A program made the position numbers and the translations under genes. The notes beneath the pieces were generated by a model that saw only the letters and a list, made by a program, of their open reading frames with translations, was not told where the DNA came from and made no database searches. From a virus: a stretch of DNA of 37,214 nucleotides. Location of the stretch: IMG/VR virus record IMGVR_UViG_3300031787_000383; one strand, given 5' to 3'. Shown here one piece after another: positions 1 through 37,214 of the stretch; position 1 is the first letter of the stretch; each line of letters begins with the position of its first letter.

Positions 1-127
1 ACTTCGGCCTTGAGTTCGTCAATCATTGCCTGCTGTTCTTGAATGCACTTCATCAGCGCGTATTGCAGGTCGGTCTGATAGATTGATAGGCGCATTTTGG
101 GGTTTTCTTCAGTTCCCCAATTGCTTT
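1..127. repeat. Terminal redundancy of the window, identical to 37088-37214; marks a circularly closed 37,087-bp unit
   Basis: Direct comparison of both ends (acttcggccttgagttcgtc ... ccccaattgcttt), 127/127 identical. The junction lies inside an ORF. Confidence 0.95.
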
Positions 128-1517
128 CCATCACCAACTCAGGCGCTATGGCTTGAACATCCTGTGCCACTACACCCAGCGTTGTGCCGGGGTCTTCCTC
201 CATGTTTTGATCGATATAGTTAAAGGTCTGCACAGGAATCGCACAAATCTTCGACAGGTACGGTCCAGCCGGAGCAAAATTGGTTTTCTCGCGGCGGTCA
301 GACAAGTTGGAATCATTCGCTTGATAGTTATACAAACCGCCATTTGATTTAAGCGAAGCCCTTTGAGTGGAACTATTATCATCGCAATACCAGAACCAAT
401 TATCTGTATTGTTAGGCGCTGCTCCGGTATATCTAACTACTATACCGTATGGAGATGCTGCTGTATGGGAAAAAGTAGTCGTTTGAGTGTCGTTTGCAGA
501 TGCGCGAAATTCATGAAAATTGCCAGTGCCACTTTCATAACCCCCAGTGCTACTCGCCTTGAAATACCCACCCGACGTTATCCGGGCGCGTTCGGTGGCG
601 TTTGTGCCGAAACGAATTGCTGCATTTTCGTAGTTAATTAGCGATACAAGAGAGTCGGAGTTGTTTTGGTCAACAATGAATCCTGTAGTCGCGGCAGTAG
701 TCTTGAGTCGGAAGGCTACACCAGTTCCCTCAACATCAAGTCGGTAAGTCGCCGATGTCCGGCCAATAGCCAGATTCCCCGACGCATCTAGCGTCATGGT
801 CGTTGAACCACCGGACGCATCAATATTTGGGCCGGAGGTGTTATTGGGCGCAGTGAACCACAAGTGCGCTCCGTTTAGCTGGGTATACGCAGCGCCAAAG
901 CCATTTGCTATGTATTTTGCAGTCGGGCCAGATGCAATAAAGATGTTGGAAGTGATTGCCGCGCGACCATCGCTGGCAGAATTGACCGTAGCGCCGGGGC
1001 CAATCTGCATGGCTACAAAATTACTTGCCCACGTACTCGGCGTCACCCCTAGACCGAGGTTGCCGGAGGAGTCGAGGGTCATGCGGTCAACTAAAGCGGC
1101 ATTTGAATCTTCTGTTTGGAAGATCAAAGAGCCGAGTACGCCATTCAATGTTGAACGAATCGCACCAGCACCATTGCCACCGGCAGTCGGGCCGATTGTC
1201 AGTTGACCACCGCGAAGGAGAAGCTCTCCACCTTCAACATTGAGTTTGGTTAGCGGAGAAGCCGTTCCAACCCCAACATTTCCAGATGCGTTTACCACAA
1301 ACGGTGTGCTGTCAGGGTTTGACGAGTCCTCAACCAGAATTGCATTGCCTGCGCCTGTCTGCGTGATTCGCAGTGCATCAGTCGCACTGTTCGCGCTGAT
1401 GATCGCCGTTGCGTTGATCGCAATGTCGCGCGGCACAACGTAGGTATCGCCTGACTGTGCGGCTTGGATTTGTGGGATTGCTGTATTCAGCAACAACACC
1501 TCATATGCTGGGGGCAT
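1..1517 (-). CDS. Tail fibre protein with C-terminal S74-type intramolecular chaperone/autoprotease domain. The ORF runs off base 1 and finishes at 37066 after wrapping (512 aa in total).
   Basis: ATG at 1517 preceded by AAGGAG (1523-1528). Not in the ORF track because it crosses the window edge. The translation ends ...NLSDRREKTNFAPAGPYLSKICAIPVQTFNY...GVVAQDVQAIAPELV...LQYALMKCIQEQQAMIDELKAEVAALKGA, the Ser/Lys chaperone-domain pattern of endosialidase-type fibres. Confidence 0.85.
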   Translation of the reverse strand, partial: MPPAYEVLLLNTAIPQIQAAQSGDTYVVPRDIAINATAIISANSATDALRITQTGAGNAILVEDSSNPDSTPFVVNASGNVGVGTASPLTKLNVEGGELLLRGGQLTIGPTAGGNGAGAIRSTLNGVLGSLIFQTEDSNAALVDRMTLDSSGNLGLGVTPSTWASNFVAMQIGPGATVNSASDGRAAITSNIFIASGPTAKYIANGFGAAYTQLNGAHLWFTAPNNTSGPNIDASGGSTTMTLDASGNLAIGRTSATYRLDVEGTGVAFRLKTTAATTGFIVDQNNSDSLVSLINYENAAIRFGTNATERARITSGGYFKASSTGGYESGTGNFHEFRASANDTQTTTFSHTAASPYGIVVRYTGAAPNNTDNWFWYCDDNSSTQRASLKSNGGLYNYQANDSNLSDRREKTNFAPAGPYLSKICAIPVQTFNYIDQNMEEDPGTTLGVVAQDVQAIAPELVMESNWGTEENPKMRLSIYQTDLQYALMKCIQEQQAMIDELKAE

Positions 1518-1528
1518 GGGTAGGCTCC

Positions 1529-1756
1529 TTAAATCGGGTTGTAAGACGTGCCGTTACTTGTCAGCACTGTCTCGACAACATAGAAACTGGTGCCTGCACT
1601 GTTTAGCACTTCTTCATCGACAGTGTAAGGCGTTGCATCGCTGGTCAACACAATCCACGGCGGGCCAGGATTAGGTCCAGCAAAGTCTGTCGCCAGCGTA
1701 GCGACAGTGCCTAGCCCTAAGCCAAGTCCGTTGCGGACGGGTATGCCAAAGCTCAT
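1529..1756 (-). CDS. Hypothetical virion-module protein (75 aa)
   Basis: ORF track. ATGA overlap with the upstream 100-aa gene; lies 11 nt upstream of the fibre start. Confidence 0.5.
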   Translation of the reverse strand: MSFGIPVRNGLGLGLGTVATLATDFAGPNPGPPWIVLTSDATPYTVDEEVLNSAGTSFYVVETVLTSNGTSYNPI

Positions 1757-2055
1757 CGGATGTTGATCGGTTTAGCGTAGACCGTACCAGCGGAAGCAAT
1801 CTGGATCGCGCTGACTCGCCACGGTGCGCCGGTGCCTTGCGGCACGATGAACGGGATTGGCGTGTTGGCCGGAATTGGCGTGGAGCTGGTCGTTGCAGTC
1901 ACGCCTTCACCCACGGTCACGTAGGCAGCGGTCGTTGACCAGATCACTACGCCTTGCGGGCCTGCCGGCCAGGCCGTCGTGCTGCCCGCCGTGCCCGTGT
2001 AGGACGCGGTTCGGGCGGGAAAATCGCCGTCAGCTAGAGGATTTAACAGTTCCAT
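1753..2055 (-). CDS. Hypothetical virion-module protein (100 aa, Thr/Ala/Gly-rich)
   Basis: ORF track. AAGGA lies 6 nt upstream of the ATG at 2055. Confidence 0.6.
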   Translation of the reverse strand: MELLNPLADGDFPARTASYTGTAGSTTAWPAGPQGVVIWSTTAAYVTVGEGVTATTSSTPIPANTPIPFIVPQGTGAPWRVSAIQIASAGTVYAKPINIR

Positions 2056-2064
2056 TGTGCGTCC

Positions 2065-2427
2065 TTATGCGAGGAAGCGGAGCTTGTACAGAGTCGAGAG
2101 ATACTGCCCCACGATCTCATCAATGATGTTTTGAAGCGGTGTGTCGGCTTTATCGCAGACCTTGTACCGCATCTCTTCAACGTCAGCAAGTGAATCTTTG
2201 AGAAACTCAATGACGTCGCTGTTCTTCTTAGCGCCCATCAGCGTGATAGGGCCAATCAGGCCATGACGGCCTTGGTAGGCCTCTGCAAACTTGTCTGCAA
2301 GCTCAACGATATTGTCGTAGAACTCGTTCAAAGCGACGTGTTTGGCGTAAGACTTGGTGTTGAGATGCACGCTGTGCGTGACATCGCGGGCTAGAAAAAG
2401 CGTACCGATAAAGTCTGCGCAGCTCAC
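2065..2427 (-). CDS. Dps/ferritin-like four-helix-bundle protein (120 aa), GTG start overlapping the portal stop
   Basis: GTGA overlap with the portal stop; AAGGAG 7 nt upstream. The segment VHLNTKSYAKHVALNEFYDNIVELADKFAE has an H...H-x15-D-x3-E spacing like the Dps ferroxidase ligands. Confidence 0.6.
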   Translation of the reverse strand: MSCADFIGTLFLARDVTHSVHLNTKSYAKHVALNEFYDNIVELADKFAEAYQGRHGLIGPITLMGAKKNSDVIEFLKDSLADVEEMRYKVCDKADTPLQNIIDEIVGQYLSTLYKLRFLA

Positions 2428-4559
2428 TGCGGTACTCCTTGCATCGCCATCTGCTGTTGAGCGACCACCATATCACCGGCTGTCATCACGTCTTTTAGCG
2501 TCTGCATGACCACGTCTTGCACCTGATCAGGCGTCATACCGCTGGAAACTGCCTGGATTCGTTTAGTTTCAGCATTGTACTCGTCGATGCGCAGTTTTTG
2601 GGCTTCCATCGACTTGCCGACGTTCTGCAGCATGTTATACATCTGCTCCATCTGCGCTTGCATCGCCTGAATCTGCTGATTGGCCGCTTGCAGCGCAGGA
2701 TCGTCTTCATCCTGCAGCAGTTTGGGGTCAATCATCTTCTTCAGCCGCTCAGCCAGCTCCTGCGCCCCCGGCCAATCCATGTTCTTGACAAACAGATCGC
2801 CTGCCGCAGCCCACAGGTTCGGGTTGCCTTGCAGAATCTGGCTCATCGCGTCCATCGACTCCTGACGCTTGGTCAAATAGCTCGGGCCAACCGTGACCTT
2901 GACGTCGTACTTACCAACGCCAGGGTTGTAAATCTTCTGCACCACGACACCAGCTTCGTTGACCATCTTCCGCACGGGTTCTGGCTGGTTGGGGTCAAGC
3001 CGTACCATGTCAGAGTTGCCATCAACCTGAATAATCCGCGCAATCCGAGGCGTATCGTAGATTTTGGGGATCAGATCGACCAGTTGACGGCCTACGTACC
3101 GAATCGCACGGGCGTAGTTATCGACGTAATGGTACGTACCGACGTCGCCCTCACGCTGGCGAGCCAAAATAGCCCGCCCAGAGCGCTCATTTGAGGTCAT
3201 CCCAAGGCTTGCGTTGTACTGCCCTGTAGCCGCTTTAATGTCTTCTGACGCGCCCATTTTGGCCTGAATCAGGCCTGTTTGGGCCATTGGAGGCTGTGCG
3301 CGCTGCGGAAGCGGCAAAACGTTGCCAGCACCGTCGGTTACGTCTGGATTGACCTCCAAATACGGGTAATTCGTCGTGTTCGCGGTCTTCCACTTCTCTT
3401 CGTAGCCCTCAAACTGACCGCCGTAGCCGATAAACGGTGCTTTTGGCGCTAGCGCCAGCATTTCCGCCTCTTGGCTCACCCAGTAGTTGTACATCCGCTG
3501 GGCATCTTTGGCGTTTCTGACCAAACCTGAAATCTCAAGCTGGCCTTCAATGTTCCATTCGTTGCCGATAACGCGAATAACAGGGATGTATGACCCCGCC
3601 CAGTCGCGTTCTTCGATGATCTCGTAGCCGTTAGTCTTGCACCACTTGATCTTCTTACGCTGCACCTTGCGCTGACGGCTAGGTCTTAGCCCCATTTCGC
3701 GCATCATCTTGTCTTGCGGGGTGCCTTGGAACGTCGTGGTGCCGTCTGGGTACAGATTCAGCGTAGCAGGCGTGTAATCGCAGTAGAAATATTCTGCAAT
3801 CCTCACCGTCATCTCGCCCAGCCACTGCGACAGCGACTGGTCGCCCACGCCTTGCGTCATAATCGAGCTGACTGGCATAGCGTTGGGGTACAAACGCTCA
3901 TATTCGGTCTTCAGGATGTCTTCGGTGATAAAACACCACTCTGCATCCGCACCGCACGGGTCTTGGATCGTCGGGTCCATGTAGACCGAAAAACTGTTCC
4001 GCACGCGCCCGATCTTGATGTCCTGATCAAAGCTCGTCTCGTCGCAATATTCGGTAAGAATCCGAATGTAGCCCTCGCCAAACGTCACCTGGTTGTCGCA
4101 CGCGGTGTCGTAAGCCACGTCAGCATTCGAGATGTACTCAATGTGACGGATCATGCCGTCAAAAATCTCAGCGACCTCAACGTCCGCCTTGTCGTCGGCT
4201 GGGATGACGTTAGGCGACGGCCTGTTTTGCCGCTGCTCGTTGGTCACCTGGCGCACGTGTTGCGGCAGCTTGTTGATCGTCAGGCATGGTCGCGCGTTGA
4301 TTGTCTGCCCTTGCACCGACCCGCGCACTGACAACACATCTGCCGGCCACTGGTAGTGATTGTCCGGCGAGCCTGCCATAAACCGCAGGTCGTCTAACTG
4401 ATCTTCGCGCGTATCACTGTATGCGCTTACAGCGGTTCTAAACCGCTGGCGCATTTCTGACAGCCGATGCGAGTCGCTCTTTTTAGCGTGCTCGCCCTCA
4501 TCGCCGCCTACATCCGCGACGTAGGCTGCCCCAGCCATGCCTGTTTGATCGTAAGCCAT
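2424..4559 (-). CDS. Portal protein (711 aa)
   Basis: Size and position downstream of the terminase. Gln/Met-rich C-terminal coiled-coil tail (QQIQAMQAQMEQMYNMLQNV) like P22-type portal barrels. Confidence 0.88.
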   Translation of the reverse strand: MAYDQTGMAGAAYVADVGGDEGEHAKKSDSHRLSEMRQRFRTAVSAYSDTREDQLDDLRFMAGSPDNHYQWPADVLSVRGSVQGQTINARPCLTINKLPQHVRQVTNEQRQNRPSPNVIPADDKADVEVAEIFDGMIRHIEYISNADVAYDTACDNQVTFGEGYIRILTEYCDETSFDQDIKIGRVRNSFSVYMDPTIQDPCGADAEWCFITEDILKTEYERLYPNAMPVSSIMTQGVGDQSLSQWLGEMTVRIAEYFYCDYTPATLNLYPDGTTTFQGTPQDKMMREMGLRPSRQRKVQRKKIKWCKTNGYEIIEERDWAGSYIPVIRVIGNEWNIEGQLEISGLVRNAKDAQRMYNYWVSQEAEMLALAPKAPFIGYGGQFEGYEEKWKTANTTNYPYLEVNPDVTDGAGNVLPLPQRAQPPMAQTGLIQAKMGASEDIKAATGQYNASLGMTSNERSGRAILARQREGDVGTYHYVDNYARAIRYVGRQLVDLIPKIYDTPRIARIIQVDGNSDMVRLDPNQPEPVRKMVNEAGVVVQKIYNPGVGKYDVKVTVGPSYLTKRQESMDAMSQILQGNPNLWAAAGDLFVKNMDWPGAQELAERLKKMIDPKLLQDEDDPALQAANQQIQAMQAQMEQMYNMLQNVGKSMEAQKLRIDEYNAETKRIQAVSSGMTPDQVQDVVMQTLKDVMTAGDMVVAQQQMAMQGVPQ

Positions 4560-4705
4560 TACTTCTTTTTCATTGGTGGTTTAGCCGCTGCGCGCTTGGT
4601 AGCGTATGCGATGGCGACTGCCTGTTTCACGGGCTTCCCTGAGCGTACTTCAGTAGAAATGTTTTTACGGAAGGCGGCTTTGCTGGGTGACTTGACGAGG
4701 GGCAT
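4559..4705 (-). CDS. Small very basic protein (48 aa): MPLVKSPSKAAFRKNISTEVRSGKPVKQAVAIAYATKRAAAKPPMKKK
   Basis: Below the ORF-track cutoff; translated by hand. GAGG lies upstream of the ATG at 4705. Its TAA overlaps the portal ATG (TAATG). Confidence 0.65.
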   Translation of the reverse strand: MPLVKSPSKAAFRKNISTEVRSGKPVKQAVAIAYATKRAAAKPPMKKK

Positions 4706-4707
4706 AC

Positions 4708-4860
4708 CTACCTCTTTTTAGCTGTTTTAGCCGACTCGCGGAAGGCTTTTGCGGTCGGTGCACCGGGTGCGCCCGGCTTTCGCATTTTTTCGCCAGACCC
4801 GGCTTTGATGCGCTCGCGTTTAGCGTGAATATTACTGTAAAGACCGGGTTTAGTCGCCAT
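4708..4860 (-). CDS. Small basic protein (50 aa): MATKPGLYSNIHAKRERIKAGSGEKMRKPG...
   Basis: Internal ATG of ORF 4708..4926, placed 1 nt after the stop of the upstream gene (TGACATG). Confidence 0.65.
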   Translation of the reverse strand: MATKPGLYSNIHAKRERIKAGSGEKMRKPGAPGAPTAKAFRESAKTAKKR

Positions 4861-4861
4861 G

Positions 4862-5125
4862 TCAGCATTTCCATCGTTTAAGTGACGCCTTAGCGCGCTC
4901 TGCGTCGCCTTTGGCATTCCTGACAACGCCTGACATGCGGGCGCAGAAGGATGCTTTGCGGCCTTTGTCAGCTTCAGTCTTCGGGTTGGGTGCGGGCGCT
5001 TTGAGGTTGCTGCCGGTGGCTGCGTTGTACTTGGCTCGGCCTTTGGCTGTCAGGCCAGCTCCCTTGGACACGGGCAGCTTCTCGCCGCGCCCCACTGCCA
5101 GGCTGACTGACTTCTTAGTAGCCAC
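4862..5125 (-). CDS. Small basic protein (87 aa, about 25% Lys/Arg)
   Basis: ORF track. The GTG start overlaps the upstream stop (TAGTG). Confidence 0.7.
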   Translation of the reverse strand: MATKKSVSLAVGRGEKLPVSKGAGLTAKGRAKYNAATGSNLKAPAPNPKTEADKGRKASFCARMSGVVRNAKGDAERAKASLKRWKC

Positions 5126-5538
5126 TAACGCACCCCCATAAACGTGCGCAGATAGTTTACATACTCTATCTGCTCAGGGGTAGGTTTTAGCGCTGACGGG
5201 TCGCCAGAGAGTATACGCGCTGCTACAGTGGCCGCGCGGTCCTCAGGGTTCTGACTGTACTGCGCAAACGCGCGCTCTTGCTCTGGTGTCAACGCAAACC
5301 GAGGCGGCTTAGCCATTCCAGTGCGCATGTGAACGCGCGCCGCTTCATTAAGAATAACCGCTTGCTTTTCTTTGTCTGACAGTTGGCTGTACGGGTTCAT
5401 AACGATCTTGTCGTCTTCCGCTGCCATACCCGCTACATGAGGGTTTTTCTTAAAATAGTCATCTTCTGACTTATACGGATCGCGCATGCCGATGCCGTAA
5501 TGCCCGATTGCGTAGCCCGCTGCTGGTCCGCCTGGCAT
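5125..5538 (-). CDS. Hypothetical protein (137 aa) between terminase and portal
   Basis: Internal ATG at 5538 of ORF 5125..5637, 1 nt after the terL TAA. The longer version would overlap terL by 98 nt. Confidence 0.65.
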   Translation of the reverse strand: MPGGPAAGYAIGHYGIGMRDPYKSEDDYFKKNPHVAGMAAEDDKIVMNPYSQLSDKEKQAVILNEAARVHMRTGMAKPPRFALTPEQERAFAQYSQNPEDRAATVAARILSGDPSALKPTPEQIEYVNYLRTFMGVR

Positions 5539-5539
5539 G

Positions 5540-7066
5540 TTAAGCCCCCATCCAGCTCGTCGCGCCCGATGAGCGGTCAGAGTAGGCGCGGCGGGTGTTG
5601 GCGATGCGTGGCTCACGGCTGGCAACCGGATAGGCAAACGTGACGGCGATCGCGTCCGCCGCGTCGGGTGATGCTAGACCCCTGGCTTTCATATCTTTCT
5701 TGCTCTCCAAGAAGATTGTACCGCTCGAGTCTGGCTTGGTCTTGGGGCCGGTCAGGTCCGCTTTGAGCTGCCTGTCTGGCGCAATACTAGCCGTCTTTAG
5801 CCAGTCTCGCATTGCACCCCACAGCTCCGCGCGCTTGTTACCCCACATAATCTGGTTCTTGGCTTTCCAGCCAAAGTTTACCCCACGCACCTTATACCGC
5901 TGTTCAACCAGCCGGTCAAGTATTCCATACCCCAGCCCACCTTCGTCAATCACCGTCAACGTCGGCTTGTACTCCTCGATCGCGTCGATGACGTGCCCAA
6001 CGGTCGTCATCGTGTCATCACCCCGATACCGTTTGATTGCGATGATGTCTCGACCTTGCCTGACCGCAATGACTGTCGAGTCACCTCCTGACCTGGCTGG
6101 GTCAATCCCGATGACAATCGGTGCTGTCTCGTCTTTGTGTTTAGCGCGGCCAAATGCAGCGTCTACTAGGCTGGGGCCGATGAACTGGTCGTCACCTGCG
6201 CTCGGAAACTCTCCAAACACCTCGACCTTGGCCTGTATCGAGTCCTCGCCGTACTCCGCAATGATCTGCTCGTATATCTGCTTGTCGGTGCCCTCTACGT
6301 CGCGGGCGTCGATGTTCTCTGTTACCCAGAAGTCGCGCTTACTGTTGAAGCACTCGAAGAAGTAGCCTTGGTTGCGCCGGGGGTTGCTAAACGCGCACCA
6401 GAAGCGATGCGGCGTGTTTTCCGTAAAGAACCCCTGCGCCACGTCCCAAATCGAATCTGGAATACCAGACGCCTCATCAAAGATCAGCAGCACGCCGTCG
6501 CTGTTGTGCAGACCAGCGTAAGCGTCCGGGTTTTCTTCTGACCACAGACGCCCCTCAACCGACCAGAAGCGCGTGCCCTTCTTTAGATCGCGCTCGACAA
6601 TCTCAGCCAACCACTTGGCTGGCGTCACGCGCGTTGCGCTGATCTCGAACCAATGGCTGTTAATCATCATAGCCAGCCACTTGGTAATCTCAGACCAGGT
6701 GATCGACCGGAGCTGCGCCTCGCTGTTAGCCGACACAATCGTGGTGCTGCCGATTCGCGTGGACAGCATCCACAGTATCAGCCAAGACACTAGCGCCGAC
6801 TTACCAATCCCACGGCCAGAGGCCACCGCCAGCCGAAAGACGTTGTAGTCAACGCGCCCGCCGTTGTCTTTAATGTGCTGGGCGATCTGCCGCAAAATCT
6901 TGCGCTGCCATTTGCGCGGGCCTGTGTAGTGTTCTAGCGGCGTGCCCTTCTGGCCCCACGGAAACGCGAACAACACAAACGCTTCTGGGTCGTCTTTGAT
7001 GCGCGGCTGCCAAAGCCGCACCATCAAAGTCTGTTCGTCAGATGCGCTGTAGATTGGCTGCTGCAA
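5540..7066 (-). CDS. terL: Terminase large subunit (508 aa from TTG 7066; alternative ATG at 7024)
   Basis: Walker A-like VASGRGIGKSAL, a C-terminal nuclease-type region, and size and position. GGAG lies 9 nt upstream of the TTG. Confidence 0.9.
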   Translation of the reverse strand: MQQPIYSASDEQTLMVRLWQPRIKDDPEAFVLFAFPWGQKGTPLEHYTGPRKWQRKILRQIAQHIKDNGGRVDYNVFRLAVASGRGIGKSALVSWLILWMLSTRIGSTTIVSANSEAQLRSITWSEITKWLAMMINSHWFEISATRVTPAKWLAEIVERDLKKGTRFWSVEGRLWSEENPDAYAGLHNSDGVLLIFDEASGIPDSIWDVAQGFFTENTPHRFWCAFSNPRRNQGYFFECFNSKRDFWVTENIDARDVEGTDKQIYEQIIAEYGEDSIQAKVEVFGEFPSAGDDQFIGPSLVDAAFGRAKHKDETAPIVIGIDPARSGGDSTVIAVRQGRDIIAIKRYRGDDTMTTVGHVIDAIEEYKPTLTVIDEGGLGYGILDRLVEQRYKVRGVNFGWKAKNQIMWGNKRAELWGAMRDWLKTASIAPDRQLKADLTGPKTKPDSSGTIFLESKKDMKARGLASPDAADAIAVTFAYPVASREPRIANTRRAYSDRSSGATSWMGA

Positions 7067-7478
7067 GTGATGGCTCCAGTTTCTCGGTCGCCTGCACGTC
7101 GATGACGCGCTGCTCTGCCTGTTCTAGCGCGCTGATGACGCTGATCTGTTGCGCAACGTCAATTTGCACTTGCTGCTTAGCAACCCAATCGTGCCGGTGC
7201 TTTAGCACCTCAAGCGCCGCTTTGGTATCGCCTGCCAACGCCGCGCTCATCATAACAGCCGCTAGCTCTTTCTCAGCGTCAGCGCGCCCTTTCTGTTCTG
7301 CCATTTCGGCAATTGGGTCCATCTGACACAGACGCCGGAACTCGGTGGGCAACATTCCTGCCGCTAGCGCCAGCGCGTCGCCCTTTAGACCTAACTTGGC
7401 AGCGTCGTAGATGCGCTGCAGACGCGCTTCGGTAGCAACCAGCGTGCGCGCCGTGAGCGGAAGTGACTGGAAAGTCAT
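7038..7478 (-). CDS. terS: Putative terminase small subunit (146 aa)
   Basis: First gene of the leftward block, overlapping the terL start. Helical protein with an HTH-like N-terminus. Assignment is by position and layout only. Confidence 0.55.
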   Translation of the reverse strand: MTFQSLPLTARTLVATEARLQRIYDAAKLGLKGDALALAAGMLPTEFRRLCQMDPIAEMAEQKGRADAEKELAAVMMSAALAGDTKAALEVLKHRHDWVAKQQVQIDVAQQISVISALEQAEQRVIDVQATEKLEPSLAAANLQRI

Positions 7479-7510
7479 CTAGGTGGTGCAACAGATTGTG
7501 TGGTGCAGCA

Positions 7511-7539
7511 ATTATATATAAAAGAAAAATTTTTTGCAC
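7511..7539 (-). promoter_or_regulatory. Candidate sigma70-type leftward promoter for the terS block
   Basis: -10 TATAAT (7516-7511), 17-nt spacer, -35-like GTGCAA (7539-7534), with an A/T tract upstream. Confidence 0.4.
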
Positions 7540-7558
7540 TGATACAAATTGTGTGGCG
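7534..7558 (+). promoter_or_regulatory. 25-nt promoter-like box, copy A: TTGCACTGATACAAATTGTGTGGCG (TGn + TACAAA extended -10 type)
   Basis: Matches copy B (8140-8164) at 20/25 positions with identical spacing. Back-to-back with the leftward TATAAT promoter. Confidence 0.45.
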
Positions 7559-7815
7559 TGGACTGATAAATAAAAAAGTTTTTGTGAGGGGTCCGTTTTT
7601 GATCGGGCCAGCCGCCGGCCCTGGCCGGGGGCTATCAGCCGACCGGCTCCGATCGACGCAAGCTATCAGCTACCGGCCGCGCCAGCCCGCCAGGCGTGCG
7701 GTCAATGGGTCACATGGGTCATGGCCCAGCGGGTCGAAGGCGTGCGTCCAAACCGCATGCAAACCGGGTCAATGGGTCAAATGGGTCATGACCATTTGAA
7801 TTGATAAACGGTTTT

Positions 7816-7859
7816 GGGAAACGGGCGGGAAAGGGGCGCGGGGCTGGGTGAAACGGGGG
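7816..7859 (+). other. G-quadruplex-forming motif (7 runs of G3-G5 in 44 nt)
   Basis: GGGaaacGGGcGGGaaaGGGGcgcGGGGctGGGtgaaacGGGGG, read directly from the sequence. Confidence 0.6.
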
Positions 7860-7946
7860 TTATGGGTCATCTGGGTCACATGGGTACCCCACTTTTAGTC
7901 GCGCCAATGTTTTGCGCGTGCTCCCGCCAGCGCCGCCATACAGTGC

Positions 7947-7966
7947 TACTGTACGGATATACAGTA
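7947..7966. promoter_or_regulatory. LexA (SOS) box-like palindrome TACTGTACGGATATACAGTA
   Basis: Perfect CTGT-N8-ACAG core; 17/20 match to TACTG(TA)5CAGTA. It overlaps a possible leftward promoter (-35 CTGTCA, -10 TATATC). Confidence 0.4.
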
Positions 7967-8139
7967 TTTTTTTTATTTTGACAGTATCTAACAAAACAAT
8001 GACCCATAAGACCCATTCAGAGGGAAACACGCTCCGCGTAAGGCACCCACGCCAATACCCCGTTGGGGTTCCCATATTGACAGCGCGGCTATCTGCAACG
8101 CGTCTTGTCGCACGCGTCAATGGGTCATGCAAAAAGCGC

Positions 8140-8164
8140 TTGCAATGCTATAAATTATGTGGCA
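8140..8164 (+). promoter_or_regulatory. 25-nt promoter-like box, copy B: TTGCAATGCTATAAATTATGTGGCA; probable early rightward promoter (extended -10 TGcTATAAA)
   Basis: TGn + TATAAA at 8146-8154, about 55 nt upstream of the first early gene. Confidence 0.5.
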
Positions 8165-8177
8165 AAGTGTTGTTCAC

Positions 8178-8192
8178 GCGATCGCCGATCGC
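8178..8192 (+). promoter_or_regulatory. Early-operon stem-loop 1 (6-bp stem) followed by ATCAACC and GAGGAG
   Basis: gcgatc-gcc-gatcgc, then atcaacc GAGGAG and ATG at 8214. Confidence 0.5.
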
Positions 8193-8213
8193 ATCAACCG
8201 AGGAGCACACAAC

Positions 8214-8567
8214 ATGCAAACCGTTACCTTAAAACAGCATCCTGAGATTCTCCGCGTTATCCGCGCCGCCGATCCTACCTACCGCAAAACGAAGGCGTTT
8301 ATTTATACCCGCGAGAGTGTCACGCTACACGGCACGTATTGGGACGGCGGTTCGCGGTCTACCTATACAGCGGTAGAGCTGGCGACGGGCCGCAACAAAG
8401 GCGCGCCGCAATACGCGCCGCCTCAATTCGGCGGGCCGCGCCAAGCGCCTGAAGTGCAAATTCCGCCCGATGTTGTAATTGTCGAAACCGGTACGTTTTG
8501 CGGTAAGCCCGCGACGGCTACCGTGTATGTCAATCCCGCCAACATGGCGCGCCTGTTAACCGTTTAA
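8214..8567 (+). CDS. Early protein, unknown function (117 aa)
   Basis: ATG at 8214, 8 nt after GAGGAG. The longer ORF-track start (8157) lacks an SD and lies in the promoter box. Confidence 0.7.
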   Translation: MQTVTLKQHPEILRVIRAADPTYRKTKAFIYTRESVTLHGTYWDGGSRSTYTAVELATGRNKGAPQYAPPQFGGPRQAPEVQIPPDVVIVETGTFCGKPATATVYVNPANMARLLTV

Positions 8568-8574
8568 TCAACCC

Positions 8575-8592
8575 GCGCGCCTACGGGCGCGC
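8575..8592 (+). promoter_or_regulatory. Early-operon stem-loop 2 (7-bp stem, UACG tetraloop) followed by ATCAACT and GAGGAG
   Basis: gcgcgcc-tacg-ggcgcgc, then atcaact GAGGAG and ATG at 8614. No T-run follows the stem. Confidence 0.55.
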
Positions 8593-8613
8593 ATCAACTG
8601 AGGAGCAAATGTA

Positions 8614-9204
8614 ATGAAAATCACCATCGACCACAACATCGTCAAAGCCCTTTTGATCTGCGCCGCGAAACAAGATATTCGCTACTACCTAAAGGGCATA
8701 TGCGTCGACGCCCGCGCGAACGGCGACGTTGTCCTTGCCACTACCGACGGTCATCGTCTGCTAGCCTATCCCGTCGCCACTGATGCAATCGAAGCGCTCG
8801 CGCCCGGTCAGTACATCATCCCGCGCGAGGCGCTCGAGGCGGTCAAGCCCTGCAAAGCTGGCCGCCACATGCTACCGATCACTATCGAGATTGACACAGC
8901 AAAAGGGCTCGAAAACAAGATCACGGGCGCGACGTCAACCGTTACGCCCCTGATTGACGGTAAATTTCCCGATTGGCGGCGCGTGCTGCCGAAAACGGTA
9001 TCGGGCGAGCCCGCCCAGTATCAGGCCGAGTACCTTGGTGATTTTGGTCGCATCGCCGATTTGCTTGGCACTAAACAGCCGCACATACATTACAACGGCA
9101 GCGCAGCGGCGATCGTTGGCAATCTAGGCGCGGCGCTTGGCGTGCTTATGCCTATGCGCTCTGATGCTGAGTTCTCAGCCCTGCCCGCATGGGCGCTCGC
9201 CTGA
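8614..9204 (+). CDS. Truncated DNA polymerase III beta sliding-clamp (DnaN) homologue, 196 aa (domain II plus a rump of domain III)
   Basis: DIRYYLKGI...LATTDGHRLL...IIPREAL...LIDGKFPDWRRVLPK...LGVLMPMR parallels E. coli DnaN DVRYYLNGM...VATDGHRLAV...IVPRKGV...LVDGRFPDYRRVLPK...YVVMPMRL (DnaN sequence recalled from memory). Confidence 0.8.
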   Translation: MKITIDHNIVKALLICAAKQDIRYYLKGICVDARANGDVVLATTDGHRLLAYPVATDAIEALAPGQYIIPREALEAVKPCKAGRHMLPITIEIDTAKGLENKITGATSTVTPLIDGKFPDWRRVLPKTVSGEPAQYQAEYLGDFGRIADLLGTKQPHIHYNGSAAAIVGNLGAALGVLMPMRSDAEFSALPAWALA

Positions 9205-9213
9205 TCAATCCCA

Positions 9214-9231
9214 CGGGCGCGCAAGCGCCCG
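9214..9231 (+). promoter_or_regulatory. Early-operon stem-loop 3 (7-bp stem, GCAA tetraloop) followed by CATCAACC and GGAG
   Basis: cgggcgc-gcaa-gcgcccg, then catcaaccc ttGGAG and ATG at 9256. Confidence 0.55.
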
Positions 9232-9255
9232 CATCAACCCTTGGAGACTCTCACC

Positions 9256-9690
9256 ATGACACGCACGCAAATCCTTCACGCGCTCGACGCCTTTCTGGAA
9301 TCTCGCCCCGGTTTCGATCCGGCCAATTATCAAGGCGCGCCGCAAGCGTATCGCGCCGATTATCGCCGCGCCTACCAGCACCTGCAAGACGGGCGCGCGC
9401 TCTTGCGCGCCGTGAGCTGGCGCGACGGTATCGACGCGGACACACTCGCACGCGCTAAGCATCATCGAATCGACTTCAGGCCCAGCGCGACGGGTAACAC
9501 CGTCGAGGTCGACTATTGCACGGGGCAGTATTACCCGGTCGAATTCCGCGCCGCTGTCTGTCAGACTCTCTCGAACGCGCTGTGGCACTATTTCCGCGAG
9601 AGCTGCGGCTGCGTTACTGCCGACGCTATCCGCACGATGGCACGGCGTGAGCTGGGCCGCTCAATCGCCCGTCGCTGGTTTGGGGCCTGA
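9256..9690 (+). CDS. Early protein, unknown function (144 aa)
   Basis: ATG at 9256, 9 nt after GGAG (internal start of ORF 9241..9690). Confidence 0.7.
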   Translation: MTRTQILHALDAFLESRPGFDPANYQGAPQAYRADYRRAYQHLQDGRALLRAVSWRDGIDADTLARAKHHRIDFRPSATGNTVEVDYCTGQYYPVEFRAAVCQTLSNALWHYFRESCGCVTADAIRTMARRELGRSIARRWFGA

Positions 9691-9691
9691 C

Positions 9692-9820
9692 ATGCGCGCC
9701 CTACTCGCCCTAACCCTTCTCGCCGCCGGCACTGGCGCAGCGCTCGCGCTTCCGCCGCTATGGGGAGCGCTCGCGCTCGCGCCCGGCCTTGTGGCCGCTC
9801 TGTTTACCATTGGACGATAA
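9692..9820 (+). CDS. Small hydrophobic protein (42 aa): MRALLALTLLAAGTGAALALPPLWGALALAPGLVAALFTIGR
   Basis: Hand-translated. The ATG lies 1 nt after the upstream TGA (TGACATG). Two hydrophobic stretches. Confidence 0.4.
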   Translation: MRALLALTLLAAGTGAALALPPLWGALALAPGLVAALFTIGR

Positions 9821-9824
9821 GACA

Positions 9825-10019
9825 ATGAAACGACACTATGGGCAAACCAAAGCCGAGCGCCAAGCGGACTATTGTGCGCGATTCTCGGACGCGCTCTTAA
9901 CCCGCGCGCCTGGCCTGTCCGGCCGGATCGAATGGCCGGCCGTGCTTTACTATTTCCATTCCAGCACGCCAGTGGCCGATGCAGTCGATCAATACTGTAT
10001 CGCGCGGAACATAGAATGA
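9825..10019 (+). CDS. Early protein, unknown function (64 aa)
   Basis: Internal ATG (MKRHYGQTKAERQ...) of ORF 9789..10019, 4 nt after the previous stop. Confidence 0.55.
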   Translation: MKRHYGQTKAERQADYCARFSDALLTRAPGLSGRIEWPAVLYYFHSSTPVADAVDQYCIARNIE

Positions 10020-10100
10020 TCGCGGCCGCACTGGTTGCCCTCGCGGCCGCAATCCTTGCTATTGTCTTACGCCTATAGCCCGCTCCATGAACCCTTACCG

Positions 10101-10122
10101 GCCCGCTTACGCGGGCTTTTTT
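10101..10122 (+). terminator. Rho-independent terminator ending the early operon
   Basis: GCCCGC-TTAC-GCGGGC followed by TTTTTTATTT. The T-run overlaps the TAA of the convergent 221-aa gene. Confidence 0.8.
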
Positions 10123-10786
10123 ATTTCACCCGGTAGTCGTGAAACACGGATCCGCTCGCCGGATCGCCGACCCGGCACGGGCGGACCCAAACCCGACCCG
10201 CCGGCAGGGTCCGCCAATGCCCTCTGCGCTCATGGGCGCGCGGGCTCGCATGCGACCCGCCCGCCGGCCCGCGATCAGCCCGCACGCGTGCGGTAATCTC
10301 TACGGTCCGCCATGTGTAAGCGGGCGCCTTCCCGCGCGCCTTTTGGCGCCGTGCGGTAAAGGTCCGCGCAACCTCGGCCCGATACCCCTCGATCGCCTTC
10401 GACCCGTCCAAGCGCGTTAGCAGGCAATCCAAAATCGCAATGGCGATTCGATCAAGGTCCGTCACCCGTCGATTGTCGCGCGTATACACGCGCAACCCGC
10501 CCGTCTCGGGGTCCGCCATAATCGTTAGCGGCGCGAAATCGTCTCGCGCCTCGCGCGTGAACCTAAACCCGGCGATTGTGACCGACTCATTGCCCGCCAT
10601 CGCGCGGACGGCAAACCGGATTCCCTCGACCACGCCAACGATTGCGATATCGTCGAATGGTAAATGCAGCAATCGCTCGGGCGCCACGTCTAACATAATC
10701 TCGCCCTCGATCTCGCCCAGGTCGAACCAAACCGACTCCTCGGGCGTAGGGACCATGCGCGACAATTCGCGCACTAGGGGCGTCAT
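10121..10786 (-). CDS. Hypothetical protein (221 aa) with Arg/His-rich C-terminal module (SPRAHERRGHWRTLPAGRVWVRPCRVG)
   Basis: ORF track. ATGA overlap with the primase-helicase stop. Confidence 0.75.
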   Translation of the reverse strand: MTPLVRELSRMVPTPEESVWFDLGEIEGEIMLDVAPERLLHLPFDDIAIVGVVEGIRFAVRAMAGNESVTIAGFRFTREARDDFAPLTIMADPETGGLRVYTRDNRRVTDLDRIAIAILDCLLTRLDGSKAIEGYRAEVARTFTARRQKARGKAPAYTWRTVEITARVRADRGPAGGSHASPRAHERRGHWRTLPAGRVWVRPCRVGDPASGSVFHDYRVK

Positions 10787-13167
10787 TTGACCGCTCGCAA
10801 GCCGACAGACCCGCTCGCGCTATCAAGCATCCGCTTAATCTCCGCGCGATTGCCTCCTACACTCTCGAGCGTATCGGGCGAAGCGTACAAATGAACCTTG
10901 CTACCGTTCGGGGTCGCCTTGACCCGGCCTAGATCAATCCAACCCGCCTCGCGGAGCGCGTGAAAGAGCGCGTGTACGCTTGCTTTCGACCCGATCGGCA
11001 TGAGAGGCTGCAGACGGTCAACCAAAGCCTGCCAAGGGGCTTTAATCGCGCCCAATGCGAATTCCCCGCGCTTGTCTCGCATCATCTCGACCAGCGCCGA
11101 TTCGACCAGCGACAGACCCGCCGATAGCATGATGGCCTTGGCCTCAGTGAACGGGGGTGCGCCACCAGGCGCGAATGCGCTCACGTCCCTCGAGCGTAAC
11201 CAAGCCGCGACCGCTGCCCGCCCGCCGGCCTTAAACCAGTCCCAAATCGCTGCGCCCTCGGCCTTTGACAGCGGGCGCGCGTCCGACCAGAGCACGTACC
11301 AGCGGCGATCGTCCGACGGGAGCGTAATCGCCATGCGCTCATTACTGAACGCGACCACGCTCAACCGGTTCAAAGCGTCAAACGGGTGCAAGCCCTTGCG
11401 GTTGACCGGTATCAATTCCGGCGGCGCAGCGAGCAAGGGCTTAAGCCGATTCTCGAGCGCGCGCCGATCGGACGCATCAGCCTGGCGTAGTTCGTTAATG
11501 ACCAACACTTCCGCCATTAACGAATATCCCCATTGCGAGTTCAATTCTTCGTTTTTGATGAGCGCGACATTCTCGCGCGACGGCCCGCCGACCGCGTACA
11601 GAAACGGCTCGAAGGTTGTATCTTTCCCGATACCAGGCGCGCCGCCCAGCAGCACGCCGTGGTTGATCTTCTGTTGCGGGTTTTGGACCTTGTAGGCCAT
11701 CCAATCAAACAGGTGCTCGCGCTCGGACGCCTCAGGCAACAGCCGCTCGACCAGATCAAGCCACGGGCGAACGTCGGCCTCGCCCTCGACGATTGGCCTC
11801 GCGTCACGCCAGAGGTTCGCGTAGACGTCCCCGGCGCGTGCGACCAGCACTGACTCACCCGCAGCATAGGTCACGCCCTGCAGAACCCGCGCGCCCATCG
11901 CCTGACGGTTTTCGTCAAAACTGATCGACGCCTCGACGCGGCGCTTCTTACCATTAGTCCCGGCATGCACCGACCAGCAGGTGATATGCCGATAAATCGC
12001 GTTGAAATTACTGCGCGAATATTGTTTACGCTCGACCAGATCAAAATAACCGTCATCGGCGTGAAGGTACGCGAACCGCTCAAACCAACCGTCACGCTCA
12101 ACCCGCCCCGCCTCGCGACGCTCGACCTCGGCCACGACCGCAGCCGCAGCGTCGGGGAACGCCTCGGTCGGCGTGATCTTTGACATCGCCTCGGCCATGC
12201 GGGCGGCTAGCAGCTCATCACGCAGCCCCGGCGTGTGTTTCGGCCCGCCCTGATCAGCGACCCACTGCAAAAACCGCGCGCTGTCCCAGTCCTCGCAATG
12301 ACCGTGATAGCAGCAGTAGGCGCGCGTTGATGCGAGGTAACGGCCTTCAGGGTTGCCGTCCGAGTGTTCGCTCGAATTAGGGCATACGACACCCGCCCAG
12401 CCCTCGCCGTTGGGGCGCTCGAGCACAAGCCCCTGCGCGCTCAACCACGCCAACACATCGTCGGACCCATCATCGCTCAACCGCACCGGGCGCAGACCGT
12501 TAGTGTCATCCGGTCCCGGCTCAACGCCCAGCGCGGCGCAGAGGTCGGGTAACTTGTACACGCGCTCAGGGTGAAACTCGACCAGACGGGCCTTGAAACC
12601 ACCCTTGTCGGGTTTCAGGTTGACGCTATCTGGCAAGCGAAAGTTTCTGACCGGATTGACCGCGCCAGGGTCCGAGTAGCCCGCAGCGGCGATCGCGCGA
12701 ATGGCCGCCGAATATGCGCCTTTGGTCGGTTGATTGTCAGGGTCGAAGGCATAGCCCCATTGATAGCACCCTGCGCTGGTTTCCATGACCCACGTAGGCG
12801 GCACGGGCGAGGTCTTGGGGGCTTTGTCAGTCCCGACGTCATCGAGCACCATGCAGACCACGTAATCGCACGCCGCAGCCGATGCTGTGACCTTGCCATC
12901 GACAAACCGGTCGATGACAAAACAACCCGTGTTGCCATACCAAGCCGCGCCCTCGGCCTGCAGATTTGCCCGTTCAGGCAGAAACGCGGGCCAGGTAGCC
13001 TTAAGCGCCCCATCGGCGTGATATTGCAGCTCGCCCGCCGCGTTACGCTTGGGCTTTTGCCGCACAAACAACACGGTCTCGCCCTCGGGCGCAAGGGATA
13101 CGATATAATCGACAAAGTTCATGTTCTCTCCGGTTTTAGCGCCCGCCTTGCCCGCGGGCGTTTTCAT
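10783..13167 (-). CDS. Bifunctional AEP primase-polymerase / PriCT-like zinc module / SF3 (D5- or P4-alpha-like) helicase (794 aa; alternative start 13122)
   Basis: MVLDDVG and SAGCYQWGY AEP-type motifs; CPNSSEHSD...CCYHGHC; Walker A GGAPGIGKDT; Walker B VLVINE. ATGA overlap with the polymerase stop. Confidence 0.88.
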   Translation of the reverse strand: MKTPAGKAGAKTGENMNFVDYIVSLAPEGETVLFVRQKPKRNAAGELQYHADGALKATWPAFLPERANLQAEGAAWYGNTGCFVIDRFVDGKVTASAAACDYVVCMVLDDVGTDKAPKTSPVPPTWVMETSAGCYQWGYAFDPDNQPTKGAYSAAIRAIAAAGYSDPGAVNPVRNFRLPDSVNLKPDKGGFKARLVEFHPERVYKLPDLCAALGVEPGPDDTNGLRPVRLSDDGSDDVLAWLSAQGLVLERPNGEGWAGVVCPNSSEHSDGNPEGRYLASTRAYCCYHGHCEDWDSARFLQWVADQGGPKHTPGLRDELLAARMAEAMSKITPTEAFPDAAAAVVAEVERREAGRVERDGWFERFAYLHADDGYFDLVERKQYSRSNFNAIYRHITCWSVHAGTNGKKRRVEASISFDENRQAMGARVLQGVTYAAGESVLVARAGDVYANLWRDARPIVEGEADVRPWLDLVERLLPEASEREHLFDWMAYKVQNPQQKINHGVLLGGAPGIGKDTTFEPFLYAVGGPSRENVALIKNEELNSQWGYSLMAEVLVINELRQADASDRRALENRLKPLLAAPPELIPVNRKGLHPFDALNRLSVVAFSNERMAITLPSDDRRWYVLWSDARPLSKAEGAAIWDWFKAGGRAAVAAWLRSRDVSAFAPGGAPPFTEAKAIMLSAGLSLVESALVEMMRDKRGEFALGAIKAPWQALVDRLQPLMPIGSKASVHALFHALREAGWIDLGRVKATPNGSKVHLYASPDTLESVGGNRAEIKRMLDSASGSVGLRAVK

Positions 13168-15113
13168 TTGCCATACACGCTCATCACCTTGGCCTCGACG
13201 GCCAGCGGTAATCCTGTGGCCCACGCTGGTGGGGTCGTCATCATACGCTCAAGCTCTACCTTCGCCGCGTCCGGGTCGGCTGTCTCGACAACGATTTCAT
13301 CGTGGACATGCAGCACAACATCCGGCACCTGCCGCAGCGCCGCCCGTAGGATGTCATGGGCGCTCGCCTGCGTCACGTTCTCGCACGCAAGCCCAGACCA
13401 CAAGCGCGCACGCGGCCATTCGGTCGCGTCAGCCGCAGGCTTCCACGCGGCCTTGGCGTAGGTCAGATGCTCGCCTTCAAACTTAGCGTAGGGGTAGCAG
13501 AGCACGCGCCCGCTCGGCAGCATGTACCAGAGATGCTGTCCGTCATAGACGTAGGTCACGCGGCCCGCGCTGAACTCATGCCCCCGGTGACGCATCGCGG
13601 ACATGTAGGCGTTCTCAAGCGCCTGCCAGAACGCCACCGCCCACGGGTTCGCACGACGCCAGGCGTCAACGATCCGCCGCGCTTGCGGCTCATCAAAGCG
13701 CACGCCGTAGACGCGGCCCATCGCGCTAAACGCGCCGATCGACCCGCCGAACCCGAGCGCTAACTCCTGCACCTTACCGACCTGGCGCTGATCGTCGGTG
13801 ACTGCCTCATACGCCACGCCGTAGGTCGCAGCGGCGTTGACCTTGTACGGGTCAAGCCGCTCGCGGAAGATGTCGAGCTTTTTCTCGCCTGCTGGGCTAT
13901 TCGCCAGCCACGGGTTGACGCGGCCCTCGATAGCCGACCAGTCGGCCACAACAAACTGCTTACCCGGCGCGGGGACCAACGCCGGGCGCAGCATCGACTT
14001 CAGGACGTCGGTGACTCGCGGTCCGTAGGCTGGAACGACGCTGTGGCCTCGTACGAGGGCGTGTCTAAGATCAGCGGGCTTTTTGGCGGCTTTCCGAGGG
14101 AAGTTGTGGACCTGTGCGCCATATGAGCTAGCTCGACCTGTCGCCGCGCCTCCAGCAAATACAAACGCACCTCGGATTCTCTGATCTTCTGCGTCAGCCA
14201 ACGATGCGAGGCGGCTAAACTTCGCAGTCGAGCTTGCCCATAAGTCGTCGGCGCATTGGATAACTTCGGAGACGACGCTCGGTACTTCATCAGGATTCTC
14301 CATCGCAAGCAGGTTTGCCCGCACTGTTTTGTCGATGCTGTCCTTCGGCTCGCCGCCTTTAAATGACTTAGCGAGCTTCCGGGCCTCGGGGCCCAGTCGA
14401 TCTAAGACCCACGCACGCATCTTAGGCGAGCGCACCGACGTGACCATGCCCTCGGTCAACTCCACGACGCGCGCCTCGATTTCCACGCGCTCGGCCTCGC
14501 TGTATCGCATCGCCGCGTGACACAGATCAACATCGACCAGCACGCCCCGGTCGTTGATTCGTTCGTTGACATGGTAATCGGCAAGCTCATCGGCTGACAG
14601 GTCGCGCATGCCCTTGCTGACCGCTCGCATGGCGCGGACGTCTTGACGGCAATACTCGAACAAATCCTGCAAGTCCTGCTCGGTATGTTTAAACGGCGGC
14701 ACACAGCACTTACGGACCAGTTGCGCGCCACGATGGTCTTTCTTCATGCTCGCGCCCGCAAACCGCCCGACGTCTTCGAGCGAACCAGGCGCGCAGTTAG
14801 ACCGGGCTTGTGCTGCGGTGCAATAGAACTGCTCCAGCGCAGGCTCCGGCAGGTCAAGGTCGGGGCAGAGGACATACCAGAGAATCAGTCGGTCAAAGGC
14901 GGCGTTATGGACTCGTATTTGGCCCCCGTTCGCAAAGTGATCGCTGACGCGCTGCGGAAACGGCTGGCCTGGCATCCATATATCTACTTCTTCATCGTCA
15001 AACGCATACGCCAGACACAATATTTCCGTTGATGCGTCTCTTGCATAGTTATATGGCCCTCGCGCCCTAAGATCGCAGCGGCTGCGCGTTTCGCTGTCAA
15101 GCCAAAGAATCAT
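13164..15113 (-). CDS. Family A DNA polymerase with 3'-5' exonuclease domain (649 aa)
   Basis: Exo I LWLDSETRS; motif A DWSAIEGRV; motif B RQVGKVQELALGFGGS; motif C HVHDEIVVE. The ATG overlaps the HNH stop (ATGA). Confidence 0.92.
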   Translation of the reverse strand: MILWLDSETRSRCDLRARGPYNYARDASTEILCLAYAFDDEEVDIWMPGQPFPQRVSDHFANGGQIRVHNAAFDRLILWYVLCPDLDLPEPALEQFYCTAAQARSNCAPGSLEDVGRFAGASMKKDHRGAQLVRKCCVPPFKHTEQDLQDLFEYCRQDVRAMRAVSKGMRDLSADELADYHVNERINDRGVLVDVDLCHAAMRYSEAERVEIEARVVELTEGMVTSVRSPKMRAWVLDRLGPEARKLAKSFKGGEPKDSIDKTVRANLLAMENPDEVPSVVSEVIQCADDLWASSTAKFSRLASLADAEDQRIRGAFVFAGGAATGRASSYGAQVHNFPRKAAKKPADLRHALVRGHSVVPAYGPRVTDVLKSMLRPALVPAPGKQFVVADWSAIEGRVNPWLANSPAGEKKLDIFRERLDPYKVNAAATYGVAYEAVTDDQRQVGKVQELALGFGGSIGAFSAMGRVYGVRFDEPQARRIVDAWRRANPWAVAFWQALENAYMSAMRHRGHEFSAGRVTYVYDGQHLWYMLPSGRVLCYPYAKFEGEHLTYAKAAWKPAADATEWPRARLWSGLACENVTQASAHDILRAALRQVPDVVLHVHDEIVVETADPDAAKVELERMMTTPPAWATGLPLAVEAKVMSVYGK

Positions 15114-15610
15114 GCGCACCACCACACATAGCCGTACGCGGGGCGATTGCGCTTCATCGCGCCGCTGATGCCGCCTGTTTGTTTTCCTCGCATGGCAATC
15201 TCCGCGTCAATTTGACTCTCAAAAGCCACTATTTCTTTAGTGTGCAGATTGATGCCCATGATGCGTTTTTCTGGCTTGACGCGACGGCCTGCGGCTAGCG
15301 CATGACGTACGTTTTCTTTGCGGGTTACCCACTCTAAATTTTCAGCTCGATTGTCGGATCGCAAAAAATTTTTGTGGTTAACTTCACGACATCCGTGCGG
15401 GTTTTCGAGAAACGATTGCGCGACAAGCTGATGAATGGTCTTTACCGATCGAGTGTGTTTGCCACCTGAATATAAATGCACGCAGACGTACTCATGGATC
15501 ATCTTATTAGGCTTCAATATGCGGTTTAGTTGCGTCGACCGAACGCGCCCTTGATCGCTCACTTCATATCGCCCTTCATAGCCAGGGATAGCTTTCCAAA
15601 CTTCTTGCAT
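15110..15610 (-). CDS. Free-standing HNH homing endonuclease (NUMOD4-like N-terminus + HNH)
   Basis: WKAIPGYEGRYEVSDQGRVRS...; EVNHKNFLRSDNRAENLEWVTRKEN. The gene looks less GC-rich than its neighbours by eye. Confidence 0.88.
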   Translation of the reverse strand: MQEVWKAIPGYEGRYEVSDQGRVRSTQLNRILKPNKMIHEYVCVHLYSGGKHTRSVKTIHQLVAQSFLENPHGCREVNHKNFLRSDNRAENLEWVTRKENVRHALAAGRRVKPEKRIMGINLHTKEIVAFESQIDAEIAMRGKQTGGISGAMKRNRPAYGYVWWCA

Positions 15611-15620
15611 GGTTCACCAA

Positions 15621-15701
15621 ACAAAAAGCCCTGGTCTGCATTCTCACCCTTGCGGGCGTTGGCGGACTCGAAGGTATCGAGCAGAATGCAGAACAGGGCT
15701 T
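15621..15701 (-). terminator. Long-stem intrinsic terminator on the leftward transcript, immediately upstream of the HNH start
   Basis: 19-bp stem with one mismatch (15626-15644 pairs with 15683-15701). Its 38-nt apex holds two small hairpins. The stem is followed on the minus strand by TTTTTGTTTGG. Confidence 0.7.
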
Positions 15702-15847
15702 ACCTTTGACGCGCCGCCAAGCGCATGTGAACTGTAGCATAAATGCCCGTCTTTCCGGGCTGTCAGCTTGCCCCCGCCCGAGGAGACACTGCACGAGGGC
15801 GTGACAAGCTGCCGGTGTTTCACGCCACCGCCGGCTGGGCGTCACTA

Positions 15848-16489
15848 TCAGGCCGCGCGCCGGCGACGGCGTGGGCCTTCAGGGTTCTCAGCGGCAGGGG
15901 TATCCAATTTTTGGACATCCTCACCATCCATCGACACCCATTCGACGATCTCAAAGACCGGCGTGTAGATGCGACCGTACGACTTATGCTGATAGTGATC
16001 CTTGCCCAGCGTCACGATCGGCACGGGGCGCTCTGGATCCTTCTCTACCTGCGCCGCGATGGCCACGGCAAGCGTCTGCACGGCGCGCTTACCGCCCACT
16101 GACGTGGTGGTGTAGCGGCACTCAAGACCCGCGTCTTCACCAGACAGGCACTTCAGCATCAACCCTACCTGCTGCTCCCAGCCCTTCTTCGCGCTTGGGG
16201 GCGCGGCGTCAAGCTCGGGCAACGGTTGGGTCACAGACGACATCTTTTCGGCCAGCACCTCACCGTCGCCCCACGCGATAAAGCCATGGACAAACGAGAA
16301 GGGGTTGACCGCCCAGCGGGCGTCGTCTTCAGCTTCGGTCTGATCGGCGCCATAGACCCAATGGCCCGTCTTGTCCATCTTGATGATGGCAGACGACATG
16401 GGCGCTACGGTTTCTAGCGTGCGAAGGCTGGTGGCGAGCGTTTGAACAGCGGGAAGACCTGCTTGAGCGAACTTTACGAGATTGGACAT
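15848..16489 (-). CDS. Hypothetical replication-module protein (213 aa); it occupies the position where an SSB or annealing protein is usually found
   Basis: ORF track; lies between the nuclease and polymerase genes. No motif recognised. C-terminus is PRRRRRAA. Confidence 0.7.
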   Translation of the reverse strand: MSNLVKFAQAGLPAVQTLATSLRTLETVAPMSSAIIKMDKTGHWVYGADQTEAEDDARWAVNPFSFVHGFIAWGDGEVLAEKMSSVTQPLPELDAAPPSAKKGWEQQVGLMLKCLSGEDAGLECRYTTTSVGGKRAVQTLAVAIAAQVEKDPERPVPIVTLGKDHYQHKSYGRIYTPVFEIVEWVSMDGEDVQKLDTPAAENPEGPRRRRRAA

Positions 16490-16498
16490 GACTTTTCC

Positions 16499-17572
16499 TT
16501 AGACAAGTTTAGAGAGGGCCGCAGTCAACTGCTGCCCGATTAGCACCTTCGCTGGCCGAGGATCGCTCTCCGGTGCGATGGTGTCGCCAGAACTGACAGA
16601 AACCGTCAGACCCTCGGGCAGTTTGAGCTTGTGCGTCTTCAGCACCTTCTCAACCTGCGCGGGACTCTTTAAGTCCATCAGTTCAGACTCCGCGACGCCA
16701 AGGGCGACAATCGCCTCCTTGGCCTCTTGTTCTTTAGCCCACGAGCGCTGAGCGCGCTTCGGTACAAGTTTATACCCTGGCACCTGGCCGCCTTTCTCAA
16801 GCACCGCGAGCGCCGCCTTACGCGCGGCGTCGATGACCGCCTCGACCCGCTCAGCGTCTTGCAGGATAGCAGCAATCGCCTGTATCGGCAGCGCGTCGAG
16901 CTCCGCCTTGATCAGACGGTCGCGCGCGCCGTTCATCGCCGGGCAGATGATCTTGGCCGGGCACCACTTGCAGTGCTCGCCTGCGTGGGGTGCGGTGTCC
17001 CGCTCGGCAGCGGCAAGGGCCATGCGCAGCTCATGCTCGAACTCACGCAGACGCGCCTTGTCAGTCACCCAGCGCCGCACGACCGGCGGTTGCACGATGA
17101 TGAGCTCAACGAATGTCCGGTCACGGAAGGCCCAATGGTCGCACGACAGCGCCGCAGCGGCGTAGAAGAGCAACTGATAGTTCTCTGCTGCTGTCACCTG
17201 GTGCCCGTCGCCGGTCTTCCAGTCGAGCACGTATGCAGTGTCTTTGTCGAGCACGCCAATCATGTCGACAGTGCCGAACACGTCGGGGTTCCACAGATAG
17301 TGGACGCGCTTCTCAAGATCGAAGAGCGCCTCGGCGTGCGGGTCGACCTCGTTGTCGAACAGATTCAGCGCGGCCAGCACCTTCTCGTCGTCGATGTTGC
17401 GCGAGTCGATCTTCTCTTCCAACACCGCTTGCAGCAGCTCGTGCCGGCGTGTGCCTTCGCGCATGTCATCGTTTTCTTCTTGCGCGGGCATCTGCTGCGA
17501 GAGCTTGACGCTGGCCGGACATTTGATGACGCGCTCGGCGGACGACCCACCTACGATTTTAGAATGGCTCAT
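16499..17572 (-). CDS. PD-(D/E)XK, Cas4-like exonuclease (357 aa)
   Basis: GTVDMIG...YVLDWKTG nuclease core and a C-terminal Cys cluster HCKWCPAKIICP, as in Cas4/DUF2800-type phage nucleases. Confidence 0.82.
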   Translation of the reverse strand: MSHSKIVGGSSAERVIKCPASVKLSQQMPAQEENDDMREGTRRHELLQAVLEEKIDSRNIDDEKVLAALNLFDNEVDPHAEALFDLEKRVHYLWNPDVFGTVDMIGVLDKDTAYVLDWKTGDGHQVTAAENYQLLFYAAAALSCDHWAFRDRTFVELIIVQPPVVRRWVTDKARLREFEHELRMALAAAERDTAPHAGEHCKWCPAKIICPAMNGARDRLIKAELDALPIQAIAAILQDAERVEAVIDAARKAALAVLEKGGQVPGYKLVPKRAQRSWAKEQEAKEAIVALGVAESELMDLKSPAQVEKVLKTHKLKLPEGLTVSVSSGDTIAPESDPRPAKVLIGQQLTAALSKLV

Positions 17573-17799
17573 GGCTGCCCCACGCTAACACGACCACCAA
17601 CGCCGCGTGACCACAAGAAGTCCACGCTCTCAACAGCGCCCAACGCGAGCAGGTCTGCTGCCGTGTACAGCGTCATGTTGTGACGCGGGTAGCCGGGGCC
17701 GACGAAGATTTCTTTATTGCGGTAGTGCGGCACGTAAGTAATCCCGCGCAACACGTACACCGTTTGCTCGTGCGTCTGCACTTGTTTGTTCTGGTCCAT
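17569..17799 (-). CDS. Hypothetical protein (76 aa from ATG 17799; the ORF track extends to 17853)
   Basis: ATGA overlap with the nuclease start. The longer start would lie inside the divergent promoter palindrome. Confidence 0.5.
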   Translation of the reverse strand: MDQNKQVQTHEQTVYVLRGITYVPHYRNKEIFVGPGYPRHNMTLYTAADLLALGAVESVDFLWSRGVGGRVSVGQP

Positions 17800-17823
17800 C
17801 GCGCTCACTTCAATCTCCTGTAG

Positions 17824-17871
17824 TTGACTAACGGAAACCGCATGGTATACCATCGCTTTGAAGTTTGCAAC
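17824..17871. promoter_or_regulatory. Divergent promoter/operator region centred on the 12-bp palindrome ATGGTATACCAT (17842-17853)
   Basis: Rightward promoter: TTGACT (17824-17829), 16 nt, TATACC. Leftward promoter: TTGCAA (17870-17865), 15 nt, TATACC. Both -10 elements fall within the palindrome. Confidence 0.4.
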
Positions 17872-18354
17872 GGCATAAACTTTAAAGCATGCGGGAGATC
17901 AAAAATTTTAGAGATCGTGCCTCTTTCACTTAAACAAGCGCAGGGCTTTGTGGCGCAACATCATCGGCATAACAAGCCGCCAATAGGGCATAAGTTTAGC
18001 CTTGGCGTGATGGTTGACGGCGCGCTTGTGGGTGTAGCTGTGGCCGGGCGTCCAGTAGCGCGCGCGTTGGATGACGGGCGCACGTTAGAAGTCACTCGAA
18101 CTTGCACCGACGGCACGCCCAACGCTAATTCTAAGTTGTACGGCGCAGTCACTCGGGCAGCTAAAGCGATGGGGTACAAGCGGTTGGTGACGTACACGCA
18201 AGCAGATGAGACTGGCGCTTCGTTGCGTGCGTCTGGCTGGAAAGCTCAAGCGGCGCTTGCACCCCGTGCCGGTTGGTCGTGCGCGTCAAGGCCGCGCAAT
18301 GATATTGGATCGTCAAACATCGCGCGCGTGCGCTGGGAGATTTACTTTGCTTGA
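17842..18354 (+). CDS. GNAT-like (XF1762-type) putative acetyltransferase; start uncertain (ATG 17842, GTG 17917, or ATT 17905 with a well-spaced GGGAG)
   Basis: LEIVPLSLKQAQGFVAQHHRHNKPPIGHKFSLGV...GVAVAGRPVARALDDGRTLEVTRTCTDG..NANSKLYGA matches the remembered family pattern. Confidence 0.65.
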   Translation: MVYHRFEVCNGINFKACGRSKILEIVPLSLKQAQGFVAQHHRHNKPPIGHKFSLGVMVDGALVGVAVAGRPVARALDDGRTLEVTRTCTDGTPNANSKLYGAVTRAAKAMGYKRLVTYTQADETGASLRASGWKAQAALAPRAGWSCASRPRNDIGSSNIARVRWEIYFA

Positions 18355-18622
18355 ACGCGACATAGAGAGATACCTGGTCAAGCGCGTAAAGGAGCTGGGC
18401 GGCGCGGCGTATAAATTCGTCTCGCCCTCGAACCGTGGCGTGGCAGACAGGCTGGTGGTGCTGCCGCAAGGCGTGGTGTGGTTTGTGGAAGTGAAGAAGG
18501 TGGGTGGCCGCATGTCCACGCTGCAAGAGCTTTTTAAGCGCGACATGCTGAAGCTCGGCCAGAACTATATGACGCTGTGGGACATGGACGATGTGGACAC
18601 GTTTATCAAGGGGGTGAAATGA
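18347..18622 (+). CDS. VRR-NUC domain nuclease (91 aa from TTG 18347; alternative ATG 18299)
   Basis: LERDIERYLVKRVKELGG...RGVADRLVVLPQGVVWFVEVKKVGGRMSTLQ. GGGAG lies 7 nt upstream of the TTG. Confidence 0.78.
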   Translation: MLERDIERYLVKRVKELGGAAYKFVSPSNRGVADRLVVLPQGVVWFVEVKKVGGRMSTLQELFKRDMLKLGQNYMTLWDMDDVDTFIKGVK

Positions 18623-19131
18623 GCCTTGACGCAATGAAACAAGCCTTGGAGGCGTTAGAGCGAGGCGAAACTAAATTGCGCTATGAAGCGATCACCGCTC
18701 TCCGCGCTGCAATCGAGCAGGCGCAGGCGCAGGAGCCGGTGGCTTGGGTTGAGCCAGAGTTCTGGAGTTACCTTGAGCGATCTAACTGTGGAACCGCATA
18801 TCGACTGCCTGATGGAGCAAGACAACCCCTCTACACCACCCCACCCGCAGCACCTGTGCAGGAGCCGGTGGCGTGGACAAGTCTGACTGAGATTGACTGG
18901 GCTAGGCGAGAGCCCGGTAGGGCCGGATCGTTTTGGGCCATACCAAACGACCCAACGAAGGAAATAGCCCTCTACACCGCACCGCGCCAATGGGTCGGGC
19001 TGACGGAGGAGGAAGTTGAGCAGATCGCAGCACAAGTTTGGTTTGGTGGCGCAAGCGCAGGACATGAGCGATTTGCGAAGTTAATTGAAGCAAAACTAAA
19101 GGAGAAGAACGATGTTCTACGGTCAGTGTAA
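18619..19131 (+). CDS. Hypothetical protein (170 aa) with internal QEPVAW/LYT-P duplication and C-terminal EAKLKEKN
   Basis: ATGA overlap with the VRR-NUC stop (internal start of ORF 18577..19131). Confidence 0.7.
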   Translation: MSLDAMKQALEALERGETKLRYEAITALRAAIEQAQAQEPVAWVEPEFWSYLERSNCGTAYRLPDGARQPLYTTPPAAPVQEPVAWTSLTEIDWARREPGRAGSFWAIPNDPTKEIALYTAPRQWVGLTEEEVEQIAAQVWFGGASAGHERFAKLIEAKLKEKNDVLRSV

Positions 19132-19333
19132 TGCCTGCGGCGAACGATGGAGTCTTGGAACGGCAAGCACCTGCAAGTGCCCAGACCTTGTGACTTGGGA
19201 TGCCTCCGCATTCAAAAAGCCGTGGCAAGGGCTGAACTTCGACGAGCTTCCAGACCATGAGTTTGGGAACCGAGACTTCATTCTCGGCGCACGCTGGGCA
19301 GAAGCAAAGCTGAAAGAGAAAAATGCGCCTTAG
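19112..19333 (+). CDS. Hypothetical Cys-containing protein (73 aa) ending AEAKLKEKNAP
   Basis: AAGGAG lies 7 nt upstream of the ATG at 19112. Confidence 0.6.
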   Translation: MFYGQCNACGERWSLGTASTCKCPDLVTWDASAFKKPWQGLNFDELPDHEFGNRDFILGARWAEAKLKEKNAP

Positions 19334-20612
19334 ACCTTACCAAAACGAGGCCGCTGACTTCTTGTTTGCCAACGACCGCGCGATGATCCTCGCGTGGGTC
19401 GGTGCAGGCAAGACAGCGACTGCGCTCACGGCCATGAAAGCGATGCTGGACGAGCGCCACGCCAAGCGTTTTCTCGTGCTCGCACCGCTGCGAGTCGCGC
19501 AGTCGGTCTGGCCGGCGGAAGCGGCGCTCTGGGCGCCAGGTCTTGAGATCGCCGTCGCCGTCGGCTCGCCCGCCCAACGAGCGCGGGCACTCGCGTCCAC
19601 CGCGCCAGTAGTCGTCACCAACTACGACAACCTGCTATGGCTGTCTGAGCAGGCGCTCAACTTTGATGCGGTTGTGTTCGACGAGCTGACGCGGCTCAAG
19701 AACCCCAGCGGTAAACGGTTCAAGGCGCTCTCGACCGTCATCGAGCCCATGCAAATCCGGTGGGGGCTGACAGGCAGCTTCACGTCTAACGGTCTGGAAG
19801 ATGTGTTCGGTCAGTGCAAGATCGTTGACCAGCGCATGCTGGGCCGCAGCAAAGGCGCGTTTCTGCAGCAATACTTCCACTGCGTCAACCGCGACTTTGG
19901 TGATTACGTCGCGCTGCCTAACGCGCTGGAAGCGGTCATGCAGCGCATCAAACCGTGGACGTATGTACTGGAGCCTGGCGAGTACCGCGACCGCCTGCCG
20001 CCGCTCCACACGGTGCCGATCGAGCTGACCATGCCGATGGACGCCTACCGCGAGATGAAGCGCGAGATGGCACTGATCTACCCCAACGCCGAGGTCATCG
20101 CCGCCAACGCCGCAGCGGTCACGAGCAAGTTGCAGCAGCTCGCTGCTGGGTTTGTCTACGACACGAACCGACAAACTGTCTGGCTGTCAGACCACAAGCT
20201 CGATGCGGTCGCGGATTTGCACGCCGAGAACCAGCGTGCGCCGATGCTCGTCTGGTATCAGTTCAAGGCGGAGCTTGCCGGGCTACAGTCGCGCTTCCCG
20301 CGCTTGCAGACGCTCGCCAACGACGACTCGATCGCGCGGTGGAACGCGGGGCAGATTGAGATGCTGGCGGTTCATCCGGCCTCTGCCGGGCATGGGCTCA
20401 ACCTGCAAGGGCAGTCGCGCATGGTGTGGATGTCGCTCCCGTGGTCGCTGGAGCTCTACGAGCAGGCGGTCGGGCGCTTGCATCGCGGCGGCCAGCGCCA
20501 TGACGTGCTGAATTATGTGCTCACGACCGAGGGCACGGTCGATGAAACGATCTGGAAGGCTTTACATGAGAAACGAGAGGTATCTGATATGGCACTAGAG
20601 GCGCTCAAATGA
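19323..20612 (+). CDS. SNF2-family (SF2) helicase/ATPase (429 aa)
   Basis: LRPYQ; GAGKT Walker A; DELT box; C-terminal helicase motifs (GLNLQ, QAVGRLHRGGQ). Confidence 0.9.
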   Translation: MRLRPYQNEAADFLFANDRAMILAWVGAGKTATALTAMKAMLDERHAKRFLVLAPLRVAQSVWPAEAALWAPGLEIAVAVGSPAQRARALASTAPVVVTNYDNLLWLSEQALNFDAVVFDELTRLKNPSGKRFKALSTVIEPMQIRWGLTGSFTSNGLEDVFGQCKIVDQRMLGRSKGAFLQQYFHCVNRDFGDYVALPNALEAVMQRIKPWTYVLEPGEYRDRLPPLHTVPIELTMPMDAYREMKREMALIYPNAEVIAANAAAVTSKLQQLAAGFVYDTNRQTVWLSDHKLDAVADLHAENQRAPMLVWYQFKAELAGLQSRFPRLQTLANDDSIARWNAGQIEMLAVHPASAGHGLNLQGQSRMVWMSLPWSLELYEQAVGRLHRGGQRHDVLNYVLTTEGTVDETIWKALHEKREVSDMALEALK

Positions 20613-20761
20613 ACCGATGGACTGAACAACTAAAGGCCGCTCGGGCCGAAGCGCGCATACGGCAGCGGGAGTTCAACGCCGCCCAACGCGCGCTCAACCG
20701 GGTGCTTGCGGAGATTGCAAAACTGGAGAAGCGAATTGAACTCGCTTCGAAGGCGGGGTAG
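20609..20761 (+). CDS. Small coiled-coil protein (50 aa)
   Basis: Hand-translated (MNRWTEQLKAARAEARIRQREFNAAQRALNRVLAEIAKLEKRIELASKAG). ATGA overlap with the SNF2 stop. Confidence 0.5.
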   Translation: MNRWTEQLKAARAEARIRQREFNAAQRALNRVLAEIAKLEKRIELASKAG

Positions 20762-20763
20762 AC

Positions 20764-20961
20764 ATGAATCTTAGCTGGCGGGATTTGCAGAGGAAACTTA
20801 ATCAACTAACGGAGAGTGAACTATGGCAACTGATCGAAGCGGAACTGGCAGGCAAGAAACGTGTGTCTTTGATCGAGCGGATGCACATGCGGGCGGCAGC
20901 ATTACGCACTACCCGGGAGAGGCTGGATCTCTTGAAACGCGCGACGCGCTCTACGCCGTAG
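20764..20961 (+). CDS. Small helical protein (65 aa)
   Basis: ORF track. The ATG lies 2 nt after the previous stop. Confidence 0.6.
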   Translation: MNLSWRDLQRKLNQLTESELWQLIEAELAGKKRVSLIERMHMRAAALRTTRERLDLLKRATRSTP

Positions 20962-20975
20962 GCGTCGCGACTGAC

Positions 20976-21092
20976 GTGCAGAAGACGTGGCGCCGGTATG
21001 GCTGGGTGCCGCCGTCAGAGCTGCCGGAGTACCATGAGAAGTGGGCGCGCGCCCAACAACCAACACGCATATCGGAGGTGGGACGTGGTTGA
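20976..21092 (+). CDS. Possible small protein (38 aa, GTG start): QKTWRRYGWVPPSELPEYHEKWARAQQ...
   Basis: Fills the gap between neighbouring genes, and its stop overlaps the next start. No clear SD. Confidence 0.3.
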   Translation: MQKTWRRYGWVPPSELPEYHEKWARAQQPTRISEVGRG

Positions 21093-21267
21093 TTACAGCG
21101 AAGGTTACCTGAACCTGAAGCGCATGGTAGACGAGATTTGGCAGGCCATTCTCGACAACGACATGACTCGCGCACGAGACATCTGCGCCGCAGCGGCTGT
21201 TGAAGCACGGCTTCTACGTCATCAGATCGGCTTGCAAAGCGAGAACAGGCATGACAACCAAGGATAA
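21085..21267 (+). CDS. Small protein (60 aa, GTG start)
   Basis: GGAGG lies 6 nt upstream of the GTG at 21085 (internal start of ORF 20998..21267). Confidence 0.5.
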   Translation: MVDYSEGYLNLKRMVDEIWQAILDNDMTRARDICAAAAVEARLLRHQIGLQSENRHDNQG

Positions 21268-21577
21268 GGTCTGGCGGTATATGAACGGCCACAAACGCGC
21301 CGTGACCGCGCAACAGCTTGCAGACTATTTCATACAGTCAAAGTCAACGATCATCAAGGTGCTCAATGAACTCAAGAACCAAGGCAAGCTCGAAGTCATC
21401 ATGGCTACAGAGCCCGGTAACGGACGCCGCCCCTACGCCTGGCGGCTCAAACGATCTGGGGGCGTGGCCGTTCCCGAACTGGACGACACGTCGGCCCACC
21501 CACCAGCTCCACGACGCGCCACCTACGACCGACCGATGCTCAACTCCTACCCGCACATACGCGGATATGACGACTGA
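21251..21577 (+). CDS. Winged-helix DNA-binding protein (108 aa)
   Basis: VTAQQLADYFIQSKSTIIKVLNELKNQGKLEVI is an HTH + wing pattern (internal ATG of ORF 21200..21577). Confidence 0.6.
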   Translation: MTTKDKVWRYMNGHKRAVTAQQLADYFIQSKSTIIKVLNELKNQGKLEVIMATEPGNGRRPYAWRLKRSGGVAVPELDDTSAHPPAPRRATYDRPMLNSYPHIRGYDD

Positions 21578-21592
21578 ACTGGGGGACGCAAA

Positions 21593-21913
21593 ATGGTAGA
21601 CATGGTGAACCAGCCGCCGCACTACACGCGAGGCGGCGTGGAGTGCATCGACGCGCTGGCGTCAGCGACCGCAGGGCTGGAAGGACTTGACGCCGTCTGT
21701 ACCGCCAACGCCATCAAGTACCTGTGGCGCTGGAAGTACAAGAACGGCGTCGAGGATTTGCGCAAAGCGCAGTGGTATATCGCTAAGCTGATTGAGACAT
21801 CTGTAACGCCAGAGCCCGACCTTCTTCGACGCGCCTCGCCCAACCGCGACCAAACGTGGACCACGTGGGAAGTGTCTGTAGATAAACCAGACGACGGTCT
21901 TGGAAGCTGTTGA
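21593..21913 (+). CDS. DUF3310-like protein (106 aa); its last ~38 codons run antisense through the endolysin 3' end
   Basis: NQPPHYTRGGVECIDAL...NAIKYLWRWKYKNGVEDLRKAQWYIAKLIE. GGGGGA lies 7 nt upstream of the ATG. Confidence 0.78.
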   Translation: MVDMVNQPPHYTRGGVECIDALASATAGLEGLDAVCTANAIKYLWRWKYKNGVEDLRKAQWYIAKLIETSVTPEPDLLRRASPNRDQTWTTWEVSVDKPDDGLGSC

Positions 21914-22301
21914 TGATGTCTGTTGCCGGCATGGCTGCGATCGCCCGCAACGTCAGCGGGCCGATCGCGCCGTCCGGTGTCGTGCCGATCGTCTCTTGTA
22001 AGAGCTTGGCCGCGCGGCCTGGGCCGCTGTTGATTGCGGTATCAAAGACAACGTAGTCCACGCCCGCAGGCAGCTCGTCGCCTTTCACTTTGTCCCAATA
22101 CTTTTCTTTGTACAGCGGCGAGACGTCAGCAGGCGACAGCGCCCGCATCTCGGCCTCGGTCACAGGCCGACCGCACCACTTCTCCCACGTCGCCTTGGTG
22201 CAGCCAAGGTTAGTCATGCCGCCGGGGTCATCCTTATGGTTTACAAAACCGCCCTCGTGATGCAACACCGCTGCTAACGCCGCGCCCCAGTTCTCTTTCA
22301 T
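21783..22301 (-). CDS. Endolysin, GH108-type muramidase with C-terminal peptidoglycan-binding domain (172 aa)
   Basis: LHHEGGFVNHKDDPGGMTNLGCT N-terminal motif. ATGA overlap with the upstream holin-like gene. Confidence 0.85.
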   Translation of the reverse strand: MKENWGAALAAVLHHEGGFVNHKDDPGGMTNLGCTKATWEKWCGRPVTEAEMRALSPADVSPLYKEKYWDKVKGDELPAGVDYVVFDTAINSGPGRAAKLLQETIGTTPDGAIGPLTLRAIAAMPATDIINSFQDRRLVYLQTLPTWSTFGRGWARRVEEGRALALQMSQSA

Positions 22302-22783
22302 TTCTTGCTCTCGATGGTGTCTTGTTTAGCCTTGGACCCGGCGCTCGAGCCAAAGAAGAAGTTCAAGATCGTTGCAACCACGGTCGCAAGAATGAACCCC
22401 AGCACCGTGTCGGCAAAGCGCACGTTGTCAGTTGGAATCTTAACCATCGTGATCAAGAAAATGTAACCCGCAGCGACGATCGACCAGAAGGTCGCCAGCA
22501 CATAGACGAACGATTTGCTGATGTTGTTGCCGTTGATCAGCGCGGCGATCTGCATCGCGCGGGCGTCAGCGGTGTTCTTGTTCGCCTGCTCGACCATGAA
22601 CTCTTCGTGTTGCATCGCCCGCTCGCGCAGGCGTGTGATGTCCTCGGCGCTCATGTCGGGCTTAAGCTCTACGCCAGTCTTTTCTTGGACGTAGTCAAGC
22701 CCCTTGTCCACGACCGCTTGCGCGACCTTGGGCAAGTTGTTCTGGATGAGGGTAGATACGATACCGGCAACGATGGGCAGCAT
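22298..22783 (-). CDS. Putative holin (161 aa; helical N-terminus plus 2-3 C-terminal TM segments, a layout like the GTA-type 3TM holins)
   Basis: Hydrophobic stretches FVYVLATFWSIVAAGYIFLITMV and VLGFILATVVATILNFFFG. Lies immediately upstream of the endolysin. Confidence 0.5.
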   Translation of the reverse strand: MLPIVAGIVSTLIQNNLPKVAQAVVDKGLDYVQEKTGVELKPDMSAEDITRLRERAMQHEEFMVEQANKNTADARAMQIAALINGNNISKSFVYVLATFWSIVAAGYIFLITMVKIPTDNVRFADTVLGFILATVVATILNFFFGSSAGSKAKQDTIESKK

Positions 22784-22857
22784 TATCGGCTTATCTCCGC
22801 TAAGAAAACCATGAGCGCGCCTACTAGGATCATTACGATAGTTATCAGGTAGTTCAT
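22783..22857 (-). CDS. Possible 24-aa single-TM micro-protein: MNYLITIVMILVGALMVFLAEISR
   Basis: Hand-translated. ATGA overlap upstream and TAATG overlap downstream, so it exactly bridges two genes. Confidence 0.3.
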   Translation of the reverse strand: MNYLITIVMILVGALMVFLAEISR

Positions 22858-23363
22858 TCCGGCCACCGATCCACCATGAACTTGATGATGTGGAAGAGGA
22901 TCAACCCACCCGTAGCGACCACAACCGCAATGAAGATGGCGTCAGAACTGTTCTTGATGAACTTCTTACGCCGGCGCATTTGATCGTAAATCATTTTCTC
23001 GCGCTGCTCTTTGATGCGCCGCCGCATTTGTATGAACTCAAGGTAGCCCTCGCGGCCAAGATGCTGTAGCGCCCCGTAATGGAACCAGTCGTACAGCGAC
23101 TTTTCCATCTCTTTAATCTTGACCTGGGCGGCGTAGGCGTCAAACGCCTCCGCTGTGGCGGATTTGGTGAAGACTAGCTTTTTGAAGAGTGGCGGCTTCT
23201 TGTTTGCCTCAATGTTCATCCACTCTTGCAGATCAGAGACGGCAGACGCCCACTTGCCGAGCTGACCAAAGACATCTTCGGCCTCTCGCCCTAGCTCTAC
23301 CGCCTTCTTCAGTCCGTTGAAGACGGCAGTCGCAGTCGCCAACAGACTGATTGGGTCTAGCAT
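22854..23363 (-). CDS. C-terminally membrane-anchored protein (169 aa), unknown function
   Basis: ORF track (ATG is the second codon). TM segment AIFIAVVVATGGLILFHII near the C-terminus. Confidence 0.65.
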   Translation of the reverse strand: MLDPISLLATATAVFNGLKKAVELGREAEDVFGQLGKWASAVSDLQEWMNIEANKKPPLFKKLVFTKSATAEAFDAYAAQVKIKEMEKSLYDWFHYGALQHLGREGYLEFIQMRRRIKEQREKMIYDQMRRRKKFIKNSSDAIFIAVVVATGGLILFHIIKFMVDRWPE

Positions 23364-23530
23364 CAATGAACCTTCAGAACAATCCCCAACAACAGCAGAA
23401 TAATCGCGCCAGCAGCGCCGATCAAGATGTGCTCAATCCGCTTGATGCGTAGGATTGTCTCGGTCCAGCGCTCTGCGCAGACGGCCTCGTGCGTGTTCAA
23501 GCGAGCCTCCAAGTCATTAGTGGTTGCCAT
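23363..23530 (-). CDS. Small C-terminally anchored membrane protein (55 aa): MATTNDLEARLNTHEAVCAERWTETILRIKRIEHILIGAAGAIILLLLGIVLKVH
   Basis: Hand-translated. GAGG lies 6 nt upstream of the ATG at 23530. TGATG overlap with the next gene. Confidence 0.55.
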   Translation of the reverse strand: MATTNDLEARLNTHEAVCAERWTETILRIKRIEHILIGAAGAIILLLLGIVLKVH

Positions 23531-23533
23531 CCA

Positions 23534-25420
23534 TTACCTCGCAAGGGCGTTATCCACCGGCACCATTTGTCCGGCCTGTTGCGTAAGCAACGCATTGCGC
23601 GCCGCAATATCACTTATCAGCCGCTCGGCAAGCGGGTCGTATCGCGGTTGCGCCGCTCGCTGAGCCATTCCCGACATCAAATAGCGGCGCATCCCACCTG
23701 AAATCATTGACGGGGCTACCGCACCAGCTTGCGAGCCTATAGCCGCACCTGGCGCGCCGCCAGCTAGCGCACCGAGCGCCGCTCCAACTGCGCCAGTTGT
23801 GCCCAACATAGCACCCGAACTAGGAGTGCCAAACTGTTGCGGCATTTGCGTGACGCGCGGGAACACGTTTGCAAATTCACCGATTGTCTTTAGGTCGCCG
23901 GACAGATACCGACCCGCTTGCACTTGGCGTGCTATCTGCTGGGCGTTCACGTTGCCAGAGCCCTCGCGTACTGCATCTTCAATCGTGTGGCTGATAGCCA
24001 TACGTTGCCGGGCGGCGCGGAAGTTATCAAGCATCTGCGCAGCATTTGGCGCTCCGCTTGCAGTGATACCTCGCTCGATTTGATTTTCTAACGCATCCGC
24101 GATGGCGCGTTGCGCGTGTCCGATTTCCGGCTCATTTTTTCTAAAGCTGGCGGAGGCAGAATTCCTCAAACGCTGAACCGCTTGGACGGCGTCACCGGCG
24201 TCAAAATTTTGCACTAAGTGCGCATTGACAAGTTTGGATACTGTATCGGGAACGGCGGCCGGAAATGACCCTGCTGCACCTTGAAACTTTTGCTCTATGT
24301 TGACTAAGTCGTTAACGTAGTTGTTGTCTACGCCGATATTGCCAACTTGCTTGATGGGCGCGTACCCTTTAGCAAACTCATCCGTCCGAATTTTTTGAAG
24401 CGCCTCTGACGTAATTGGCGCGTCTTCTGGCATGCCCACTGCACGGCGTGCTAGCCTGTTGGTCGTTTCTTGGTTCTTAGCCGACATCATCTGTTCAAGC
24501 ATTGTCTTGCCGGCGATTCGTTCAGCTATTACAAAACGACCAGAAACAGGATCGACGCTACCAGGTGGCACGACATAGCCTTCTGCTTGCCCCGCCGCTA
24601 GCGTCATGTCGCGCGGTAGATTTTGCTGTTGTTTTGCTGTAAGCGAGCTTGGAAATACTTGCCGCACCCCGCCAAGCGCCGCTTGCGCCGGGACAGTGAC
24701 CGCTGACAGTGGATTAGTAGCCGTCGCGGCGGCAGTCAACGCGTTTGCAATTTGAGATGCTTGCGCGCCTACGTTTGCGCCTGTTGCAGCTAAAGCATTT
24801 GCCACAGCGGGCGCTTGCATGCGTTGAGCCACGCCCGCACCTGCGCCTAGTGCTCGCTGGCTAATACCCGCTCCGGTCCGTGCAACCCCTGCGCCGCCGG
24901 TCAGTAGCGTAGATAGATCAGCAGCAGCTCCTACAGGGTCTTCTGCCAGCGTACGCTTTAGGTTTTCGTATGACCCGTATCGGTCTTTGTACATGCCACC
25001 CACAGCGTTTGCCATGTCCATAGCTTGCTGAGTAGCGGCAGGGTTGACGTCAAATCTATCTATAAACGCGCGGACTGATTCAGGCATGACAGCGCGAAGC
25101 GCGCCCGCGCCGACGTCCATGACTGCTTTTGCAGTTTGAACAGGCTGCGTAACCGCTTCATACAACCCAGTCGCAAATTGCTTTGCGCTAGCAGGCAAAT
25201 TTTTGGCCGCAGCCAGCGGTACTTCGGTCGCGGCGTAAGTACGTCGCTCTGCTGGCATTGCTTCCGCTGCAGAAGCCGCCTCCGACGTTGCTGCAGAAGC
25301 CGCCATCAAAGATGGCAATTGCGCCTCGATTAGTTTTTGCGCTTGTTCAGGCGTCGTGCCTTCCGGCACTTCAAACCGAGCAATGCGGCCATCAGGCAAC
25401 TCAAATCGTGCAACTGGCAT
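23534..25420 (-). CDS. Internal virion / DNA-ejection protein (628 aa; size and position like P22 gp16)
   Basis: Ala/Gly/Gln-rich; N-terminus MPVARFELPDGRIARFEVPEGTTPEQAQ. Last of three large genes downstream of the fibre genes. Confidence 0.6.
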   Translation of the reverse strand: MPVARFELPDGRIARFEVPEGTTPEQAQKLIEAQLPSLMAASAATSEAASAAEAMPAERRTYAATEVPLAAAKNLPASAKQFATGLYEAVTQPVQTAKAVMDVGAGALRAVMPESVRAFIDRFDVNPAATQQAMDMANAVGGMYKDRYGSYENLKRTLAEDPVGAAADLSTLLTGGAGVARTGAGISQRALGAGAGVAQRMQAPAVANALAATGANVGAQASQIANALTAAATATNPLSAVTVPAQAALGGVRQVFPSSLTAKQQQNLPRDMTLAAGQAEGYVVPPGSVDPVSGRFVIAERIAGKTMLEQMMSAKNQETTNRLARRAVGMPEDAPITSEALQKIRTDEFAKGYAPIKQVGNIGVDNNYVNDLVNIEQKFQGAAGSFPAAVPDTVSKLVNAHLVQNFDAGDAVQAVQRLRNSASASFRKNEPEIGHAQRAIADALENQIERGITASGAPNAAQMLDNFRAARQRMAISHTIEDAVREGSGNVNAQQIARQVQAGRYLSGDLKTIGEFANVFPRVTQMPQQFGTPSSGAMLGTTGAVGAALGALAGGAPGAAIGSQAGAVAPSMISGGMRRYLMSGMAQRAAQPRYDPLAERLISDIAARNALLTQQAGQMVPVDNALAR

Positions 25421-25437
25421 AGCGGCATTCCTTACGG

Positions 25438-26877
25438 CTATCGTTCTTCAAATCCAAGAAATTTAACCCCGCCTGCAGCGGGGGCGGTTGCTGGCGCAGG
25501 TGTCTGAGCGGGCGCGGCACTAGGGGTTGAGCCGCGCAAACGCGGTACGGTGCTGCGCGGCGTTGCGGGCAGCGAAGGCAAATCTATTGGCTCAAATGCT
25601 GGCTCTTCTACTTTGAACCATTCAGCAGCTTTACCCGCTTTTTCTACTGATTTGTTGTGCGCTTGGATGACGTTCCTAGACGCGCGCTCATTGATGTCAA
25701 GAATGCGTCGGATAGCTTTTTCATCCAACGTAATCTTGCCGCCCGCCATTTTTTCAGCGTACTCGCGGTCAGCGTTTGACAAGCCCGTACCCGCACCAAA
25801 CTGTTTGATAAGCTGCCCGACGCTAGCCCCCATAGTAGCGGTAAAGGCTTGTGCATTAGCAGATGCTTCAGCGTACCCAAAATCAATACCTATTGTTTTA
25901 AGGGCTTGATTTAGGTTTACAAGGAACTCTGCGCCGGTGCCGGTCAAAACGCCTTCTTTCAACAACTGACGGCCAGTGTTAATAGTAGCCAAGTTACTGG
26001 CCGCCGACGATGCGCCTTCACGTCCTTTAGCAATTGCTTCTGCTTGCTCTTTGCCCAACGCTGTGACAAGCGCCGTTTCTTGTCGCTGGTCAATGTTAAT
26101 TTGTTGACGCTTAGCTGCTTGCGCCGTCTCATACGCTTGTTTTTGTTCTGGGGTAGCAGTTCTAAGCCATTCAGCCACACGCACGTCTGCGGGCATCTCA
26201 GCCGGGCCTTCCGCCCGCACTAACTGACCAGTGCGAGTGTCAATTGCGCCAACGCGAGGCACGTTATGCAAGGTAGGTGCTTTGACCGCTTCAGCTAACT
26301 CAGTTTTCAAAATTTCCATCCGCGCTTTGGCTTGCGGGATGTTGGGAAATTGCGCAAGTTCTGTCATCTCGCGCCGGATGGCGTCAGGTGAACGAAGTCC
26401 TCGGCCTAGCAGGGCGTTAACAGGCTCGGGCGCTTCTGCGCCTTGCGGCGCTAACGCGTTAATTCTTGCTCCAGCGGGAGCCACTCCCGCAGCGGCAGGC
26501 GCAGTGCCCGGCATAGCCGGAGCAACAGCAGCGCCGGGGGCAGCCGCAGCCGTTGGCTCATTACGTTTCAAAAACGCCGCATAGCCTTCTTGTTCTTTTA
26601 GCTTTTCCAGCATCTGCGTGCCGAGCTGCAGCGTTTTTGGTGACCGCATCAGCGTCTGCGCAACTACCCGCAAATCTGGATTAGCGCCCATTTGCGACAG
26701 CTTTTGCTGAAGTTCCAGCATCTCACGCCGGTCTTGCTCAAGCTGCTCAATCTGCATGCCAGCAATCTTCTGCTGCTGCATGGCACTTTGAATCTGCGTG
26801 ACTTGCGCCATCTGCGCAAGGGGATTCGGGACTTCCAGCCCTTTGACTTGCAGCGCGATGTTGGGGTTAAGCGGCAT
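25438..26877 (-). CDS. Internal virion / DNA-ejection protein (479 aa; size and position like P22 gp20)
   Basis: Gln-rich coiled-coil N-terminus and Ala/Pro-rich linkers; position. Confidence 0.6.
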   Translation of the reverse strand: MPLNPNIALQVKGLEVPNPLAQMAQVTQIQSAMQQQKIAGMQIEQLEQDRREMLELQQKLSQMGANPDLRVVAQTLMRSPKTLQLGTQMLEKLKEQEGYAAFLKRNEPTAAAAPGAAVAPAMPGTAPAAAGVAPAGARINALAPQGAEAPEPVNALLGRGLRSPDAIRREMTELAQFPNIPQAKARMEILKTELAEAVKAPTLHNVPRVGAIDTRTGQLVRAEGPAEMPADVRVAEWLRTATPEQKQAYETAQAAKRQQINIDQRQETALVTALGKEQAEAIAKGREGASSAASNLATINTGRQLLKEGVLTGTGAEFLVNLNQALKTIGIDFGYAEASANAQAFTATMGASVGQLIKQFGAGTGLSNADREYAEKMAGGKITLDEKAIRRILDINERASRNVIQAHNKSVEKAGKAAEWFKVEEPAFEPIDLPSLPATPRSTVPRLRGSTPSAAPAQTPAPATAPAAGGVKFLGFEER

Positions 26878-26886
26878 GGCGTGACC

Positions 26887-28377
26887 TCACAGACCGTACA
26901 TAGACGCGCGACGAACCGCAGCATCTTGTAACGCGTTAACCATATTTTGATTGGCTGAATAATTTAGGTAGGTGTTCAACGCACCTGTCAGCGCGTTAGT
27001 CATGCCGACTTGCCCAGCGGCCTGTGCGGCTGCGCCGCTGGTCGCTAGATTGCCAACGTTGGTGCCGTACTGCCCGGCGGCTGTAGCTTGGTTTGAAGCT
27101 GCAGCTTGCCCCGTGCCCATTAGACTGCCCAACGGCTGCAGTCGATTGGCGCGCTCGGTCTGGAACCGATTGAAAGCGCCGCCGTACTCTTGCGAGGCAA
27201 GGTCTTGGCCGTAGCGCGACAGCGCTTTGCCAGTAGCGCCAGACAACAGACCGCCTCTAGCCGCGCGGCTGGCCTCGAGCGCCTTCATGCCTTCTGACAG
27301 CCGGAACGCGTAGCCGGGGTCGGCTTGGAAGTCTTGCATGCCGAACGGACGAGCGTACCTGCCAAACTCAGCGCCTTGCGTGCCGCCAGGCAAGCCCAAG
27401 AGCGTCAGCAGTTGGTTTTGCGCGCTGATGCCCGCCGTGCGGAACGGCTCTTGCAGCGCCTTTTGCTCTTGATATACCTGATAGGCTTTATCGGCAGCGT
27501 AGCGAGCCGCGTCTGCTTGTGTCTCGGCGGCGTTGCTTGCCGTTATCGCACCTAATACGCCGGTGCCTGCGAGAGCCAAAGGCACCAGCGCGTTTGCGCC
27601 GAGAACGCCCGCTCCTGCGCCGGCTGCACCCGCTAAGCCTGCGCCAGTGAGCGCTGCTGCGCCTGCGCCAGGAATAACAGCGCCTGTGACTGGGTTAAGA
27701 ACGTCTCCGTAACCGCCATAGCCGGAGATGTTCGCGCCTGTTGCGGCGGCACCTGCACCAGCACCAGCACCTGCACCAGCACCAGCACCTGCACCAGCAC
27801 CTGCACCTGCACCTGCACCTGCACCTGCACCTGCACCTGCACCTGCACCTGCACCAGCGGCCCCAGCAGCACCAGCACCAGGCGCAAGCGCGTTTGCACC
27901 TACGCCAAGATTGCTATACGCCTGCCCCAGCGACGCATCAATCCCCGCGTTGCCTAAATTACCGATTGGCGCTAGCGGCGCAGTTGCAACTGGAAACGCC
28001 GTAGCAGTGGCGGCGGGTACGGCTAAACCTTCTGCACCTAACGCGGCTATCTCTGCAGCGCTCAGACCAGCGCCAGCAGCAGGGGCGGCAGCTCCCACCA
28101 CACCGCTTGAACTGATGACAGGGGCAACCGCTTCTGCAACCACGGCGTCTGCTACCGCTTCTCCGGCGCTGTTAATAAAACTGCCGTTAATGTAGGAGTA
28201 GCCCAGCAGCGCGGCGGCTGCTTTGACCGCGTCAGGGTGGACGCCTAGCGGCTCAGCGATAGCATCAGCGGCTCGATTAACGATCTGCCCCGCGACTTGT
28301 ACGCCGCCTTTTACCGCGCCAAGAAGGCCACCGCCGATGTCTTCAACGGCGTTAAAAAAACTGCTGAAGAAGCCCAT
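26887..28377 (-). CDS. Internal virion / ejection-type protein (496 aa) with an uninterrupted poly(Gly-Ala) tract
   Basis: ORF track. TAATG overlap with the upstream gene. The (GA)n tract is encoded by the hexamer array at 27749-27856. Confidence 0.6.
   Translation of the reverse strand: MGFFSSFFNAVEDIGGGLLGAVKGGVQVAGQIVNRAADAIAEPLGVHPDAVKAAAALLGYSYINGSFINSAGEAVADAVVAEAVAPVISSSGVVGAAAPAAGAGLSAAEIAALGAEGLAVPAATATAFPVATAPLAPIGNLGNAGIDASLGQAYSNLGVGANALAPGAGAAGAAGAGAGAGAGAGAGAGAGAGAGAGAGAGAGAGAGAGAAATGANISGYGGYGDVLNPVTGAVIPGAGAAALTGAGLAGAAGAGAGVLGANALVPLALAGTGVLGAITASNAAETQADAARYAADKAYQVYQEQKALQEPFRTAGISAQNQLLTLLGLPGGTQGAEFGRYARPFGMQDFQADPGYAFRLSEGMKALEASRAARGGLLSGATGKALSRYGQDLASQEYGGAFNRFQTERANRLQPLGSLMGTGQAAASNQATAAGQYGTNVGNLATSGAAAQAAGQVGMTNALTGALNTYLNYSANQNMVNALQDAAVRRASMYGL
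27749..27856. repeat. Hexanucleotide microsatellite (GCACCW)18, including 9 identical GCACCT units (27797-27850)
   Basis: Counted unit by unit; in frame (2 codons per unit) within the 496-aa gene. Confidence 0.95.
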
Positions 28378-28712
28378 TAGCTTATCTCCCGACCGCTGAC
28401 GCGGAAGTTCATAGACGCCGCAAGGCTGCCAAGCGTCGAAATAGAGTCGCCCGTGTTCAGGATGTGACCTGCAATCTCTGGGAACGTGTAGGTTTCAGCA
28501 GGTTGCAAAGTCTTTGCCTTAACGATCAGGTTGCTGTCGCCCGCAAGTTGCCCTGCAGGCACCAGATTGACGCTGATTGTACGCGCAGCCGAGCTATAGT
28601 TGGTAGCAGTCATCTTGTCAATGATGACTGCTGTGACCGTCGCCACGTACTGAGTCGTCTGAACCTGTTCGACCGACTTGGCTTCAACCAGCGTTCTGGC
28701 GTTAATTGGCAT
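28377..28712 (-). CDS. Hypothetical virion-module protein (111 aa)
   Basis: ORF track; coupled to the downstream gene by a 1-nt overlap. Confidence 0.65.
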   Translation of the reverse strand: MPINARTLVEAKSVEQVQTTQYVATVTAVIIDKMTATNYSSAARTISVNLVPAGQLAGDSNLIVKAKTLQPAETYTFPEIAGHILNTGDSISTLGSLAASMNFRVSGREIS

Positions 28713-28857
28713 CGCTACCCTCTGCTGGGAGCGGTTGGTTGCCTTCTGCTAGCCATGCTAGGTATTCTCGATAATCACTGTTAGCAGCGTCCGCAGGCAC
28801 CCACGCGCCGTCAGCCAACCGACGCACAATATTTGGAGACGAAGTTAGCTGGTACAT
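28702..28857 (-). CDS. Small fibre-associated protein (51 aa): MYQLTSSPNIVRRLADGAWVPADAANSDYREYLAWLAEGNQPLPAEGSDAN
   Basis: Hand-translated. The ATG lies 2 nt after the fibre stop. The motif DGA-IP-D..N.DY..YLAWLA.GN is common next to phage fibre genes (from memory). Confidence 0.6.
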   Translation of the reverse strand: MYQLTSSPNIVRRLADGAWVPADAANSDYREYLAWLAEGNQPLPAEGSDAN

Positions 28858-28859
28858 AC

Positions 28860-30380
28860 TTAAATCTCCGCGTTGGCAAGCCAGTGAATTGAGTAGCCAG
28901 TGCCAGCAGTTACTGCAGTGCTACCCGTTAACGCAAACGCGCTGTCGCCAATGTTTGCCGTTCCCGCCGTAGGCGTTACCGCCGCAATAGTTTCCCAATT
29001 GGCTGACGCGGCGTTGGGAGAGTATGTTGTGATCGTCGGCGCGGTGCGTTTAGTAACCGCAAAATTTACCGGCGCTGAGAAGGCTTGGTTAAGCACTTGC
29101 CCGGTAGCATACGCCGCACCAAGTGTTGCGCCAGTATTTTGCGCAGGGGCTGTGGCGTAAGGGAAAGATTTTTCATAATACCGTTGGCACAACGCTAACT
29201 CTGTTGCAAATGATCTGTGTTCAAACGGCGTAGCAGCATTGCCAACTTCAACTTGTACGCCGGTCAGCGCAAAAATGTTGCCTAGCGTGGCAAGCGCTTC
29301 GACTTGGTCCGGCGTGGCTACCTGATAACCTGCAGTCCAAGCGTTAGTATTTCCGGCATTTCTGGATGACCCGGCTACAAGTGTCCATCCAATGTTAACA
29401 CCTGCTCCGTTAGTCCAGTTCCAGTTTGATCCTGTAGTAATCAACCCATTGATAACTGTGATTGTTTTGTACTCCCACGTATCCGCAACGGACACTTCGT
29501 AGTTAGATATATAGTAGTAATCCACAGACGGCCATACGCCGTTGTACATCACAAGCGAATACGTTCCGGGGACAGTAGACTTAACCCAAAATGAAATGGT
29601 GAATGTTTTGTTGACTAAAACGCGCGCGTCGTACCCTTCAATGATTTGAGTCATCGTGAAGTATTCGGTCGCGCTGGGTGGTGATGTGGTTGGCGTTGTA
29701 ACCGTAAGCCTAGTGCTGTACTGAAGAGAAGGCTCTGACGCTGGGCCGTCTAACTGTTGTGTGACAGACATAACCGCCGCCGTAGCTGACATGTATGACC
29801 ATCTATCCAGCATACGCAGAGAATTATTTTTGGTGTTAGTGCCCAAAGATGTTGTTAACGCGCCCGATCCACGCTGATTAACGACCATCGACCCGTTAAT
29901 GATTTTGTTACGCATCCCTGCGAGCTGACCGCCGTTGTACGACGTAGCGACAACAGACCCGCCGGTAACGTTGCCCGTAAGGTTGCCGGTGACGTTGCCG
30001 GTTACATCGCCAATGACGTTGCCTGCGATAGGGCCGTTAATGGTTACGTTGGTAATCGTGCCGCCTGTGATAGCCACGCTGCTGGCGTTCTGCGTGGACA
30101 TAGTGCCTGCAGCAGTGATCTGATCTACGGTGTACTGCAACACGCCGGATGAGTTTTGAAGCGTAAATTTGTACGCTTCGCCAGCGAGTAACCACACATT
30201 TGCCTCGCCACGCGAATCCAACACAATTGGGTTGGTGTTAGCAGTCGTCTGCGCCGCAGTGGTGTACGTTGTCTTGGGAACGGTTGTACCCGCAAAATAG
30301 GTGTACAAAAGCCCATATGACAGCGGATTGCCGTTAGCGTCGAGAAACTGCAGCTTTGGGGTCGGCGAAATCGTAGCCAT
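28860..30380 (-). CDS. Tail fibre/tailspike protein (506 aa) with GNVTG pentapeptide repeats
   Basis: N-terminus PKLQFLDANGNPLSYGLLYTYFAGTTVPKTTYT...NPIVLDSRGEANVWL is typical of phage fibres. Contains the run GNVIGDVTGNVTGNLTGNVTGG. Confidence 0.82.
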   Translation of the reverse strand: MATISPTPKLQFLDANGNPLSYGLLYTYFAGTTVPKTTYTTAAQTTANTNPIVLDSRGEANVWLLAGEAYKFTLQNSSGVLQYTVDQITAAGTMSTQNASSVAITGGTITNVTINGPIAGNVIGDVTGNVTGNLTGNVTGGSVVATSYNGGQLAGMRNKIINGSMVVNQRGSGALTTSLGTNTKNNSLRMLDRWSYMSATAAVMSVTQQLDGPASEPSLQYSTRLTVTTPTTSPPSATEYFTMTQIIEGYDARVLVNKTFTISFWVKSTVPGTYSLVMYNGVWPSVDYYYISNYEVSVADTWEYKTITVINGLITTGSNWNWTNGAGVNIGWTLVAGSSRNAGNTNAWTAGYQVATPDQVEALATLGNIFALTGVQVEVGNAATPFEHRSFATELALCQRYYEKSFPYATAPAQNTGATLGAAYATGQVLNQAFSAPVNFAVTKRTAPTITTYSPNAASANWETIAAVTPTAGTANIGDSAFALTGSTAVTAGTGYSIHWLANAEI

Positions 30381-30388
30381 GTTCGACC

Positions 30389-31021
30389 TCAGATATTGTT
30401 CGTGACGGTCAAGATGACCGAGGGAATGCCGGGGACCGGCGGCGAAGCCGCCGCAGCAAGTATTTGACAGCTTGTGTCATCTGTTGACCACATCAGCTCA
30501 AAGTAGTCGCCAGCGTTAAATTCGTGAATAAAGTTCCACGCGGCCACAAGCTCAGAGTCATTACCTTGAATGCGGATTTGGGATGCCGAGTTGGGCACGT
30601 CTACGCCGTTAACGCGCAACCAGATATAGACGAACGCAGTCCCACCGGAAATTTTATCGAGCTGCGCGGAGAACTGAATGTTAAAGATGCCTGGCCGGTC
30701 AACGTAGATGCGTGACGTAGGCGAGCCAATTGTCACACCGCGTTGAAAGCCGACCGTATTAAAGGTCATGCCGTACGCAGTGTTGATGACGGCAGCCGTC
30801 TGCGTGGTGGTGTCGTAGAAGTACCCGTAGCGCGTGGTGATGAGCTGCGGCGTATCAATTGCCGGGATGGTCTGTACGTCTTCTAACGAGAACTGATTCT
30901 GGCCCAGCCCCAACAGCGTAAACGCATTGTTGAAGAAGCGATACCACTCACGCTGCATGACATTGTCCGGTCCTTCAATGACCGGAACACGCTGCGCCGG
31001 AATGCGCGTGATGTTAGGCAT
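30389..31021 (-). CDS. Putative receptor-binding / fibre protein (210 aa) with a C1q/TNF-like (BclA-C-like) C-terminal jelly-roll pattern
   Basis: Internal ATG (MPNITRIP...). GIFNIQFSAQL...FVYIWLRVNGVDVPNS...AGDYFELMW resembles C1q-like head domains (inference). Confidence 0.6.
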   Translation of the reverse strand: MPNITRIPAQRVPVIEGPDNVMQREWYRFFNNAFTLLGLGQNQFSLEDVQTIPAIDTPQLITTRYGYFYDTTTQTAAVINTAYGMTFNTVGFQRGVTIGSPTSRIYVDRPGIFNIQFSAQLDKISGGTAFVYIWLRVNGVDVPNSASQIRIQGNDSELVAAWNFIHEFNAGDYFELMWSTDDTSCQILAAAASPPVPGIPSVILTVTNNI

Positions 31022-32672
31022 TGGTGCCGCTCGCAATCAGCTCTGCGCCCATGATAGCCACACGCCCATAGCCAGACCCGCTGACCTCATAGACGCGATC
31101 TCGCAGCTTTTGCGTCATGCCCAGACGTCGCCAGATGACGCGCTTGCCGGTCTGACCTTCAAAGCCCATCGACGCGTTGTGCAGGCTTGACCACGTGTGG
31201 CCGCCATCGTCAGACCAACGCAAGCTGGCGATTAAATGCGAGCCAGGTGAATAGGCAATGCCGGCAGGGCCAAGATTGAACTGCGGGTTTGCAAACAATA
31301 CTGGCACGCCGTTACTGCGCAACACCGCCGGGTTTGTTACGTTGTAAATGGTTCCGTCTGACGTGCGCACTTCCCACGGTGGGCCTTGCACACCTGGTGC
31401 GGGTTGAAGCGGCGGCGGAATTTCAGACGTGCCTGCTTCGCAATCCAACTGCAGGCTATGCTGCGCCGTGCGCTTTAGATTGTTTTCGTTGGTTGGAAGC
31501 GCTCGCCAAGACCGCAGCCAAGTTTGCGGGCGCGTGTTGTAAAACTCAAAGTTAAAAAACGAAAAATCGTAATAGCCAATTACCAATAACGTGTCGTGCC
31601 CTACGTACACACGGCTGCCTAGCGCCGCCATGCAAGTAGGCGTATGTCTTTTTAGTTGCCCCGTGACACTGTCCATGTAGCCGCGTTGATGCCACATTTG
31701 CGTGGCTGCGTCGTACACCCACGTAACATTAGCGGTAGGAAACGTAAGCACATAGAACATGTGCCCGTCTTGTTGGTACGTAAAGCCGATAGCATCTGAG
31801 ATGGTGCCGTACGACTGGATAGCGTACTCAATTGCATGCGTCGAGATGCGCTGCGGCTGATAGCCGCGAGCACGGTAGACCATACCAAAGCCGCGAGCGT
31901 CTGAGCCCAGCCAAAAGACGCTGTTGTCCATCTTGGCAACAGAGTATGGCGCTGCACAGCCTGTCTCTAAAAACGCGCCTTGAATTGGCGCGAGCGGGTA
32001 GTCAGGCTGACCGGCGTCGTACCAGACCTCAGTGGAGTTGGTGCCAAAAATCCAGATTTCTTTGTGGTCGATAATCAACGACACCACGTTGTCTGGCGAG
32101 GCTTCAGCGCTGGCAAACGACAGCGGTTCAACGCTGCTGCCATCAAACAGTTCAGTCACCCACACGCGCTGGCTGTTAGGCTCGTTGAACACAAAATAGC
32201 CGTTAACATATCCAACTGTGACTGCGCCGGGAAAGTCGGGATCGCCGATTTTGGCAAACGCAGTTGTGTTGATGTTGTAGATGTAACCGTCTGGGTTGGT
32301 TGCGATGAAAATTTGCGTGCCGTTGTCGACCATGCTGACAGGCCCGCTACCCGATATGCTTGTGCTAATCGTCGTTACTACAATGTCAGGCGGTATTTGT
32401 CCAACCACAAACGATTCGTCAGCGATTAAATTTGCTACTGAAACAAATCGTGACCCGACAACCGCATACAACACGTTCTTAACAACCCACATGCCTCGAA
32501 CGCTGCCAGTGCCGGCAAACGTTAATCTTGGCCGAATCCCAGGCACACGTTGAAAGTACGCCGCCGTTTTGCCCCCGTCCGGCGTAGATTCGGGATACAT
32601 GTTGACGAGCCGATTGTCCGCAGCATTGGTGCTGCGTGCAACGTACGCGGCTCCAAGGATGGGCGACTTCAT
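31014..32672 (-). CDS. P22 gp10-like tail hub / packaged-DNA stabilisation protein (552 aa)
   Basis: N-terminus ...NAADNRLVNMYPESTP and C-terminus GKRVIWRRLGMTQKLRDRVYEV parallel P22 gp10 (...YIDYLPVNMLATP; KRVLWKRVGRIRRLIGFKLRV), recalled from memory. Confidence 0.65.
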   Translation of the reverse strand: MKSPILGAAYVARSTNAADNRLVNMYPESTPDGGKTAAYFQRVPGIRPRLTFAGTGSVRGMWVVKNVLYAVVGSRFVSVANLIADESFVVGQIPPDIVVTTISTSISGSGPVSMVDNGTQIFIATNPDGYIYNINTTAFAKIGDPDFPGAVTVGYVNGYFVFNEPNSQRVWVTELFDGSSVEPLSFASAEASPDNVVSLIIDHKEIWIFGTNSTEVWYDAGQPDYPLAPIQGAFLETGCAAPYSVAKMDNSVFWLGSDARGFGMVYRARGYQPQRISTHAIEYAIQSYGTISDAIGFTYQQDGHMFYVLTFPTANVTWVYDAATQMWHQRGYMDSVTGQLKRHTPTCMAALGSRVYVGHDTLLVIGYYDFSFFNFEFYNTRPQTWLRSWRALPTNENNLKRTAQHSLQLDCEAGTSEIPPPLQPAPGVQGPPWEVRTSDGTIYNVTNPAVLRSNGVPVLFANPQFNLGPAGIAYSPGSHLIASLRWSDDGGHTWSSLHNASMGFEGQTGKRVIWRRLGMTQKLRDRVYEVSGSGYGRVAIMGAELIASGTNA

Positions 32673-33385
32673 CAGTAATTACCGGCGAAGATGTTGTAGC
32701 GCTGGCGCGTCCCGACGATGCTGTACGGGATCGCCATAATGTCGTCAGGATTGTTGATGCGCTTTAGGTTGCGCTTAGACGTCATCGCAACCCGCTGCAC
32801 TTGGCGCGAAGGCTCGACACCAAACTCAGGCGCTAGTTCACACGCCAAGTTGTAACGGAACGCGCGCAGATAGCCTGGCGGAAACGACAGCACCGTCGCC
32901 AAGATCGCGGGGCGCGTTAGCTCTTCAACCGACACAATATGAAACTCCAGCACACGCGTCGGTACTGGATATATGTACATGTCAATGTCGGGGTAGGTCA
33001 TGTTGACCCACATGACCTGCGGATAGGTGCTTCGCACCGTCTTCAACGCAATTCCGTTGTACTGCTGCTGGTTGATGAGCTTTAAGCCGTACGAGACGCC
33101 GGTAGACGGGTCTTTGAAGTACGACGAATCATCAACCAAAATAGGCCGGTTGCCGACAAAATCGCCTGTCGGCCCCAACGTGCGGCTGATGACCGTGGCC
33201 GGCCAGCTAAAGATTTGATCTTGCGTCGCGTACACCGACAAGCGTTCGGTGTTCCACGAGTCGATCATCTGGTTCATCGCAGTCAGCGCATCGGCTGCTG
33301 ACTCGGGAGAGGGCGACTCGCCCTCTGCTACTACACCAATCAGGCGCAATGCGCCCGTGATGATGTCACCCGCTGTAGTCGCCAT
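32672..33385 (-). CDS. Head-to-tail adaptor (P22 gp4-like / T7 gp11-like N-terminal pattern), 237 aa
   Basis: AAGGAGG lies 6 nt upstream of the ATG at 33385. DIITGALRLIGVVAEGESPSPESAADALTAMNQMIDSW matches the adaptor N-terminal pattern. Confidence 0.7.
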   Translation of the reverse strand: MATTAGDIITGALRLIGVVAEGESPSPESAADALTAMNQMIDSWNTERLSVYATQDQIFSWPATVISRTLGPTGDFVGNRPILVDDSSYFKDPSTGVSYGLKLINQQQYNGIALKTVRSTYPQVMWVNMTYPDIDMYIYPVPTRVLEFHIVSVEELTRPAILATVLSFPPGYLRAFRYNLACELAPEFGVEPSRQVQRVAMTSKRNLKRINNPDDIMAIPYSIVGTRQRYNIFAGNY

Positions 33386-33572
33386 CGACCACCTCCTTGC
33401 GACGACGACCTCGGCGCGCAAGTTGGTTGATTGGCGCGCTGTCTACGGCCCCGTCAGGGTCTTCGCCAAGAGTATAGCGTGTCCAGCCGTTTTGTTCATC
33501 AAATTCGGCTTCTTGTTCGGCAATCGCTACTTTATCGCCGTGAACAGGGTGTCTCAGATAAATGATTGGCAT
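33366..33572 (-). CDS. Small acidic protein (68 aa): MPIIYLRHPVHGDKVAIAEQEAEFDEQNGWTRY...
   Basis: ORF track. The ATG lies in the T-run right after the terminator hairpin, with no SD. Confidence 0.45.
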   Translation of the reverse strand: MPIIYLRHPVHGDKVAIAEQEAEFDEQNGWTRYTLGEDPDGAVDSAPINQLARRGRRRKEVVDGDYSG

Positions 33573-33578
33573 AAAAGC

Positions 33579-33596
33579 CGGGGGCCGAAGCCCCCG
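33579..33596 (-). terminator. cUUCGg-tetraloop hairpin (7-bp GC stem) plus U-run on the leftward transcript
   Basis: Minus strand reads CGGGGGC-TTCG-GCCCCCG followed by GCTTTTAT. Confidence 0.7.
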
Positions 33597-33602
33597 TCCT
33601 GT

Positions 33603-33962
33603 TTAGGCAGCCGCCATGATGACCCAGTTGGTCCCGTCTTCGCAAACCAGCGTCGCAAACTTGCCTGCAGTCGCGGCCAGAATAGCCGTGCCTGCAGTAC
33701 CAGATGCTAGGGGTTTGACGTTTGAGGACGCCGAGATCACCGTGTAGGTGCCAGACAAGTTTTTGATGGTGACGGTCCGACCGATGTAAGCAGAACCGCT
33801 GGGCAACGTCACGGTGACGTTAGCAGCGGAACCGTTACAGATCACGTAGTTTTCCTCGTCGCCCAGCGTGAAGCTGGCGGTCTTGGTGACCGGAGCGTTG
33901 AGATAAAACGCCGTAAGAGCTGGGTCGGAATACGCAACACCAACAGGCTTGTTATTCGCCAT
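33603..33962 (-). CDS. Small beta-rich virion protein (119 aa), possible capsid decoration or accessory protein
   Basis: ORF track. AAGGAG upstream; flanked on both sides by UUCG hairpins. Confidence 0.65.
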   Translation of the reverse strand: MANNKPVGVAYSDPALTAFYLNAPVTKTASFTLGDEENYVICNGSAANVTVTLPSGSAYIGRTVTIKNLSGTYTVISASSNVKPLASGTAGTAILAATAGKFATLVCEDGTNWVIMAAA

Positions 33963-33982
33963 AGCGACGACTCCTTAAAACA

Positions 33983-33996
33983 GGGGCCGAAGCCCC
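33983..33996 (-). terminator. Second cUUCGg-tetraloop hairpin (5-bp stem) plus TGTTTT
   Basis: Minus strand reads GGGGC-TTCG-GCCCC followed by TGTTTTAAGGAG. Confidence 0.55.
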
Positions 33997-34002
33997 CGTA
34001 AA

Positions 34003-34410
34003 TTACATCAGGAACGCCGACCAGGCAGCGTCACCAGTCTTGACCAGCAGGTACGTGTGCGCGCCGAAACGCGGCACAGTCACTGAGCCGTAAACGGTGA
34101 TGCCCGATCCCGTCGTGATAGGGACGGTAGAAGACGAGCCGGAGTTGTTGTTATTGGTGATCGTTAGCTGAAACGACGAACCAACTTTAGCGCTGGGGAT
34201 AGCCGCGTCAAGATTGGCCGCCGTGTCAAACGTCACGGTCAGCGTTGCGTCACTGGCTTTTTGACAGACCACCAGACCAAGCGCCATTTGGGCGGCGGTT
34301 AGCGTGGTGTCACCAGTCAGCGTCGTCGGGATGGTTTGTACGCTCAGAACGGCTTCGGTCAAATTACCGTCGCCGACCTGATAGCCACCTGCACCATTAG
34401 GAAGAGCCAT
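34003..34410 (-). CDS. Small beta-rich virion protein (135 aa), possible capsid decoration or accessory protein
   Basis: ORF track; first gene after the coat-gene hairpin. Its layout resembles the 119-aa neighbour. Confidence 0.65.
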   Translation of the reverse strand: MALPNGAGGYQVGDGNLTEAVLSVQTIPTTLTGDTTLTAAQMALGLVVCQKASDATLTVTFDTAANLDAAIPSAKVGSSFQLTITNNNNSGSSSTVPITTGSGITVYGSVTVPRFGAHTYLLVKTGDAAWSAFLM

Positions 34411-34439
34411 GATTCAATCCTTTCAAATCTGTGAAAGGA

Positions 34440-34474
34440 CCACACTAGTCTCTGATTATTGAGAACTAGTGTGG
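34440..34474 (-). terminator. Strong hairpin (13-bp stem with one bulge, 8-nt loop) downstream of the coat gene; probable attenuator or RNA-stability element
   Basis: Minus strand reads CCACACTAGTTCTC-AATAATCA-GAGACTAGTGTGG, then TCCTTTCAC. A second 7-bp hairpin (34419-34438) includes the next gene's SD. Confidence 0.65.
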
Positions 34475-34508
34475 TCGCACTAGTACCGTACTGTCAACTC
34501 TTTGGGTG

Positions 34509-35711
34509 TCAGCCCCAGAGACGGACGGCCATCTGCGGACGGATGACAGAGTAGCCATAAAGTACATCGATGCGACATGGAAGTCTATCATTATTGATGT
34601 CGTATTGCCGTACGATACGCATCGAAATGCCGTTGTGAACCTGGCGCGAAGCCATGTCCACGCCTTGCGGCATCAGCAGGTCAGCGGTCGCAAACGAGAT
34701 CGCGTCGCGGTGATACACAAGGTTCTGCGGGTACTGAGTGCTAGCGCTTCCCAAGAAGGTCACAACTGCGCCCGACTGCGGGAACGAGTCCACGGTCGCC
34801 AGAGCTTGCGAGCTGGTGTAGATCGCCGGGCTCACGCTGACCGTGTACGCGCCACCAGTCGCCGTAGCGTCAGCGGTCGCTACAAACTGCTGCAGCGAAC
34901 CCGTCGACTCACGGGTCTGCGGGTTGACCGCAAACACGTTGGCGATGGTAAACACGTCACCTTGCTTAATGACTTGCGAACCCGTGCCGGTGATGGCGAT
35001 GGTGGTCGCGCCTTGCGAGGACACGGTGGTCGTCACAGTATGCGCGCCCGTGCGGGTGCCGGTCGTGAACTGCTTGATCGACTGGGACATGTTGACTTCG
35101 TCAAGCCCGAGGATGCCTTCGCCCATTATGCCGTTTTTAAACTGACGGCTGATGGTGGAGGTCGGGTTAAAGAGGCCTTTCATGCCTTCGACCAGCGCTG
35201 CGTTGGCCGCCGGGTTGACGGTCGCGTAGCGGGGGCTCATAACAGCAGCGGCTTCGTTCAGCTTCTGCTGCGCCTGCAGCAGCACGAGGCTAGTGCCGGG
35301 GGTCGTGCCGGGGGTGCCAACCGACTGATAGACGTTACGGAAGGCGTTGGCAACGTCAGCGTCGATGCTGGCTGCGAGCTGGCTGATACGAGGCTTCAGA
35401 ACCCGTTCTGCGAAGTCATCGAGCTGCATGGTCAGCTCAGCGGTCGTGAAGTTCACGCCAATGTGCTTTTGGCTCGACACGGTCAGGGTGGTGAACTGTT
35501 CCTGATCGTCTTGAACTTGCAGCGCGGCACCGTCGGTCACCAGCGCGCGGTCCGGCAGACGGATGCGCAGGGTGGAGCCGATTTTTGCGCCTTGAACAGC
35601 AAACGAGTCGTCGTATTGACGGTTAACGTTGCGGGTGATCACCAGGTTGTTCTCGAGGATTTCGAGCGCCTTCCGGGTGATCATGTCAATCGTTAAGATT
35701 GAGTTAGCCAT
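34509..35711 (-). CDS. Major capsid (coat) protein, 400 aa, P22-coat-like family N-terminus
   Basis: Follows the scaffold gene and is followed by a strong hairpin. N-terminus MANSILTIDMITRKALEILENNLVITRNVNRQYDDSF...GSTLRIRLPDR is typical of that coat family (from memory). Confidence 0.85.
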   Translation of the reverse strand: MANSILTIDMITRKALEILENNLVITRNVNRQYDDSFAVQGAKIGSTLRIRLPDRALVTDGAALQVQDDQEQFTTLTVSSQKHIGVNFTTAELTMQLDDFAERVLKPRISQLAASIDADVANAFRNVYQSVGTPGTTPGTSLVLLQAQQKLNEAAAVMSPRYATVNPAANAALVEGMKGLFNPTSTISRQFKNGIMGEGILGLDEVNMSQSIKQFTTGTRTGAHTVTTTVSSQGATTIAITGTGSQVIKQGDVFTIANVFAVNPQTRESTGSLQQFVATADATATGGAYTVSVSPAIYTSSQALATVDSFPQSGAVVTFLGSASTQYPQNLVYHRDAISFATADLLMPQGVDMASRQVHNGISMRIVRQYDINNDRLPCRIDVLYGYSVIRPQMAVRLWG

Positions 35712-35737
35712 GATCTATGGTCCTTTGAAAGTTGTAG

Positions 35738-36520
35738 TTAACGCATGCCGTGTTTTGCTTCCCACATCCGAATCTGGCGCTGCCGTTCGGCTTCGATCCA
35801 CTCGCTCGTGCTCATAGACTTCAGTGAGCGCGGGTCTGTGGTGTCGTAAGCCGGGCCGCGAGACGAGCCAGCGGCAACAGGTTGAATCGGCGCAGGGGCG
35901 TTGGACGGCTTCTTAACAGGTGGGCTCGATGCCACTTTGGCTTCGATTTTCCCGATTTCTTTAGCCTGCAAAATCGGCGATAGGCGCGAGATGCGATCTG
36001 CTTCTTTCGGGTTGAGCCCAAGGTAGTACGCTACATCGGGGCCAACGTCGGACGCCTGAATCGTCTGGGCCATCACGGTGGTGATCTTCAGACTTGGGTT
36101 GTACGCAACAGCTTCAAAATCTTCGTACTTGTCCCGAGCCTGCTCTTCCTTATCGTGATACGACTCCAGAATCGCTGTTTGTTGACGCTCCAGTTCCCGT
36201 TGTTGCAAAAGCTGTTCGGCCTTTTGAGCTGCCAGTGCTTCGGCGTATTGCTCAACTGACTCAAACTGACTTTGCGAAACAGGCGCGGGGGCTGCAACTT
36301 GCGGTGCTGCGACAGGCGCTTTACTGCGATCACGTTCCCACGTTCTACGCTCTCTTGCGAGGCGTTTTCCAATCATTGCGTCCACTTCTTCTTGCGTGAA
36401 CGTTTTGACTGTCTCCGGCGATGCTTCAACGGTTTCAGGCGTAGCCGTTACGACCTGTTCCGGCGCGGGCGCTTGCGCCGTTTCCGGCGCGTCCGCTACA
36501 ACTTCAGGAGTGTTTTCCAT
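35738..36520 (-). CDS. Scaffolding protein (260 aa)
   Basis: Ala/Glu/Gln/Pro-rich and predicted helical; immediately upstream of the coat gene. Confidence 0.7.
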   Translation of the reverse strand: MENTPEVVADAPETAQAPAPEQVVTATPETVEASPETVKTFTQEEVDAMIGKRLARERRTWERDRSKAPVAAPQVAAPAPVSQSQFESVEQYAEALAAQKAEQLLQQRELERQQTAILESYHDKEEQARDKYEDFEAVAYNPSLKITTVMAQTIQASDVGPDVAYYLGLNPKEADRISRLSPILQAKEIGKIEAKVASSPPVKKPSNAPAPIQPVAAGSSRGPAYDTTDPRSLKSMSTSEWIEAERQRQIRMWEAKHGMR

Positions 36521-36534
36521 GTCTACTCATAAGA

Positions 36535-36558
36535 GTACCTGGTGAACCGCACCAGTAC
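36535..36558 (-). promoter_or_regulatory. Stem-loop between the fibre cassette and the scaffold gene
   Basis: gtacCtggtg-aaccg-caccagtac (9 bp with one bulge). No U-run follows. Confidence 0.35.
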
Positions 36559-36584
36559 GGGTGTAAATTTATACAGTAGTCAGA

Positions 36585-36740
36585 TCAACTGTCAAGTTTT
36601 GCTGGCGGTGGGACTTGCTGCTCGATCTGCGCTTTCAGTTTCTGCCAGATGGCGACCGACACTTCCAGCGGCAACTTGCCTAGGCCCATCGCAATGATGT
36701 TGGCTTCCTCGACCGTGATCTTGATCTCAAACTCTTGCAT
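36585..36740 (-). CDS. Small protein (51 aa): MQEFEIKITVEEANIIAMGLGKLPLEVSVAIWQKLKAQIEQQVPPPAKLDS
   Basis: Hand-translated. The ATG lies 1 nt after the stop of the 106-aa gene. Confidence 0.45.
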   Translation of the reverse strand: MQEFEIKITVEEANIIAMGLGKLPLEVSVAIWQKLKAQIEQQVPPPAKLDS

Positions 36741-36741
36741 G

Positions 36742-37062
36742 TCAGGCAGCCCAGGGCGGTGCAAGCGTCACAATCGTCGGGAATGCTTGCGCCTGAATCT
36801 GCGCGTTGACAGCGGCTTCTGTCGCGTCTTTGTCCACACCGTTTGCCCAAATCCAGTCCAGCACCTGCTGCTGGGTCAGGTCGGGGTAGGGTGTGAAGGT
36901 ATCCTCTGGCGCAGGCAGCGTGCAGGTCGCGTAGACGCTGCCGCTGTAACTCTTGCCGTCGATTTCTTGCGTGTCGTTGCACTGCCAGTGGACAACGGTC
37001 ACAATATCCTGCCGGTCGCCTTCCTGGGCCACGCACTGCATGGAGGAGATGTTCCAGTTCAT
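36742..37062 (-). CDS. Hypothetical protein (106 aa) immediately downstream of the S74 fibre
   Basis: ORF track. Its SD (AAAGGAGCC) is embedded in the last fibre codons. Confidence 0.65.
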   Translation of the reverse strand: MNWNISSMQCVAQEGDRQDIVTVVHWQCNDTQEIDGKSYSGSVYATCTLPAPEDTFTPYPDLTQQQVLDWIWANGVDKDATEAAVNAQIQAQAFPTIVTLAPPWAA

Positions 37063-37065
37063 TTT

Positions 37066-37214
37066 TTAGGCTCCTTTGAGTGCGGCTACTTCGGCCTTGA
37101 GTTCGTCAATCATTGCCTGCTGTTCTTGAATGCACTTCATCAGCGCGTATTGCAGGTCGGTCTGATAGATTGATAGGCGCATTTTGGGGTTTTCTTCAGT
37201 TCCCCAATTGCTTT
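37066..37214 (-). CDS. 3' end of the S74 tail-fibre gene; 37088-37214 duplicates 1-127
   Basis: Reading frame is continuous with 1..1517 across the circular junction. Stop TAA at 37066-37068. Confidence 0.85.
   Translation of the reverse strand, partial: SNWGTEENPKMRLSIYQTDLQYALMKCIQEQQAMIDELKAEVAALKGA

Follow-up and report, generated by a model that had tools for sequence, protein, structure and literature searches.

The window analysed here is the whole stretch of 37,214 nucleotides of the viral record IMGVR_UViG_3300031787_000383. It contains an intergenic hub between the small terminase subunit gene (terS) and the early operon, and this hub holds all repeat elements described below (Table 1). 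The large terminase subunit (TerL) of the window is of the P22 type. The sequence-only reading that preceded this analysis had taken the hub to be the longest non-coding stretch. The ORFs listed within it show neither coding signal nor protein conservation. The region 1-800 could be gene-poor too, which leaves the rank of the hub as the longest less certain.

Table 1 Features of the hub and of the proposed initiator gene in the window
Feature	Position	Strand	Remarks
Small terminase subunit gene (terS)	7038-7478	-	Flanks the hub; overlaps terL and lies upstream of it; its homologue in DSL-LC05 carries the annotation terS
Intergenic hub	7479-8213		Between terS (- strand) and early operon (+ strand)
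G+C-rich conserved block CTCCGTTTTTGAYCGG...GCCGGCCC..CCGGGGGCT	7586-7640		
Iteron triplet 1: TGCGGTCA-ATGGGTCA-c-ATGGGTCA	7697-7721	+	Starts 8 and 9 bp apart; position kept in class-A relatives
Iteron triplet 2: CCGGGTCA-ATGGGTCA-a-ATGGGTCA	7764-7788	+	
Iteron triplet 3: ATGGGTCA-t-CTGGGTCA-c-ATGGGTAC	7862-7887	+	Final direct array ahead of the AT-rich stretch
AT-rich stretch, candidate DNA-unwinding element	7948-7999		Between triplet 3 and inverted pair; at least 75% A+T over 40-bp windows
Inverted iteron pair: TGACCCAT-aa-GACCCAT	8000-8016	-	Across the AT-rich stretch from the direct triplets, facing them
Lone iteron ATGGGTCA	8120-8127	+	12 bp upstream of the promoter-like element; kept in both class A and class B
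Possible early promoter: TTGCAA, 17-nt spacer, TGgCAAAGT	8140-8168	+	Inferred from sequence; conserved in relatives
AEP-primase/SF3-type helicase fusion, proposed initiator	10783-13224	-	813 aa counted from the GTG at 13224
Helicase and C-terminal domain, residues ~395-813	10786-12042	-	Co-segregates with the iteron motif
Probable winged-helix domain, residues 719-790	10855-11070	-	AlphaFold2 model and Foldseek
Beta-hairpin "wing" IDLGRVKATPNGSKVHLYA, residues 763-781	10882-10938	-	Segment varying with the iteron motif

All seven exact copies of ATGGGTCA in the 37-kb window lie within 430 bp (7705-8127). Their number exceeds the expectation of 0.75 ± 0.93, and none of 100 shuffles reached seven or more. 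Outside the hub, copies with one mismatch are at chance level (26 against 19 expected). Of the 14 TGGGTCA heptamers in the window, eight fall inside the hub. Every site that had been listed in the sequence-only reading was recovered at its coordinates, and the 12-13 copies counted there correspond to seven exact and five degenerate units. Two extra degenerate inverted copies abut the last units of triplets 1 and 2 (7722-7729 and 7789-7796), which brings the total including degenerate copies to 12-14. Short repeats in direct and inverted orientation are thus clustered at one locus far above chance, as in origins of the P4/SaPI type.

With starts at 7958 and 7495, the two 60-bp segments richest in A+T in the whole window (both 27% G+C) match the AT-rich flanks described before; the segment lowest in G+C is the AT-rich stretch between triplet 3 and the inverted pair. 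A consensus promoter scan called nothing at the promoter-like element and no strong sigma-70 promoter in the hub, and a terminator scan gave no call. Searches for the DnaA box TTWTNCACA in the whole window, for Rfam families in the hub, for tRNAs, and for blastn matches of the hub to GenBank phages were all negative. The cumulative GC skew follows gene orientation and is uninformative on the origin.

An equivalent repeat field occupies the same place in more than 50 related uncultivated phages. Their hubs are of similar size, and each has its own repeat field; they also share a conserved G+C-rich block, followed by a simple-repeat run that varies by lineage. Across 60 related loci, the 7-mer with the strongest clustering upstream of terS is present in 3-14 copies (6-12 in most), compared with 3-6 copies in a coding stretch of equal length. 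The group is large, with more than 599 related terL stretches in IMG/VR, and has been proposed as the family "Luchaoviridae" (PMC10611076). In species-representative genomes, a single-sequence search gave no match, no prophage copies were seen, and a profile search returned only short MAG contigs binned to many phyla and a 32%-identical Methylobacter match. No homologue above 32% identity was found in isolate genomes.

The layout of the field is constant across the relatives, while its 7-10 bp motif differs by lineage. The motif classes are ATGGGTCA (class A), GTGGGGTAG (class B), (G)ATGGGC(A), TGTGGGCAAT, TGTGGACAAT, and TTTGGGTCATTT, with ATGTAAAC in MW202483 and CCCAGTGGGTCAG in DSL-LC05 as further classes. 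Classes A, B, D, E, and F have a common order: direct pairs or triplets come first, next a stretch of 40-80 bp with an A+T content of 75% or more, and then an inverted pair at a distance of 90-130 bp from the final direct copy. A simple GTTAGTG repeat considered as the motif of class "H" was dropped, as the true iterons are TGTGGGCAAT/GTGGAC. DSL-LC05 keeps the half-site TGGGTCA, though its primase is of a different family; hence, similar motifs can arise with unrelated readers.

The proposed reader is the AEP-primase/SF3-type helicase fusion, which matches DUF5906 and the PHROG category DNA primase. Its true start is likely the ATG at 13122. With this protein, the genome encodes an SF3-type helicase, as expected of an origin of the P4/SaPI type. 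The helicase core is similar to that of the phage NrS-1 primase-helicase 6k9c (profile E = 2e-12). For the C-terminal domain, there was no Pfam match, and profile comparison found no counterpart of the last 100 residues among solved structures. An AlphaFold2 model built from 8 sequences (pLDDT 67) places three helices and then a beta-hairpin at the C-terminus. In a Foldseek search with this model, the matches were weak (all E ≥ 0.1) and mostly to winged-helix proteins; the P4 alpha origin-binding domain was not among the 50 matches listed. A winged-helix fold at the C-terminus is thus at most moderately supported.

We looked for the reader of the motif by counting pairs of loci that are at least 95% identical in a protein and carry different motifs, with the contig L013 (see below) set aside. 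There are 60 such pairs for TerS, 60 for TerL, 43 for PolA, and 19 for the primase AEP domain. For the helicase and C-terminal regions there are none apart from the C1/C2 split, in which the motif is the same; the count is made among related sequences, and the loci are not independent evidence. TerS is even 100% identical in L007, which has a ATGGGTCA field, and L012, which has a GTGGGGTAG field, and other conserved replication proteins are also common to several motif classes. Of all conserved proteins that were tested, the one part that appears to track the motif is thus the C-terminal half of the primase-helicase (residues ~395-813), with L013 as the exception.

Mosaic genomes illustrate this co-segregation. 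One class-A subgroup is close to class B over residues 65-394, at 91-100% identity. Over residues 395-813, the identity of the same proteins to class B drops to 41-69% (two conserved stretches of 30 residues reach 91% and 83%), and their identity to the type of the window is mostly 71-100%. In mosaic genomes in which all else is shuffled, the motif goes with the helicase and C-terminal half, which favours the first choice of the sequence-only reading, namely that the AEP-primase/SF3-helicase binds an origin here. Even inside one class, the early genes that separate the primase gene from the hub differ, and simple linkage is therefore an unlikely cause of the co-segregation.

Within the C-terminal half, the variable wing shows the link to the motif most clearly. 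The wings GRVKATPNGSKVH and GRVKTADNGNKVH occur with ATGGGTCA, GMCHSREHPTKRH with GTGGGGTAG, GRVKTVEHGTKTH with ATGGGC, GRL(H/K)SREF(P/D)TKKH with TGTGG(G/A)CAAT, and GRVASGDFQSKKH with TTTGGGTCATTT. The C-termini of classes E and F agree to more than 80%, with an identical helix ahead of the wing, but the two classes differ in both wing and motif. The MAG contig L269 (wing GRLKSRRHDSKKH, 12 copies of TGTGGAC) fits the pairing well; L250, with only five clustered TGTGGGC copies, fits more weakly.

Such pairing holds in every motif class sampled, and the sole exception among 48 proteins is L013, in which class-A iterons occur together with the helicase and C-terminus of class B. Over 5.8 kb, L013 and the class-B contig L182 have 98.5% identity, and they differ only in the iteron field of ~500 bp. 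Should L013 represent a viable phage rather than a chimeric assembly, the pairing would not be obligatory.

Several other proteins were considered as binders and rejected. The 108-aa wHTH protein (21251-21577), proposed before as an alternative, is missing in about half of the relatives, and its identity is only 43% between the window and L186, both of class A. The 221-aa protein, the other alternative, was found in only seven loci. A DUF3310 protein of 106 aa, an SNF2 protein, a DUF2800 nuclease, and p213 are each either non-universal or equally similar in classes A and B. In an unsupervised screen of ORF families against motif class, most hits were spurious ORFs on the antisense strand within polA and the primase gene. 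Owing to common ancestry, every AUC value for whole proteins in this screen fell at 0.92-0.97; the count of near-identical pairs with different motifs worked better.

From the conserved architecture and the co-segregation, we infer that the hub is probably an iteron origin for a self-loading primase-helicase; among the readings considered, this appears to be the only one that survives comparison across the relatives. The 8-bp ATGGGTCA units would be iterons recognised by the winged-helix-like domain at the extreme C-terminus of the AEP-primase/SF3-helicase. The genome's most AT-rich DNA lies between three direct triplets and the opposed pair, and helicase rings assembled on the iterons at both sides would melt this stretch and load themselves without the host DnaA. 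The fused primase would then begin synthesis for the phage PolA. In addition, the lone copy beside the early promoter may couple occupancy by the initiator to early transcription.

A P4-like layout had been claimed for the hub, and the arrangement is indeed the same as in the annotated P4 ori/crr and the described SaPI origins. The P4 record lists "ori type 1" repeats of 8 bp that are grouped by twos and threes, direct and inverted, with 9-11 bp between starts (8-9 bp in the phage). As with the hub, P4 ori is intergenic between divergent operons. P4 alpha unites a primase, an SF3 helicase, and a C-terminal winged-helix origin binder in one polypeptide (PMC2777425), and the primase-helicase of the phage would share this single-polypeptide plan, with a probable winged helix at its end. 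No sequence similarity to P4 alpha was found for the primase-helicase (best BLASTP E = 1.6) or, by profile comparison, for its C-terminus (probability 0.05%); the likeness is functional, without detectable homology. The P4 alpha primase is of the DnaG/TOPRIM type (PMC2777425), in contrast to the AEP domain of the phage protein. P4 also needs a second cis site, crr, beside the alpha gene, whereas the window has no second cluster. The AT-rich core with convergent repeats is more pronounced in the phage than in P4.

In SaPIs, the C-terminal winged helix of Rep binds iterons that are oppositely oriented on the two sides of an AT-rich region (PMC9371898). SaPI origins have 6-12 iterons around an AT-rich centre with at least two opposed iterons per side (PMC9371898), similar to the hub. 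Matched specificity pairs of initiator and origin, and in some islands a primase fused to the helicase, are further likenesses (PMC9371898). The SaPI iterons are 5-6 bp long and immediately downstream of rep, whereas those of the phage are 8 bp long and ~2.6 kb from the initiator gene, beyond a variable early operon. The solved SaPI Rep structures have no sequence match to the phage protein. SaPIs are satellites, whereas the phage is an apparently virulent podovirus.

ORF904 of the archaeal plasmid pRN1 has the domain order proposed for the phage protein, with AEP prim-pol, SF3 helicase, and C-terminal winged helix, and no cognate binding site could be found for it (PMC2777425). For the phage, by contrast, there are obvious candidate sites, which covary with the protein; in sequence, ORF904 and the phage protein are distant. 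The closest solved relative of the helicase core is the NrS-1 primase-helicase (PDB 6k9c/6k9e), and the match is limited to the core. Iteron plasmids (RepA/pi/TrfA) use iterons of 17-22 bp spaced about two helical turns apart, together with DnaA boxes and a host helicase loader. As in the hub, their repeated initiator sites adjoin an AT-rich unwinding element. The phage does not conform to the plasmid type, however, as its units are 8 bp, no DnaA box is present, and the initiator is itself the helicase.

It is unlikely that the repeats are instead operators for the divergent terS/late and early promoters, bound by a phage transcription factor or by an autoregulating primase-helicase. The position of the hub between divergent operons would suit such a role, as would the short distance between the lone copy and the conserved promoter-like element. 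In DSL-LC05, one palindromic copy lies inside the spacer of a TTGACA...TAGAAT element, and iteron plasmids combine origin and autoregulatory sites. However, the triplets are 220-410 bp from the start of terS and 330-520 bp from the start of the early gene, a long way from both likely promoters, and the scan gave no strong sigma-70 promoter in the hub. The candidate wHTH regulator does not follow the motif, nor are the early genes next to the hub conserved within a class. Convergence on an AT-rich core is also not a trait of operators. The operator alternative raised in the sequence-only reading is thus unlikely for the triplets, which have no cognate regulator travelling with them, and less so for the promoter-proximal copy at 8120-8127.

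Binding of the repeats by another factor, such as a centromere-like or ribbon-helix-helix protein or a host protein, or a decoy or anti-defence function, seems quite improbable. Tight units of 7-9 bp in direct and inverted orientation are also typical of omega/ParG-type centromeres and operators, L013 shows that the iteron field can move independently of the helicase, and many small ORFs of the window have no annotation. Against this, the 30 ORFs scanned include no partition or ribbon-helix-helix gene and no adjacent pair of ATPase and centromere-binding genes as in a partition centromere, and the distance to the isolate homologues speaks against life as a plasmid-prophage. A feature present throughout the group calls for a binder that is equally universal, and only the helicase half follows the motif among the conserved proteins tested. 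A host protein would not explain why phages with near-identical structural genes differ in their motifs.

That the repeats form a pac site, at which the small terminase subunit would start headful packaging, is close to excluded: they lie directly upstream of terS, a P22-type TerL implies headful packaging from a pac site, and some pac sites contain short repeats (e.g., P1, SPP1), but identical TerS proteins adjoin different motifs, the TerS of DSL-LC05 is unrelated and its motif still contains TGGGTCA, and in P22-like phages pac is inside the terS gene.

The hub is hence most likely an origin of a familiar kind, known from P4 and SaPIs, in a previously unstudied group of freshwater phages. 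The principle is not new; what is gained is a concrete origin and initiator proposed for a large group of uncultivated freshwater podoviruses. The natural series of wings and motifs provides a ready panel for how an SF3 primase-helicase chooses its origin, which is unsolved for ORF904.

There are at least eight specificities, and classes A and B have TerL proteins that are ~92% identical and TerS proteins that are up to 100% identical. Tentatively, the wings and motifs could be orthogonal origin-initiator pairs that diversify fast among near-identical co-occurring phages under selection for replication exclusivity. If so, exclusivity would, for example, avoid cross-loading in co-infection or hijacking by satellites, and L013 would represent a genuine exchange of cassettes seen in progress. 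For this winged-helix class, the code by which the wing recognises DNA could then be read from the natural pairs.

The repeat fields also bear on existing annotation: the small "hypothetical" CDSs placed over them in DSL-LC05 and MW202483 are probably not genes and should be corrected.

The short repeats of the non-coding hub (7479-8213), between the divergent terS and early operon, are probably an iteron origin of replication, judging from related loci. The comparative evidence supports the main interpretation of the sequence-only reading, namely an origin bound by the primase-helicase (an AEP-primase/SF3-type helicase fusion of 813 aa).

The repeat field itself is confirmed, and its three triplets, inverted pair and single copy all lie where that reading had placed them. 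It had counted 12-13 copies; the sites are present, but only 7 are exact copies of ATGGGTCA and the remaining 5 are degenerate, with 1-2 mismatches. A count elsewhere in the genome, which it had proposed as a check, came out in its favor: 7/7 exact copies in the 37,214 bases are within 7705-8127 (chance expectation 0.75 ± 0.93; 0 of 100 shuffles reached 7), and beyond the hub, copies with one mismatch are about as frequent as chance predicts. Within triplets, the spacing from one start to the next is 8 or 9 bp. There are two additional degenerate inverted copies, one adjoining the final unit of triplet 1 and one that of triplet 2. The AT-rich segments noted in the hub were also recovered: of all 60-bp stretches in the window, the two richest in A+T are here (7958 and 7495). 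The hub has no Rfam match, and no DnaA box was found anywhere in the window. Three copies of a second short motif, ATTGTGTGG, are found on the + strand, near both ends of the hub (7495-7503, 7548-7556, and 8157-8165, the third reading ATTATGTGG); the one at 8157-8165 overlaps a putative extended -10 element in the early promoter.

Positions of iterons and replication genes in the window, and of the iteron field in the exceptional locus L013
Feature	Position	Strand	Remark
Direct iteron triplet 1	7697-7721		seen in sequence
Direct iteron triplet 2	7764-7788		seen in sequence
Direct iteron triplet 3	7862-7887		seen in sequence
Inverted iteron pair	8000-8016		seen in sequence
Single iteron	8120-8127		seen in sequence
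Beta-clamp-like protein	8614-9204	+	central domain of DNA polymerase III beta sliding clamp, Pfam E = 1e-10
AEP-primase/SF3-type helicase fusion	10783-13224		replication module
Family-A DNA polymerase	13164-15125		replication module
DUF2800/PD-(D/E)XK nuclease	16499-17572		replication module
SNF2 helicase	19323-20612		replication module
Class-A iteron field in L013	-1350 to -848		relative to terL

From the sequences compared, a repeat field is common to the family, its sequence being specific to the lineage. The closest GenBank records are the metagenome-assembled phages MW202483 and DSL-LC05 (TerL ~69% identical), the latter assigned to a proposed new family without known relatives (PMC10611076). 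In both, the most clustered k-mers genome-wide are at the equivalent site, where terS and the early genes diverge (DSL-LC05, CCCAGTGGGTCAG; MW202483, ATGTAAAC / GTTTAYGTAAAC). GenBank "hypothetical protein" CDSs overlie these fields (DSL-LC05 33492-33857; MW202483 28105-28257 and 28291-28488) and are probably not genes. For 60 IMG/VR loci, the top clustered 7-mer was counted over 2.2 kb upstream of terS/terL: it reaches 3-14 copies (6-12 in most loci), versus 3-6 in coding DNA of equal length. Sorted by motif, the relatives form class A (ATGGGTCA, including the window), B (GTGGGGTAG), C ((G)ATGGGC(A/C)), D (TGTGGGCAAT), E (TGTGGACAAT), and F (TTTGGGTCATTT). In classes A, B, D, E, and F, the order is constant: direct pairs or triplets, an AT-rich stretch (40-80 bp, at least 75% A+T), and an inverted pair at a distance of 90-130 bp from the final direct copy. 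Classes A and B have an extra single copy near the early promoter region. In an alignment of eight class-A hubs, the iterons are best conserved (column agreement 90% versus 66% elsewhere).

A G+C-rich block at 7586-7640 (CTCCGTTTTTGAYCGG...GCCGGCCC..CCGGGGGCT), located past the AT-rich DNA near terS and ahead of the first iterons, is conserved in hubs of different motif classes (L007, L013, L016, L036, L022, and class-A hubs). It could be a pac site, a priming site, or part of a promoter. Just past it (window 7630-7690), simple tandem repeats that differ from lineage to lineage, and greatly in length, are present in relatives (L013, L007, L186, L016, L084, and L242), for example (CTGCCCGC)x12 in L013, (CGTCAGC)x5 in L007, an extended (CCCG)n tract in L186, and GTTAGTG units in L084 and L242. 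The window has GGCTATCAGC twice only. In L084 (~990-1000) and L242 (~300-310; both in displayed-hub coordinates), a perfect DnaA box (TGTGGATAA) adjoins an iteron triplet.

The last 100 residues of the primase-helicase include a conserved helix, ALLHALKEAGW, with a variable segment after it. An AlphaFold2 model (8 sequences only, pLDDT 67) predicts this segment as a beta-hairpin after three helices, i.e., a winged-helix topology. Foldseek matches of the model in the PDB are weak (E ≥ 0.1), and the top-ranked ones are nearly all winged-helix DNA binders (RTP, PadR/LmrR, MarR). Hairpin sequence and motif class go in pairs: GRVKATPNGSKVH / GRVKTADNGNKVH with ATGGGTCA, GMCHSREHPTKRH with GTGGGGTAG, GRVKTVEHGTKTH with ATGGGC, GRL(H/K)SREF(P/D)TKKH with TGTGG(G/A)CAAT, GRVASGDFQSKKH with TTTGGGTCATTT, and GMCFAPELSTKRH with ATGTAAAC. 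Classes E and F have an identical preceding helix and share >80% of the C-terminus, whereas hairpin and motif both differ. The iterons of the "H" group (TGTGGGCAAT/GTGGAC) are in line with its E/D-like hairpin. Of two MAG contigs fetched afterwards, L269 fits the pairing well and L250 less so, with 5 clustered copies only. The DSL-LC05 primase is of another family, and its C-terminus has a similar helix-GW-strand pattern.

The related phages are mosaics and serve as natural swap experiments. We counted locus pairs which are at least 95% identical in a protein yet have different motifs, leaving out L013. There were 60 such pairs for TerS, 60 for TerL, 43 for PolA, and 19 for the primase AEP domain (residues 35-400); the helicase region (400-650) and the C-terminal regions (650-813) gave 0 each, excluding the C1/C2 split (one motif). 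A sliding comparison placed a recombination breakpoint in the primase gene near residue 395. In a class-A subgroup (L173/176/186/187/194), identity to class B is 91-100% over residues 65-394 but 41-69% over residues 395-813 (two conserved 30-residue stretches, 91% and 83%); the latter part is mostly 71-100% identical to the window type.

One or two copies may have an operator role in addition to that of the origin; through the single copy near the promoter, the initiator could also act in regulation. Linkage alone would be an unlikely cause of the co-segregation of motif and helicase, because the early genes from the primase gene to the hub are not conserved even inside one class. A pac site, also suggested earlier, is contradicted by TerS being 100% identical between L007 (class A) and L012 (class B), beside different motifs. 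As readers of the motif, p213, the DUF2800 nuclease, SNF2, and the DUF3310 106-aa protein were rejected, their similarity being equal in classes A and B. The two alternative binders proposed before fail as well: only about half of the relatives have the wHTH protein, which is 43% identical between two class-A phages, and the 221-aa protein is present in 7 loci.

One locus departs from the pairing. L013 (IMGVR_UViG_3300044911_001532) combines class-A iterons with a protein of class B. Over 5.8 kb it matches the class-B contig L182 at 98.5% identity, the ~500-bp iteron field being the only difference. Either a genuine cassette exchange took place, or the metagenome assembly is a chimera joined across conserved flanks.

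For the iteron origin, we propose that the iterons flanking the AT-rich stretch would recruit the primase-helicase C-terminal domains on both sides; adjacent units may be occupied by adjacent subunits of one ring. The helicase rings would assemble face to face and open 7948-7999, and the fused primase would begin synthesis for the phage polymerase. The lack of a DnaA box in the window fits such a self-loading initiator. As an origin, the hub would belong to an already known kind, its overall design being shared with P4 ori/crr and alpha and with SaPI ori and Rep. The iteron spacing of 8-9 bp is close to that of P4 (9-11 bp), and in SaPI work a 19-bp duplex accommodates two iterons. The domain order AEP, SF3, winged helix (here predicted) is like that of pRN1 ORF904, and the helicase core is related to that of the NrS-1 phage primase-helicase; homology to P4 alpha was not detectable. 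Unlike P4, the window has no second cis site like crr. Its repeats are 8 bp versus 5-6 bp in SaPIs, and in contrast to the models, its origin is ~2.6 kb from the initiator gene, past the variable early operon. As a useful side result, the relatives provide a natural series in which initiator and iteron specificities are matched.

The window is a ~37-kb podovirus-like genome with a P22-like structural module and a P22-type TerL (TerL match and annotations of relatives); tRNA genes were not found in it. Hundreds of relatives are in IMG/VR. Among species-representative genomes, matches are short MAG contigs only, assigned to many phyla, with no isolate prophage closer than 32% identity. The early operon adjoining the hub (8214-10100) and its equivalents in L016, L017, L013, L012, and L036 are nearly wholly different although TerL is 92-99% identical, which marks it, by this comparison, as a hypervariable accessory region. 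The best PHROG family of its beta-clamp-like gene is labeled "RusA-like resolvase," probably a misleading family name. A NUMOD4/HNH homing-endonuclease gene (15110-15610, - strand), which separates polA from the next replication gene, is present in only ~15 related loci, and a 170-aa ORF adjoining terL (5125-5637, - strand) in only 5; both look like mobile insertions. In the structural module, the ORF 26887-28377 (- strand; 496 aa) contains a coding tandem repeat, (GCACCT)n, at 27749-27881 (~18 copies, 94% match), which on the gene strand would give a Gly-Ala repeat.

Follow-up and report, generated by a model that had tools for sequence, protein, structure and literature searches.

A short phage homologue of the DNA polymerase III beta subunit that retains the elements lining the clamp-binding pocket

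A gene in a 37,214-nucleotide stretch of viral DNA (IMG/VR record IMGVR_UViG_3300031787_000383; the whole stretch is hereafter called the window) encodes a natural, stable 196-aa protein, here termed the mini-clamp, which keeps the pocket-lining elements of the bacterial beta-clamp (DnaN) and has dropped the ring-forming parts. The pocket of the beta-clamp is a hub that brings at least 10 bacterial replication and repair proteins to DNA, and it is an antibiotic target. Hundreds of cultured phages, i.e., phages of E. coli, Salmonella, Klebsiella, Acinetobacter, Burkholderia and Vibrio, carry a mini-clamp. If clamp-binding motifs are bound by this protein, it would show interference of phages with, or borrowing of, host replisome parts, and it would represent a minimal scaffold for pocket-ligand screening. 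Several of the host-phage pairs can readily be worked with, which makes the question an easy one to test.

Domain architecture and pocket-lining elements

Pfam family PF02767 (DnaN central domain) matched mini-clamp residues 8-120 (E = 1.4e-10) and was the only family returned by a Pfam scan at E <= 10. phmmer placed residues 9-129 on residues 138-252 of E. coli beta, and hhalign aligned residue 2 with E. coli residue 127 (probability 99.6%). The agreement of all three matches bears out the relationship to DnaN that had been proposed from the DNA alone (the sequence-only reading), and the hhalign alignment also places the N-terminus, as proposed, near E. coli residue 130. The gene and the regions of its product are as follows.

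8614..9204, + strand: mini beta-clamp coding sequence (196 aa plus stop codon; ATG start)
8614..8991, + strand: residues 1-126, complete DnaN domain II (E. coli ~126-249; hhalign, phmmer against PDB, model)
8992..9159, + strand: residues 127-182, second half of DnaN domain III (E. coli ~313-365; hmmsearch, hhalign, BLASTP, model)
9160..9201, + strand: family-specific C-terminal tail SDAEFSALPAWALA with an L-P-x-W motif (P191, W193), absent from DnaN

The first of these regions ends in FPDWRRVLP and forms two beta-alpha-beta-beta-beta motifs in the model, and the second consists of a short linker (KTVSGEP) and one such motif. When the family profile was compared to PDB clamps by hmmsearch, residues ~130-182 fell on residues 320-373 of the S. 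maltophilia and 330-366 of the P. aeruginosa clamp. In hhalign, the C-terminal third matched E. coli 319-365 with E = 8.9e-5 and the first half of domain III with E = 0.31, and BLASTP alignments of the EP23 and Seszw_1 homologues reached E. coli 309/316-366. The AlphaFold2 monomer model (pLDDT 87.5, pTM 0.84) contains three beta-alpha-beta-beta-beta motifs, i.e., 1.5 clamp domains; its best Foldseek matches were beta clamps, with a TM-score of about 0.65 on the query, and all structural matches were clamps. The sequence-only reading had counted about 1.3 of three domains, ending in one helix and a short C-terminal strand. The model instead gives 1.5 domains, and three sequence methods identify the C-terminal third as the second beta-alpha-beta-beta-beta half of domain III.

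Alignments of the mini-clamp revealed no counterpart of E. coli residues 1-125 (domain I) or ~253-312. The protein scored 49.6 bits against TIGR00663 (cut-off 137.65), and over profile positions 136-252 only; with PF02767 as its single Pfam match and 1.5 domains in the model, it is not a three-domain DnaN (PF00712 + PF02767 + PF02768, ~366 aa). Neither half of the dimer interface, formed by domain I and by the first half of domain III, thus has a counterpart in the alignments. The deleted segments contain interface residues such as R103, I272/L273 and I305, and an R103C/I305C mutant clamp (3PWE) was among the structural matches. Because domain I and ~253-312 are deleted, and with them both interface halves, the mini-clamp appears to be a non-ring module around the pocket, i.e., a monomer-sized beta-clamp fragment that would be unable to form a ring and is presumably monomeric; the missing segments likewise support the proposal that it cannot close a normal dimeric ring.

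In E. coli beta structures, domain II and the domain-II-proximal half of domain III build the hydrophobic pocket in which clamp-binding motifs of the QL[SD]LF type dock. Six elements of the mini-clamp correspond to segments that line this pocket.

8680..8691, + strand: R23-Y24-Y25-L26, equivalent to E. coli R152-L155, pocket wall (phmmer, hhalign)
8743..8760, + strand: T44-D45-G46-H47-R48-L49, equivalent to E. coli T172-L177, pocket subsite 1 (phmmer, hhalign, conservation)
8965..8991, + strand: F118-P126 (FPDWRRVLP), equivalent to E. coli F241-P249 (phmmer, hhalign, conservation)
9019..9033, + strand: Y136-Q137-A138-E139-Y140, equivalent to E. coli F319-N320-V-S-Y323, pocket subsite 2 (alignments)
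9094..9108, + strand: N161-G162-S163-A164-A165, equivalent to E. coli D342-S346, the loop carrying V344 and S346 (hmmsearch, conservation)
9142..9159, + strand: V177-L178-M179-P180-M181-R182, equivalent to E. coli V360-R365, C-terminal pocket strand (hmmsearch, hhalign)

Within the family, R23, Y24, Y25 and L26 showed conservation values of 0.98, 0.70, 0.97 and 0.97, respectively, and the N-G of the N161-A165 loop was nearly invariant (0.96 and 0.98). The F118-P126 stretch covers the E. coli pocket residues P242, R246 and V247, and Q137 and Y140 align with N320 and Y323 (family consensus F-N-x-x-Y). The four motif placements of the sequence-only reading (R23-L26, T44-L49, F118-P126, and L178-R182 as V361-R365) hold in the phmmer, hhalign and hmmsearch alignments. 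Its statement that most of the domain III contribution (N320, Y323 and V344) is missing does not: since the C-terminal third represents the second half of domain III, the N320/Y323, 342-346 and 360-365 elements are all retained in the alignments.

To quantify conservation, we used 107 diverse family members sharing 25-45% identity. Pocket-equivalent positions were conserved above the others (mean 0.73 vs. 0.40; permutation P < 1e-5), and 11 of them ranked among the family's 33 best-conserved positions (i.e., those with at least the 30th-ranked value). All 22 pocket-equivalent positions align; an alignment that leaves the pocket residues unmatched, which had been named as evidence against a retained pocket, was thus not what was found. 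These data suggest that, at the level of sequence, the pocket for clamp-binding motifs is kept. Part of this conservation could reflect fold stability, because the pocket residues are conserved in DnaN generally. Outside the pocket, the basic residues K11, K19, R71, K78 and K81 of the DNA-facing helices were invariant or nearly so among close relatives.

A P-x-W motif follows MPxR by 3-13 residues in 75 of the 107 diverse members (by 6-13 residues in 74 of these), with conservation values of 0.89 for P191 and 0.83 for W193, and the tail was modeled with pLDDT 71-79. It is absent from the EP23, Ab4316, Vibrio phage, Seszw_1 and ZCKP8 members. Where present, the P-x-W tail might occupy the protein's own pocket in cis. 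A C-terminal AA was observed in 38% of the diverse members as compared to 3% of background ORFs; an end of this kind would fit a short-lived, dosage-controlled effector, although it is only a hint.

Gene, operon and family

The mini-clamp ORF is a real gene with a strong ribosome-binding site. Its dN/dS of 0.06-0.14 indicates purifying selection and, together with the size of the family, rules out a pseudogene or decaying fragment; an identical 196-aa protein is encoded on at least 21 metagenomic contigs. The following features surround the gene.

8214..8567, + strand: gene 5' of the mini-clamp in the same operon (117 aa, or 136 aa from 8157)
8574..8598, + strand: GC-rich hairpin followed by a CGCATCAAC motif, just 5' of the ribosome-binding site (repeat families D3 and D6)
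8600..8605, + strand: Shine-Dalgarno sequence GAGGAG, 8 nt 5' of the ATG, read from the sequence
9256..9690, + strand: gene 3' of the mini-clamp in the same operon (144 aa), which varies among relatives
10100..10117, + strand: terminator-like hairpin with a T-run that closes the plus-strand operon, where the convergent replication operon meets it
13164..15125, - strand: phage family A DNA polymerase (PolA; Pfam PF00476, PHROG 17), a candidate partner

The operon, which the sequence-only reading called early, is supported here only as a short plus-strand operon between the terminase and replication modules, and it showed no sigma-70-like site upstream. The CGCATCAAC motif also precedes both genes that neighbor the mini-clamp (3 matches in a pattern search vs. 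0.5 expected). Neither of these two genes matched any known family, and the 5' one (8214..8567), which is present in only 2 of 69 related loci, is context and not a conserved partner. The window also carries a P22-type portal and coat, a terminase, an endolysin, ejection proteins and a primase (10783-13224); neither a clamp loader nor a full-length DnaN was recognized in it.

The mini-clamp matched phrog_3007 with residues 1-185 on profile positions 1-188 of 190 (E = 8.8e-37), a full-length match within the size range of PHROG 3007 (about 170-220 aa), and the family HMM fits the phage homologues end to end. Domain II plus half of domain III, ending in MPxR, was also found in the EP23, Seszw_1, ZCKP8 and Vibrio 1.115.B members. 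Homologues are carried by at least 217 GenBank phage records, mostly annotated as "DNA polymerase III beta subunit", and numbered 376 matches in one search and 1518 representatives with E < 1e-10 in another. A single real match among 72,556 plasmid records rules out a plasmid family; the mini-clamp family is large and phage-specific. Among the best 150 representatives, the only fusion was to DUF3560, a domain of mobile elements, in one lineage, and there were no fusions to polymerases. Members from enterobacterial phages share 30-32% identity with E. coli DnaN, no closer than others, which argues against tracking of the host DnaN.

The label "RusA-like Holliday junction resolvase" (RefSeq/PHROG) is a widespread misannotation that is corrected here, as Pfam gives PF02767 alone and the structural matches are all clamps; the domain map of the family has also been made more precise. 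The earliest GenBank label is that of Bcep781 gp15 ("DNA Pol III b subunit fragment"), and Kazlauskas & Venclovas 2011 (PMC3201878) already noted short phage polIII-beta homologues. The novelty initially implied for the protein is thus overstated, as the family is known from PHROG 3007, the GenBank labels and that paper; what stands is that apparently no member has been characterized, and our literature searches found no functional study of any family member.

Possible ligands and roles of the pocket

Among the 11 lineages examined, 7 encode PolA (the window, vB_SBP9, EP23, BcepC6B, Ab4316, Anchaing and Bcep781) and 4 have no polymerase gene (Vibrio 1.115.B, Salmonella Seszw_1, Acinetobacter ZC3 and Klebsiella ZCKP8); these polymerase-less carriers encode their own helicase and primase. 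The mini-clamp lies directly 3' of PolA in BcepC6B and Acinetobacter phage 4316 (Ab4316), and in vB_SBP9 it is part of the replication operon. Within the window's lineage, the gene has a fixed position beside primase and PolA, with varying small neighbors; PolA was found 3.5-5.5 kb downstream in 35 related loci, and within 10 kb in 17 of the 25 related loci with enough flanking DNA. In EP23, Bcep781, Seszw_1 and ZCKP8, the mini-clamp is located inside the structural module, far from replication genes; in the latter two it is part of an opposite-strand accessory island with a ParB-like gene, to which an anti-restriction gene is added in Seszw_1. No phage gene was found to accompany the mini-clamp in all lineages. 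A search with regular expressions found no conserved canonical clamp-binding motif in the window proteins or in six co-occurring PolAs (the PolA scan covered these six and, from the window's lineage, 38 aligned PolAs), and none was conserved at the N- or C-termini of proteins in eleven genomes. The ends of BcepC6B gp34 carry QMPLDL and QMELL, a single case.

The presence of the mini-clamp in polymerase-less phages implies that its ligand is not the phage polymerase in general, and since no phage clamp-binding motif was found, host clients are the simplest ligands. The explanation that we prefer, tentatively and with a confidence somewhat short of even, is that the mini-clamp acts as a soluble receptor for clamp-binding motifs, which captures or redirects host clients of the clamp. 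In infected cells, its ligands would be host proteins that usually attach to the beta ring (e.g., Pol III alpha, epsilon and delta, Hda, MutS/MutL, Pol II/IV/V, Pol I and ligase), and the bound clients would be either competed off host beta or handed over to the replication apparatus of the phage. The phage studied here encodes PolA and a primase-helicase of its own but no clamp loader, and the most plausible net effect in it would be that host clamp-dependent transactions are diverted or disabled. The data show homology, architecture, conservation of the pocket, purifying selection and distribution; from these we infer peptide binding, which ligands are bound and what this does to the host. 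A decoy for proteins with clamp-binding motifs was one of three options in the sequence-only reading; it is still viable, and is strengthened because the whole pocket, not part of it, is retained. The accessory-island location in Seszw_1 and ZCKP8, the DUF3560 fusion and, as a hint, the frequent AA ends also speak for the receptor.

Some observations count against this receptor. A general decoy for alpha or delta would harm phages that depend on host Pol III, i.e., the four polymerase-less lineages, and the effect would therefore have to be selective, or else consist in recruitment. The conserved basic helix residues are not needed by a pure peptide decoy, and the position straight after PolA in BcepC6B and Ab4316 looks like that of a replisome subunit. 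It is possible, though to be held more loosely than the receptor function itself, that mini-clamps form a widespread unrecognized class of effectors, in which the pocket captures host motifs and rewires or shuts the host clamp network, the N-G loop and P-x-W motif set selectivity, and an AA degron sets lifetime in many members.

It is rather unlikely, in our judgment, that the mini-clamp serves the phage PolA as an accessory or processivity factor and would, through a non-canonical contact, hold PolA on DNA without encircling it, in a UL42-like and loader-free manner. The presence of PolA in 7 of 11 lineages, the adjoining genes in BcepC6B and Ab4316, the operon of vB_SBP9, the fixed place near primase and PolA in the window's lineage (PolA within 10 kb in 17 of 25 loci), the lack of a recognized clamp loader or full-length DnaN in the window, and the conserved basic helix residues all speak for it. 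However, four lineages carry the mini-clamp without a polymerase gene, no clamp-binding motif was found in six PolAs, and the gene is far from replication genes in EP23, Bcep781, Seszw_1 and ZCKP8. Moreover, the pI of the mini-clamp is 6.96 (family median 6.3), i.e., not basic like that of known non-ring processivity factors. The annotation of BcepC6B, in which gp32 (polymerase) and gp30 (endonuclease) match Bbp42 and Bbp43 of BPP-1 and no match is given for the mini-clamp gp31, hints that this type of PolA may occur without a mini-clamp. The members in polymerase-less phages and the failure to find a motif in six PolAs thus weaken the earlier proposal of an adaptor for the phage family A polymerase.

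Another reading to which we assign a low probability is an adaptor that recruits host clients, with the pocket holding Pol III core, Pol I or ligase and another surface, possibly the tail, binding the phage helicase-primase; if true, this would couple host enzymes to the phage fork. It would account for carriers that are polymerase-less, with their own helicase and primase, as well as for carriers with PolA, and the protein offers both an intact pocket and a second conserved surface (the P-x-W tail plus the invariant N-G loop). On the other hand, the tail is missing in the EP23, Ab4316, Vibrio phage, Seszw_1 and ZCKP8 members, and no phage gene is shared with the mini-clamp by all lineages.

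A true multi-subunit clamp, in which four copies would close a ring or two would pair their half-domains into a three-domain arc, appears improbable. Three of twelve beta-alpha-beta-beta-beta motifs amount to exactly a quarter ring, the mildly acidic to neutral pI is nearer to ring clamps than to basic non-ring factors, and an orphan half-domain should expose an edge that is normally packed on its partner half. Nevertheless, the segments of the canonical interface are missing, no gene for a clamp loader was recognized in the window, one subunit would have to be flipped for half-domains to pair (an arrangement without known precedent), and the monomer model is already confident (pTM 0.84). Finally, a poison subunit that breaks the ring through mixed dimers with host beta, the remaining option of the sequence-only reading, is suggested by the homology to DnaN but is very improbable, because both halves of the canonical head-to-tail interface (domain I and E. 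coli ~253-312) are deleted.

Comparison with known systems

The mini-clamp shares fold and sequence with DnaN (E. coli P0A988; PDB 1MMI, 2POL) in domain II and the second half of domain III, including the pocket-lining RYYL, TDGHRL, FPDxRRV.P, FN..Y and MPxR; identity to DnaN domain II is 31% for the window protein and 26-36% among the homologues compared. It differs from DnaN in its length (196 vs. 366 aa), in the absence of domain I, ~253-312 and the dimer interface, and in the added C-terminal P-x-W tail, and its phage has no clamp loader. Short phage polIII-beta homologues (Bcep781 gp15, BcepC6B gp31 and EP23 p08) belong to the same family and have the same length and architecture, with the window protein representing a subgroup with the P-x-W tail. 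The third domain of these homologues is shown here by alignment to be its second half alone.

The monomeric E. coli beta I272A/L273A in complex with the delta wrench (1JQJ/1JQL; 1JQL was among the structural matches of the mini-clamp model) is likewise a non-ring form whose pocket is exposed and holds a clamp-binding element. Monomeric beta is reported to have a higher affinity for delta than the ring. This complex may serve as a working model for a pocket-only protein that traps a host client. However, I272A/L273A beta is engineered and full-length, whereas the mini-clamp is a natural truncation, and the mini-clamp has lost, with its deleted segment, a loop of domain III with which delta makes a further contact.

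HSV UL42 and CMV UL44 also have a clamp fold without ring closure or a loader, in viruses with their own polymerase. Both have two full domains and a DNA-binding face that is basic, and they dock on the C-terminus of the polymerase of the same virus. The mini-clamp, on the other hand, has a pI of about 7 and is present in polymerase-less phages, and no clamp-binding motif was found in the six co-occurring PolAs. It thus lacks both the basic surface (high pI) and the constant pairing with an own polymerase, which is absent in four lineages, of a UL42-like factor.

Staphylococcus phage inhibitors target DnaN. MuC of phage Mu targets the host clamp as well (PMC12867686). Both act on the same host network of clamp and clamp-binding motifs, but they carry the motif and bind the host ring, whereas the mini-clamp would reverse this arrangement by presenting a pocket for host motifs.

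Genomic setting of the mini-clamp gene

The window represents a podophage genome of approx. 37 kb with P22-type portal, coat and ejection proteins, in which the gene for a short DnaN-related protein (the mini-clamp) lies among the following features:

8157/8214-10019, plus strand: short operon with the mini-clamp as middle gene, flanked by divergent terminase genes and by a replication operon that converges on it
8614..9204, plus strand: mini-clamp ORF, 196 aa, ATG start
10100-10117: terminator-like hairpin closing the plus-strand operon
10783-13224: DUF5906 primase-helicase, replication operon
13164-15125: family A DNA polymerase (PolA), replication operon

The sequence GAGGAG is found 8 nt 5' of the mini-clamp ATG, at least 21 metagenomic contigs (approx. 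35-40 kb) encode an identical protein in the same gene order, and comparisons between pairs of close homologues gave dN/dS values of 0.06-0.14. The mini-clamp gene is therefore genuine and subject to purifying selection. Its position between terminase and primase plus PolA is kept among 69 related viral contigs, in which its two small neighbours are seldom conserved. The replication operon also encodes an HNH endonuclease, a nucleotidyltransferase-like protein and a DUF2800 nuclease; neither a clamp loader nor a full-length DnaN was recognised in the window.

Two repeated elements were observed near the operon. The 680-bp region that separates it from the divergent terminase genes contains at least 8 copies of ATGGGTCA (7690-8130), i.e., pairs near 7704/7713, 7771/7780 and 7861/7870, an inverted pair at 7999-8017 and a single copy at 8119. 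The arrangement resembles an array of iterons or operators and may serve as a replication origin or bind a regulator. In addition, all three plus-strand operon genes (8190-8220, 8574-8620, 9214-9256) show CGCATCAAC followed by GGAG approx. 15 nt 5' of the ATG, in two cases with a GC-rich hairpin just 5' of CGCATCAAC. The extended pattern has 3 matches as compared to 0.5 expected, and the element may be a signal for translation or RNA processing.

Elsewhere in the window, the last gene of the replication operon (10121-10786, minus strand; 221 aa) has a weak precomputed AcrVA2-like Pfam match, and scans of its product against Pfam, PHROG and NCBIfam gave no match. A NUMOD4/HNH homing-type endonuclease (15110-15610, minus strand) adjoins the 5' end of the PolA gene, and a Mom-like DNA modification protein (17842-18351, plus strand) adjoins a SNF2-type helicase (19323-20609).

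Domain architecture and conservation of the clamp-binding pocket

The mini-clamp lacks DnaN domain I and the equivalent of E. coli residues ~253-312, and consists of domain II and the second half of domain III. Its sole Pfam match was PF02767, the DNA polymerase III beta central domain (E = 1.4e-10), and NCBIfam TIGR00663 (DnaN) matched at profile positions 136-252 only, with 49.6 bits against a cut-off of 137.65. A phmmer search of PDB sequences aligned E. coli beta 138-252 to mini-clamp residues 9-129, and hhalign with a 107-member family alignment placed E. coli residue 127 at mini-clamp residue 2 (probability 99.6%). For the C-terminal third, profile alignments matched S. maltophilia DnaN 320-373 and P. 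aeruginosa DnaN 330-366 to family profile positions 125-181 and 145-181, respectively. When hhalign was offered E. coli 253-366, residues 319-365 were chosen (E = 8.9e-5), while the first half of domain III reached only E = 0.31, and BLASTP matched the homologues of phages EP23 and Seszw_1 to E. coli 309-366 and 316-366. As the C-terminal third thus aligns with the second half of domain III, the family motif SGE.AQFN..YL corresponds to E. coli EIGFNVSYVL, with Q137 and Y140 equivalent to N320 and Y323, and N161-A165 to D342-S346.

The sequence-only reading had described a partial clamp retaining four pocket segments, and this proved largely correct (R23-L26 = R152-L155, T44-L49 = T172-L177, F118-P126 = F241-P249 and L178-R182 = V361-R365). 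The pocket is kept more fully than that reading proposed, however, as the domain III contribution (N320, Y323, V344), thought to be mostly lost, falls within the aligned E. coli 319-365.

An AlphaFold2 model built from 51 sequences (pLDDT 87.5, pTM 0.84) shows three beta-alpha-beta-beta-beta motifs, and its best Foldseek matches were beta clamps (TM-score approx. 0.65 on the query); 3PWE, a cross-linkable R103C/I305C clamp, was among the matches. According to established E. coli structures, every known pocket residue falls in the retained parts, and the deleted parts hold the dimer interface on both of its sides (domain I, R103; domain III, I272, L273 and I305). The mini-clamp is therefore a pocket module without the means for forming a normal ring.

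Pairwise identity within the family is only 25-45%. Among 107 diverse representatives, the mean top-residue frequency was 0.73 for the 22 pocket-equivalent positions as compared to 0.40 for the others (P < 1e-5; permutation test), and 11 of these 22 are within the family's 33 most conserved positions. Overall, these data support a non-ring beta fragment in which the clamp-binding pocket is the most conserved feature. Strongly conserved positions specific to the family are G131, N161-G162, and P191 and W193 of a C-terminal tail.

Distribution and annotation of the family

The window protein adds one member to a family already known and annotated (PHROG 3007; full-length match, E = 8.8e-37), so the existence of such proteins is not new; a literature search found no functional study of this family. 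Searches of GenBank phage proteins yielded 91 records with the first query and 217 with a divergent member as query, with hosts including Salmonella, Vibrio, Escherichia, Klebsiella, Acinetobacter, Burkholderia, Pseudomonas, Rhizobium and Ralstonia. A 50%-identity representative library contained 1518 proteins at E < 1e-10, and nearly all of the best 150 were 170-260 aa; plasmid records contained essentially none.

Annotators have used "DNA polymerase III beta subunit" and, for Bcep781 gp15, "DNA Pol III b subunit fragment". PHROGs (phrog_3007, phrog_12598) and many RefSeq phage records carry the label "RusA-like Holliday junction resolvase", which is probably a propagated misannotation, as Pfam and structure searches do not support it and show the clamp fold alone.

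In one lineage, the mini-clamp is fused to DUF3560. A sublineage of representative proteins (P0242, 781 aa; P0208; P0246) carries a fused conserved extension, ARAHFMPRRP...QAFPCDP. In P0242, DUF3560 and then a lengthy C-terminal region follow, and this multi-domain protein may belong to an integrative element.

Candidate functions and comparison with known clamps

From the conserved pocket, we infer, tentatively, that the mini-clamp acts as a soluble receptor for clamp-binding motifs on host clamp clients, which would be either sequestered or recruited to the phage fork. This best reading broadens an earlier proposal of a decoy; an indiscriminate decoy is argued against by the occurrence of the mini-clamp in phages that depend on host Pol III. 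The anatomy of this widespread family, which tractable phages carry, suggests a specific, testable activity.

A role as PolA accessory, also proposed earlier, was assessed by comparing polymerase content across eleven lineages. PolA is encoded in seven (the window, vB_SBP9, EP23, BcepC6B, Ab4316, Anchaing and Bcep781), and the mini-clamp gene lies directly 3' of PolA in BcepC6B and Ab4316. However, four lineages (Vibrio 1.115.B, Salmonella Seszw_1, Acinetobacter ZC3 and Klebsiella ZCKP8) lack a polymerase gene, as judged by annotation and a PolA HMM on six-frame translations, and their mini-clamps share the family architecture and are genuine members. Among 25 related contigs whose flanking DNA was long enough to judge, 8 have no PolA within 10 kb and carry other replication or recombination genes instead. 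A canonical clamp-binding motif was absent from six PolAs and from a 38-PolA alignment, and no conserved one was found at phage protein termini. Adjacency in two lineages speaks for a PolA accessory, the polymerase-less lineages speak against it, and we regard this role as rather doubtful.

In Seszw_1 and ZCKP8, both siphoviruses, the mini-clamp gene is located in an opposite-strand island within the structural module (6655-8523 and 20946-23243, respectively), together with a ParB-like gene and, in Seszw_1, an anti-restriction gene. In BcepC6B, gp34 (32539-32898), a 125-aa hypothetical protein encoded upstream of PolA in the replication operon, has termini resembling clamp-binding motifs (QMPLDL and QMELL at the N- and C-terminus, respectively); this single case may reflect chance.

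A recruiting adaptor would fit phages both with and without a polymerase, but no second interaction was identified and we regard this as rather doubtful. A homo-oligomeric ring is arithmetically feasible, as 3 of 12 motifs make a quarter ring, yet nothing beyond this arithmetic supports it and it appears improbable. The poison subunit suggested by the sequence-only reading is very unlikely because both halves of the interface are gone.

Compared to DnaN, which has no such tail, the C-terminal tail is a feature of the mini-clamp family. Of the 107 diverse members, 75 have a hydrophobic-P-x-W motif (LPAW in the window protein) that lies 3-13 residues past the MPxR motif of the C-terminal pocket strand, with a spacing of 6-13 in all cases but one. 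Tail-less members, e.g., EP23 (MPMRL), Ab4316 (MPLRA), Vibrio 1.115.B (MQVRL), Seszw_1 (MPMLL) and ZCKP8 (MPMRI), end at or one residue past the equivalent motif, approximately where DnaN ends. The PolAs of the window phage (C-terminal part, 13164-13240), EP23, BcepC6B and Ab4316 share P-x-W-A-x-x-x-P-L-A near their C-terminus (e.g., PPAWATGLPLA); the likeness of its P-x-W-A core to the mini-clamp tail LPAWALA is probably a coincidence.

C-terminal AA was found in 38-42% of diverse mini-clamps, among them 41 of the 107 representatives, as compared to 3.1% of background phage ORFs (P = 2e-33). It is frequently preceded by 10-20 disordered residues and resembles the ssrA/ClpX-type class of C-terminal degrons; in the window protein, the last residues are ALA, i.e., LA rather than AA. 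With a pI of 6.96 (family median 6.3), the mini-clamp lies above ring clamps such as E. coli beta (5.25) and below the basic non-ring factors.
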